A DNA stretch of 63,642 nt, the filler included, from Choristocarpus tenellus KU-1152 (Eukaryota > Protista > Phaeophyceae), in the NCBI GenBank assembly GCA_964200185.2. It is 11 parts of 11 records of this genome, joined end to end, with 100 filler letters (N's around TTAATTAATTAA, not from the genome) between each part and the next. Parts side by side here need not be neighbours in the genome. Positions count along the whole stretch, not along the records: positions 16,054 to 19,836 come from CAXNAD020017948.1; positions 19,937 to 23,103 come from CAXNAD020021824.1; 9 more parts are not named here. One strand, written 5' to 3'. How positions within the stretch are numbered: the stretch's first letter is position 1; each line of letters opens with the position of its first letter. Under the pieces are notes generated by a model. It searched no databases, was not told the DNA's origin, and saw only the letters and a list, made by a program, of their open reading frames with translations. The position numbers were made by a program, and so were the translations under genes. Below, in pieces: positions 1 to 63,642 of this stretch.

Positions 1-139
1 GTGATGTATGCATAAGATCATGGAATGTATCTATTCTCTAAATATGACTCCCTTCCATCACTCTATCTCCCCCCCTCCCTCCTCAGTGTCGGGATAGAAA
101 TTGGAAGTCTCAATAGTCGTAAGAGAAAAATGACAAACC

Positions 140-2385
140 ATATTATCCAATGTGTCCAGTCTCGCCCTCTTGCCAAGCAGAAACTTCAGAGATACTATAC
201 AACCTCGTTTCACAGCTACCATTAGAGGAGTTTCCATCTGGTGTTCACGAAGAGAGAGAAGAAATGGGTTCGGGTGAGTAATCACAGTTGGTTTGTATCC
301 CAACATAAGCTGGAGAACCTAAAGGCGCATATTGCCTGCACACAACTCCCAATGCAGACTTCCTGCCTAAAGGAAGTGCAACCTGGCATGAAACACTTGG
401 AAGCCTCTTTCCCGTCTTCCAGTGTACTAGGATATTCTTCCTTCGTGAACATACGTGCACACATTCTTATTCCTGGCTTCCAAATTGGCCCGGTTGTTCA
501 GTAAGAGCAACATTACAGGAAGGTCCCCCTCAGCAGCTGCCAGATGCATTCCTGTATTACCCTGCAGGTCTATGGATTCCACATCCTCACCCCTCCCCAG
601 GCAAAGTTTCAACTGATCCAAAGCACTCTCTCTGCACGCCTTAACAAACTGCATTTGCTGCACGATTTGGGACATAGGAGAGCAGGATCTAGATGGAGTC
701 ACAAAAGGGCTTAGGAGAAAAGCTTAGGGAGAGACATATGGGGAGTAGAGTGAGCTGATAGGCCGAGAGACTCTGCCATCTATCTATCATTGGCCATAAA
801 AAGAGATACAGGTAGACCCTGGTGCTGTCAAGTCTAAAATGTTTAAGTTGGGCATCTATGAAGCTGCTGCTCACTTCCTGCCTGGCATCACGGATGTATC
901 TTCCCTGCTGGCGGATCTCCTGCAGACTCTCCCATTTTTGAGCAATTGGATCAAATTGGAAGTCATAGCGCATGAACTCTACGGTGTGCGGTCGAGGTGC
1001 AACTCTGAGCTCATCCATTACCTGCTTCAAGTATGCATAGTGATTCGAGGTGGGTGGGGTGTTGGTAGAAATCCAGACAGAATTTGAAGTGTTTCAAAGG
1101 TAGTTTGGAGTACGAAGTAACATTCTTTGAAGTGGGAAATAGTTATGAGCCGTCTGTGTTTTGTCAGGTGTGGTTGATGGGCTGCCGCGAGACACAGATA
1201 TACTCCTAACCTAGGAAATCGAACGTGATGCTGACCTGCGGGAACATCATATCTTCTAAGTACAAGTCCATCAAGCCGAACAATCTTGTCACAATGTAGC
1301 CCACCTGAAGACAAACAGAGAAAACAAGAACAAAAGTATGAGAGCATAGATTATGGGTTCGTGACTGAGTGGGAAGAATTAAACATCAGTGCCTCTATCG
1401 ACAGAGAAAAGATTGGCTTGCGTGCAGGGATTTGTGATTCCCTACATAATAGCGAGTAATGCATACTATTTCCAAGGTGTATGTATTGCACGCATCCTCA
1501 TTTTTTTTCAATCACTGTGCCTGGATGGCGGGAAAGATGTTCCCAAGCGGCTTTCCCAATTCACAGGCATGCATGTGGTCGTTGGAAATAGCTTCTGCTG
1601 CTTCGATTTCCTCCTGCCTCAATTTTCCCATTTTCTTGCTGTGCTGCAGCATCTTTTGTTTAACTTTTAATCGATCAGCCTGAACCAGTTCGAATTGCTC
1701 TTTCGCAGCGAGAATCTGTTGTGAACATCAGCAGGGTTAGCAATTTGAAAGGCTTATGGGATAGAATGCACGCACTAATATTCACGTCTTAGGATAATTC
1801 TTAGGTGGCAATGGGTGTGACGAAACCACCTTAGACGTAGGGCATGTCTCACCTTCTCAAACCTTGGTTGCATTTCGCAGAATTTATCCCATTGGTTCTC
1901 CAGGGCCATCCTCTGCTCCTCCGTTGTTACGCGTTGCAACTTCTTCTCGTAGTCTTGCATGTCAGCCCGAAGTACTTGAAATTCCTCCCACTTGTGAGGT
2001 TCTTCATCCAGGACACCATACGTGATCTCCCAGTTCCTCTCTACTCTGCTGTAGTACCGAAGTTCGGCTACCTGGGAGCGTGTTGAAGGTTAGTCAAAAC
2101 AGGGGATTCAGAGGTAAAGATTTCCACCTGTTTTTTTTTGTGCCATCTCACCAGCTGCTTCTCTTCCAGTATTGCTTCTTCCAACTCCAAAACTTTCTTG
2201 TCGTGAATGGGAATTGGATCTGTCCAGCCCTCTAGTATCGCTCCCTGGCCTCTCGCACCCGGCCTAAATTTCATTGCTAAGGTGACATCGTCGACTGTGA
2301 CTACGAAAGGGCGTCGCGGAAGACTCTCAATGCACATGTCAGTTGGTGCACTTTCATGACTCTGGAAGAAGTTTTGTTTTCGCAT
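140..2385 (-). CDS. Multi-exon ankyrin-repeat / coiled-coil protein, 3'-partial (runs off the window start)
   Basis: Ankyrin repeats GNTGMHLAAAEGDLPVMLLLLNNRANLEARNK (~465-670) and METPLMVAVKRGCIVSLKFLLGKRARLD (~140-237) join in phase through a GT..CAG intron. Upstream coiled-coil exons lie at ~815-1020, ~1575-1715 and ~1860-2071. Probable ATG at 2385. Confidence 0.8.
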
Positions 2386-2697
2386 GGCAAGATAGATAGA
2401 AATCACTGTGCACAAAGGGTGGTGTGAAACCCAGTTGTGCCAGAAGAGGATCTGATCAAAACAACATTTGTTGTACAATAGCCTCACAACTTTCTATATA
2501 CGAATATTGTCGCCACTCGAGACTTGCATAGTTGGAGAACACAGACAGAAGTAACTGATACTGAAACGGATAGATTTGTTGTAAAACCCAAATCCATTTG
2601 AGTTCTCTCAACAATATACACTTCAAAATCTAAATTACTACCCCATCCTCTTAGCAGACAGTGTATTCTTGCTCATTGGACCTCTTTAATTGAGTCC
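2386..2697. promoter_or_regulatory. Short intergenic region between divergent genes (putative bidirectional promoter)
   Basis: The ATGs at 2385 (-) and 2698 (+) are ~310 bp apart, head-to-head. Confidence 0.45.
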
Positions 2698-5600
2698 ATG
2701 CCCTCGGGATTCCGCACACGGAGTCCCCTTAGGGGCCGCAGTAGTTGCGTCTCTCCTAAGCGGGGGGCTGAAGTCGATTTTGGTCAAGATGCAGAACGAC
2801 AGGTTCGACATATTGCGCGAACACGGAAACTCGGCTTGTTTTCCATGGACAGAGGCATCTCACAAACCTGGGCTTGGGTTCTGCAGGGGCTAGCCCATAA
2901 ACGATCTAGTCCAGGCGTCGGCTGCCCTTTAAATCTTCTGGACACCATCATCAGTAATTCGGAAGGTGCACCAGAAGCATTCTATTGCACTGGACCAAAC
3001 GGAGTCGTTCGTCAAGTCATCGGTGATGAAGAAGGTCACATCAGCATTTCTAAAGCTGCCTCTTTACTGCGACCGACCAACCGTGGGTGCACTGAAGTCA
3101 TGAAGGAGACCTGTGTTGCTATTGCCTTCTCCTCCACTGGAGACGCGGTCCCTATGGCAGCGCAAGATTTTGCGAAGCTTCTCGGGGGACAAGCCGCATT
3201 GCCAACGGGCACAGAATCCCTTGTTCGAATGGTACCGACTAAGAGAACCAACTCCGAACCTTTGCTAAGTGTGCAATATGCCTACAGTCTAGAAGTGGCG
3301 TCTGGCAAGGCATTGCACCGAACCTTCCGTCTGGCCATGGTAAAAGATCGGCAGCAACGCCTGGTTTGCAAGTCCATCACAATAAACAAAAGACTCAAAA
3401 GAGAAGGGCAGCGAGTGGTCGAATGGATCGAGGCGTTCAGCCGTGCTAGAGTGCTCCAACTTGTGCTAGAGTTTGTGGACGATGCTGCGGGAGAGATGTG
3501 GCTCGTAAGGTCGTCTGAGTGCAAAATTACCCCAACTCATCAACCTTACAACCTTCTCAAGCGAAGCCCTTCACCCAAACAGTCAAAAGTTGCTCGTCTA
3601 CAAGCATCTAAGGGGGTGGCAAACGAGCTTTCTGTACTCCGATTTGGACACCCGTTAGGTGAGACCGCCAGAGATGACAGCAATGGCTATTCAACCACAA
3701 CTTCTATGAAGCTGGAAAATGATTCGCCAATCTCGGCAACGTCGCGACGTCCCCACACGGCTGCTTCTTCCAATGCTGGAGTGGAACAACTTGGAGCAAG
3801 GGGAAGCCTGGGTAGCCTTGATGTTGAAGAGTGGGGTCTGGATACAATCGGATCTCCTACTAAGGCCTTAGACTCTCACAGACCGAAAACGTCTTGTATG
3901 GGGCAAGGAGGAAGGATGGATAAGTTGACAAAGGTTGGGAAACAGGAAGTTGCCACCCTTCCACAGTTTCGGGGGTTCATGGGACCCTGGGAGCAGAACT
4001 CTACAACAGTTGCACGGACACCTGCCATGGGTAGGGTTCTCGGAAGCAGTCAGCTTGGAAACCTCTGCCGTGGTGATTTTTGTGATGTTGTCCTTCCTGG
4101 CGAGGTGATGCAATCTACACAGATAGTACTTGGTGCATATACCATACAAAAAAAAAAAGCCAGTTTGTCCTATATTCGAGGGTCAAAATCCTGTCATCAT
4201 TAGTAGCCGGGCTGCACTTCCAGACTGAAAGTGCACAAAATCAAGCATCCTTGAAAAGCACTCCATGCTTTTGGTTGGATTATGCTACAAGAAAAAGGAA
4301 TTTACCCTAGGTTGTCATCGATATTCAGTAGCAACACCACTATTAAAGCAACCCAAACATGGCAATGTGTCGAACATTCCAGTTCTCTCCCTCCTACTCC
4401 TTCACCTCAAACTATATGCTTAAAACCCAATAAAGGTGGAACAGCGCGACAATTTTGAACGCAAGGAGACTGGGAATAGCTCTGGTATACTTGCTTCAGA
4501 AGGGAGTGGAGATGTTGAGGGGGAAACAAATTCCCTCCGCCAACGCCTCCTGAGGTTTAGTGAGGCTGCCCTTGAGGATTATGGAGTCATGGAAGAACCT
4601 CAAATGCAGCCTAGAGAAGTGACACCTTCCTTCCACAAAAAAAAGAGACGCCGTGCTGAAGAACAGGGACGAAACAGAGTGAGAGGCCACGAGATCAGGG
4701 AATGGAATGAGAAGGGGGAAACAGATGGAGGCCAGAATATCCCAATGTCCTGGATAATCAGAGGGCGGCAGGAGCGCCACTTGGTGGAGAAGCAGGTAAA
4801 CATAAACTTTGAGATACACCATTAATCTGGACAAATTATCAAGTAGAACTTGTGGGGTAGACATCGCAATGGGTGAGCACTGGCAATTGTATACCTTGTT
4901 GAGCAACAACTGAAGCACAACATATCAAGACACCAGTCAGGTACTGTTCAGATCTTTCTGCAAATTTGTAAAGTATGGAATACTCTTTACTTTACTCATG
5001 GTAGGCAGCAGTAATGTTAATCAGCGTGCAACCTCAATATTCCCACCACCTCTGTACTCCCAACTTGGATAGTAGCTCCGTCGATACCGCCGAGGGGACT
5101 CCAGTGAATACATAGACAACCTGGAAGGACTAGGAGAAAGCTCTGTGTCAGTGGGGGCAACATACCCAGCCAACTATTACCAGTCAGCTCGGGTGTGCCA
5201 GAGTTGCTTTCGGGTGTACACCATGACAGAGGATGCTAGGACAAGAGCAATAGCCAAAATCATTGCAGGGGCTGGGGAAAGGTGTTGGGGGAGCAATAGG
5301 AGAAAAAGAGCAAGAGCTGGCAAAACAGCTGAACCCTGTCACACAGCTGATCCAGTTCAGTGGGCAGTGGAGGGACTAAATGGAGGATTAGGATCATATA
5401 GAGAGACTGTGCGGGAGACAGGGGAGGTGGAGATAGGCGTGAACCATGAGTTCAGACGAAAACATAAACTTGGCAGTGGGCTGGAGCGAGACGGAGGATG
5501 GATGACTGAAGGTATCTCCCATGAGAGTCAGGCTCTGGCACGTGCACAGATGGCAATCAATGGCCTGACAACACGGGATATTTGCGAGTTAAGATCCTTT

Positions 5601-8600
5601 GTTACGCCCCCAGCAGCAGTGAACATGGTGGTGGCAGCACTGATGATAGTGCTGACAGGTGATGGCGAACCTTCACCTGCTAGTTGGACCACGGCCAAGC
5701 GCTACATGGCTGACATTGACAAGGTTCATGCTGGGATTGCAAGCCTTCATCCTGCATCCCTGCGTGCATCACAGGCACGCAAACTGGAAGAATATGCAAA
5801 AAACCCAGCATTTCGCCCGGAATTTGTGGCACGGGTGTCACTTCCTGCTTCCAAGCTCTGTGGTTGGATATTGGGTGTACTGGTGAGCTGTGTAGGGGTC
5901 ACCTCTTGACTTGGAGCTCGTGCTTGCTTGCAGATTCTTCAAGCAGGGTCGGGTAGGTACAAGAGAGTGTCATAAAGGATGGCATTTGGATGCAGGCCCT
6001 GAGCATACTGATGGCACACAGTAGCATGTCCTTTGTTCTGCTCACAAGTTCTTTGTCCCTCTCGGCGTAGTGTTCCTACCATCAGCATTTAACCCGTCTG
6101 ATGCACTCATGTCCTACTGTGTCAGTCCAACAATTGCCTTCTCCTTGATGAGATTCCATTGATACACTTACCCTCTCTAACTTTTGTTTTCCAACCACGA
6201 ATGGAGCAGGAGGCAAACCGTTGGCAGACTGGGAGGGGTCACACCCGCATCTCAATTCTTGACACTAAAACCAGCCTTGGTGTTGAGGATTTTGGTAGCG
6301 GAGGTGAAGGTGTGTACGGTTGCCCTTGCACTGACTGGCCAATGAACTCTATCCAATGATTTTCTCTACAGTCATGATCCGTACCTGTTGTCCAGCAGGT
6401 ACTCTGATCCCACCCCGAATGCTTAGGACATAGGTCTAACAGGCCAATCAAACACACCTTTCTCCTGGATACTCCTAGTCTCATTCTTTCCTCTCTCGTC
6501 TCTGATCCCATCCACCTTCTTCACAACAGGGATCCCAATGGAGAAGTCAATTTCACCACTAGGCATCCCCCTAGGCAGAAAATCTCCTCCTTTGTTACGA
6601 GCTCATCATCAAATCTCTGGTCCGAGGGAGGTGGCTGCAAAGCCAACGGAAATGTCAAGGGCACGTATTTTTCCTAGTGTGAGGGATCGAGGGGCTTCTC
6701 AAGCAGGGGGTCAACAGGTAGGGTTGACACTGGCAAGGCGGAGAGAGAAGAATCTACGGCAGGAGAAATTGGTGAGTCGCCTGGCAGATCCAGATGCCCT
6801 ACCTCCAGATCCAGCTGGTTTTGAACAACACACATTCATCTGTGAGGATCGTGTCACCCGCATCCCCTATGCGGTGTTCGGCACTGCAAAACCATCTGCA
6901 CACACAGTGAGCTTTGTAGTAGTGCATGACTTTTTCGATACACTGGAAAAGACTTTCCTATTGTTCAAGCCCCTTGTACTGCAGCACCCGGGGTGCCAAG
7001 TGCTGTGCTTCAACATACCAGGCCAGGCAGGGACATCATGCCCCCCGGAGTCGGAATGTGTACTTACCAATGTCTGGGTGGCAGATCGCCTCAACGAACT
7101 CATGCAGGTATAATTCAGGAATTGTTGTTTTTTCAAAGAGCAGAGTATGAACTCACCACTTACTCACATGTGCTAATAGGTGGGTCAAGTGCACATACTT
7201 TCAAGACGTGTAAGATGTGTATGGGGAGTAATTCAAATACCTACTCCAGGATATAGTGTATATTCCTATGTACTCAACACACATGTATATAGGTTGATGG
7301 GTAGAAGGGAGAGGAGGGGAGCAATATGCTACTGCATGGTATCATGAACCAGAAATAATATTTGCAGGTGGGGAATATACATATTCAGCTCAGAGACAAT
7401 GGTTGATCTGGTTTTCCATCTGCTTTTTCCAACTGATGTAACACATGAAGATATATCTAAATTCCCAGCTTGATCAGGTGAAAGTATTACTTACTGAGAG
7501 CATGATTTAAATCAGTGGCACACAAGGCACGAGATTCAGTGCTCTTGCACCAGCACACTATTGCAAATTATAAAACAGGTTTACTGTACTTTTTGACTTA
7601 ATTTCTCGCCTAACCCATCGATCATATTCTGGATTCTTCTTGTTCCTGAACTCTGAACCCTCCTGTTCATACACTGTTGCCCCGCCCTTCTTTTCCCTTT
7701 TCACAATTTTTGCTCAAGCACGTGAATAACATGGGTGAGATGTTGCTGGCAGGTCGACCATTTCACCTTGTGGGCATAGGCAATGGTGCAAGTGTGGCCG
7801 CTGCCTTCGCCTGTCAACATGATCGTCTTCCATGCTGGATGTCAACCTTACGTACCCTGGTGTGCATAAACGGTTTCGCCAAAGTGGACACCCAGCTGAC
7901 TGCTGTGCTCCACTCCACACTAGGAGCCTTCCGCTGCTTTCCCCCAGAGAGACCGGATCTACCTATCACATTCTGGAGCCGGTAATAAGTGGGTGGTGCA
8001 AGCTCCGGAGCCTCCCCCTAACTCTGTAGCATTCTTGCACCTTCGGTCATCCTCCCTCACACACCCTCTATCTCAACAGCTGCTAGAGTGCAGCAGGGAG
8101 GAAAGTACTTGGAGTAGTAGGCAAGGTGGGGCACAGTGTGATCACCCCTCCTGCTGTATCCCCTCTCACTTCAGATCTTATCTGTGTGAGATATTCATTC
8201 TCCTCCGAGGTAGCACGTCGTTTGTCATTGCATCATCACTAAAGAGAAGTCATCTGTAGATCAGAACAGGGGGTAGAGTGAGGGAATGGGTTCCATTGGG
8301 GTAGTCAAGAGCTCTTCCCAATGTACCTGAAAGGCATTAACCATGGCTTTGTACATTTGATCAACCTCTTAATTCACCTCCACCAACACCTGTGGCTTAG
8401 TTTCCCCTCTGGCTCACACAATACCCAGGTTTATTTTTGGTGCAGACTATCTCAGATCAGTGGGAGTGGACCTGGCCTTAAACATATACTGTGCAGTGTC
8501 AAATCCCTTGGGTGTGGAGGGTATGTCCCGTATCATTCAGGGTGCCCTCAAGCACCGTGACTTACAGAAAGATCTTCAGTCGATGAAGTTGCCCCTTGTG

Positions 8601-11600
8601 CTCGTGCAGGTAACTTTACAAAGCGTGGTGGTGTAAAACGAGTGAGGGTGCTTCAATGATCTGCATTTAACACCTGTCCCATCTGCGTCCGCCACAACTT
8701 CTTTGGTTTATCTTCCTTGTCAAGCCAATGCTTCAAATTTTCCCTCTTTCCTTGGTTGCATCATTCTAACCCTTTCATTGTTGACTGGTGATGCATCCTC
8801 TTCTCCTCTCACTCTTGGGCTTAATTTCCAACGTACACTTGGAAAAAACAACGGAAAAACTCATGCACTCCACCATAATGAACAAGTCTACGGAGAACCT
8901 CCTCATCAGTGCTGCCAATGTTGATCCTTTCCTAGAGGGTCGCAAGCCTTACCACCTCTGGTCCCACGAGCTCCAGCAACATCTGGAGCCCTGGGAGGGC
9001 AAGACTTGCCTGGGGTCGAGAGGAGAGAAGGCCTTGGCCGAATCCATTTCAATAGGGCAAAGGGGAGCATTTGTGTTGTGGGTCAAGGGAGGACATGAGG
9101 TGCGGCAAGAGCGCAAGAGGGTAGTTACAGATATTCTTGGCCTCCTCGTTGCCCCAGAAGGGCAACCTGAGGGTTATTTTATCCAAGGCATTCCTGCTTC
9201 ACCTCCTGTAACCCAGCAGAAGGTTCTAGGTGGAGGAATGGGAACCAGGATAGGGACGAGGGGCAAAGTAAGGTTTCCATCTAAGAACAGGACTGAAGGA
9301 AATGGGGGTAGTCTGGGACTAGGACTAGAGACAGTGGAAGGGACTCGCAGCAACAATGATCCTGTGCATAGAGATGCTAGTACTGCTGAAGATGGACAAG
9401 AGATAATTTTTTATGCAGATGGGTCAGAGCTTGTTGACCAAGAGCTAAAAGAGGGGCATGATTTGGATCCAAAGGGAAGTGGTGCAGACATCGGTCTAAG
9501 GGGGGAATTGAATATCACAACAGGAAGAGATGCTTGGGTAAGTGTGCCCAGGACAGGTGCTATGACCTTGGGAAACACTGACATTTTGCCTAGAAATGGA
9601 CCATCTGAGGGGGGAGAAGGGGTGGAGGTTGGTGGTCTCTGGCCTTCCAGAGACAAGCGTCAACACCAACATGGCTCTCTGAGATTGATTCAGAAAGAAA
9701 ACCCTGTGCCAAAGGTGAAATATTATCATCGACATTGATGACATTCTACGTTGTTTGCTTATATGCTGGAGGGAAGGATTGGCTATGCCAGGAAGAGATT
9801 AAGTATTTACAACTATTGGATAGGAGTTCTTCCTTAACCCCATGTAAATACTACATCTCCCCCTTATGACTTCGGGCATATTTCGTCCACATCACTCTCA
9901 CAGACCCCAATCCCTGCCTATGTTACCTTTTCTCTGCTTACCCCCTCCCCTCCCACCTCAAAAGCTCCCTCAGCGGGTCGAGGGTCCAACAACCTTTGCG
10001 ACTAGGAGGTTGCCATATCACGTCATCCGCAACAAGAGACGACCACGAGCTACTACAGCCCCATCACTCATGGTTTCACCAACAAAGCGTGGCAACCGCA
10101 CAGGAGGCTTCTCCTGCCACAATGACCAGCCCCTTCAGGACTCCAGCAATCCTACCCCTGAGTCGACTGTAATTCATTTGCCACACGAACATGATGAGTC
10201 CAAGTTGAATGCAACGACCCGACCACACACAGCACTGGATTATGCTGTGGCAGATTTCGATGCTGCTCTCCTTGAGCACCGTAGACAGAGAGGTCGTGGG
10301 ACGAGTGTACTGCCCAAACTGGATCTGGAGGAAATGGATTGGAAGTTTGACACCATTGTTTTAAAGGGTGTACCATCAAGGCAGAGTGCTGAGGAAGGAG
10401 AGAGTTTTGTTCGGCTAGAACCACCTGAGGCACTGCCTAAGGCTAAGGCTGGTGTAGATGTAAGTGTGGATCCCAATATATATTTAGCTGATAGAGAGCA
10501 GGCCGATGAAGAAATATCGGGCAAATCATCAGAAGCAGGTGCTCATATCTTCTCCATAGGTGTTTCTTCTGCTGAACAACAAAATGATGGCAAAAGAAAA
10601 TCATTTTCTGCTGTTGGCTCCCCTCCACTTGGCGACATGGGTAGTTTGACATTGCAAAGTAATGAGCTCTCCAACTCACCTCTAGGTTGTGAATCCCACT
10701 GTCTCCTCGAAAATTCCTCTGAATTGTTTCCAAAACAAAGTACTGAGAGCAGAAAATTTGCTACACAACCAGGGTCTGGTCAGGGGGTGTCCAATGCTCC
10801 TTTGCCAGGTTCTTTAGACCAAAGTAAAACCCAAGAGCCAAGCCCAGAACTTAAGCTTAGTATCGTGGGAGGAGAGAGGGGTCTTGAGGAGGGAACAGTC
10901 CCAGAGTCCTTCGTACCCCTGGTAGAAGGGGGTTCTGGCTGGGCATTGGTGGGATCTTCTCTTACAGATAAATGCATCACGGATTCACAGCATCCTACCC
11001 AGTTTCCACTCGCTGTCGACCCTGCCCTTGCCTCCATGAAGGCTATAGAGATTATGTCTACACCTGAGCAGCGGTTTGCCAGAGACTGGATGGCTTCTAC
11101 TGCAGGAGAGAGGGTGTCTGACCCCCTATGTGCTGCAACTGTGGAGGAAAATCTTGGTGCCCGTGTCGGGACACTAGAGGCTCAACTGAACAACAACATC
11201 CTCATGCAAGGGAAAACCCAGCTGGAACCTTTGGATAAGAACGGGAAATTGCATATTGATGAAGAGCAGGGACTAGAAGAGTTGGAGAGAAAAGGTGAAC
11301 TCAATCGATTGCAGGGTGGAGCAGAGTTTGAGGAATGCAATGAGGTAATAGTTGAGGCCACAGCGGTGCTACCCTATGGGGTGGGAAAGGAGGAGGGTCT
11401 GGGAGGGAGTGGAACCTTGACTATTGAAGATGGGAACATAGGTGATAGTGAAGGGTATGAAGGACAGGCTGCTGAGGAAAATTCTCTGCTTGGAGATGGG
11501 CATACCTCTCCACTGGATCCAAAGCTTGCACAAGTACTTGTAACTGTGTCAAAGGTAGCAGTACCCACAAATGTGCCCATTCGGGGCATGCGTCCCCAGC

Positions 11601-14526
11601 AATACAAAGCAGGGGAAGATCTCCCAGTGGCCATCTCCAGACCGTCAGAGGATTTGTCAGTGGACAACGTGATTGCGGAGATGGAAGAGAAGGCGAGGAG
11701 GGCTAAGGAAGTGGGGGTGGCCAAGCTGGAGGACTACATGGCAATGGAGAAGCAGCAGGAGGCGAGAGAGGTCCAGAGGGTGGCCATACTGCTGGAGTAT
11801 AAGTTAGAGGAGCATGACCGGCTCATCATGGAAAAAATGGCACTGAAAATACAGAGGCTTGTTAGGGGGATCCTTGGAAGGGCCAGGGTGCGCAATCTCC
11901 AGGATGGTGCTAGCAAAGTTGCCAAGAAGGTTGGGACATTGATTTTCGAGTTGTGGAGGGGAGGCGCGAGGTGATTTCTGTGGGTGCTTTTTGCTTCTTC
12001 TCGAGTTTCACGAATTGGCAGGAAGGAAAATGAAGGTTTTAAGGGAATGCCTTCAATGGTCGGATCTGTATCTTGCACTATCGCAATCTGTACCATGTGT
12101 TTAGGGTATTGCATGATATTGATTGTGCTAGGTTTTCTCTATAGGTTGGTTGGGATGGGACTAGTTCCATTTAAAACACCTTTATCACCTGGTGGAACCT
12201 GTGTATGTGGTTGGATTGTTGCAGTTACATAAGTAGCCCTAGCCTCTCTCCAAGCTGTAGGACATTTTCTTGGACCATATCATACTAGGAGTGTTTTCCG
12301 TGTTAGAATTCACTCACATGTTAGCGTTTTAGTTTCAGGAAACCCCATATCGTCTCCTGCTCTGATCACCCACCTCTATTGTAATCCCTCTTTGCAGTAC
12401 TTTAACAGGAAATACATACGAGGCAGAGAGTGGTTGGAGGTGGAGAGATGAAGAAGCAATTCCCTCACACTATTGAATATTTCATGTTGGTTTCCTGAAC
12501 ATAATCAAAGAACCAAACCATTACCCATATTATATGTGTGTTCCACTTGAACTTGCTTGCAAGTATGCTATACCTCACCTTCCCTCCCTCCTTGTTCTTC
12601 CTCATTGCCCCCTTCCCAATCAATGTTCTTCTTCTTCTGTTGCAGGAATGGGTTGCTACTAAGATCCAGTCACTCTCTCGGATGCACTCCACGCGTGCTA
12701 AAGTGGCCAGGATACGAAAGCTGCAGCAGGAGGAGCGGGTGGTTGGTGGGAAGGCGAGAGACATACAGCGTGTCTTCCGTGGATTTATTGGTCGCAGAGA
12801 GTACCACATCCGCCTGAGGGACTTCAATATCAGAAAGCTACAAAGGGTTGGAAGAGGTTTTCTAGGCAGGTGATTGCTCTACGTCAAGACCTTGCGGTAA
12901 TCGATTTTGTGCAATTATGTGTGGTTTTGTTAAGAGTGATGGTTATATGTGTGGCTAGTGAATAGATGTGTAGACAGGGTTATGACTACTGGGATAGGCT
13001 CAGTGCTTTGTTTGCTCATAGATAGAATTTTTGCTCACAGATGTGTCTTGGGGCACAATTGCCCAGTATCATCCTTCAATATTCAAAAGGCTAGGTGAAT
13101 TTAATTATGTGGTGCAATAGTGGGAAGGGGGGCGGGAAAGCAGGGCTCACTGCAACAGTACTGGGATGGTATACATTCTACTTTCTTCAAGGGAAAACTA
13201 TAGAGCTTCCTTGATAAACACACATATTGCAGTTGTTGGTGCGTAATTTCTACCAACTGAAACAAGTAGAGTCCATTCGAAGAGGCTGAGGGAGGTGAGT
13301 CTAATGATCCGCCCAGTGTGGTGTTTTGCCTTCAACCAGCCGTACAGGTATGTAGATATCAAGTTCTGCACATGGAGATGTTCCCAGTATGCTGGTTGCA
13401 AGCAATATCCAGCTTCTTCAACCCAAACACATTCTCAACTGTACCACACTTGCTTGACCGCTTTTTTTTTCAGGCGTGTGGCTCTCCGCAAAATCCGACA
13501 ATTAGAAAGAATTGCAGCCCGAGCTTCAGCAGCAACCTCAATCCAATCATTATGGAGGGGAAAAATTGAGAGGGAGGAGTATTTCAAAACCCGAAGCTCT
13601 TCGATAGCCAGTAGAGAAATCCAGAGAGTATTCCGTGGCCATCTGGGGAGGCGAGCTGCTAAACGCAGGAGGGATTGGGAGGCTGCCACCCCCGGGCCTG
13701 AGCGACTAAAGCTTGGACTGAAGATGATTGAGGATACCAAGGTCCGATAATCAGGGAATGAGGGAACTTGTACGGTAATTGCAACTGATGCGTGTCTACG
13801 CTACGCTACGTTGACAGTGAAGCAAGACATAGCAGTGGTGGGACTAGGGATATTGGGACTGGGGTACTAGAGAAGACCTGCAGGATCACCCAAGTTTGTA
13901 GGCACCTTCACTAAGCACTTAATCGACTGATGGTGAACTTGGATTACAACGTCAATCTGAACGAATTTATAGCACTTAGCCTTCAGCACTTCTGGGTAGA
14001 AGATTGAAAGCATCTTAGAGGGTACGAGTTTTTCTCTGTTTGTCCATTTGGGACTTGGATTTCCACAGGTATTTAAGGACAATTTACCTACTCAAAAATG
14101 GTTCGGAGTAGGTAAAGTGTATACGCTATGGAAAGGAGTGTCCAGAACAAGGATATTGACTTCTCCTAACAAAAATGATAGCCAAATTTTATCTAAATAG
14201 CCACATTGGATTTTGGCCCCCAAATGGACGCGGCTCTACCCTCTAAGATACTTTGAGTCAGAAGTTAACCCCACATGGATGATAAATCCTGGTTTGCATT
14301 TGAACTTAGAGTCATGGGCACACCCTGTTGTTTCATTTACATTTTCTGCCCTGTTCTATCATGGCTCGTTTCCCCCTCTTGTCAGATAACCTTTGAGCGG
14401 CAACAGGGGGAAATTGCTGCACTACATCGCGCCCAAGAGAAGGCTGAGGCACGGATATCTTCCATCCATCACCAGCTCAAAATGTCGGAATCAGAACTCG
14501 GAGTACTGGAGAGTGAGCTAGCGCAG
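2698..14526 (+). CDS. Giant multi-exon protein, 3'-partial: dynein-stalk MTBD-like domain + alpha/beta-hydrolase-like domain + IQ motifs + coiled coil
   Basis: GT-AG exons at about 2698-4104, 4436-4795, 5076-5882, 6210-6305, 6530-7107, 7719-7981, 8429-8609, 8887-9713, 9965-11929, 12646-12869, 13474-13741 and 14386-14526. MTBD-like: AQMAINGLTTRDICELRSFVTPPAAVNMVVAALMIVL..SWTTAKRYM..FRPEFVARVSLPASKLCGWI. Hydrolase-like: VVVHDFFD..NIPGQAGT..FHLVGIGNGASVA..KGGHE. IQ motifs include KIQRLVRGILGR, DIQRVFRGFIGR, SIQSLWRG and EIQRVFRGHLGR. Confidence 0.85.
14002..14259. mobile_element. MITE family A (intronic copy)
   Basis: Terminal inverted repeats (TIRs) GATTGAAAGCATCTTAGAGGGTA...TACCCTCTAAGATACTTTGAGTC, with TSD AGAA on both sides. 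Confidence 0.9.
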
Positions 14527-15695
14527 GTGAGAGCTTAATCAGCTGTTCACAAAAATTACTCATTCTTCACAACATACAACTCAGACTGAATGTAAAAAAA
14601 AGACTGGGTCTTTTAACAGCGTAAAAATGCTTTCTGCCATCCGAGATGCTATACAGTGATGCGTCTTTACATTTTTTGGAAGAAGCATCTCTCATTGGCT
14701 GATAAGCCAATGCTGCTCTCTTGTTGAGCTTACTCTTCAAACCAAAAAATATGGCCAGCACACCTTGTTCAGCTAGAATTCGACATGAGAATATAAGGAG
14801 GCAGTACCACTGACTCATTGACCAATGAATGGCAATTATTCACCCAAATTCTACAATTGGATCGCAGATCTTGTTTCCTCCCCCCCTGCCCCCCCTAGTT
14901 AAGACCTGGTCTATATGCTGCAGCCACGGTCCCAAGTTTCACCTCTACAACCTCAAGAATATTACATGCTCTGAGTATGGTTCAACCCAAAATTTATCCA
15001 ATGCAGAGGGTTTTGTTGGGCATTTCCGAGGGTCCTATTTACTAGTTACTTGCATGTAGCTCTCAAAAAAGGACTACAGTGGTAGATTTTGTTGGGGTTC
15101 TGTAAGTTATTGGCTGGGATGTCAATCTTAGCCTACCTTCAATATGAATCTAGATTGAGCAAGACTTTCTCTTGATGAACAGATGCAATAAGTAGTCAAG
15201 ATCTGAGGTCAAAATTCGACTTTCGGTTATGTAACAAGTTCTGCTTAATGATGTAAAAATATTTCTTGTGTGGGTTCAGATTCTCTTGCACAATCTTAAC
15301 TGAACCCAACCTATGTTCAAGAAAACTAGTGAGATACAAACAACGAATGCAAGTGATATAAACCTTGATCAATGTGGAGTTACAAACCACCAAGGATTAA
15401 TGTAAGGTATGTCTAACTTGCTGAACTGTTTTTCTACATTTTCTAGGTAAAATATTCACAATGCCAGCATGATGGTATCACTTGGGGCATGATGTACAAA
15501 TGCAATTATTGTACACCATATCTTTGAACCACCCACTAACTTCACCTTGCTGTCAACATACTGTGGGCCGTAGTATACTAGAGGGGAGCATGTTTAGCCC
15601 AGGTTGTCCATTGGGGGCTTGATGAGTTGTTGCAGGATACCCCAATTCGATAACTGTTTTTCGGGTGATCTTCCTTCGAATTTGGTTCAGGCAAA

Positions 15696-15953
15696 GAGTC
15701 AAGGTATCTTAGACGGTAGAGCCGCATCCATTTTGGGGGCCAAAATTCAATGTTGCGATTTTGATGAAATTGATGAAATTGATGAAATTTGGACTATCGT
15801 GTTTGTTAGGAAGTGTCAGTATCCATGTTCCGGACACACCTTTTCATAACGTATACTTTTCACCTGCTCCGAAACATTTTGGAGTAGGAAAATGTCATTT
15901 AAAGAAAACATGGGACGCCAAGCCACAAACGGACAAAGGCTCAAAGTATCTGG
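15696..15953. mobile_element. MITE family A interrupted at 15938 by the end of a family B MITE (contig end)
   Basis: Begins GAGTCAAGGTATCTTAGACGGTAG with family A internal sequence, then GGCTCAAAGTATCTGG. Confidence 0.85.
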
Positions 15954-16053
15954 NNNNNNNNNNNNNNNNNNNNNNNNNNNNNNNNNNNNNNNNNNNNTTA
16001 ATTAATTAANNNNNNNNNNNNNNNNNNNNNNNNNNNNNNNNNNNNNNNNNNNN
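15954..16053. other. Artificial contig linker (also at 19837, 23104, 27193, 34764, 39434, 43562, 47769, 56162, 60741)
   Basis: N44-TTAATTAATTAA-N44, giving stops in all six frames, occurs 10 times. Confidence 0.99.
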
Positions 16054-16119
16054 CAACACAGGGGGCGGCGCAGGCGACAAAAGCCACCCCCTTGCTGTGG
16101 GAGCAACTGTCATGGTGTT

Positions 16120-17060
16120 TTCGGGCAACAGGCGGTCTTGGGCAGTGAGAAGGTCTAGGAGTGAATTGTATTCGAAACCGGGTGTACGATGTTTGAGTTT
16201 GAAGAGACCTGTTGAACCAAAATAAAATCCGTGTTCTGGAAAACGCGTTTATTCTCGCTGTGATGAAATAAAAACTAGATTCTAATCTGGTCTCAGGCAA
16301 CAGTCGGTCTTGGGCACAATAGAATTGAATTCGAAGCCGGGCGTATGAACGATGTTTGAGCCTCGGGCGATCCGTCGGACCACCCTGAGATTCATGATCC
16401 GGAAAATACGTGCATCATGGTTTTTAGAAATTAAAAATTCGATTATATTCGTAATTTCAATTTAAAAAAATACAAAGCACATACTTAATTGATCTTGTAC
16501 GTTTCCAATGCTCCGAAACCAAAAGGTAAAAAAAACTGACACCCTCTAATTGTTTTAAGTACAAAATCTTATATTGTTCGACATTTGTGTTTTTAGAAAA
16601 GCGGTTTTTGAGTTTCGGGCGATCCGTCGGACCACCCGAAACCCTTGAACAGCAAAACACGTGCATTAGGGTTTTTAGAAATTGTAAATCCGATTATATC
16701 CGTACTTAAATTAAAAAAAAATACAAAGCACATACATTATTGGTCTTAAATGTTTCCAATGTTCTGAAACTAAAAGGTCACAAAAAACTGGTACCCTACA
16801 ATTTTTTTAAGCTTTTGGATTTTCGGGCGATCCGTCGGACCACCCGAAACCCTTGAACCGCAAAACACGTGCATTAGGGTTTTTATGAAATAAAAATAAT
16901 ATTATATTCTTAATATCAACAAATACAAATACAAACCACATACTTCGTTGATCTAATACGTTTGAAAAGTTCCGAAACGAAAAGGTCACAAAAAACTGAT
17001 ACTCTCTATCTGTGTTAAATATGAAATCGTATACTGTTTGATGTTCGTATTTTTTAGAAC
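16120..17060 (+). repeat. Tandem repeat array (three ~210-250 bp units, each starting with an imperfect palindrome) upstream of ParB-like ORF A
   Basis: TCGGGCGATCCGTCGGACCACCC occurs at ~16363, ~16615 and ~16823, each followed by AAAA(T/C)ACGTGCAT... A second shorter duplication lies at ~16122 and ~16296. Confidence 0.9.
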
Positions 17061-17227
17061 ACAATTATCAATGGAAAGAGAAATCTGGGTTCTTTGGGCA
17101 CCAACCGACCAGATGAAATAAAGCAGCACCTCCCAGCCCTCACTCCTCATTTCCATTCCTTCCCTTCCACACATACCACCAGCAGCTCTTTTTTATCTAT
17201 CCCCGTCACACCTTCCCAGTTGTCTCC

Positions 17228-17674
17228 ATGTCCAACATTCACTCAACAACGACCCCCCTGCGCGCCGATGGCACTGCCCACGGATCGAGAGCGTCGGACA
17301 GCAATGTCAAGGGCATGTCCTCGCTCCTTGAACATCACTACCTCGGCATGTACAAGATGAAACTCGGCAGCATCACATGCATGGAAATGGTGCGTCCACT
17401 GAGCGAGCGTGGCCTTGCGCGCGCCAGCAAGTCTATCTGTGAAAAAGACTGGCTCGAGCAGTTTGCTCTGTCCATTGTCATCCAACGAGACTGCTTAGGC
17501 AACGGGGACCAGCTCACAGCCGACAATGCGCTTGCCGTTCAAGGACGAACACTGGATGGAAACCATAGAATAACGGTGTTGAAGAGAGAGTTTGATCACA
17601 AACGCGCTTTCATGATGCGGGTCTACATGGAGTTCAACCAAGCAGAAGAGAGGCTAATTGTCAATGGTGGGTGA
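17228..17674 (+). CDS. ParB/Sulfiredoxin-like N-terminal domain protein (copy A; probably exon 1)
   Basis: VRPLSERGL..SI..W...SIVI...LDGNHR matches the ParB/Srx pattern (R..L..SI...G, then DGxHR). Identity to 21273-21719 is ~62% by hand alignment. Likely GTGGGT donor before the apparent stop. Confidence 0.75.
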   Translation: MSNIHSTTTPLRADGTAHGSRASDSNVKGMSSLLEHHYLGMYKMKLGSITCMEMVRPLSERGLARASKSICEKDWLEQFALSIVIQRDCLGNGDQLTADNALAVQGRTLDGNHRITVLKREFDHKRAFMMRVYMEFNQAEERLIVNGG

Positions 17675-18059
17675 TGGAGTGCTGTCGTTGTTCCATGATC
17701 GCCTGACTCTTCTGATCAACTAAGCAACAAAATAAGTTGAGTGTTGTCATTGTTCCATGATCGCCTGATGACTCTTCTGATCTATCAAGTTGTTGCCGTG
17801 TTTCCTTTGTTTGGTTCATCGTCAGTCAGCCCGTTGTTGATCTTTTTGTTGTTGATCTTTTTGTTGTTGATCTTTTTATCCCTCGTGGTCTTTCTGTCAG
17901 CAGCAACATGTTGCTCACTACTGCCTGCCGCGTGTGTTCTTCGACCGCTTCCCACCTATCCTTTGCCCCGTTCGCCCACTGCACCACCACGCTTATAGCA
18001 TTCAATGAAGTCATGTACACGACGATCAAACGAAATCATTTCCACCCCACACACTGTCC

Positions 18060-19777
18060 TACTACCACCTTCGTTGGGATGGATTCCCATTCGTATCAGG
18101 GTCCTTCAAAAGCGCCGCAACATTTAGAAAAAAAACATATGGGCACTTTTCGTGCACCATTTGGGTCAAACTCATCCTCCATACAATGCTCCATCCTCAA
18201 TTTTGGTGATCGACTGTTCCCAGTAGAAGTAAAAGGGGAATGCTATTTTTAGGTTTCATGTTGTTAATGGATGATGATTGATTGCCCCAGAACCTCATGC
18301 TTGAAAACTCAACGCTCAGAACCAAGGGGGGGGGAAGTAGGCCTAGAGAAAATCTGGTGATGGTGCCTCCAATAAGACTCAAACATGTTCATAGATGCAT
18401 GAAGGTTGGAGCTAAGCACTTATTGGATGCCTGAAATACTGCTGAGGTTGAACCAGTCACAGCCCGTCAAACAAAATTGGCCTTGATTACCAGCCATGTG
18501 TAACAGTGCCTGGTGAGCTTAACTTCCCTTTTTTCCTTTTCTTCTTTGGACCCGGAAAGGAGATCAGGTTCCTTTGCCTAACCTATTATACTCTTCTTGG
18601 TGTTGATGATTGTAGGTTGTATCTAGTGGATGAAAGGAATTAACCTAGATGCCCCGATGTGGATATGGATATGTGCCCCTTCTTGAACCAATTTTGGTCC
18701 TTGATGCTGGATCTGATATTTTATTTGAGCTTTCTTTCTGCTTGCTATTTTCTTATCTGTGTGGACTTGATTGACTGATGGTTATGCCTTCTTTAGCCTT
18801 TCTTTCTATGTATTTTCTTCTTTGTGTGGACTTGACTGATGAACCTACTATTTTTGGGGCACATACTGTAGGTCCTACATCTTTCCCCCCCTCTCTATTG
18901 CATTGCCTTTCTGACCAAGGTTTCGAGTATGCTGGATGTTGCTACCTTGACCTCGACAATATCTGCCAATTATTTTTCTTTATTTCGAGTATCACTTCAC
19001 ATACTTCAAAATAATGTGTGATAATTAATCAACCAAGCGTACAATACGATAATCGAACTTGTGTATGAGAACGTAATCAACACGGAGGTACACCTTGTCC
19101 CCCTGTTTCTCCATACACATGCGGGGGACCGTGTCCCCCTGGGGACAAAAAAAAGTGTTTACAAGTGAAACCCTGTTAATCTCTGCAAACATCAACAGGT
19201 GCTTGCCATTGATACTCAAGACACCATTGCCACATATATGCTCCAATTACCCTTCTGTTGAGATGCCCCCTCCCCCTGTCTGTCCTTCCAGCGCAGATGT
19301 TTGAGTCCATTAGTCTTCTTTTTTCCTTGGGGATTTGCTGCACCACAGTGTCCAACTTCTCCCGGAAAGCATATCTGATTATCTTTGTGTTTTTCTGTTG
19401 GGGTGTATCCTACAACAAAGGAAACCCTCCTGGTTGAACTCCTGTTATCAGTAAGTGAACCTTCATCATTCACTCACCGAAGTATGAAGAATTATACTTT
19501 ATGGGCGGCCTGTTTTAGGACCGACTTCCTTCACTGGCAGTCCAACTCCATAGTTGCCTCTGTTGTAGTCATCTCTAATGAAAATTGTGATGTAGTTCAG
19601 CTCGGACCGTTCAAGGCCAGCTTTTCTACCTTGTCCACTCTCCTGGAGCCCAATCACATTACACCCCAAAGCCCTAGCCCGCCTCATCAGTACTACCACA
19701 TTCTCACCTCGTTTTTGCCATTCGTTGCATTCGTTAAAATTTTTCAATTGGTTGTTTAGAATGTCATACTTTTTCAT
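18060..19777 (-). mobile_element. Degenerate LINE (APE endonuclease and start of RT, RTE-like)
   Basis: Frameshifted motifs CNVIGLQES..GVG, SFVVGYTPTE and NGKHLLMFAEINRVSLVNTFF..RVDYVL. KAKEPD resembles KAPGPD (~18570). Confidence 0.75.
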
Positions 19778-20288
19778 TTTTTTTCGCCTTGCTTGACCTC
19801 TACCGCACGAGACCCAAAGTATCCGGAAGGGGGGGGNNNNNNNNNNNNNNNNNNNNNNNNNNNNNNNNNNNNNNNNNNNNTTAATTAATTAANNNNNNNN
19901 NNNNNNNNNNNNNNNNNNNNNNNNNNNNNNNNNNNNATGTAGTACAGAGGGCAAGTGGCTGCCACGTGCAAGTAGAGCTCTGCGCCCGGCCCACACACCT
20001 CTATTCCAGGCGAAAGCTTGCCCTTGAGCTGTCTGTTGTTGGCCACATGAAGTAGACGAATGCACTGTTCTTCTTGGTCTTCAGGAGAGATCGAACTGAA
20101 GGCCTCTGATCGAGAGTTGCACACTTCGAGATCACCCCACACAGGGAGGTCATTTCCGCCGACTTTGTAGTCTTTCCCTTCAAGCGGGAACAAGGCCATT
20201 TCCGCCGGATTCGAGGACAAGCTTGCACGCGGCTGAATATTTTGGAAGACAAAGACATCGGTGGGGTTGGGTGGGGTCGAGGGATGTT

Positions 20289-20342
<54 letters not shown>

Positions 20343-21272
20343 AGTACGGCGATTCATGAATGTTCGTGATTTGGAGGTAATATCGTCCGAAGAAGGTGGT
20401 GCAAAAGCGGCAACCTTATTGTGGCAAAAAGTCGAACACACTAACGATGCAGTACTTACCTGTAAGGCCCATATTTTTGTACACGACGTATTTAGGTGCC
20501 GCATTAGGTAGGTTAGGACTCGGGAATAAAAAAAATAGTCTTTTCTGCGTTCTGGTAACTAAACTCTGCCGTTCGATCTTCACAAAATACGTAAGTTAGC
20601 GCATTCTATACCACATTCACCTCGATCTGGTAGCCGAATTCCGTCGCCACCGTCTTCACAACGAAAATGGTCGCCTCATCGCGTCCCATTGCCTTTCCCT
20701 GAGGATGGACGGCCTCAGCAAAACATCGCTGCGTCTCCGTTAGGACGAGGGTCTGCCCCAAGGCTTCCGGCAGGCAGGAAGGGTCTATCACACGTTCTCG
20801 AAAAAGAGACGTGGATATCTGGAACATCATGTGCGTACATGTGATCGCCCAACAATGTGGCAGTGAAGTGGGTTAGCCATGCCATAAGGTTTTGTCACAT
20901 ACGTATGGGTTATTCTGGCGTTGGTTAAAAATGTTGTGGTGCACTGCAGCACGTTTGTTTTTTGTTCGTGCGGGGAAGGAGGACATTATGACGGGACAAG
21001 GGTTAGGTGGGGAGCGATTGCGGGACACATGCGGTCTGCGGCACCAAGAAACATGTTGCTGTGGACAGGAATATCACGAAGGATAAAAAAGATGAGCAAC
21101 AAAAAGATCCACAATGGGCTGACTGACAATGAACATAGCAAGGAAACTCAGCAACAACTTCGTATATCAGAATAGTCATCAGGCGATCACAGAATAACGA
21201 AAACACTCAACTTACTTCGGTGCTTAGTTGATCAGAACGGTCAGGCGATTATGGAACCACGAAAACACTCCA

Positions 21273-21719
21273 TCACCCACCGTTGGCAGTTAGACTCTCT
21301 TCTGCTTGGTTGAAGTCCATGTAGATCCGCATGGTGAAAGCGTGCTTGGGATCAAACACTCTCTTCAGCACCATAACTCTATGGTTTCCGTCCAATAAAT
21401 GCCCTTCAATGGCAAGCACAGTTTCGGCGTTGAGCTGATCCACATTACCTAAACATTCTCGCTGGATGACAACACTTGGAGCAAACTGATCCAGCCAGCC
21501 TTTCTCCTTTATAGACTTCTTCACGTGCGCAAGGCCACGCTCGCTTAAAGGACGCACCATATCTGTGCATGTGACGTGAACGAGTTTCATCTTGTACGAG
21601 CCAAGATAGTGTTGGTCTAATAGCTGGGATATGCCCTTCGGGGGTAGGTCCCGCGTTCTGGTTTCCAAACTTTTCCCGTTGGCGAGCGGGTGGATTGTTG
21701 TTCTTGGAATGTTGGACAT
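21273..21719 (-). CDS. ParB/Sulfiredoxin-like N-terminal domain protein (copy B; probably exon 1)
   Basis: VRPLSERGLAHVKKSIKEKGWLDQFAPSVVI...LLDGNHR. Same 148-codon length as copy A with no indels, and homologous flanks. Confidence 0.75.
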   Translation of the reverse strand: MSNIPRTTIHPLANGKSLETRTRDLPPKGISQLLDQHYLGSYKMKLVHVTCTDMVRPLSERGLAHVKKSIKEKGWLDQFAPSVVIQRECLGNVDQLNAETVLAIEGHLLDGNHRVMVLKRVFDPKHAFTMRIYMDFNQAEESLTANGG

Positions 21720-21779
21720 GGCAAAGATTGGGAGGGTGTGATGGGGATGGATAAGTAAGAGGTCTGCGTGGTATCTACG

Positions 21780-22715
21780 GAAGGGAATGAATTGAAATGA
21801 GGACTGAGGGATGGGAGGTGCTGTTTTATGTCGTCTGGTCTGTCGATCCTCAAAACTCAGATTTCACATTTTTTATGAAAATTGAGTTACAAAAATACGA
21901 ATATCAAACAGCATAAGATTTCATATTGAATTGGGACAGAGGGTGTCTGTATTTTTGTGACCTTTTCGTTTCGTACGTTCCGAACGTATTAGATCAATGA
22001 AGGATGCGGTTTCTATCTATATTTGTTGGTGTAAAGATTAGAATATCATTCTACTTTTGGAAAAACCCTAACGCATGTGTTCTGAGTGTTCAACGTATCT
22101 ACTGAAGGGAATGGATTGAAATGAGGACTGAGGGATGGGAGGTGCTGTTTTATGTCGTCTGGTCTGTCAATCCTCAAAACTCAGATTTCACATTTTTTAT
22201 GAGAATTGCGTTACAAAAATACGAATATCAAACAGCATAGGATTTCATATTGAACCGGGACAGAGAGTGTCTGTATTTTTGTAAACTTTTCGTTTCGTAC
22301 GTTTCGAACGTATTAGATCAATGAAGGATGTGGTTTGTATCTGTATTTGTTGGTGTAAAGATTAGAATATCATTCTACTTTTGGAAGAACCCTAACGCAC
22401 GAGTTCTGAATGTTCAACGGTAAACAAGATTACCGGTAACCGCGAATAGCATAGATCCGCTTTTTTATGTTATCTAGTGTTTATTTAAACCCTAAAGACG
22501 CCAAAAAGTGAAATTAGGGTTTATTTAAATAGTGGGTACCAGTTGGAAGGACTTCTTAGGTTTTCTGAAAGTTGGAAACGTGTGAGACCCCTAAAGTGCG
22601 TTCTTGGTATTTAAAAAAAAACTAAGCACGGTTTTCAGTGGATTTAGTATTTTTTTAAACCCTAACGGACGTGTAAAGTAGCATAACCCTTAATCGTGGT
22701 TTGTGGTAACCACTA
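21780..22715 (-). repeat. Tandem repeats upstream of ParB-like ORF B (~320-bp duplication plus a diverged unit)
   Basis: 21780-22100 is repeated at 22104-22420, with a diverged third unit reaching ~22715. The reverse complement is homologous to the 16.3-17.1 kb units. Confidence 0.85.
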
Positions 22716-22768
22716 TCTCGTAAAGAGTCACTTCTTATCGACTTGTACGTTTATGACAATCGCTATGT

Positions 22769-23033
22769 GCGTCAAGTATCTTAGAGGTTAGGGTCGAGTC
22801 TGTTTGTTGTCTGTTTGGGGCAAAATCCAATGTTGCGATTTTGATTAAATTTTGGCTGTTGTGTATGTTAGGAAGTGTCAATATCCTTGTTCCATACACA
22901 CCTTTTCATAAAATAAATATTTCACCTACTCTAAAATATTTCGGAGTAGGAAAATATATTTTAAAAAAACGTGGGAAGCCAAGCCCCAAACGGACAAACG
23001 GCAAAAATCGTACCCTCTAAGATACTTTCACTC
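22769..23033. mobile_element. MITE family A
   Basis: TIR ending TACCCTCTAAGATACTTTCACTC, TSD ATGT. Confidence 0.9.
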
Positions 23034-23212
23034 ATGTCCGATTCGGTAAGATTTTGTTCTTCAAATATGTAGAGAGTTGGGGTTGTTTTTTGACGTTTTG
23101 GTTNNNNNNNNNNNNNNNNNNNNNNNNNNNNNNNNNNNNNNNNNNNNTTAATTAATTAANNNNNNNNNNNNNNNNNNNNNNNNNNNNNNNNNNNNNNNNN
23201 NNNATTGGATAT

Positions 23213-23608
23213 TGGCAGAAAGCTGAGGGGGTGGGGTGGGAGTATCAAGTCAGCTGTCCATTAGGGGCCCATTTTTGAATGTTGCGATTTTGGGGTGATT
23301 TGGTTGCATATGTTGGATGGATAATGTAAGTTCACTTCTCCTGGTCAGGGCCTGACTGGACATCCTGGTGTAGACTCTCCCCCCCCCTCCCACAGATACT
23401 TTGAGCTCAAAGTTCGTACTTTCTTTCAAAGGCGTATAGGATATTTTCTGAATTGTGTCGAAAAGCTTCGAACACTAAAGAAATGAACGCTCTCAAGTCA
23501 AACTCACTTCATCCATAGAAATATATGGGTGAATTGCCAAAGATTAAAAAACTGACTTCTCGTGGAAAACTGTAAAAAATCCTGAGTACATCTTGTTTAC
23601 TTCGGCTC
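23213..23608. mobile_element. Family B MITE abutting a partial family C MITE
   Basis: CCCACAGATACTTTGAGC ends at ~23406. 23430-23608 is homologous to 32272-32512. Confidence 0.7.
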
Positions 23609-25117
23609 AATATATTGAGAAGTTGGTGATATTCACTGATCCTGTGGCATGTCAGTTTTGCCAGCTACTCTTTAGTATAGTACTAATTCTATTGAGTGGA
23701 AGAATTACTTAGGGTTAGGGTTAATGTAGTACGTAGTACAAGTAATTTGTGTTGATCTTGAGCGGGAATAAAGCATGGTCCGTCAGAGTCTTAACTATTC
23801 TATAAAGCTCTTGAGGACTTGAAAATGTCGCATTTCTTGCAACTTCGGGTGTTGTATGGAGGCAACATATTCTTGTCGTGCATTGACCTTACAATGTCAA
23901 ACTACACTTAGCGACATCCCTTAAGTTGTCCTGGTCTTGAACCCCTATCAAGTGCACTAGACGGTGTTAAGTAATAGGATGGCGATTAGTAAGGTATCTC
24001 CAGATATATATTTTCTGCATGTTAGCAGTATCGTTTGCGTTCCTGCTTGTTAGTACAAGGTCTGAGGTTGTGCTTTGAAACATCAACTTCATGGTCAGAT
24101 GTTCAAAGGCGATCTTACTTGCAGTTTAGATTCAAAGCTGATGTGGGGATGTGGGTTGGGCTTTGTGTTTCCAATTGATTGGTCCTTCATTGTTTGTGTC
24201 AAACTGAATCTTTCTTCCTTTCTTGAGCAAACGTGCTCCTTCTATTCTTGGGTATAAGGGAGGTGCAGTCTCATGCCTAATGTCCAACCAAAACGTTTCT
24301 CCTCCCATATGTGCCCTGTAGGCACAACGGGGTAAATGTGTAGCCTGCTCTTATCCTTTTTTCATATATACCGTCTGGCAACACGTCTAATCCCCACAAA
24401 ACAGGTGGATCCATTGTTTGAATCTGCATACTTGGAAAATGTATACTTGGATCAGAGGTGGCACATCGACCATCTGCAGGAAAAGCGCAAACGTGATGCA
24501 CAGAGGGAGGCCAAGTGAGTGGGTCATCTACGTACCCTCCTTGTACCATACCGTTTACCTTACGACTGCTTGATGAAAGAAAACAGGAACGGGATAAAGC
24601 TGATGAGGTTCATGAAATACAGTTATTTTTGTTGGGGTGTCAGTAACAGTTTGTGTAAAGGGAAAGAGTGTTCAGTACGATAATGATATGAATGCAAATG
24701 ATGAATAATATGGTCGTAATTACAGCAACAGCAACAACGTGATTGTAGAAAAATGGTACATCTTTAACTCATGTATTTTCAGCTTTTTAGTTCTTGTTGT
24801 TGAGGGTCTCTACTTGTTAGCAGTATCTTCAGCAATACATGTTGCACAAGATCTTCCTGGAGTACTGCTCAGTACTCCAGGGTGCTCCCACTGCCTGCCA
24901 ATTATACCAGTTGTCCGAATGCTTCTGTTGACCTGTTCTTTCCTCTGTCAAAAATTCCCCTTCCAGCAAGTTTCCCATTGTTTTGTATGGGCCTGTCTTA
25001 CTGAGCTCTTTTGTCTGTGGCTGGCTGCAATACTACAATGTCAAATTTATGGTGTGTATGAGAGTGCGTTTTACTCATAGAATGAGAGAGACTGCAGTAA
25101 AATGTGTATTTGTACAG

Positions 25118-25149
<32 letters not shown>

Positions 25150-27331
25150 CATGAAGTAGTGAACAATTATAAGGTGATTAAATAGACCAGGTAGTGTAAC
25201 TGTGGAGAGAGCCTGGACCATATATTTTGGGTTGTGTGTTGGATCTTGAGTGAAGAGCAATCAGTGGTGGTGTGAACAGCATCAAGTGATATGTGCTGCA
25301 AGAAATATCAAGCAATACAAATAAAACTCAGGCAGGGGGGGAGGGGTTGCTGACAGGTACATCATGTGGACCATGTTTGAGTAGGGACTCTGGCGACACA
25401 GGAAACATAAAAAAATCTATCGAAAGTTTTTATTACATTCGTTAGCTAATCCCTCTTCAAGACAAGGCAATAGAACTAGAAGTGTTGGCTACTCTGCAGG
25501 CTATACTGAGCACTACTAAATGCATTATCGTTTTTGATTTGGGGTTTCTGTTATTTAGGGTAGATTTGTGTGTCAGTGATCACCCTTCTCCATTTTTATG
25601 TATTATGTATGTGACATTACACAATCACTCTCTTGTTCACTTGTTGCCACACCGCAAAACTGACTAGTGCTTGCACCCTGTTGTGCTTGCCTACTTGAAC
25701 ACACAGTTCGAATTATGGCAGCTTCTGGCGGTTCCTCGACTTCCCCAGTGATTTCAAAGAAGATGAAGAGGGACCAGGGCAACACAGCACAAAATAGCAA
25801 AGATGTAGACACAACCTAATCCTACTAAACAGCAACTTACATGTAAGTTTGATATTGTTTGTCTGAGTAACCTCCACTAAGAGGTTGAAATCCGTCATGA
25901 TGACGTGAGATTTCGAGAGAGAATGATCTTTTATGATATCCAAAGAGTTTATAGTAATAGTAATACTGTACAAAGTGTGCTGGGTGGTAGACACCATAAG
26001 CTGGTAGGCACTCAGAGAGGAGCAGAGGGCGGGGGTTGGGAGAGAGACGTTTTTTGAAGATTTTCGCGGCTGATACCTAGAGCTCTACAGTTTTTATGTT
26101 TCGATTATTTTGAAGTACAACGGAAGTACCTGCTGTACGAATTCGGTGCCAACATTGTAATCTGGAGTAGATCGTTGGTGTCCTGTTCTGTAGTGCTGGT
26201 AATATGTCATCTCTTGTAGATGAAGACATTGGGGAGTCTGGCACGATTTTTCTGTACATACATCAAGCTTCTTCTAGATCGTAAGCAAGTGATGAAGTGT
26301 TTGGTAGGGGCTTTCTGCCTGTGGTGACACAGGACTCACAGTGTGCGATGTTTAATCCTGAGAGATGGAGTGGCAGTGCGCACCTCAAACGTTTTTGTAG
26401 CCTATGTAAGAGCTGGTATAAACATGTTATGTCCATGTATAGTCCGGGTATTTGGCAAACAGGATTGACGATGTAAGGGTTTTTGTGGTGTGACTTTGTT
26501 TTGTGTGCACTTATATCATTGTATACTCTGGGGTGCATACACAAATAGTTTGTGATATATATGCGTGTGTATGTGCAGATACATACAGTTGTCACGCATA
26601 AATATTGCGTATGAAGACCAGAAGTAGTGGTGTATGCTGTAGTTCAAGTGTTTCAACGTTTTCACGATGACAGGGAGATACCCATTTCCTATCTTTGATG
26701 AATGTGAATTACGCTTGTACTTTAGTCTGTGCTCCGCATGAGAAATTCTGGCATATATTTTGTTGTCGCCTAGGCAATTGGGTAGCAAACTAGTTACGGT
26801 AGAACAATTGCCTGTTGCTGTAGCGAAGGAAGTCTTCATCTGAGGTACGACTTGGATTTTCTTACTCACCTAAGCGAGTTTTACTACCACCTACCTGTGG
26901 AAATGACAATAAGCAACTACACCATACCTTGCGGCAAACAACCCTCAGCCAATAATGGGTGGGAAAACAGAGAGGACAGCAAGCGAGAGGAAGGCAGGGG
27001 AAGCAACAGTGGTGAAAGCAATGCTTGATTGAATGTACTTCTTGTTGCCCTAGGAACTGGAACTGATAATCGTAGGTAGTGCTGCCGATACACTATAGGC
27101 ACCACCACTCACTGGTGGTGTAGTAGTGGGTAATGGGAGATGGATGTTAATTACGTATTAGTAACTACTGAGTCAAAGTATCGGAGGGGGGGNNNNNNNN
27201 NNNNNNNNNNNNNNNNNNNNNNNNNNNNNNNNNNNNTTAATTAATTAANNNNNNNNNNNNNNNNNNNNNNNNNNNNNNNNNNNNNNNNNNNNGGTGTCCA
27301 CCTGATGTCCTCTGTGTTGGTCATCCTCACA

Positions 27332-27507
27332 GGCTCAAAGTATCTGGGGGGGGGGGGGGTCTACACCAGAGTGTCATTCCAGCCCTGACCAGGAAATGTT
27401 CACTTACATGATCCATCTGATGCATGCAACCAAATCACCAAAAAATCGTGATATGGAAAAATTGGACGTGAATGGACAGCCTTTACACACCCCAGGTACT
27501 TTGAGCC
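27332..27507. mobile_element. MITE family B (poly-G/poly-C subterminal tracts)
   Basis: GGCTCAAAGTATCTGGG...CCCAGGTACTTTGAGCC, TSD ACA. Confidence 0.9.
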
Positions 27508-28082
27508 ACATCTTCCTTCAGTTGCTGGATAAAATGAAAGGATCCCAGGTCGTTGACATTGAGGTCAGGTGAGTTGACTGACTGGGTCTCTATGACAATG
27601 CCATCCCTGCCGCCTCCTCAATTACCTCCATGATCCCCCCATGTTGTGTGGCTCTACCCTGTCGTTGTACACCAAAATGGTCCAACCTAGGCATGCAGAC
27701 CTTGATCGTCAGGATGGCATCCTCTATCATGAGCTTATTTTAACTCTCCCCGTCCACAGTGACTGGCAAAAGAGCCTTGATGCCCTTGGGACGATGTTTG
27801 CTGGAGTGCTGAGCAACCATACTGTCCACAATAGCTCAAATCCCGATTTTCCCATCGAACCACACCCTGTTGGAGAGCTTCCTAAGGCAGGTCACAGCCG
27901 CAAGGAACATCACCTTCATAATGTAATGCTTAAATTGTGCCGGTGGGAGGTTAGGGGTGTCCTCAGTGGGGTGCAGGTACACACCTCACCCATCTTCAAG
28001 GATATAAACCACTTCTTGTCCACATGCACCCAGTCATACAGATCGTCCAAAAATACCCTACTTACCCCCCTCCTGTGCGTGT

Positions 28083-28303
28083 GAGTGACAGTATCTTAGA
28101 GGGTATGAATTTGCCCTGTTTGTCCATTTGTGAATTGGCCTCCCAAGGGGTTTTAATGACATTTTATCTTACGTAAAGGTGTGTCTGGAACAAGGATATC
28201 AAAGCATCCTAACAAACATGGTAGCCAAAAATTTAATCAAAATTGCAACTTTGGATTTGACCCCCAAATAGACCCGGCTCTACCCTCTAAGATGTTTTGA
28301 CTC
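28083..28303. mobile_element. MITE family A (internally deleted), inserted in the mariner remnant
   Basis: GAGTGACAGTATCTTAGAGGGTA...TACCCTCTAAGATGTTTTGACTC. Confidence 0.85.
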
Positions 28304-29564
28304 TCTGACTGATGATGAAACCCACCCTTGATGACTTTCTGCTGGACTGAGAGGACTGGCTTAATCCACTGCTTGACCTTCTCGACCTTCTCCTCTTGCA
28401 CAGATCCCACAACGAAGAAAGGGAGATCACAGCTTTGGTCGCTTATATGTGGAAGGATATTAGGTGTACCGATGGGACATCCCAAACGTTGAGGATACTT
28501 GTACGGCAGCCACATCACCCCTTGTGATGCCGTATAAGGTCCATAAATTCACCCGTTGCAATTTGGCTATCATGCACCTTCAGATGAGCGAACACGGTGA
28601 TTGGGGAAGTTCCGAAGTTCTTCATGATGGCTGGCGCTTTCCCCCAGGGCATCCGAGTCTCCTGCCCCCATGTCTCCAGGCATGATGCCACCCCTCTGTT
28701 CTTCGTTGGAGTGTTTGAGTCCTGACCCCAGAAAGACTCTGGGCCGAAGAATTGGGACCAACGGGCGGCAACAGGATGAGCAAGCCACTCAATTGACGGG
28801 AGGCCTTCATCCTAGGCATCCCAATAAACACCAGCTTTGACAGTTTCATGAGGTTATTGAACTCCGTCAAATGCAACTAGGTCGACTTTGCACTGGTGAT
28901 TCTACACAATCATGACAGCCCACCATCTCACACTTTGCATGCCTCCCAATCTATATGAGGACTATGCCCCGTCCGTAGGGTTTACTATGTGGATCGTTTA
29001 CAGGCAAGAATGGAGCTTGCAAGAGTTATGTTACATTGAATTCCGAACAAAGGAAATATGTATTATCTGTCAACTTTTAATTGTGTTGCAACAGTAAGTT
29101 TCATACTCAGGACATATATCTTCTATTTATCTAATTTTTTCTACAGGTGCTCACAGATATGACAACATTTAGAACCCCAGACAGCCATTTTGCCACCAAA
29201 TTCTTCGTCTAGCTGTACAAATGCAGTGTGGTTGATTAATAAATATGTACGTTCTAAAGTGTATAGGTAGGGTCATATATATATATATATATGCTTGTAG
29301 ATGGTGTGTAAAGGTATACATATATATGCTAGTAGGTGGTGTGTAATCATACGTCACAGAACTCCTTGGAAGCTAAATCTGTACCACAAAGAATTTTCAA
29401 TACAAATTTGCTGAATTGGAACTTCAGCTTACATTTGTCTTGCTATATTTCTTATTGGCACACACAAAGAAGGGCCTACTGGCAGGGGGGTGTATTTTCC
29501 ACACATCAACAACCACAAGAATATACCCCACCAAGAGACCACCATCGTCTCTCCCTCACCTCAC

Positions 29565-32500
29565 CTGTCTGTAGGTCCGTCCAGCCCCAACGCAGGGGAG
29601 CAGTTCACCTCAATCAGGTGTGGCCTCAGTTGAGCATCGAGCATCACATCAAATCCGAACATTTCGAAGCATGAACTGAATGCCGCTTCATCACTATCTT
29701 GCCCTCGTCCCCTCCTCCTGCCCTCTCCCCTACCATTTCGCCTTTCACCAGTCAAACCTGCACCGCCTTTATCACCACTACCCCTAGCAACCCCAAGCCC
29801 AAAGATCCGTGCCATGGCAGCGGGAATGGTGGGGGCCAATGGTAAGATGGAGAGGTTGACTAGAGTGCTGATCCGTTGCCACAGTCTTTGCCAACGCTCA
29901 ACCCCATCATCAGCTGAGTTCTCAATCCTTTGCCCCTCCAGGATGGGGGAAGTGGGGTATTGGGGAGGGTGGGGTAGGTGGAGAGCTTGTGGACACACTC
30001 ACAAATAGTAATGACTAAGATGTAAATATAATTATGCTAGATACTAAAACATTTTCACAAGAAAATATCTGTACACTAGAAGAGAATGTTAATCGTTCGG
30101 GTTTGCATTTTGGGGAAAAAAAATGTGCACTATATCTTTTTTTATGTAGTTGTGAGTGTTAATGGTGTTTAACGAAGGATGTCATTGCAAAGATGATAGG
30201 GGTGGTCGTGTAGGGAATGGATCCTATTCGGTAAGAGTGATGTGTTTGCTCCTCTATTGGTAAGAATATGCTTCGAAGTATATTGTATCACATCCCCATC
30301 TTCTCAATCGTATTGTTATGCAATGTTAATGATATGTTATTACTATATTTATCGTGATGTGACCCTGACCGTAACTGAAGCATAACCTACCTGGTCACGT
30401 TCACTCTGCTTATCAGTCAAATCAACCCTCAAATGTTACTCTTTTTACCTGCTCTGAGTATGTTTTGAGGTGATTGCCTGATACCTAGATCCTCAAGAAT
30501 TACTGTTGCTCATAAATCAACACTACAGACTTCTCATTCTTGTTTTTGTGTGAGTGAGTGTGTGCGTGCATGCATTTGTATAAATGAAAAGTGCTGTAGA
30601 ATCACCTCTCAGGTGGGTCTGCAACAACTTCTACGGTTTGTGCTCCAGTGTAGTCCCAACTAATCGTCACCTATTGAATTCCAGCTATGGAACTCTGGTA
30701 AGCATGCATAGAAATCAAATTATGCATTAAGCATTTTGTTGATTGCTCTTTCAATGATATGTACTCAGGAGTATCTCTTGCTGTTGACTTACCACAGTTT
30801 CAGGCGTTCTAGAGTCCACTTGCAGCCACCCCCTATCACATCTTTGTTGAAGGCTGCTCCCGGTGATCCCTTGTTGATGGAAGAGTTTGTCAAATGACCA
30901 AAGAGGTCGCCATGGTGGCTCTCCTTGTATCTGGCCAGAGTGGAAGTGAGACTAGCGTAAGAAATAGATTTCAATAGATGTATAGGCAGGCTGCACTACA
31001 CTGTAGATGTGATTATTTTTCTCCTGATTGGATGGTCCACAACTTTCTCAGTTACTTGTAGAACACAATCCTCTGCCCTCGGGATTTCTCTACGTATTGT
31101 ATGAAGAACCTTTGTACTCTCTGAGAATTATATGTTGATACTTTGCAACAGAGAATAGGAAGGATGGTTTTGTGTTTTAGTTCCAACTAGGGCAAATACA
31201 GAGAGCTTGGAAATTATTGTATGAATTACTGCATGGTGCTATGGTTGCAGTGGACCGTGTATGACAATACAGCTAGACAGCAACAGAATGAAATGGAAAG
31301 GATGACATAGATACCATTTCCTTTTTTCGGGGTTAAAAATGATGCGAAGCACTTTGTACTGCCCACCCAAGCTCATATATTTCATTAATAGCTGTACTGT
31401 CATTTAGTTTGTCTGCTGCATTTATTGTCTCCCAGGTGTCCATATGGTCCAAACACACCAGTCATACCTTCGAAATGATTTCTTTTACTCTGTTGAGCAC
31501 CCAGTCCAAAATACTGCGGAAGTGGCGTGTCTTATTGTTTCACAGCAATGGGGGAGGTTGGGTCAGAAACATAAGAGTAGGTACAAGCTTAATATTATAA
31601 GCACATGTGGTGAAGACCACCATTTCTTATGCCTCCAAAAGAGTTTCAACATTATAGTAACTTGATACATGACTTGATGAGAAGTTTTCTACCTAGTCGT
31701 TCCTCTGGCAACATGGACAAGACTATATATAACCCATGCAGGATTATTTTACACCAACAGCACAATCTTTCGTAACCCGCAACTGCAGTATTCGTCAGAC
31801 CTAAAACCCCTTTTGTGTGTATGTATTGTGTGTGTGAGCTCGAAAACGATCTTCTCAGCTCCACCATGACAGTCAAAGCGTTGCACCATCTAACCTCCTT
31901 CCTCAAAGATGTGAATCTCAGCTCAGAACCAGCCTCACATGAGGATTAAACTTGACCTATGCCTCTGCACACCTGTCATCACTTCTCTACTAAATCGTCG
32001 ACAGTTTGAACTTGGCCAAACACCCTTCCACGTTGCATAGCGATTTTAAGAAAAAAACCCGACATATCATCGATGTGGGATGAGCCTTCAATAATATCCT
32101 TCAAAGTATTCTCTTTCGTTGTGCATAGATATGAACAACACAGCAAGATAGGAGTGACTCCCATCAACCTTTCTTGAGAGCTAAAGGGTCTTGCTGAGCT
32201 TCACAACCATGAAGAAGCCCTTTCAACGGTAAAGCCTACTGTGAAGAGTCCCTATGTTAGAGTAGAATAGCGAGTCAAAGTAAATGAGAGGTACCCAGAG
32301 TTGCATCTTATGGATACCGGCAAATACTTACAAAAATGTGTATAGGATATTTTCCGAGTTGTGTCGAAAATTTTCAAACAATAGAGAATCACCCCTCTCA
32401 AGACAAACTTAGCCCTTCATCCATAGAAATATGCTTAAAGTGCAAAAAATTGAAAAACTGACTTATAGTGCAAACCAGTCAATAACTGGGTACCCCTCAT

Positions 32501-34263
32501 TTACTTCAACTCAGTGCACTGTTGTGACACATCACTGGGGAGACAATAGTACATGCATAATGACCCAAAGCAATTAAGAGGGTAGACGTTTTGCCCTGTT
32601 TGTCTGTTCAAGGCTTGGCTTCCCACGAGTTTTTATGACCTTTTTCGATTTTCTGCGTGAACACTGTTACCTACTCCGACACATTTTGGAGTATGGCTAT
32701 GAAAGGTGTGTCTGGAGCAAGGGTATTGAGTGAAAGTATCTTTGAGGGTACGAGACTTCCCCTGTTTATCCGTTTGGGACTTGGCTTCCTGTGGGTTTTT
32801 TTAATGATATGTCCTCCTCCAAAGTGTTTCGGAGTAGGTAAAATGTATACGTTATGAAAAGGTGAGTCCAGAACAAGGATACTGACACTTCCTAACAAAC
32901 ACGATAACCAAAATTATATCAAAATCGCAACATTGGATTTTGCCCCCCAAATGGACGCGACCCTACCCTCTAAGATACTTTGGCTCATTGACACTTGCTA
33001 ACAAACACGATAGCCAAAATCCATGAAAATCGCAACATTGGATTCATGTCCCCGAACGGACGTGGCCCTACCCTCTTCAATGCTTAATCTCAATTATCGA
33101 CACAGAAACTATATCAGGTGTTGCCTGTATGAAGAAGAGCTGTAAAAAGTTACATGTTGTTTGGTGCCGCTGACTGTCACTATAACAATACCATGCCGAG
33201 ATTATAGAGGTGTCTTGTTCGAGAAATACTCCAAAGTAGACCTATAGCACAAAGAAAAAAATACGATGCAGTGAAGCAACTGGTCCAGTAAAATGTTGCA
33301 CTGTATACAGCACAAAGTATCATTGACAGTTTGCTTGATGCATCTCCTCTTCTAATGTCTCGGCCCAACCTCTACACTATCCTCTTTGTCTCACTTGGCT
33401 GTTGCGAAACGCACTAATCCGTTCCTGTACAGGTGCACCGTCATAGGGTGCAGGGATGTAACTAAGACATACCTGCCAGACATTCAGTGACAACACAATG
33501 AGGTGGAAGAGAGAAGTGATGGGGTCTCCAAAAGCAGGAGCATGCAGGTGGAATGATGAGAAAGTAACGGGCAACAAGGGGTTAATTTGCACCTCAGGTT
33601 GGTCAGGAGCTGGACCAAGGCTTGAGGTTGTACCAGGAGTTGAGGGCGTAGTGTGAAATGACCTGAGAGAATGTTCATCATTGCCTGCTTTCTCAACTTG
33701 TTCCTCTGCACCTAGTAACTAGCATGTACAGATGAATTGTTGCATTGTATTTTCCATGATGCATTCCTTACTCTGCTCAGGTTTTTGCTCTTGATGCTTT
33801 TTCTTCTGTTATCCCTTGGGAGTGGAAATGTCTCCTCTACGAACAATAGATCCTCTAGTGTTTATCATTAGCGGTGTGAAGTGGACGGTTGTTTGACAGG
33901 AACATGGATGCACCTACTATGATGGATTCAAAGCACTTTTGCAGCCTTGAACCTTACACCCACCTCTGGCCTCAACCAATGCTCTTTTCTCATGCGAACT
34001 ACACAATTGCATTAATGTTCCCACCATAGCCCACTCCTTAAACACACACCATTGCCACTTATACTTCAACCCTCAATCTATCCCACCTAAGCAGCACTAA
34101 TCCCACTCACAGTCTGAGGTCAGCCTTGTACCCACCAAGAGTCAAGGGCGGCTCGATGTACCTCTGAATGATGGACTGTTGGTCATACGCAAGTTCACTG
34201 AGGTCCTTCATGAGGAATATCTTACGACCCCTAGAAGAGTCGTGAGGCTTCACTATCCACAAG
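29565..34263 (-). CDS. Tubulin-tyrosine ligase-like (TTLL, TTLL2-like polyglutamylase type), internal exons
   Basis: Phase-compatible exons: 34111-34263 ([28 protein letters not shown]), 33395-33472 ([16 protein letters not shown]), 30793-30930 ([15 protein letters not shown]) and 29565-29927 ([22 protein letters not shown]). Confidence 0.92.
32272..32512. mobile_element. MITE family C
   Basis: TIR GAGTCAAAGTAAATGAGAGGTACCCAG ... CTGGGTACCCCTCATTTACTTCAACTC. Confidence 0.85.
32562..33091. mobile_element. Nested MITE family A: younger copy (32728-32986) inside an older copy
   Basis: Outer TSD AAT, inner TSD ATT. Removing the inner copy restores the consensus-like CAAGGGTATTGACACTT. Confidence 0.9.
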
Positions 34264-34660
34264 CTGGTATAATTTGGAAGGGGCATTTCAAGTTATTTTA
34301 GTTTCAGATATGGTGGATTTCGCGTAGGTACACATGGAATAGGAGACGATACATGCTTGGAAAAAGAAGCATTGACCATGGGTTTGGGCATATCCTTTAA
34401 AGATGAGTCTGTTGGGGGGATTGACAATCGACATTTTGGTGATGATGAGAGTGTAGAGCTCTAGTACTACGTGAAGAGACTGGAAGTGATTGGAAATTGA
34501 GGTTTACGAATATAGACAGAAGCCCCTGGAGACAGGTGACACCAGGGTTGGACCTAGCAAATGACTTCACAATGCTGAGGTGCGTTAAATGTGGAGCAAG
34601 AGTTCGAAGTCATAGTTGTATTCAGTGCAAGGCTAGGTGTTTGAGCGTAAAGGCAAGATC

Positions 34661-34698
<38 letters not shown>

Positions 34699-35032
34699 TT
34701 GCGATCGAAGAAGGGGAGACAAAAAAAAAACAGACCGCAGGGGGGGTGAAGATTGGTGATGAANNNNNNNNNNNNNNNNNNNNNNNNNNNNNNNNNNNNN
34801 NNNNNNNTTAATTAATTAANNNNNNNNNNNNNNNNNNNNNNNNNNNNNNNNNNNNNNNNNNNNCAAATGGACACCTTGGTGTAGACCCTTCCCCCCCCCC
34901 CCAGATACTTTGGGTCATACACTGCAGGGAACACTGCCAATTAACTACATACCAACCGACTATCACTATTTTACCTAACCTTTAGTCTGGAACTTCTCCA
35001 CTACTTCCATCTTTCTTAGGACCTTGACCTGT

Positions 35033-35210
35033 GACTCAAAGTATCTGGGGGGGGGTGGCGGCTGTCCATGTGGGGGGAATTTTTTCATGCCACGATTTTT
35101 GCGTCATTTGGTTGCATACGTCGGATAGATAATGTAAACGCACTTTTCCTGGTTATGCCCCAAATGGACACCCTGGTGTAGACCCCCCTCCCCCCCAGAT
35201 ACTTTGGGCC
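35033..35210. mobile_element. MITE family B (a further partial copy at 34864-34917)
   Basis: GACTCAAAGTATCTGGG...CCCAGATACTTTGGGCC, TSD TGT. Confidence 0.9.
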
Positions 35211-35266
35211 TGTTGTCAGAGACGGCAGTGCACTCAGCACTATTTCTTCCACCATATGAACTACCT

Positions 35267-35523
35267 GAGTGAAATTATCTTAGAGGGTACGAGTTTTGCC
35301 CTGTTTGTCCATTTGGAGCTTGGCTTCCCGTTGTTTTTTTTATGACATTTACCGACTCCAAATGTTTCGGAGTAGGTAATATGTTTATGCTATGAAAGGT
35401 GTGTCCAGAACATGGATATTGACACTTCCTAACAAACATGATAGCCAAAATTACATCTAAATCGCAACATTGGATTTTGGCTCCCAAGTGGACGTGGCTC
35501 TACCCTCTAAGATACTTTGGCTC
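35267..35523. mobile_element. MITE family A
   Basis: Full TIRs, TSD ACCT. Confidence 0.9.
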
Positions 35524-35730
35524 ACCTGTTGCACTACAACTAGTTGCATTGCCCAGTATGTGTTTTGATTTTTTCTTGTGTATTGGTTCTAGCCGTGCTT
35601 TCTTGTGCCTTGGGGCAGGTGTGTACCTACGTGTGCTCCAGGTGTGCTGTGCAGGTGCACCTGGAGTGTGCGCGTGGCATCAACTCCACATCGCTCTGCA
35701 TTCTCTCTCTCCCCTCTATTTTGGTATATA

Positions 35731-35926
35731 CTCCCTCCGTCCTCAGTGAACCTTTGCCACCATGATCCAGGTCTTTCCACGTTTCACTTTGCGTGGTTTT
35801 CCACAAGATAGTAGGATCCAGGTATACCTTCCCAATCCACTTGCCATGTCGTCCCGCAAACTCAAATATTCCCGTGTAGAAAATCTGGGCTCTGCAACCA
35901 GGGTTTGAACCCTGATAACGAGGGTA
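35731..35926. mobile_element. Possible Stowaway-like MITE remnant
   Basis: TA-CTCCCTCCGTCC left end is the canonical Stowaway/plant-mariner TIR. The right end is only a degenerate ACGAGGG-TA. Confidence 0.35.
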
Positions 35927-37397
35927 CTACCATTTTAGTTACACAGGTAATCATGTAAGTCTTTGTGTTACGAGTGTAAACCAAACTGTTGGAATAGCAG
36001 AAACGTTGGTAACGATCCATTCATTCGTTCATTCACTTTTTTCGGAATCCGTACTCGGATATTGAAGTCAAAGAGACCTTAACTACGTAGAAAATTACTG
36101 GACAAAGGTGGAGGTATTTTATTTTATGGAAAGTCCAATGAACTTGTAATGGTTAATATCGAAGATTATTATCACGGTACTATAAACGACCTTAAGAGAA
36201 GCCTCATAATTCGCTAGTTTGTATATTCTCTCCACTGGCATATTCTATGTCCTGACACCTCTCAATTTCTATTTTTGTTTACATTTAGATCGGATAAATT
36301 GTTAAATATCTCTTCTCACCTCTTGTTGGTATTACAATGGTGAAAACTCATCAGGAAGTAAAGTATGATGACACAACAAATATCAATTTCGATTCGAAGT
36401 ATGTTTCTACAACTAAAATAGCAATTATTGTGTATCGTTATATTGATTGATATATATTCAGTGAGTAATGTGAACTTTAAAATATCCAGAATCTCCAAAA
36501 AAGGGAGTGAACGTTAGTGGGTGGTGGCCTGGATGGCCTTCTTTCGTCAATAATATGCTGTCGTGCTTCGAAGGTTGCGTTATTTTTTTGTAGAACTAAG
36601 ATTGAGCTGGCGTGTGAAACCCTGGCCACCACATCTTGGGCACACTTTAGGACCTCCACCCAGGTTAGTTATACCCTTGTCTACAGGGCTTGGCGTCGTG
36701 AGAGATTGTTATCTTCTTACCTAGAACCACTCACTTTTTCAATTTTTACGTCATATAAGGTGCAGGCCATGGTCTTGGTGAGGGCTGTCTAACTCACTCT
36801 CTCCCTCTGCATCCTGGTTACATCCCAAATTTTGTGGCGTCGTGCAGACGACGAGACGCGAGTGGGACTTGCGCAAGAAAAGTTGCGAATTGGAAAAGAA
36901 GGCCCAAGGGGTTTGTTTGACGATGTCTATCACTCCAACTACAGTCGAGGCCTAATCCACCCAATACTTCTTTGGAAGAATCAGTTTGTGGAGACAATGG
37001 AGGTGCGCATATCTTGGCTCTCTTGTGTACTTCATTATCCTTACGCTCCATATTATCGCTTGGTTCAGGGCTTCTGACAATATCACGACCCTTAAAGCAA
37101 CCCCCGCCTCTCGGAACCCACACAAACAATAGAAAGATATCCTTGGGTGATGAGGGCATCGTGTCAGTTGTGTGGACTCGTTTTTTCCAAGCACAAGATG
37201 ATTCTCGTCATTGTTGTTAGACTCACGCTGCCATCACGAGTTGTTTATCTCGAATAACAGATCTCACATCCACACACATAAGCATCCCTGTAGAGCACCC
37301 ATCTACATTTCTTGTGGAGGGCATGAACCACCCTCGGTCTTCCCCACTCTACTTTGATACAGATTCTGTGCCTTTCCCGTTTTCATATCCGTTTCAG

Positions 37398-38204
37398 GTT
37401 GCTAGATCTCACGAAGTTCAGCGTATTAGGGGAGGGAAGGCGAGAGTGTGGCGTATCACGGAGTTACCCCACAACGGAATGCCGCTGGCAGTGTCTCAGC
37501 CACTCCCCGCGGCTAGTTCAGTGATTAGAGATTCACCGCAAAGTGGTCTCCTTGCATTAGGCAGGGAGGAGTCCAGGTGGAGGGGGGGGGCTAAGATCCC
37601 AAGCGTCCACCTTCGACTTGGGGGCAACACCAGTGTTAGCATGCACAGAAACCAGTTGGTGGCTGTTGAAGCTGGCGGTGGCCTCATCTTGGCAAATCAT
37701 CGCAGTCCTACGCCATCTGCTGGTGGGGAATGGGCTCCCGTTGGAGCTAGGGGGGGAGGGTCTGTCATGGCCCAGTGGGGTGCGTCTGTGCCCGCCACCC
37801 GTCCGTCGGAGGCGCTTGGAACTCAAGGAGAGCGATATACGGCGGATGATGGGCGAGGTGTTGTGTTGACTGTTTCTCCATTGGTGTCGAACCCAAAGGT
37901 TCTCGAGACGCCTGCTGTGACATCGAGTAAAGCGTGTCTCGCCAGTGCGCAATTGCAGGCTGAGTGTGATGCAGCCCAAATGGTTAGAGGGGAAGCAGTG
38001 TGTGTGAAGGGAGGGTTGGAAGAGTTTGGTTGTGAATTAGGGGATTCGAAAAGAAGAGAAGGCGAGGATTGCGTAGTAACAGTAGTCGGTGACGGTCGGG
38101 CGTCGGAAGGTTTAGCGGGAAGTCATGGAGCAGGTATCAGGAAGAGGAAGACGCTTTTGGTGGGGGTTGCTTTTATGGCCAAGAAAATGGAAACAATGGC
38201 GAAG
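37398..38204 (+). CDS. Large exon ending in a motif resembling the N-terminus of inositol-tetrakisphosphate 1-kinase (ITPK1-like), partial
   Basis: TTTCAG acceptor, ~270 open codons, ending TLLVGVAFMAKKMETMAK|GTGAGA (ITPK: VGYAL..KK). No further exons were identified. Confidence 0.35.
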
Positions 38205-39205
38205 GTGAGAGATGCTTTGTAGGGAGAACATTGATTCCCCCTTGGGTATGTGAAGCTTGTGCTAAGTTCCCCTTTGAAGCGGATTGGTGATGGTGGGGAT
38301 AGAGATGAGGGTTGCAATATGAGATCTGGTTGCTGGTGAACCCTAGTGATTTCAGAGATCTTGGTGGAGGTGTTGTGGATGTCCGTTCGTGACTAAACCC
38401 CCTGAAGCTCCCCTTTTTAGTTCACCTTCTCTTGGCAGTATGCTTGTATATGTAGACTGTTGATGTCTTCAGTGCTGAAATCAAGAAAACTAATTGAAGC
38501 ATAAGTCATTTCAACTCACCTGGCTAGAGTATGGTAAGGTACCATGGAGTAGAAATTAGTACTCTTGTCACGACTTCACTAGACATCCCAAAGAAGATTG
38601 ATGTGATACAAGGTAAATTTTAGTGAGTGTATCAAGAGTGGCGATTTGATGTTGGGATTACTTGTCAGGGAAGGTGCTTTTCTCTTTTTGGGCACGCATT
38701 GCTTTGGAAATGGAATTCTTAATCCGTCTCTTCTGGCATATTAAATTTAATTGCCTGAGAATCACAAATATGCACATACAAATGATTTGTCTTGGCTTGG
38801 GCTGTACATGCCTGATTCGTACCGTGCTTTTTGATTTCGCATGTAGGCTGAATTATGTATGCGTGGGTGGATTGGTTGTCATGTATGACCAGACCCTAAG
38901 CTGCCACATTTTCGCATTTTGATTATTGAAAGCAAATAGCAAGCTTAAAAAGAATTACTGGAGTGTGCTTATAGACTGACGAAAGGGTAAAACTTTTTTT
39001 GGCGTTTTAAATACGTAATAATTTCATTTAAAAGACGTCGTCATACTTGTGAATGAATCATCGAAGATGCAAAAATGTCTGAATTTTTATCGAGGTGTGT
39101 CTGATACGGCGATCGTTATTGCTCCAAATGTTTTAAATACTTCCTCCCCGATGCCGAATGTAAATCAGACACGAGTCATCCGCTTAAATGGCCAGAGGAA
39201 TATTT

Positions 39206-39208
<3 letters not shown>

Positions 39209-39258
<50 letters not shown>
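39209..39258. repeat. (CA)n microsatellite
   Basis: About 25 AC units. Confidence 0.95.
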
Positions 39259-39260
<2 letters not shown>

Positions 39261-39925
39261 CATGTGTGCATTTTCTATTGTCGGGCACCAAATTTATGTG
39301 CATTTTAGCCTGATTTTTTTTTTTTTAGTGTTGAGGATCGCGTGGAGGGGGGGGGGGGGGGGGGGGGGGGCAACAAAGTTGTGGTTAATGGGTGTTATTT
39401 TTTTTTTTGGAGGGGGGTGCCCCCCACCCCCAANNNNNNNNNNNNNNNNNNNNNNNNNNNNNNNNNNNNNNNNNNNNTTAATTAATTAANNNNNNNNNNN
39501 NNNNNNNNNNNNNNNNNNNNNNNNNNNNNNNNNCCCCACCCCCCCAGATACTTTGACCCTTTTGAAATCTGATACGGTCTTCTACCCATAGCGATTTCGT
39601 TTTGGGGTCCCTATATTTGCGTTTTGATAAACATGTGCATACGACTCTTTTAAAAAACCCTCTTCCCACCCCCAAAATGCCATCATTGTGTGATTTTAAG
39701 AGTTCATTTCCCCCTGCGACAAATAATACGGAGAACTTTGAAGCACATACACACATCTCCCTTGTACCAGTATGATATTATAATTTTTCCTGTGACCCTG
39801 AACTTTGACATTTTTGTCAAGTCTGTAAGAGCCAGTTGCAACCTCTCACCAACCTAGACAGTAACTCCTTGCACTCATGCCAAAGCATCCTTGCATATCA
39901 TCTTATGTCCAACCCTTGCCCCCAG

Positions 39926-42100
39926 CTACTCGAGCGACTACCCCACACAATTGGTGCGTTTGGCGCTGAGCTTGCAGGGGGTGACCCAGACCTGGGTGCT
40001 GGTGACTCAGTGGTTACTAAGCTGTTAGGTTTCCATGTCTTGGTGAGCGGCATAGATTACCATCTTATTAATTTGTCCATGCCAGGACATTGAGGTTGTC
40101 CTTATTCATACTTGTTGTTTTCTCCTTCTAAGATGTATGTTGTTGTTCATACCTCTTCGCAGCAAACAATCCTGGAACCTGATATGTCGAGTAGCATGGT
40201 GCAGGATGCAAGGTGAGAGTATTGATGTCATGGTGGAGATGTAGATCGTTATTCAACCATGCACCCTTTGAGTGTGCCACCTCTGTAAGAAAATGCTTCA
40301 TGATATGAAGGGAGTTGTGGAATATGGGTTGATTGCTGACAGCTGTGCTAGACGAGGTGTTCTGGTTATTGACAAAACCTGGCTACGAATATGTGGAGTA
40401 AATGCCCAGCAGTAGGACAATGTGTCGAAGTTGCGTATAATGTGCAATTTTACGCGGGAAATTCAATCTAAACGATATTAACTGGTTGCTCTAGATGGAT
40501 TGCTGTTAATTGTCTGTTGTATACAAGGATCCTTTGGCAAGATATCCCCATGCAATACACCTCTACGAAGAAAAATTATCCCCTGGCCTGTTCTTTCTGT
40601 AGTCTATTCGGCAGGTTCTACAAGGGAGCACTGTTCTGGTCACTTGAGAGGGAGGTCAAGTCCATAGAGTTTGTCAGCGCGCCCTTGATTGTGGATTTTG
40701 TCGAAACTGCTTTCTTTTTGGGGCTGCCCAATGTAACCTTGATGAGTTGGAGGTTCAATCCTGATGAGAGCAACATCCCGACACAGCTCTATAGCTACGA
40801 CTCTAAGCTGGACAGCTGGGGAACCTGGGACTTTGGGTGGTGGGGAGAGGACCTTCTCAGGTAAGTCCGAGAGGAATTCAATAGTGAGGCGTGCAAATAC
40901 TTGAGGCTTAGGTAGACTTTTTGTTGTTGTCATATATACATCCATTATGGAAAGTCCATAAGCCAGGTCTTTTTTTCTTCTGTATCGATTTGAATAGAGT
41001 GTGGCACTAGCGACCTGCAGGAACGATACATCAAGATGAACATCCTCCAAAGATTCAGCGTTCTGTATGAGGTATTTCTCAATGCTTTGGATCAATGATC
41101 TGGAGCACAAACTTGGAAGTCAGGTTGGTTGGGAGTGGGTAAGCAGCAAGTGCATATTCTTTTGCTGATGATCTAGCCTTCTTGCGCCTGGGGCTTATTT
41201 CAAATGTGGAGTTGAAGTCCCACAGGACCAGGAATGAACCAAAAGAACCGTAAGGGAGGAGCTGTACAATTGCTCCTAGGTGTTGCTTTCTCTTTTTCCC
41301 CTTCGTGTGTCCATGCGGACCTGCAGTTGAGCAAGTTGACTTAATTTGATGGATAGGGGACAGCATGACAACCACCATTTACCATGTCACATAAACACAG
41401 TAACACTGAGGACGTCCAATGCTTAGTAACGTGAGTTCTGCAGTGATGCTAGAGCACTACTATGTGTTACTGCGTATCTTTGACATGTTTCGAGAGATAT
41501 TTATCAGCGTCAAAAGTTCATCTACATGACTAGAGTACTTTTGTGTCTAACCTTTGAGTGTTCCAGAGTGCGTCTCTTGTGCAAGTAAACAGATCATGCA
41601 TGCCAGATTCTTGCTCGTTCAATTAAACTACTGGTGCTTGGCTCATTGATAATTTTGTGACTTGTTCTTTGGTGCATAGTGTAGCTTTCCTTCGAGCCGT
41701 GCATTTTTTGCCTTTCGCATGAAAATTTAGGTATTTATTCCTTGCTTGGCAGTGTCCTGAATCACTAGTCTCCTGAAGGCCCATATCGCCTCTCACATGC
41801 AAATATATTCGTTTCTTCCTTCCTGGCTGTGTCCTGGGTAAATAGCCTCCTGCAGGGCCACATGAAGCCTTCTCACAAAGCAGTTGCAGGTAAAGTCACA
41901 GGAGCGGAAGTATCCGTGAGAGAAAGAGAGTGGAAGAGCGATGAAATGGCTATAAGGGAATCAGAGAGGAGAAATAAAGAGGGAGAGTTTGTGTCTGTAC
42001 TTCCTGCCCTGCAGTTCATCTTGGCTGGGATTGTGGGGAGACCAGGGGGATTCCACCCCATTCCTGCTGTTAGGTTGGCTTTTGAGGTGTTCAGCTACGG
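39926..42100 (+). CDS. Internal exons of an unidentified protein
   Basis: AG/GTAAG-bounded open exons at ~40615-40860 (FYKGALFWSLEREVKSIEFV..WDFGWWGEDLL) and ~41856-42100 (..GIVGRPGGFHPIPAVRLAFEVFSY). A possible further exon lies at ~39926-39995. Confidence 0.55.
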
Positions 42101-43859
42101 GTAAGTGGAGGGGCATACATTTTATTTTGGTTCAGTACTATTACTACTGTTGTGGACATTTGGTTCTAAACCTCAGAGCAGTGAGTGCTATGGTGTCCAG
42201 TGTCAAATATTTTATGTGGTGGTGGAAGAAGCATCCCTATCATAGTTATGACTCTCCCAATACACTAATTCATGTGCAAGTATAATTTTATTTCATGAGG
42301 ATGTTACTCCATAGGAGTAGTGCTTCAGATCGTGCCACCATTAGAAATCCCTACCCTCATTCCTTGCAAGGCCTTTAACATCAACATATGAACAAGTTAA
42401 AACCAGTAACGTGTTCAGATGATTTGCGATTGCCAGCACTGTCTTCTATTTTTACCAAGTAATCCGGAGTAGTATGGTTGGCATCGATAGGTTGGGGGGA
42501 CAAAGGTGACTAATGCTACATATGTACAAGTCCTTGTAGGTGTTTTGCCACTATGTAGAAAACGTAGCTGGCATAGCTTCCTCGTGGAGTGCCTTAACAC
42601 AAGTATCTACCGGAATCAACAGCTGGAAGGAGCTTGACATTGCCGACAAGCTGTGGCATGGGTGCCGTGTTTTATGAGAAGTAAGACGTGAACAGAGGTA
42701 GTCTTGAGGAAAAGTACTGTAATTGAGAAAGCTCTAGAGAAGAGGGACTTCCTGCAACTAGTACACAAACTTACTTGGGACATCAGAAACTTCGTTAGAG
42801 AGAGCTGACCGTGGCCACTTGGAATACACCCTGGAGTAAGAACCATGGCCTTGAATGGTAAGAACAGAGTAGGGCACGCAGCAGTGTCAATGATCTGGAC
42901 TTGGGCTTGAGAATGCAATGTGATTGGATCTCAAGAGGCAAGGCGAGGTGGAAAATCTGGCCTTAACTCTCTGAGCAAAACTACACTGTAGTTTTCAGTG
43001 AGGGTGATGGCAACAGAAATACTATGGAGTGTGATTTGGAAGTGACGAGTATACCAAGCTGCTCATGAATAAGAGCTCTTTGGTGTGTTGATGATGAACA
43101 TCCGATTACTGATGACTGGCAGCTAAACTGAGATTACCCTCATTGTGGGATATGCCCCAACCGAAGTATTGTCAGAGACAACCAAGGATGCTTCTTGGGA
43201 AAAGCTGCATACAATAGTGCAGTAAACACCCGTCAAGGGTAAGCATTGTATCTGATGGATGTGAACGACCACATTGGAGGAGCAGTGAGAGAGGGGGAGT
43301 ATTACGAGTCTACTTGGCCATGACGACTTGAACAACAATTGTGAACTCTTGTTGATGTGCAATGACGAATAGATTTGCAATTGCAACAAGTTTCTCAGTG
43401 TAACGAAGGGAAAAGGCTCTACATATACTTGACCAACTCGGGGGAAATGGATATCTTTATCTTGGTTATGTTCTCAGATGCCATGTTGATCACCTCCTCT
43501 TATACATCATCAGTCTTGGGTCAAAGTATCTGGGGGGGGGGGAGGGGGCGGTTTGTGAGGGNNNNNNNNNNNNNNNNNNNNNNNNNNNNNNNNNNNNNNN
43601 NNNNNTTAATTAATTAANNNNNNNNNNNNNNNNNNNNNNNNNNNNNNNNNNNNNNNNNNNNGAGTGAATACCCTTGAGGGGGTTTCAGGAGATGTAATCG
43701 ACCCAGGGGGGACTATTAATGAGGATAGGCCTCCCCCAGAAGTGACTGCAGTTCATGTTGATCTGGAACGATCGACTGGAGCCCAAGCAACGTTCGTCAG
43801 AGGAGGATGTTGTAGGATTTGATGAGCTCACCCAGGGTGGGGCTGGAGCATTTGTCACT

Positions 43860-45146
43860 GCCCCATGGGGGTTGAGTGGGGGAATGAGACCCACTAGGAG
43901 TATGGACATACATCAAATGCATCATCAGCTGGGTTATTGCTATGAGGCGATGGTACGCAGGTACGCTATGGAACGTAAGATCAATCTCACTGGTGAGTGG
44001 CAAAAATATTGCAAAGGGTGCGCTATTGGCAAGGCTCACCACAAACCAGTACTAAATGTGACGTCTGGCAGATCGGGGAAGCGCTTGGGGAGGGTGTTCA
44101 TAGATCTTACTGTACCCAAGCCTAGGGTGAGCAGCCCGGGCAGATTTTTGTATGAGATGGGATGGTTACGATTTTTGAAATCGAAGGATCAGACAGCTAG
44201 GGATGTGGCTGAAGTGGAAAATATAAGCATTGGGTGTGTGAGAACTGACGAAGGGACGGAGTTCAAGAATGTTGACTTTGAGTATGTACTCGATGAACAT
44301 AAGATCCGGCATGAGTATACTGTGCCTGGAACTCGTCAACTCAATGGGAAGGTGAAAGGGGCTCTAGCCCTGATTGCGGAAAAGGGTATGGTCATGATGC
44401 ATGCAGCTGGTCTGGGGGATCGACTGGGATGTGGGCTGAGGCGCACAACATGGCTAACACTCTTACTAACTTATCCCCCACATCTGCTAATTCACACTGG
44501 AAGTCCCTGTTTAAAATATTTTTTTGGTGTTCCTGCCCATCCTCATCTCTTACCACTTTGGGGATCGAAGGGTTATACTAGAGTGGACAACCATCTACAT
44601 AAGTTGTCTCCTCGAGCTGAACCATGCTTGATTATGGGACTTTCCTCAAACCACCCTTCTGATACCTTGCGGGTTTTGCTCAAAAATTCAGGGAAAATAG
44701 TTCACAGGAGGGACTACGTGTGGGAACCTTACTCTGCTCTAGGAGTCTCGTTGACTGATGATGGGGTGGCCACCAACAAGGGACCTGATTTGGACTTGAG
44801 TGGAAGTTTTTTCTTTAAAGAGGAGGAGGAAACGATGAGTACTGAGGGTTTTGAGGATACTGGGGGTGAGGATACTGTACAATATATTTCTAGTCCTGAG
44901 ATATTTGGAACTGATGGGGTATTGGATCCAGATATGGGGGATATGAATCCGTCTACATCACCGCAGGGGGGTGGGAGAAGGTTGATGCTGAGACTAGCGG
45001 ACTATAATCGTGATCCCGATCCCCTATGTGGACCTAGTAACCATCGGAGCGTACACTTCGTTCGGTACGAGAGGAGATTGTTTGGTTTGCTTGTTGGTGG
45101 GAAAGATCGGTTCCTTTCACCTGAACCAACTACCATTTGTAGTTAG
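43860..45146 (+). mobile_element. Ty1/Copia LTR retrotransposon fragment (GAG-pre-integrase and integrase)
   Basis: HHQLGY..CKGCAIGKAH, RVFIDL, VRTDEGTEF, TVPGTRQLNGKV and HKLSPRAEPC; degenerate. Confidence 0.88.
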
Positions 45147-45538
45147 AGAGTTGGCTTCTTGTGTGGAGAATCCCAGTTGGTCTGATTGGTTGAATGCTAG
45201 GAGAGTGATTCTGTTGGAGAAACATTCAGTTATAATAATAATGTTTTAGTCAGATAACAGAAATATTGTCCGGGTTATTTATTATAGCACAAGAAGAATC
45301 CTAGAAAAGGAATGTTGTAGCAAGTAACATAGCAGGTAATCATGGATTGAGTGAAGTGTTATTATAATATGAGAATCGTAAGGTGATGACCCCCTTTGAG
45401 TTTGAAGCTCACTCTCTCTTTTCTTTCACCTTCTTTACTTCATGTACAACCTGTTCTGCATAATATGGAATTAATCGAGTCATTTACATGATACTATTGC
45501 CCGTTTCAGCTTCCTGTAGCTTATATCGGGTCTTGTGA

Positions 45539-45733
45539 TGAGCTGCACGGGGATCTAGTCCTCGGCGCATCTTCCGTTGAGCTGCACGGGGATCTCGTCC
45601 TCCGTCAGTCCTTTGTTGAGCTGCATGGGGATCTCGTCCTCCGCGAGTCTTCCGTTGAGCTTCACGGCGATCTAGTCCGCCGTGTGTCCTTTGTTGAGCT
45701 GATTAGGAATCTCGTCCTCCGCGCATCCTTCAT
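45539..45733. repeat. Minisatellite, 5 x 39 bp
   Basis: Contiguous units of consensus TGAGCTGCACGGGGATCT(A/C)GTCCTCCGCG..TCYTYYGT. Confidence 0.92.
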
Positions 45734-45969
45734 TGATTCCTCTTTCGTAGTTCCAGTGCGATATTCACTCCTGTTCCGTTAGGGTCTCCGTGAGTTCAGG
45801 ATGACGTATTTTCGCCGCACAATGCCTTAGAGACCCTTTCACTGGCAAAAACAAACAGATATAATCTCCATGTTGTCCAAGTTTCCACTGGTCATACTGG
45901 TACACCAGTCCAGTTGAACTTCTTCATGTCATCACCTGCTCCTTTCCATACTACTAAGGCTCATAACCA

Positions 45970-46449
45970 GTGCAAAAGAGCTGTTCAAATAGAGTTTTTG
46001 CTTTATGTGATATAAATGAATTTATTAGCGGAGGTAATGCTATTTATCAGTAGTGAAGACAAGAAGGTGTGAAGCCTCACACGATTCACCTTCACTGAAC
46101 GTGATAACATGGTTAAAGTTAAATGAATGACTTTTGTGGGATGTCTTCTTTATTATTTGTGCTTCCTACCTAAGTCAACGGTAATGTCGTCGAATGCGGA
46201 AAAAATGCCCATCATAAACGCATAAAAAATCCGAATGTACTATCTCATTAGTTACAATTCATGGACTCAATTCAACACAATAATGACATATACACAAAAT
46301 AACGTACACCTCACTATTGTCCTATTTTGCACGATAGATAACAAGGAAGAGAAGACCACCGCCTCAAGGGATGGTAGGTACTCACTCTGCTAATATATTC
46401 ATTCATACCACATAAAGCAAAAACTCTATTTGAACTGCTCTTTCTGCAC
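45970..46449. mobile_element. Non-autonomous element with ~65-bp TIRs
   Basis: GTGCAAAAGAGCTGTTCAAATAGAGTTTTTGCTTTATGTG at 45970 has an inverted counterpart at ~46385-46449. No TSD was seen. Confidence 0.75.
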
Positions 46450-47768
46450 AATAGCGTTCTACTGTCCCGTCTGCGGAGCGCTTGATTTTGAAAACGAATC
46501 GCGTCTTGATTGTTTTCCTCCCTTGGCGCAGGGCCTTGTCACCAAATGTCCCCTTCTGCCATAATCCTGTCATTTCGTTCTCCATGACCTCCTGCCACTG
46601 CTCTGCATCCGGGCTACTCAAGGCCTCCTTTGTTGTCGACGGCTTGTCTGCACCTGTTGCCACCTCCCCCATGCATAAGGCAGTACATGTCTTGGCTGTT
46701 CTGCTATATAAGGGTTGACACGAAGTGGTTGATGTCCGTGTCTTCACCCTCCTCAACCTCGTACAGCTGGGATGTGTGTCGTCCACTCGCTGGCGCTGCT
46801 CCAGCATGGAAGATGATCGCTGACCAGAGTTTGGGGCTAGGCGCTTGGCCACTATCTGCGCTGCCCTATCCATGCGCTGGCGTTGTCCCATCCTCGGAGA
46901 ATTTTTTTGACTTTGGTGGGGTGCTGAGCGCTTTGCATCTTGAGCCCCACGTCCAATGTTTCCAGCCGCATGCACATTGGTGTGTGCCTCGCTTCCTGTT
47001 CTGGAAACCTCCTCTTCGCCTTCGCCATCGATGTTCATGGCATCGTCGTGCTCCAACTCCCTCAGTATGTCCAGCTTTAACTCCCTCCCCCACCAACAGT
47101 TCCAGCACTTTGGCTCAAGGTTGGAACTTCACTTGTGCGGAGGTCACCAGCTTACCTTCCTGCTGGGTCCACACGTGCCAGCACAGTGACGCCCTGTCGT
47201 GCCCGACGAAGATCCCCCGTTTTGCGTAGGGGTGGAACTTGGTGTTGGCACCACGCTGTTGCTTGGTCTGATGCACGAAGCACTTGTCCCGTACACACAG
47301 AGCTGCTTGTAGTTGAATGACTGGCTGGTCGGGCGCTCGCATGGTGTCTCGCCACCCAGGTACTCGTGTGGAATTCCTATGGTCTTGCATATCGCGTCTG
47401 TCATCGCCAAAAAAAAAGAATTCCTCCCCAAGTCCAGCCTGTATCAGCTGACTTCGCCCCGCTTGCATCACGTACTTGATTGCCCGCTCAGAAATCCCGC
47501 TGCTCTGGGGCATGCGTGGGGGGGTTTTGCGCCACTTCACGCCCCGCTCTGTCAGCATGCGCTGGAACCTTACGCTCCTCCCGAACTCGCCAGCGATACC
47601 CCCACTGATGCACGTCAGTCACCATCACCCCTTGTCGAGCCATTTCGTCGATGTAGGCAGCGGTGGACGCGCGGCGTCCTTGGTACGCAGACCCATCACG
47701 CGCTTCTCCCGGCTGGCCTCATCCACATACACCTGAAAGTACTTCATACCCGTCACCTCCGGGTCGAA
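46450..47768 (-). mobile_element. Second Ty1/Copia fragment (integrase to start of RT)
   Basis: KTPPRMPQSSGISERA, KRGIFVGH and PSTTKEALSSPDAEQWQEVMENEM..KTRFVFKIKRSADGTVERY; frameshifted. Confidence 0.9.
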
Positions 47769-48085
47769 NNNNNNNNNNNNNNNNNNNNNNNNNNNNNNNN
47801 NNNNNNNNNNNNTTAATTAATTAANNNNNNNNNNNNNNNNNNNNNNNNNNNNNNNNNNNNNNNNNNNNCATCCAAAAATCGCGACATGAAAAAATTGGTC
47901 CCAAGTGGACAGCCGCCACCCCCCCGCAGATACTTTGAACCAGCAGTAAACATTATTCTTTCCGAATGCAAAATCTTGTGCTTCTTATCGGCCTACATCC
48001 CTCTCTGTGTGTGACCTAACATTAAACCAGCCATATCTGCTTGCCAGCAATCCCATTTGTCCTTCTTTCTCTACTCCTCCCATAG

Positions 48086-51000
48086 GAAATATCTGCCTTG
48101 AGGGCAGGTGAGACTGAACGAGCAGATGGGGCTGAGGCAAGGTTTGTGGAAGAGCGGCGCCGGTTGAGGAAGCTGAAGGAAGAGGGACAGAAAAGACTTG
48201 AGGAGGAGAAGGTGGTACTACAGCTGAAGCTGAAATAAGGGCAGTGGTAACAGTGGAGACAGTGCATGAAGTGTAAAGGAAAATAACTGGGAAAGGGGCC
48301 AAAAGACAGAATATGTTCAGCAGATAGTTGTTTGGGGAAGGGAGAAGCGGAGACAAGAAGGAGTCAAAGTATCTTAGAGGGTAGAGCTGCGTCCATTTGG
48401 GGGTCAAAATCCAATGATGCGATTTCAATGTAATTTTAGCTACCGTGTTTGTTAGGAAGTGTCATTATCCTTGTTCCGGACACACCTTTTCATGTATATA
48501 TTTTACCTACTCCGAAATATTTTGGAGTAGGAAAATATCATAAGACCCTCAAGGGAAGCCAAGCCCCAAATGGACAAACAGGGCAAAACTCGTATCCTCT
48601 AAGATACTTTCACTCAAGAGGGCATGATAGAGGGAGGGAGAGAGGACTTGGGAACTATTTCACAATAGCTGTCATACTTTGAGGATCATGAACTTCGCCA
48701 TCTGGACAGGGAATGGTGATGCAGGGGGGGACAGGGTAGATCGTTATTGCGTCCTGGAAGTAAAAGGAGCTGCTTATATCGGTTTGGGTGGCAGGGTTAC
48801 GAATCATATAGGACTTCTACACTCTGACAGTACCAGTGGTAGAACGTTTGAAATAGTTGGTGCCCGTAGATATAGCTAACATGATGGGGATTACAATGGG
48901 TAGTATGTAGATGCAGATCTTTGTACATATACTCCAACAAACATCAAAGATTGTATGTAGATCTGCTTGGATATTGGACAACTTATCATGGATTAGTAGG
49001 TATTACCCTCCACATAGTGCACCAAATCCTCTCAACAGCAATTAAAGATGACTTTCCACCAATGCCATAACTCTTCTGCAAGACTCCAGCATCCCCACAC
49101 TATGCTGGTAGCATGTCACAGAGTACTACTCCAGCAATGTGTGCCCACCTCTTGGTATTTGGCTAGCTCGCACTGTATTATCAATGATAGTCCCATTATT
49201 GATGAGCAGTTGACACAAAATTGAGGGGGGGCAGTTGATGATAGTGTTGATGCAGCTGTGGTTTGGTCAATTCATCCGTATTAGGCAAGTAGCTCTGCCC
49301 TTCACCTGAGATACTTGAAATAATCTGTGTTGTTATGCCACTTGGTATCACAGCTGCACCAGAGAATATGAAATGCTACTGATCTAACAATACAATCTGA
49401 AAAAAACTTGCAGAATAAATGCAAGCAGGCAATGGTAAGCTATGCTTTAAAGGAAGAGGAGCTTCTATCCAGGATCAAAGCCTTATCGGAAGAGGCTCGT
49501 AACCTGCAAGCCCAAGTGGTAAGAGACATGCGTACCTGTCCACTAAACTTGGTTGTTGGCAGTAGACCGCTCACTCTTGTTTGTTACATTGTGGAATTTG
49601 AGAATCGGTATACACTTAAGCTCCTGCAACACAGTGAAATTATCTTAGAGGGTACGAGTTTGGCCCTGTTTGTCCATTTGCGGCCTGGCTTCCCTCAGGG
49701 GTTTTATGACACTTCCCTACTCCAAAATATTTCGGAGTAGGTAATATGTATATGTTATGAAAAGGTGTGTCCGGAACATGGATATTGACACTTTCTAACA
49801 AACACAATAGCCAAAATGACATCAAAATCGCAACATTGGATTTTGTCCCCCACATGGACGTGACTCTACCCTCTATGATACTTTAGCTCAACAGCATAGT
49901 CTGCATGATGACACTAGCACACACAAGGACGTATTATCAACCTGTACTGTACGTAGGGGTGGTCGCACCTTGTTTTCAAGTCAATTTGTGACGTACAATA
50001 TTGTTAGCAAAGTGGAGTTATTAAATCAACCGTCGGACCACCACATTTGTGGGGGCGTAGGTCTCAATGTGGGAGTGGGGGGGTAGGGTCTGTAGAGAGT
50101 CATAATTATTCAAAGCTCTTCTTCTGGCGACAGGTACCTTTACATTAACTGGAGCCTTCTTCAGGTCGCTCCACTTGCTGGTATGGATGACAGTGGATAG
50201 GTGTAAAACATAGAGAGCACATCCTTTAGTAGTAGAATGTCGCTGATTGAGGTTGCATAGTATCGATCTATTGCAGAGTACTTGATGAAGCCACGGCAGT
50301 CCTTGCTATATGAGTGAAACCATCCAAGAGGGAGTGTCGATTTCGACCCTTATGATTTTTAAGGTGCTTTTGAGCCTTCTGCAAAATGCAGCATGCCCAT
50401 GCCTAAGATTTGTGTGGCTCCCATTACGAGGATGTAACTGTAGAAGGAAGATCAGCTGTAAACACACTGTTAGCTGAAAGAATCACATGGCATCGTAGGG
50501 ACCCTTAAAACTCAACGAAACCTCCTTACATGGTTTCACTCTATATCCTAGTGCATACGGCACACATATTTGCAGTAAGAAATACAAGTGTGAGAAATGA
50601 CACAGCAAGGAGACTTGTCCCCCTGCTCAGTAGTTGGCCCAACTAGACAATGAGCATCATGAACATAATCAATCCTTGCCGATATTGACACAAGCATAAT
50701 ACTATCAGCAAGATTATATTATTTCCGGGCGATATGGTAACCTTGTCATTGTCCAAGTATTTGGTGGAAAGACACGAGAGTTGCAACCGTCACCACTCTT
50801 GCCAACTTCAGAGCAGTATATATAGCTGATAAACGCCTTTTTCAAAGACACCGCCCACCAACCTTTCACCACCCACCATCCCCACGCCCTCAAAACGCTT
50901 AGTGCCTCTATGTCTTTATAATCCAATAGTTGAAGATTTCCTCGTGCCCTACATAATTTTCTAGGGCAACAACAAGTCTCCATTTGGAAAGTACGTGGAG

Positions 51001-52058
51001 GTGAAGACCGAAAACACTAACCTAAAGGAGGAGGTGAGGACCAAGCAGTCAAATCAAACCCCAACGAACCGTATCTTTTATTGGTTACACCTCCTACACT
51101 TTTCATACACTCTTGTAGTTATTTCAAGCCAACAAGCATTTGATGTTGAGAACTCGGTCTGGATGTGATCACAACCATTGTATGGTGTGCGAAAAAGCAA
51201 AAGGCATTCCATACATTAACTTCAAAGTGTATGTAAGGCAATAGACCCTATCTCTATTAATAAGCCGCCCTCACCACACCTTATGCCTTGGCAAAATACC
51301 TCGCCCAGCCTTCACGGAGGCCCTAATGCAGAGCAGAAGAGGGACTACGAGGGCAGGAAGAACTTCGTAGTCTGTACAACACACTCTCGGAGTACTTGTT
51401 GAATAGGGAGTATGTTCCAATATATATTATACATGCTTTTCAATTACCACTACTCTAAATTCAGCACTAGCCTATTAATAGAGTAAGAATGTTCAACCTA
51501 TTGTACAGTTATCGTGAGACATATTTCAATATCCCATGCTGTTATCGCCCCCTTTCACCATCCACACCCTTGAAGCTGGATGAACTGAAGGCCATGTTGG
51601 CTGTGTCAAGGGCATCACCACATACCAGCAAGAAGAGCATTGCTGGAAGCAATTCCAAACAGTATCAAGCCAGTGTCATGAGACTGCGCCATTCCATCAG
51701 TGCAATAAGATCGGGGTCTGGCCCAGTGGGGGTGACAATGTCAGGTCCACAGAACTCTTGGGGAGGCGTACCTGTGTCCTCAGAACGCTCAAGAATCCCC
51801 CCTCGAGAGACTGTGAGCGTTGTGCCTGGGAAACCATTCTTGGGGAGAAAAGAGTCTTATAAGGGACGGACAGAGCTTGCACCAAGCCATGAACAAACAC
51901 AAACAACAGGGAGAGGTGACCAGAGGAGTGCCAGAGGGAACCTGTCCAGTGAAAGAAGGGAGGGAGGGGGGAGAGAGGCCTGGTTAGGGCAAGAGAACGA
52001 TGGGTGTAGAGATATGGGGAGAGGGGATGCATATGCCCCACAGGCGCAGGTCTTCTGA
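48086..52058 (+). CDS. 3' exons of a coiled-coil protein
   Basis: Exons at ~48086-48211 (EERRRLRKLKEEGQKRLEEEK), ~49414-49518 (LKEEELLSRIKALSEEARNLQAQV) and possibly ~51330-51400. The terminal exon is ~51576-52058. Confidence 0.55.
48361..48615. mobile_element. MITE family A
   Basis: Full TIRs, TSD AAG. Confidence 0.9.
49632..49889. mobile_element. MITE family A
   Basis: Full TIRs, TSD AACA. Confidence 0.9.
50312..50541. mobile_element. MITE family D
   Basis: GAGTGAAACCAT...ATGGTTTCACTC, TSD TAT. Confidence 0.75.
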
Positions 52059-54995
52059 CCTGCCCTATCCACGCAGGACTACTGCAGTACACACATGATC
52101 CGGCAGTACTCAAGGAGTATCCAAACGAGAAGCATTAATTTATAAGCGCATTCAGAACGTGCTGGAGTTGATTTACTTCACAGTGTTAGTGACAGTGTCA
52201 AAAGAGATTGTCATGCCGTGGTTTGCTTTGAAAGAACACTTTATTGAGGTGGTGGAAGTGAACTCCACACAACTAATGCCTCACACTTGTGTGTTGCAAA
52301 TGTGTGTGTGTGTGTGCATGTGTGTTTTATTTTTGTGAGTGTAAGATACATCACTGCCATAGTAACAGTCCCGAAATCCTTGAAAAAATAAAATTCTCTG
52401 TACCAGTTGTAGTCTACGACCCTTTGGCAGAATCCAGGGCACTCCTTTGTTGCTACACAAACGCAGATCTCACGAAGGGTCCAAGGTACTACTCCTTGAC
52501 TTTACCAGATTTTCTTGCAGTGTCCAAGTCACAACAACTCCTCCATGCCTACTGGCAAGTAGAGACTATGATACTTACTGTTTATAGGTTCCCCAAACCA
52601 TGCCAGGCTCTCTGGAACACCACTGGCGCATCAGATGCTGAAGTCTCTCACCAGGAACGACACAGTTCAGTGCATCCACGTAGTTTTATTCCATGGAGAT
52701 CGTGTGGTATCAACTTTATTGCATGGTAATGATATGATGCGGAACAAGGGTATAGATTCGGCCCTACAGTTGATAGTCTAAACATGTCAAGTGTGAATTA
52801 GTGAATACCTTATTGGGAGGTCTTACTTTAAGAAGATGAATATGTGTGAGAGGTTAAAATGTTCAGATTCCTCGTGAAAAATGGGCCAGTGAGGATTTTT
52901 CGATTATTGCTGCCTGCCAATCACTTCTTCATTCATTGCCGCGTCAAACAAAATGGCTGTGTCTACAGCTATATACAGTCCCTCCCCAGTCCCTGCCAAC
53001 AGAGAGACTGTCCAGCGAACAGAACGTTCTACAAACGTTCTTTCTCTATATAAGCAGACTATGGTAACCAGAGTTATTCCAATGAGTAGTGTCGTTATGG
53101 TGCGATCGAAATTGAATTTGACCCCTATTATACAAAAAAACGCGATAAAATGGATAACTTCCAACTTTACGAATGTGGCACTTTTGATAAATACTTACAT
53201 CTGCAAAATGTCAGAGGGCATAATAATATAAAATAAATACTTACTGTTTGCCTCTATTAGGTATGGATAACGTTTGTTCTGAGTAGTGAAAATACAAGAT
53301 ATTGGCAATATATTGGCAACAACGGACCAGGCACCTCTTTGGAGTTGACCTGCCACCTATCATCCCGTCATCCGTACTATGTTGTCACGTTAATATCCTC
53401 CTCCGATATGCTTTGAAGCACACGTTGCAGTGGTGTGTGTGTATCAGTGCGGAGTTGACTCACAGTGGCCAAGAATACGGGCAGAGATACATGTAACATT
53501 GTTATTACCGACCGTTAACGGATTGTTGTAGTACTCCCCAAAGTATAGTTGGTATTTATTATTACCCCTCTGGCATTTTGCAGATGTGTCAGGGGGAAAA
53601 CTAATGAAAAATATTCAAATGTCCAAACAAACAAAAAAAAGTAGCAGTTTTCGTGAAGGTGAAAGACAATTTGCTATTTGCTATTTGCTATTTACTATTT
53701 ATATTATCAACTATGTATGGTCTTCAAATAGTAAATAGATTTTGGAGAGACATCTATCACTTTTCCGATAACTGTTACTTTTACACAGGTTCTTGTGATG
53801 ATACTGTTTTGACTTTTTCCCAAAAACATCTGCAAAATGTTAATAAGAGGCATAATAATATATACAAAAAGAAGATACGAAAAAAAAGAGTAAAATATAC
53901 CTGGATCAAAGAATTCGATTGTTGCTTTGAGTGTGGGTTTCATATACATAAAAGGCTTATGACGATTCATTTGAAGGGGCTTCGCAAATCCACAATTCCA
54001 AAAGTTTTTGAAAGCCCAAAAGGAAAAAGTTCAACACAAATAATAAGTAAATCCAAGTAGTTCCTCACCACGTCAACCTCTAATATTATACCATAAATAG
54101 GCAACTTTGGAGGTGGAAGGGAGGAAGTAATTCCAAGAAAAAAGACCCTCCCAATATTAATGTAGACACGGATATTATCCTAGAGCGACAGTAGTGGGGC
54201 CTCACAATACTCACTATTCAATTGAGTTTACAGTCTAATAAAAAAAATGTAATGGCGGACATACTTGCTTATAGAAGACCTTTATATTGACATCAAGTAC
54301 TCAGAACCAAAGATGTCAGCTGAAAGGTCGACTGACGAGATTTTTCACGGGTCAGACCAGACAAGTGTGTGTTTTGCTCGGTCTAGACCGCCATAAACGC
54401 CTTCCAATATATGTGGAAAACCCTATATGCATATGGTGCATCCACATATATATGATGCCGTCCACTCCACCAGCGAATACCAAAACCAGACAACAAGCCG
54501 ACGAACGAACCGCAAACTTTTAACCTGTAATCCTCACGTCAGGAGTGCTTATCCTTTTCTATCAACATCATAATGTGGTACCAATAGCTTTGCCCTCTGT
54601 GGCAATATAGCTTTTTTTCACCGTATCGCCGCAACAGATATACAACAATATCAAATGAGAGGGTATGACAAGAGCTTTTGAAGGTTTGTATGTAGGAATG
54701 TAAAACTTCGGTGAACGGGAACTATGTCCCGATAAAATAATGAAAAAAAACGCGGGGGAATATCTCGGCCACAATTTTGAAGGTCTTGACTTCAAAGCGG
54801 ACAAAAATGAAGTGGTTGACTGAACTCCGTGCAGAAAACTGGTCCGGGGTAGGTCGTTGCCCAAGTTTGGGGGGTGTGGCCCTAACGGGAAAAAAGCAGA
54901 AAAAAAAACAAGATTTCTAGACATGTTTTTTTCCAGACATCTTAAGCCATTTGCAGACTTCCTGTGAGTACACACACACGTGATTTACACAACAA

Positions 54996-56161
54996 CATGA
55001 ACCACGACGGTGAGGAAGGAGAATTGCCGAGGCCACTCTGCCCCCTGGATCTACTCTTGGCACCTTCTCTATCGAGAGGGGCCGGAAAAACAAGTACCGC
55101 GTGACACTCAGTGCAATGTTAGGTGACGAGAAAGTACGAGTAGTGTGGCGCCGCAGCATGATCAAATCGCTAATCGATCACGCGATCGCGACACTGACAC
55201 TGAGAGAAGATACATAGAAAGCATTACCACACAAACGTGGTTGGGTCTTCAACTACAACGGAGAACTGCTCTGCAGTCTCTGCCACCTCGGGAAAGCAGG
55301 AAGAGAGGAGCGAGTCCATCACCAGGTGGTACAGTGACAAAGTCTGTGGGGAAGCCTGTTCGCAGCAGGTGAAGGGAGAACCAGAGTGTTCGCCCGAAAG
55401 GAAGGTTGGGGAAGAGAGCAGTGCGACTGTGTGCCATTGCACTCAGGAAACGCCTAAGCGAAAACGCGAGTGTCGAATATCTTAGTAGTCGACAGTTACA
55501 GCAGGTCCTGGCTGTTTGGAAGCTGTGCGAGCCTGAGTGGCTTAAGGAAATAAGAGAGATGGTGTTAGGGTTGGGGTACAAGGGCTCTGAAGTCCGAAAG
55601 AAGGTTGAAAGGACTCGCAAGGTGGAGGAGAAAACGATCGTAACAAAGGCAGCTGTGGAGACTTTTCGATACCACCAAATCCTTTACTTTGAAGAGATCG
55701 AAAAGCAGGTGGAGGTAGCCATCAACAAGGACGCCAGCGAAGAAGAGGAGGTGAGATTGAGACTATTTGCACACCAATGGTTTGGTGTCTCCCACTTCTT
55801 GCAAGGTGCCGTACATTCACTTTTGTTCCTGGACTTGGATTTTGATGTATAATGTTGATTAAGCCTTTCTCCTAGCCTGTATTCATTTGAGAAACCAACA
55901 CAATTTTCGATCAACTCAAGCCTATCCTCCCTCGCCCTTGCGCATTGATGATAAAATATGACCCGTCCAGGAAACACGGACAACGCCCATTTCCGGAGCT
56001 CAACAAGGAAATGTGATTGTAAAGGTTCTACTACTGCGAATCCTGTACGTTTGTATGAGCGACGGAAAAAAAATGTCAAACGGCGCTCGAGATGGCAGCA
56101 GGATATGCGATGGTCAGGTCGGAAACTGTGAGCAAATGGGAGAGAGACTTCCTAACTCAGG
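54996..56161 (+). pseudogene. Degenerate ORF, possibly the 5' part of a DNA transposase gene
   Basis: A long coding-like stretch with in-frame stops. The last segment ALEMAAGYAMVRSETVSKWERDFL resembles a transposase HTH. Cut by the contig end. Confidence 0.3.
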
Positions 56162-56328
56162 NNNNNNNNNNNNNNNNNNNNNNNNNNNNNNNNNNNNNNN
56201 NNNNNTTAATTAATTAANNNNNNNNNNNNNNNNNNNNNNNNNNNNNNNNNNNNNNNNNNNNGAGAGTACTTTTCCAGTACTTTTGAGGGGAAACTCTGAG
56301 TACATTGCCTGTACTTTGAGCACCACCT

Positions 56329-59300
56329 ATGCCAAATCATTCTGATTGGCATACAGTTCGATCAAGGAGAAGACAAAGTACGTTCCACACAACTTCAAAC
56401 CGATTTCAGGTTTTAATGGCGGAGGAGTTCAAGGAAAACGAGCCTGATGAGCACTTACTTCCAGTTTTCCAGGATCAGGGTCCTTTATCCTTCGAGGAAG
56501 TTTCCTTGACGATGGGAGGAAACTTTTACTACACAAGACGTTAGGAATTTATGTGAATCCGGATTTTAGAATGGTAGATCAACGGGTTGTACATCAACTT
56601 ATGTCCACAGACAACAACCCCTTGATCCCATCTACTTTACCACCGACCCCGCCTGTCTCTCAGTCTACCCATGTCCCAACCTCAAGGTCTATCTCAACCC
56701 CATATGCGTCAAGCTCTTCCCATTCAAGGACGTCGTCTACGGGAGATTTGTGCATAAATTTGATCAACGACGAATTGAAGACTGCTCTGGAAGAGAGACG
56801 TCCTCCTAATATGGACCTAATCCGGAATTGGACGGAGACAAGAGACATGACTGATGTGCAATCAACCTTTGTTCTGCAGATGGCAGTGCTTTGACCATCA
56901 TGGGTTTTATCAGGTTCTCTCTTCAATTAGGTGATATTACAATCCCAGTTGAAGCTTTGGTTTTACCCACTTTAGGACCCGATGATGTTCTACTTGACAA
57001 CAGTATTCTTGATGCTTTTGGAGGGATGTATGACTGGAAAACTCAAAGATTATCATTCCAAAAGAGTACAACTGTCATACCTGCCATTCATCGTACTACC
57101 CCCTCTGTGGATATTTCATCCCCTTTTCAAATAGCAGCTATACAAGAAAAAGTTCCTTCTACACCATTTCGTTTGAAAGAGAAAATATCCATTCCACCAG
57201 AATCTGAAATGCTTGTATCTGGGATAAGTGAGGAAACCCCCCTGGTAACCTGTGATGCTGTTGTAGAACCACGTGTGTGTTCATTTCATGATATTGATTC
57301 ATTAAATATTAATGATCCTTGGCAATTGCTGTTGCTCGCACAGTTATAATGTGGGATTCTGATGATGGGTCAGGGGTAGTACAAATTGCTAACATGTCCT
57401 CACAAACAGTTCATTTATCCAAGAATACTTTACTTGGTCACATCTACCCTGCAAACATAATCAACATCAAACAATCTCACACTATTTCTGCAACATCTAT
57501 ATCTGGACCTGATCGAGAGCGTCTTGATAATGCGTTGGAACCTGCTTTTATCAACACTACTTTCTCTTCATCTCAAAAACAAGAAACTCTGAATTTTTGT
57601 GCCAAATTCCGTTCAGTATTCTCCCTCAATACTTCTGAATTGGGAACTTGCACCACTGCAGAAGCCGATTTTCCTCTCGAACCAGGTACCAGACCAATTA
57701 GTCGAGCACCATACCGTACCAATCCACAAGTGAGAGGTATTATTGATAAATGTGTTGACGATTTACAAAACCAAGGATTATTTGAACCTCGTTCTAGCCC
57801 TTGGGGTTCCCCTGTTACTATTGTTGCTAAAGCAGATGGGACCCCAAGATTCTGCATTGATTATCGGAGGACTATAAATAAACACCTAATTAAACGTTCT
57901 TGGCCCATGCCTTTAGCTGATGAACATCTTGATTCCATTGGTGCAGCAAAATTTCTTTCTGTTGCAAATGTTCAATCAGCATATCATCATATTCCTGTGG
58001 CGGAAGCAGACATTGACAAGACTGCTTTTGTCACCCATAAAGGCAAGTTTGTATGGAAACGACTTCCTTTTGGTTTGAGCAATACTCCATTTATTTTTCA
58101 ACGTATGATGGCTCGAGCACTATCTGATTTTGGCATGGGGTCAGGTCTGTTATGTTACATGGATAATCTCATTCTTTGTTCGTCCACTTGGCAACATCAT
58201 ATAACTTTGCTTGAAAAGCTTTTTATTGCCCTTCAGAATGCTGGCCTCACTTTAAAACCTTCTAAATTGAAGTTTGGTCCAGCAGAGGTTGAATACCTTG
58301 GTCATATTGTTTCTAGTGCAGGAGTACGTCTTGGAAAAGCTCGAACTCAAGCTATTGTTAATCTGCCCACTCCCCGAACAATAAGGGACATTCGTTCTAT
58401 CCTTGGTATGTTTAATTTTTGTCGAAAGTTCATCCCTCATTGTACAGATCTGACAGAACCCCTTATAAAATTTACACGAAAAGAATTCATCTCTCGTCCT
58501 TCTGGTGAAATTGGAAAAGCAAGGACATGAATTCACGATAATGTACTAGAAAAAATAAAAATGGCATTAACATCGGCCCCCCTTTTACATTATCCAGACT
58601 TTTCAAAATCCTTTGTGGTACACGTGGATGCTTCCAACCTGGGTAGTGGTGGTTTTCTTGCTCAAAAAGCGTCAGATGATCCAACGAATTCCTCACTTCA
58701 TATTGTGGCTTACTTTAGCAAGAAATTTGATGGAGCACAACGAAACTACTCTGCTACATACAAATAATGTTTAGCAGTAGTGCATGCCATTAACCACTGT
58801 CGTCCATACCTTTGGGGTCGACATTTTGATTTGTTCACTGATCATGCGGCACTCCGTTATCTGTATTATATGCAAGACACAGATAATATGTTGACACGTT
58901 GGGCCCTTGCTCTTCAATGTTTTGACTTTACAGTCCATCATAAACATGGTAGAGACAATGTTGTACCTGACGCCCTTTCTCCTCTATTTGATATTGAGAT
59001 TGATCATATGCCAAAAGTACTTTCTCCTATTTGTAGGAATATTCCGGACAATGCTATTTCAAATGCTGAACCCCACGTCAAGCATACGAAGTATATCCAG
59101 ACCGCCTTCATGAATTAGATATAATTCAGAGTGACCGTGAACTTTTTAGTAGTTCAGTGAAGATCTTTCCAATTTTAGACCACACCAAAATTCGGGATGC
59201 ACAAATGAATCAATTTTCTCTTTACTTTGCGTATTTAGAAGCCCCTGATTCAGTGTCTGTACCTCCCCGGGAATCGAGGTATAGCATGTCATACTTTTAT

Positions 59301-60740
59301 GTTGGTGCTGACACTAACTTGCTTTATCGATCATATTTTCCAGGGCATATACGCAAACATCGTGCTTTTCGTGGCCCTTTGGTGTTGCATGCTTGCCATG
59401 ATCATCCCGCTTCGGGGGGTCATTTTGGTCTTTCTCATACTCTAGACAAGGTACGAGACCGATATTGGTGGCCTATGTTTCAAAAAGATGTTAGAGAGTG
59501 GTGTGAAAGATGACAACTTTGCCAAAGACGAAAAACCTCTCACAGACCTCCTACATTACCTCAAGGACAAATTCCTGACACTCAACCATTCGAACGGATT
59601 GCTGTTGATCTTGTACAGTATAAAACCATTTCCCGCGGTTGCGGTTATGTTCTTTCGGCTATTTGTCAATTGACACGCTTTGCTTTTCTCGTTCCCATTC
59701 CAGACAAACAAGAAGTGACCATTGCCAAAGTTTTGTTTGAAAGGATATTTTCAATATTTGGGGCACCCGAAATCCTTCATTCTGATCAAGGTTCGGAATT
59801 TGAAAATAAACTTGTTCTGGAATTGCGGACAGTGTTTGGGTACCATAAAACTCGAACCACACCCTACAGACCTCAGGGTAATTCTATCTTAGAGCGTGTT
59901 CATTCCACTTTGCATCAAATGTTATCCATGTACAGTAACATTGCAGAGAATAATTGGGCGACTGTTGTCCCATTTCTTCAATTGGCTCACAATACGGCAT
60001 ACAATACCACATTACAAGAAACACCTTTCTTCCTACTTTTTGGACGCCGGCCAATTCTACCGATAGAAGATGTCATTTTTGGTCTATCTAAAACAACAGT
60101 TGCACAATCTAGTCAAGAGTTTACTAAATCAACAGCTGAGAATTTACATTTAGCTTTTGAATTAGCCCGTCGCAATCTGGGAGAACGGAATGCTAAGAAA
60201 ATTGCTAACAATGAAACTCTTGTTTTCCCTGTGTTTCAAGTTGGAGCTCAAGTTTTGCTGCATCGGCCACATACTGACCATGACGGACCTAATCCCAAAC
60301 TGATTCATCCTTGGCGTGGACCTTTCATTGTCACCGCTAAGATTTCCCCTGTAGTTTACTGTGTTCGTAAACAAGGTGTCATCAAAGACATTTCTGTTCA
60401 TTTAGCCCACTTGAAACTTTACATTCCAAACACACAACCACCTGAACCTGATTTTATGAAACTCAGTGAGTTTTTTCTAGGCCGAACTTTACCCTTACCA
60501 GATCTGGATGATTTTGAATCCCCGGTATCCATTGGTCCTTACATCATTGAAGCAATTGTAGGACACAAGTTTGTCCGTGGACCTCGTTCACCTATGAACA
60601 TAGAATATAGATCACGTCTTAAAGGCTATGACCGTGCTTCTGATGTATTCTATCGTCCACGTGATTTGCCACAATGTGCAGATATGATTGCTGCATATAG
60701 GCAACAACATTGTCTGGATAAATCTCATTCCAACTTGCAA
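56329..60740 (+). mobile_element. Ty3/Gypsy LTR retrotransposon with C-terminal chromodomain, degenerate
   Basis: Protease region; RT (SPWGSPVTIVAKADGTPRFCIDYR, LPFGLSN, YMDN); RNase H (VDASNLG, FTDHAAL); integrase (HPASGGHFG, HSDQGSEF, PQGNSILER, WRGPF); chromodomain YIIEAIVGHK..EYRSRLKGY. Stops and frameshifts throughout. Confidence 0.95.
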
Positions 60741-61793
60741 NNNNNNNNNNNNNNNNNNNNNNNNNNNNNNNNNNNNNNNNNNNNTTAATTAATTAANNNN
60801 NNNNNNNNNNNNNNNNNNNNNNNNNNNNNNNNNNNNNNNNATGTAAGTGCAATTTTCCTGGTTTTGACCCAAATGGATACCCTGGTGTAGCCTCCCCCCC
60901 CCCACCCCAGATACTTTGGGTCAGACCAGGCCTTTTTGTGCAGTTACGACATTGGTATAAATTCTCTCTATTTGTATAGACGGGAAGGCGGTGGAAACAC
61001 TATTTGATCTGGCAACTCTTCGTCATTTGAAGGAGTCCAGGTCTTTTGGTGTAGATACGACATCGGTACATATTCTCACTCTGTATTTGTATAATAGACG
61101 GGAAGGCGGTGGAAACTGAAAGAGCGCATGTATTCCATGCATCGTAAATGACCAAAAAAGCAGTTTCACTCCAAGCATTTGGACAATAAACATCATACTA
61201 TCCTGTTGCGATATTGTGGCAGCCCCTACACGGTTGGTTGTTATTTTCCCCACTTCATATTTCTCTGTTGCAAGTCTCCAACTATGCATCAAATACACTT
61301 ATTTATCTCAGCTGTAACCAATCCTCCTTTAGCCTCTGCCACATATACACATATACATAAACACGCATATATATACAAATAGAGAGAGGTGGCTCGATTG
61401 CGGAGCATCGTGCTTCTACGGAATAACATGGTGGGGTGTCAGGGAATGAGTTTCTCAAAATGACTAGCTGCAAGTAGGTACACTAGGTGCTAGGTACACT
61501 TTGAATTACAGGTTTGCTACCATCACCAATACTCCACACCCATGCCCTCGAGGGTTCCCATCCACCAAAACGTCAATCATAGCCATACAATGTTGGCAAC
61601 CACTTTTTAGTATCATGTCATCAACCTCAGAACAGGGTCAACATTTACTCCAGGAGAGATGTTTGTTTGGAGGCACTCCAGACTTGTGTTTTTACCCTGC
61701 CCCAAAATATAGTGACAGAGTGAGAGAGAAACCACTGAGTGACTTGCAAAATTATACCACCTATCAGGACAATACATACACACACCTATTACT

Positions 61794-62051
61794 GAATCAA
61801 AGTATCTTAGAGGGTAGACCCGCGTCCATTTGGGGACCAAAATCCAGTGTTGCCATTCTGATGTAATTTTGGCTATCGTGTTTGTTAGGAAGTGTCAATA
61901 TCCTTGTTCCAGACCCACCTTTTCATAACGTGTACATTTCACCTATTCCGAAATATTTTGGAGTAGGAAAACGTCGTAAAAACCCCAAGGGAAGTCAAGC
62001 ACGAAATGGACAAACAGGGCAAAACTCGTACCCTCTAAGATACTTTCACTC
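61794..62051. mobile_element. MITE family A
   Basis: Full TIRs, TSD ACT. Confidence 0.9.
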
Positions 62052-62252
62052 ACTCAGCAGGCATAAACTCCTCCTGTGTCATACCTATATACACTCATAC
62101 ATTGGCAGGAGGAATGCCCTTTTTGGGTTGCCAAAACCTGTTGCATACCTCTGACCCTGAAGTCTCACAACTAGCATCCAGATCTATACAATATTTACAT
62201 GTTCACTGGGTACTACCTCATCCTTGACAGGTTGAAGAGTGAGTGAGACGAG

Positions 62253-62965
62253 CTAGGGTTTCATCACTTTTTTGTCGTTCTTCCACTGCCCATTATGGAC
62301 TGCCACACCGTCGGCATCCCATAATGTTCCCTGCACAGTGCCACAAGACAAGTATGAGGCAGTCAGAAGGACAAAGGAGTTACACATGAATTTGAGGTCA
62401 TTGCGTATTTTCGAGTGTTGGGCTGCGGCATTGACCCTTGGCCACTGCTTATGTGTCTCGCAAATGTCACTGCTTCCGATGCTCCATATGTTTATACAAT
62501 GTACCGCAAGGGAAATAGTATCTGCATGTAACACAAAATATAAACTACACATGGTACAGGCATCCAATTACTGAAAGAATGAGGGGGGGGGGAGGGGTTA
62601 TACCTTGCCATGCCTCTTGTTGTCTCGGAAGTCTCCAATGTACTCCTTCTTGTCCTCGTACACCATCTTCCCCTGTGGTATTGTTTCAACCAACATAGGA
62701 AGGAAAGAAGAGATGAGAAAGTCCCTGGCTCAAGTATTGAAACAGCATGTTACACTTGAGACCTTGATCCAGTGTGTCAGGAATGTGGAATTGCAAATGT
62801 AACAGAGAAAGCTTTGCACAACATAAAACAACAGCAAAATTGTTTTGGTTCAACAGATCATTGCCCTATCATTGCTTATGTCCCCCTTTGTACCTTGCCA
62901 TCCTTTTGGTCGTCCTTCCACATCCCATCATACATCCGGCCATTGGTGTACTTAATCGTACCCTG
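62253..62965 (-). CDS. 3' exons of a MORN-repeat protein
   Basis: Exons GTIKYTNGRMYDGMWKDDQKDGK, GKMVYEDKKEYIGDFRDNKRHGK and GTLWDADGVAVHNGQWKNDKKVMKP*, roughly one MORN repeat each. Confidence 0.88.
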
Positions 62966-63642
62966 ATAAGTGATATTATTGTTAGAGGAAGGTTGGAGGT
63001 GTTGCAGCGTGTGTGAGCATGGTGAGGTTTTTGAAATGCGGATATCACGGGTGGAGCATAGGCAAAATAGGACATTTGTAACATGTTCACCAGAGTCTAT
63101 GTTTGTGTATAGCACATGAGATGTCACTATTATCATTAAAATGAGACCCTATCTTGAGACTGTTTGATACAATCGAGTGACATCTCAGTTAGATGGTAGG
63201 TTTACTACTCTTACTGTATTTTTTTTCAGTGAGAGTAGTATAGAGACAGGACGTCAATTGTACTGTTAACACAGAAACGTTTGTTAAAATAGTAACAAGA
63301 CATGTTGAGGAAGAGGACAAACTAGGCCACTTTTCATTTCAACCACTATACCACATATTAGCCAAGGGAAATCGTTTGAGGCTCCCATTTCCTTCCTCTC
63401 TCGACCTCCATCTCCATCTAGTCTTTCACTAATTGCACAAATGGCAATCTACCGAGTAAATCTGCAGAAGAGTGTTCTCCGATCCAACATGGTACACCAA
63501 CTGATTGGCTGGAGAGGAGAATACCGGGCACTGGCACCTTCTCAGCTTAACAGAGGACTGTGAACCCAGAACAGGTCGTATCTATTATATCGTGCACCAC
63601 CTAGACTCAAAGTATCTGGGGGGCGGGGGGGGGAGGGGGATC

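What the first reader, a model, noticed from the sequence alone, without database searches (positions are those of the whole stretch)
16054..22715. Dispersed eukaryotic element encoding a ParB/Srx-like domain downstream of palindromic tandem repeats (two divergent copies)
Seen in the sequence: two separate contigs (16054-~18040 on +, ~20900-22715 on -) carry the same cassette. It consists of AT-rich tandem repeats, a pyrimidine-rich leader, a 148-codon ORF and a conserved 3' non-coding segment. The ORFs are collinear without indels, ~62% identical by hand count, with mostly conservative changes and invariant VRPLSERGL and LDGNHR. Established: DGxHR/GxxR is the nucleotide-binding signature of the ParB/Sulfiredoxin fold, which includes bacterial CTP-clamp ParB proteins that load on palindromic parS sites. 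The Srx FxGCHR catalytic Cys is absent here, so this is not sulfiredoxin. Inference: this is a multicopy mobile or selfish element family (unclassified transposon, or viral/plasmid-derived and intron-containing) that uses a ParB-like NTPase/nuclease. No transposase is visible in the assembled parts.
Basis: partly seen in the sequence, partly recalled or inferred. Interest (0 to 1): 0.88.

Follow-up and report, generated by a model that had tools for sequence, protein, structure and literature searches.

The report
Broken ParB gene in algal transposon
These are two diverged copies of a highly repeated DNA element, likely a transposon of a brown seaweed, each carrying what is likely only the first exon of a gene predicted to make a bacterial-type ParB DNA-binding protein that would bind the element's own repeats; this kind of gene was already reported in seaweed transposons in 2025.

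Summary
The two collinear 148-codon ORFs are 62% identical (92 of 148; dN/dS 0.49) and the predicted structure has the ParB/Srx fold (VIA Z 9.6). The ORF is very likely not a whole gene but exon 1 of a spliced gene found across brown algae. The 'conserved 3' segment' is the intron. Copy A keeps only 12 bases of exon 2 before a deletion junction to a ~207 bp terminal segment ending CTGTT at 18218, where read depth falls to single-copy level. Spliced relatives fold like ParB/Noc/KorB (N-domain plus helical DNA-binding domain), and one 843-aa relative adds a degenerate N4C/N6A-methylase-like domain. This matches the ParB-methyltransferase accessory gene of the Ectocarpus transposon Sola1-1_Ec32 (termini AACCG-CGGTT). 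It also parallels red-algal PAG3, which lies beside inverted-repeat arrays. The palindrome is above chance in copy A only. Verdict: a non-autonomous, probably dead remnant and a new member of a recently described, biochemically untested kind. Sola1 is likely but not shown (no transposase, no target-site duplication). Self-binding and CTP clamping are inferred.

The parts
16054..18218 (+). Copy A: internally deleted, high-copy element; right end at 18218, left end lies beyond the contig start
   Evidence: Summed contig depth 6,750-72,500 over 16054-18212 vs 18-460 over 18340-19836 in run X1; 15 contigs of run X3 leave the stretch at 18218 into unlike flanks (agreement 0.42); contigs run on past 16054
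16116..17060 (+). Array of degenerate 160-250 bp AT-rich tandem units upstream of the gene
   Evidence: families D1, D7, D9
16612..16642 (.). 31-bp imperfect palindrome; its 23-bp core recurs exactly at 16363, 16615 and 16823; candidate parS-like site (inferred)
   Evidence: (5 of 500 shuffles)
17100..17227 (+). Pyrimidine-rich leader, conserved in copy B
17228..17666 (+). Exon 1 of copy A: ParB/Srx N-terminal domain (read-through stop at 17672-17674)
17667..17998 (+). Phase-1 intron, 332 bp, GT...AG with pyrimidine tract (splicing inferred, no RNA seen)
17999..18010 (+). 12-base stub of exon 2 (reads AFNE in the spliced frame); broken at 18010/18012
   Evidence: a loose end behind 18010 in run X2 (2 contigs) continues in frame as ATESVV, as in spliced relative P0004
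18012..18218 (+). Terminal segment (long terminal inverted repeat, inferred) ending CTGTT
   Evidence: In other copies it is preceded by other sequence (10 and 6 contigs, loose ends before 18012), and an inverted piece of it is joined to the array at 16479 (7 and 4 contigs) (compared); a junction beginning exactly AACAG (1 contig)
21281..21719 (-). Exon 1 of copy B (read-through stop at 21275-21273)
20991..21280 (-). Intron of copy B, 81% identical to A; similarity stops before the acceptor and no exon 2 was found
21771..22419 (-). 324-bp tandem duplication of leader plus one array unit (94% alike)
22380..22770 (-). Further array units of copy B, ~70% alike to A units
22774..23034 (.). Unrelated ~260-bp inverted-repeat element inserted in B's array
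23047..23103 (-). Copy B array resumes up to the contig end

Best explanation
Both loci are diverged copies of a highly repeated element, likely non-autonomous remnants of a giant cut-and-paste DNA transposon of a brown alga (probably Sola1-type), and each keeps what is likely only the first exon of an accessory gene whose product is predicted to have a ParB fold. How it most likely works: (1, shown by structure prediction) exon 1 gives the ParB/Srx nucleotide-binding domain. (2, shown for relatives) The spliced gene continues into a ParB-like helical DNA-binding domain, and in at least one relative into a DNA-methylase-like domain. (3, inferred) The intact protein, made by a full-length copy elsewhere in the genome, would bind the repeat array beside its own gene, perhaps load as a CTP-gated clamp, and mark or shield the element against host silencing or help transposition. 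(4, inferred) Copy A lost everything between exon 2 and the terminal 207 bp. It could move only by a transposase supplied in trans, and neither copy here can make the full protein.
For: Fold: every Foldseek row shown is ParB/Srx-family (best E 1.2e-3); VIA Z 9.6, rmsd 2.5 A over 93 residues to PadC. Family: 90 relatives at E<=0.001. 9 of the 30 looked up carry a source name, and all 9 are brown algae. Intron: 57 of 75 aligned proteins show G/S/C/R then E/K at the ORF's end, the read-through signature of a phase-1 donor. Splicing A at 17666/17999 continues in frame with AFNE, as in P0004. A loose end at 18010 reads ATESVV. Architecture: the model of spliced relative P0031 matches Noc/ParB/KorB over ~250 columns (17 hits E<=0.001, best 7.1e-6; Z 9.7 over 185 residues to KorB). 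P0080 residues 560-843 are nearest to N6_N4_Mtase clusters (0.92; 10 of the 10 best named hits). Mobility: sharp depth drop and unlike flanks at 18218; one 231-bp contig at depth 538 vs 17.6 for the flank. The terminus reads AACAG/CTGTT vs AACCG-CGGTT for Sola1-1_Ec32, the element reported to carry a ParB-methyltransferase gene. dN/dS 0.49, bootstrap 0.30-0.76.
Against: No transposase, left end or target-site duplication lies in these contigs. The Sola1-1_Ec32 protein could not be compared, because the .fa supplements were unreadable. The terminus match is 5 bases with one mismatch, and two KDZ families end in GACTG and have tandem repeats in their termini, which also fits 18212-18216. No Pfam or PDB sequence match to ParB; the first Foldseek search had no row at E<=0.001. 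The methylase assignment rests on one relative that is only 30% identical in the ParB part, on Atlas features alone (Pfam and PDB gave none), and its catalytic motifs look degenerate by eye. The palindrome is not shared by copy B. Of the ParB ENxQRE motif only the Asn is kept. The read evidence comes from 4 runs of 1 study, possibly including the source sample, and depth is not a copy number.
Confidence: 0.75

Rival explanations
1. Same accessory gene, but carried by a KDZ (Zisupton-like) or another giant DNA transposon rather than Sola1; such accessory genes are reported to hop between transposon families.
For: KDZ-5_Ec32 and KDZ-N1_Ec32 end in GACTG and have tandem repeats in their termini; the window reads GACTG at 18212-18216. 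Red-algal PAG2/PAG3 occur in Plavaka, Mutator and Zisupton elements.
Against: Flanks diverge behind 18218, not 18216, and one junction begins exactly at AACAG. Among the 83 'termini' places of the Ectocarpus table, Sola1-1 is the only terminal-inverted-repeat element with AAC.. ends; one Helitron is listed with a possible AACA start.
Confidence: 0.15
2. The 148-codon ORF is a complete, working stand-alone ParB/Srx NTPase or nuclease of a small selfish element.
For: Both ORFs are open, indel-free and under weak purifying selection; the domain folds on its own (pLDDT 85.7).
Against: The ORF ends two codons into a conserved intron, and copy A keeps the acceptor and the start of exon 2. Other copies continue into exon 2. 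Spliced relatives are up to 876 aa.
Confidence: 0.04
3. The cassette is a relic of an endogenous giant virus or plasmid integrated in the algal genome.
For: ParB-like genes are common in plasmids and phages; an Atlas neighbour cluster (DUF6551, 0.92) is mostly viral.
Against: 0 of 30 pattern matches in viral contigs and 0 of 344 in metagenome contigs were relatives (searches of limited reach). The gene has a conserved spliceosomal intron and a sharp terminus with many flanks.
Confidence: 0.03
4. A domesticated host gene family rather than a mobile element.
For: Relatives persist across several brown-algal genera; dN/dS below 1.
Against: Coding and non-coding parts are equally alike between copies (74% vs 77-81%); hundreds-fold depth excess and varied flanks; one relative's cluster has 45 members, and the 15 listed lie on contigs of 36 kb to 1.6 Mb.
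Confidence: 0.03

Closest known systems
Sola1-1_Ec32 accessory ParB-DNA methyltransferase gene (Ectocarpus; PMC12477816, passages and supplement table rows seen)
   Same: Brown-algal DNA transposon carrying a gene with a ParB-like domain; in relative P0080 a C-terminal N4C/N6A-methylase-like domain; similar terminus (AACAG/CTGTT vs AACCG-CGGTT) and a long terminal repeat (at least ~160 bp here vs 282 bp).
   Different: Here only exon 1, an intron and 12 bases of exon 2 remain; no methylase, no transposase; ~2.2 kb seen vs 21.5 kb. Sequence homology to that very protein was not testable.
PAG3 of red-algal Plavaka/Mutator/Zisupton elements (bioRxiv 2025.02.11.637652, passages seen)
   Same: N-terminal ParB-like domain undetected by InterPro, gene next to tandem arrays of inverted repeats, proposed to bind its own transposon.
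   Different: PAG3 ends in a 2OG-oxygenase-like domain; red algae; no red-algal name among the 9 named relatives looked up here.
Bacterial ParB/Noc/KorB CTP clamps
   Same: Fold of the N-domain; spliced relative matches N-domain plus DNA-binding domain; GxxRxxA largely kept (G 75/75, R 70/75, A 51/75).
   Different: 10-18% identity in the Foldseek rows; ENxQRE reduced to its Asn; both window copies have Val in place of the motif's Ala; no ParA partner; intron-containing eukaryotic gene.
Sulfiredoxin / SerK / SbnI (ParB/Srx fold enzymes)
   Same: Same core fold, Z 7.3-8.8, tied with ParB for exon 1 alone.
   Different: [quoted passage not shown]

Membership tests
ParB/Srx superfamily | ParB/Srx fold | tested here: met
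   Z 9.6, rmsd 2.5 A, 93 residues; the eight rows with Z>=5 are all of this fold
ParB/Srx superfamily | GxxR nucleotide-binding motif | tested here: met
   G111 75/75, R114 70/75
ParB-type CTP clamp | GxxRxxA and EN(I/L)QRE motifs (as stated in PMC11229316) | tested here: inconclusive
   A117 in 51/75 (Val in both window copies); at the likely second motif only the Asn is invariant in 9 of 9 spliced rows; the correspondence was made by eye
ParB-type CTP clamp | Helical DNA-binding domain after the N-domain | tested here: inconclusive
   Present in the model of spliced relative P0031 (Z 4.2 to the isolated KorB DNA-binding domain is weak); not encoded in either window copy
ParB-type CTP clamp | CTP binding/hydrolysis and loading on a palindromic site | not testable with these tools
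   needs biochemistry
   0 of 75 have Cys at that column
Transposon ParB-methyltransferase accessory genes (Sola1-1_Ec32 type) | ParB-like domain fused to an N4C/N6A methylase domain | tested here: inconclusive
   Seen only in relative P0080 by Atlas features; absent from the window copies
Transposon ParB-methyltransferase accessory genes (Sola1-1_Ec32 type) | Located inside a multicopy DNA element with a defined terminus | tested here: met
   (copy A); copy B's own ends could not be examined
Sola1 DNA transposons | Terminal inverted repeats with Sola1-1-like terminal motif | tested here: inconclusive
   AACAG/CTGTT vs AACCG/CGGTT; an inverted copy of the terminal segment joined to the array in other copies; left end not in the window
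Sola1 DNA transposons | 4-bp target-site duplication | not testable with these tools
   left flank is off the contig; no genome held
Sola1 DNA transposons | Sola1 DDE transposase | not testable with these tools
   no Pfam match beyond one 9-residue E+ motif hit (E 0.05) in 7 neighbouring frames; full-length copies not available
KDZ transposons | 8-bp target-site duplication and KDZ transposase | not testable with these tools
   as above; the terminal position favours 18218 over the GACTG end at 18216

The most novel reading that the evidence does not exclude
Brown-algal transposons run a bacterial-style ParB/parS system in the eukaryotic nucleus. The accessory protein loads as a CTP-gated sliding clamp at subfamily-specific palindromes in the element's own repeat array and spreads along the element, carrying a methylase-fold domain. 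In a host lineage with little 5mC it would mark or shield only its own family, with site and protein diverging together (copy A and copy B carry different motifs at the same place in the unit).
Probability: 0.25. Interest if true: 0.8.

Novelty: new member of a known kind. Interest (0 to 1): 0.35.

Why it matters
The locus itself is a dead or non-autonomous remnant. The kind it belongs to is young in print. The Ectocarpus paper gives it a few sentences, and both it and the red-algal preprint only propose self-binding and self-modification; the passages I saw report no biochemical test. This work adds that the gene family is wide in brown algae (90 representatives at 50% clustering, invisible to Pfam), has a conserved first intron, models as ParB N-domain plus DNA-binding domain, and sits beside a repeat array with a candidate palindrome. 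That makes the self-binding idea directly testable. If the clamp mechanism held, it would be a eukaryotic ParB CTP switch and a transposon anti-silencing device. A search for 'ParB' + 'CTP' + 'eukaryotic transposon' gave 0 papers, which is a narrow search.

Tried and rejected
No genome held, so no genome-wide copy count or consensus. Pfam and PDB sequence searches gave no ParB match for the ORFs, the 90 relatives or two profiles. Word-indexed protein searches for longer relatives found none and only P0080 itself; the tool calls this weak evidence. No relatives in viral or metagenome contigs. No RNA holder listed, so expression is untested. tblastn of 92 family proteins found no exon 2 or methylase exon elsewhere in the window (best outside hit E 0.001, a chance match in a host exon). 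An 88-codon frame at 20609-20872 (-) looked methylase-like by eye but matched nothing and is left unexplained. I tested whether the AACAG motifs at 16127 and 16299 are the left end: not significant (132 and 28 of 500 shuffles; local 268 of 500). I also considered GGGGG at 16061 as a KDZ-type left end, but contigs run on past 16054 and no target-site duplication fits. The 11-base terminal motif recurs at 16299 with one mismatch, but also once elsewhere by chance (3 matches, 3 of 100 shuffles), so it is weak. Read depth and ends for copy B could not be obtained. P0059 (3420 aa, 0 matched stretches) was dropped as spurious. Earlier findings: three look-ups returned nothing. No complex prediction was run.
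Full report
1. What is there. The window is a chain of contigs joined by N-linker-N spacers. Two separate contigs carry the cassette: 16853-17971 (+) aligns with 22093-20991 (-) at 76.5% over 1125 columns. The ORFs are 17228-17674 and 21719-21273, 148 codons each, no indel, 92 of 148 residues identical. Flanks are as alike as the ORF (5' 284 of 370, ORF 330 of 444, 3' 232 of 285 columns), so the whole block is one diverged repeat. dN/dS is 0.49 (bootstrap 0.30-0.76; 0.42 for residues 29-148), i.e. weak purifying selection, as expected for selection in active ancestors followed by drift (inference).

2. The fold. Pfam and PDB sequence searches gave no ParB match. The Atlas pointed to clusters with ParB_N (11% of members), DUF3723 and DUF6551. 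A full phmmer scan gave 90 relatives at E<=0.001, none with a Pfam ParB match at E<=0.05 apart from weak GmrSD_N, DndB and DUF6551 rows. With 75 of these proteins aligned (the two window ORFs and 73 of the 90, fragments and one spurious hit left out), AlphaFold gave pLDDT 85.7. All Foldseek rows shown are ParB, Noc, KorB, PadC, sulfiredoxin, SerK, SbnI and kin, though none reached E<=0.001 (best 1.2e-3). The independent aligner gave Z 9.6, rmsd 2.5 A over 93 residues to PadC, and all eight rows with Z>=5 are of this fold. The ParB/Srx assignment is therefore met. No aligned protein has the sulfiredoxin Cys.

3. The ORF is exon 1. Of 30 relatives looked up, 9 carry a source name, all brown algae (Choristocarpus, Sphacelaria, Cladosiphon, Pylaiella, Ectocarpus), so the window is likely brown-algal. 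In 57 of 75 aligned proteins the conserved block ends in G/S/C/R followed by E/K, which is what read-through into a phase-1 GTGAG/GTAAG donor gives (inference from the code). Properly spliced relatives instead continue with a conserved Asn and Asp (9 of 9 rows). In copy A the donor at 17666/17667 and an acceptor after a pyrimidine tract at 17998/17999 give a 332-bp intron, and the frame continues AFNE as in the closest relative P0004. Twelve bases into exon 2 the similarity ends. Contigs of public runs that leave the window at 18010 continue in frame as ATESVV (2 contigs, run X2), exactly the next residues of P0004, so other copies keep exon 2. Copy B's similarity to A stops at 20991, before the acceptor, and no exon 2 was found in either contig. 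No RNA was seen, so splicing is inferred.

4. It is a mobile repeat with a sharp end. In run X1 summed contig depth is 6,750-72,500 from 16054 to 18212 and 18-460 from 18340 on. A 1645-bp flank contig with one difference has depth 17.6, while one 231-bp contig over the intron has 538. The tool warns that summed depth is no copy number; the single-contig ratio implies some tens of near-identical copies at least (inference). The 4 runs come from 1 study and may include the source sample. Fifteen contigs leave at 18218 into unlike sequence; the end reads CTGTT, and one junction elsewhere begins exactly AACAG with the same terminal sequence. The segment 18012-18218 is normally preceded by other sequence (10 and 6 contigs), so copy A has a deletion junction at 18010/18012. 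An inverted piece of this segment (18058-18088) is joined to the upstream array at 16479 in 7 and 4 contigs (compared). Terminal segment and array therefore belong to one element with long terminal inverted repeats (inference). The left end of copy A is off the contig. Copy B's ends could not be examined with reads.

5. The repeats. Copy A has three 206-bp units at spacings of 251 and 208, plus two more degenerate ones. A 31-bp imperfect palindrome scores above chance in the unit (5 of 500 shuffles), and its 23-bp core is exact in all three units. Copy B has related units (about 70%) but no palindrome above chance (308 and 290 of 500). Two B units show a short GGTTACC-centred motif at the equivalent place, which is suggestive only. 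Perfect palindromes are not enriched in either array.

6. The intact gene. A model of spliced relative P0031 (44-row alignment, pLDDT 81.9) matches Noc, ParB and KorB over about 250 columns (17 hits at E<=0.001; Z 9.7 over 185 residues to KorB), i.e. N-domain plus helical DNA-binding domain. The longest relative, P0080 (843 aa, Cladosiphon), ends in a region whose nearest Atlas clusters are N6_N4_Mtase (0.92). Pfam and PDB gave no such match, the tool notes that its calibration was not made for parts of proteins, and the catalytic motifs (recalled) look degenerate by eye. ParB CTP use depends on GxxRxxA and EN(I/L)QRE (PMC11229316, passages). The family keeps G 75/75, R 70/75, A 51/75 and only the Asn of the second motif, so nucleotide binding is plausible and CTPase activity uncertain.

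7. Comparison with what is known. PMC12477816 (passages; supplement list; rows of supplement 1) reports that the 21.5-kb Sola1-1_Ec32 carries a 1104-aa protein with a ParB-like domain and an N4C/N6A methyltransferase domain, proposed to bind and modify its own element. Its termini are AACCG-CGGTT, with 282-bp imperfect inverted repeats and 4-bp duplications. The two .fa supplements that hold the sequences could not be read, so direct homology is untested. The Bostrychia preprint (10.1101/2025.02.11.637652; passages; supplements not seen) reports PAG3, a ParB-like plus oxygenase protein next to tandem arrays of inverted repeats. PMC4738411 (passages) notes ParB-HTH-methylase fusions in chlorophytes and chytrids. 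PMC3845634 (passages) gives AWWT targets for insect Sola1. The 2011 review cited by the Ectocarpus paper was not read. It works like, and probably is, a transposon ParB accessory gene. Membership of Sola1 is likely (about 0.6) but untested for transposase and target-site duplication, and KDZ remains possible because two KDZ families end in GACTG.

8. Mechanism and verdict. Shown: fold, repeat status, terminus, exon-2 stub and deletion junction in A. Inferred: splicing; mobilisation in trans; binding of the intact protein to the array (about 0.45); CTP clamping (about 0.25); self-marking. The two copies here cannot encode the full protein. New member of a known kind; interest 0.35.

Noticed in passing
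window 14002-14261, 15692-15937, 22774-23034, 28082-28303, 32727-32989, 35266-35524, 48358-48617, 49633-49890, 61794-62052: At least nine copies of a ~260-bp element with terminal inverted repeats (MITE-like), 71-88% alike; one is inserted in copy B's array.
   Followed up: partly
window 23253-23406, 27329-27510, 35030-35213, 60841-60920, 34864-34920: A second short dispersed repeat family, 76-90% alike.
   Followed up: no
window 56855-60788 (+): Gypsy-like LTR retrotransposon pol (protease, RT, integrase, chromodomain-like motifs by eye), broken into several frames.
   Followed up: no
window 43746-45146 (+), 46403-47128 (-), 47115-47618 (-): Two Copia-like integrase/RT remnants on opposite strands, by eye.
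   Followed up: no
window 2602-13750 (+): Large multi-exon host gene with long exons, an alpha/beta-hydrolase-like stretch and IQ-like motifs, by eye.
   Followed up: no
window 29561-29998 (-): Exon with a tubulin-tyrosine-ligase-like motif (recalled).
   Followed up: no
window 20609-20872 (-) and 20340-20600: An 88-codon open frame and a perfect splice donor near 20460 downstream of copy B; no family match. Could be a later exon of the element or unrelated.
   Followed up: partly
window 16666, 16874, 22071, 22395, 22495, 22665: Each array unit of both copies carries a TTAGGG hexamer (telomere-like, recalled) at a fixed place; it is better conserved between A and B than the palindrome.
   Followed up: no
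window 18537-18705: Short repeat in the flank after copy A (depth bump, matched by other long contigs at ~85%).
   Followed up: no
window 45539-45727: 39/78-bp tandem repeat next to the Copia-like remnant.
   Followed up: no
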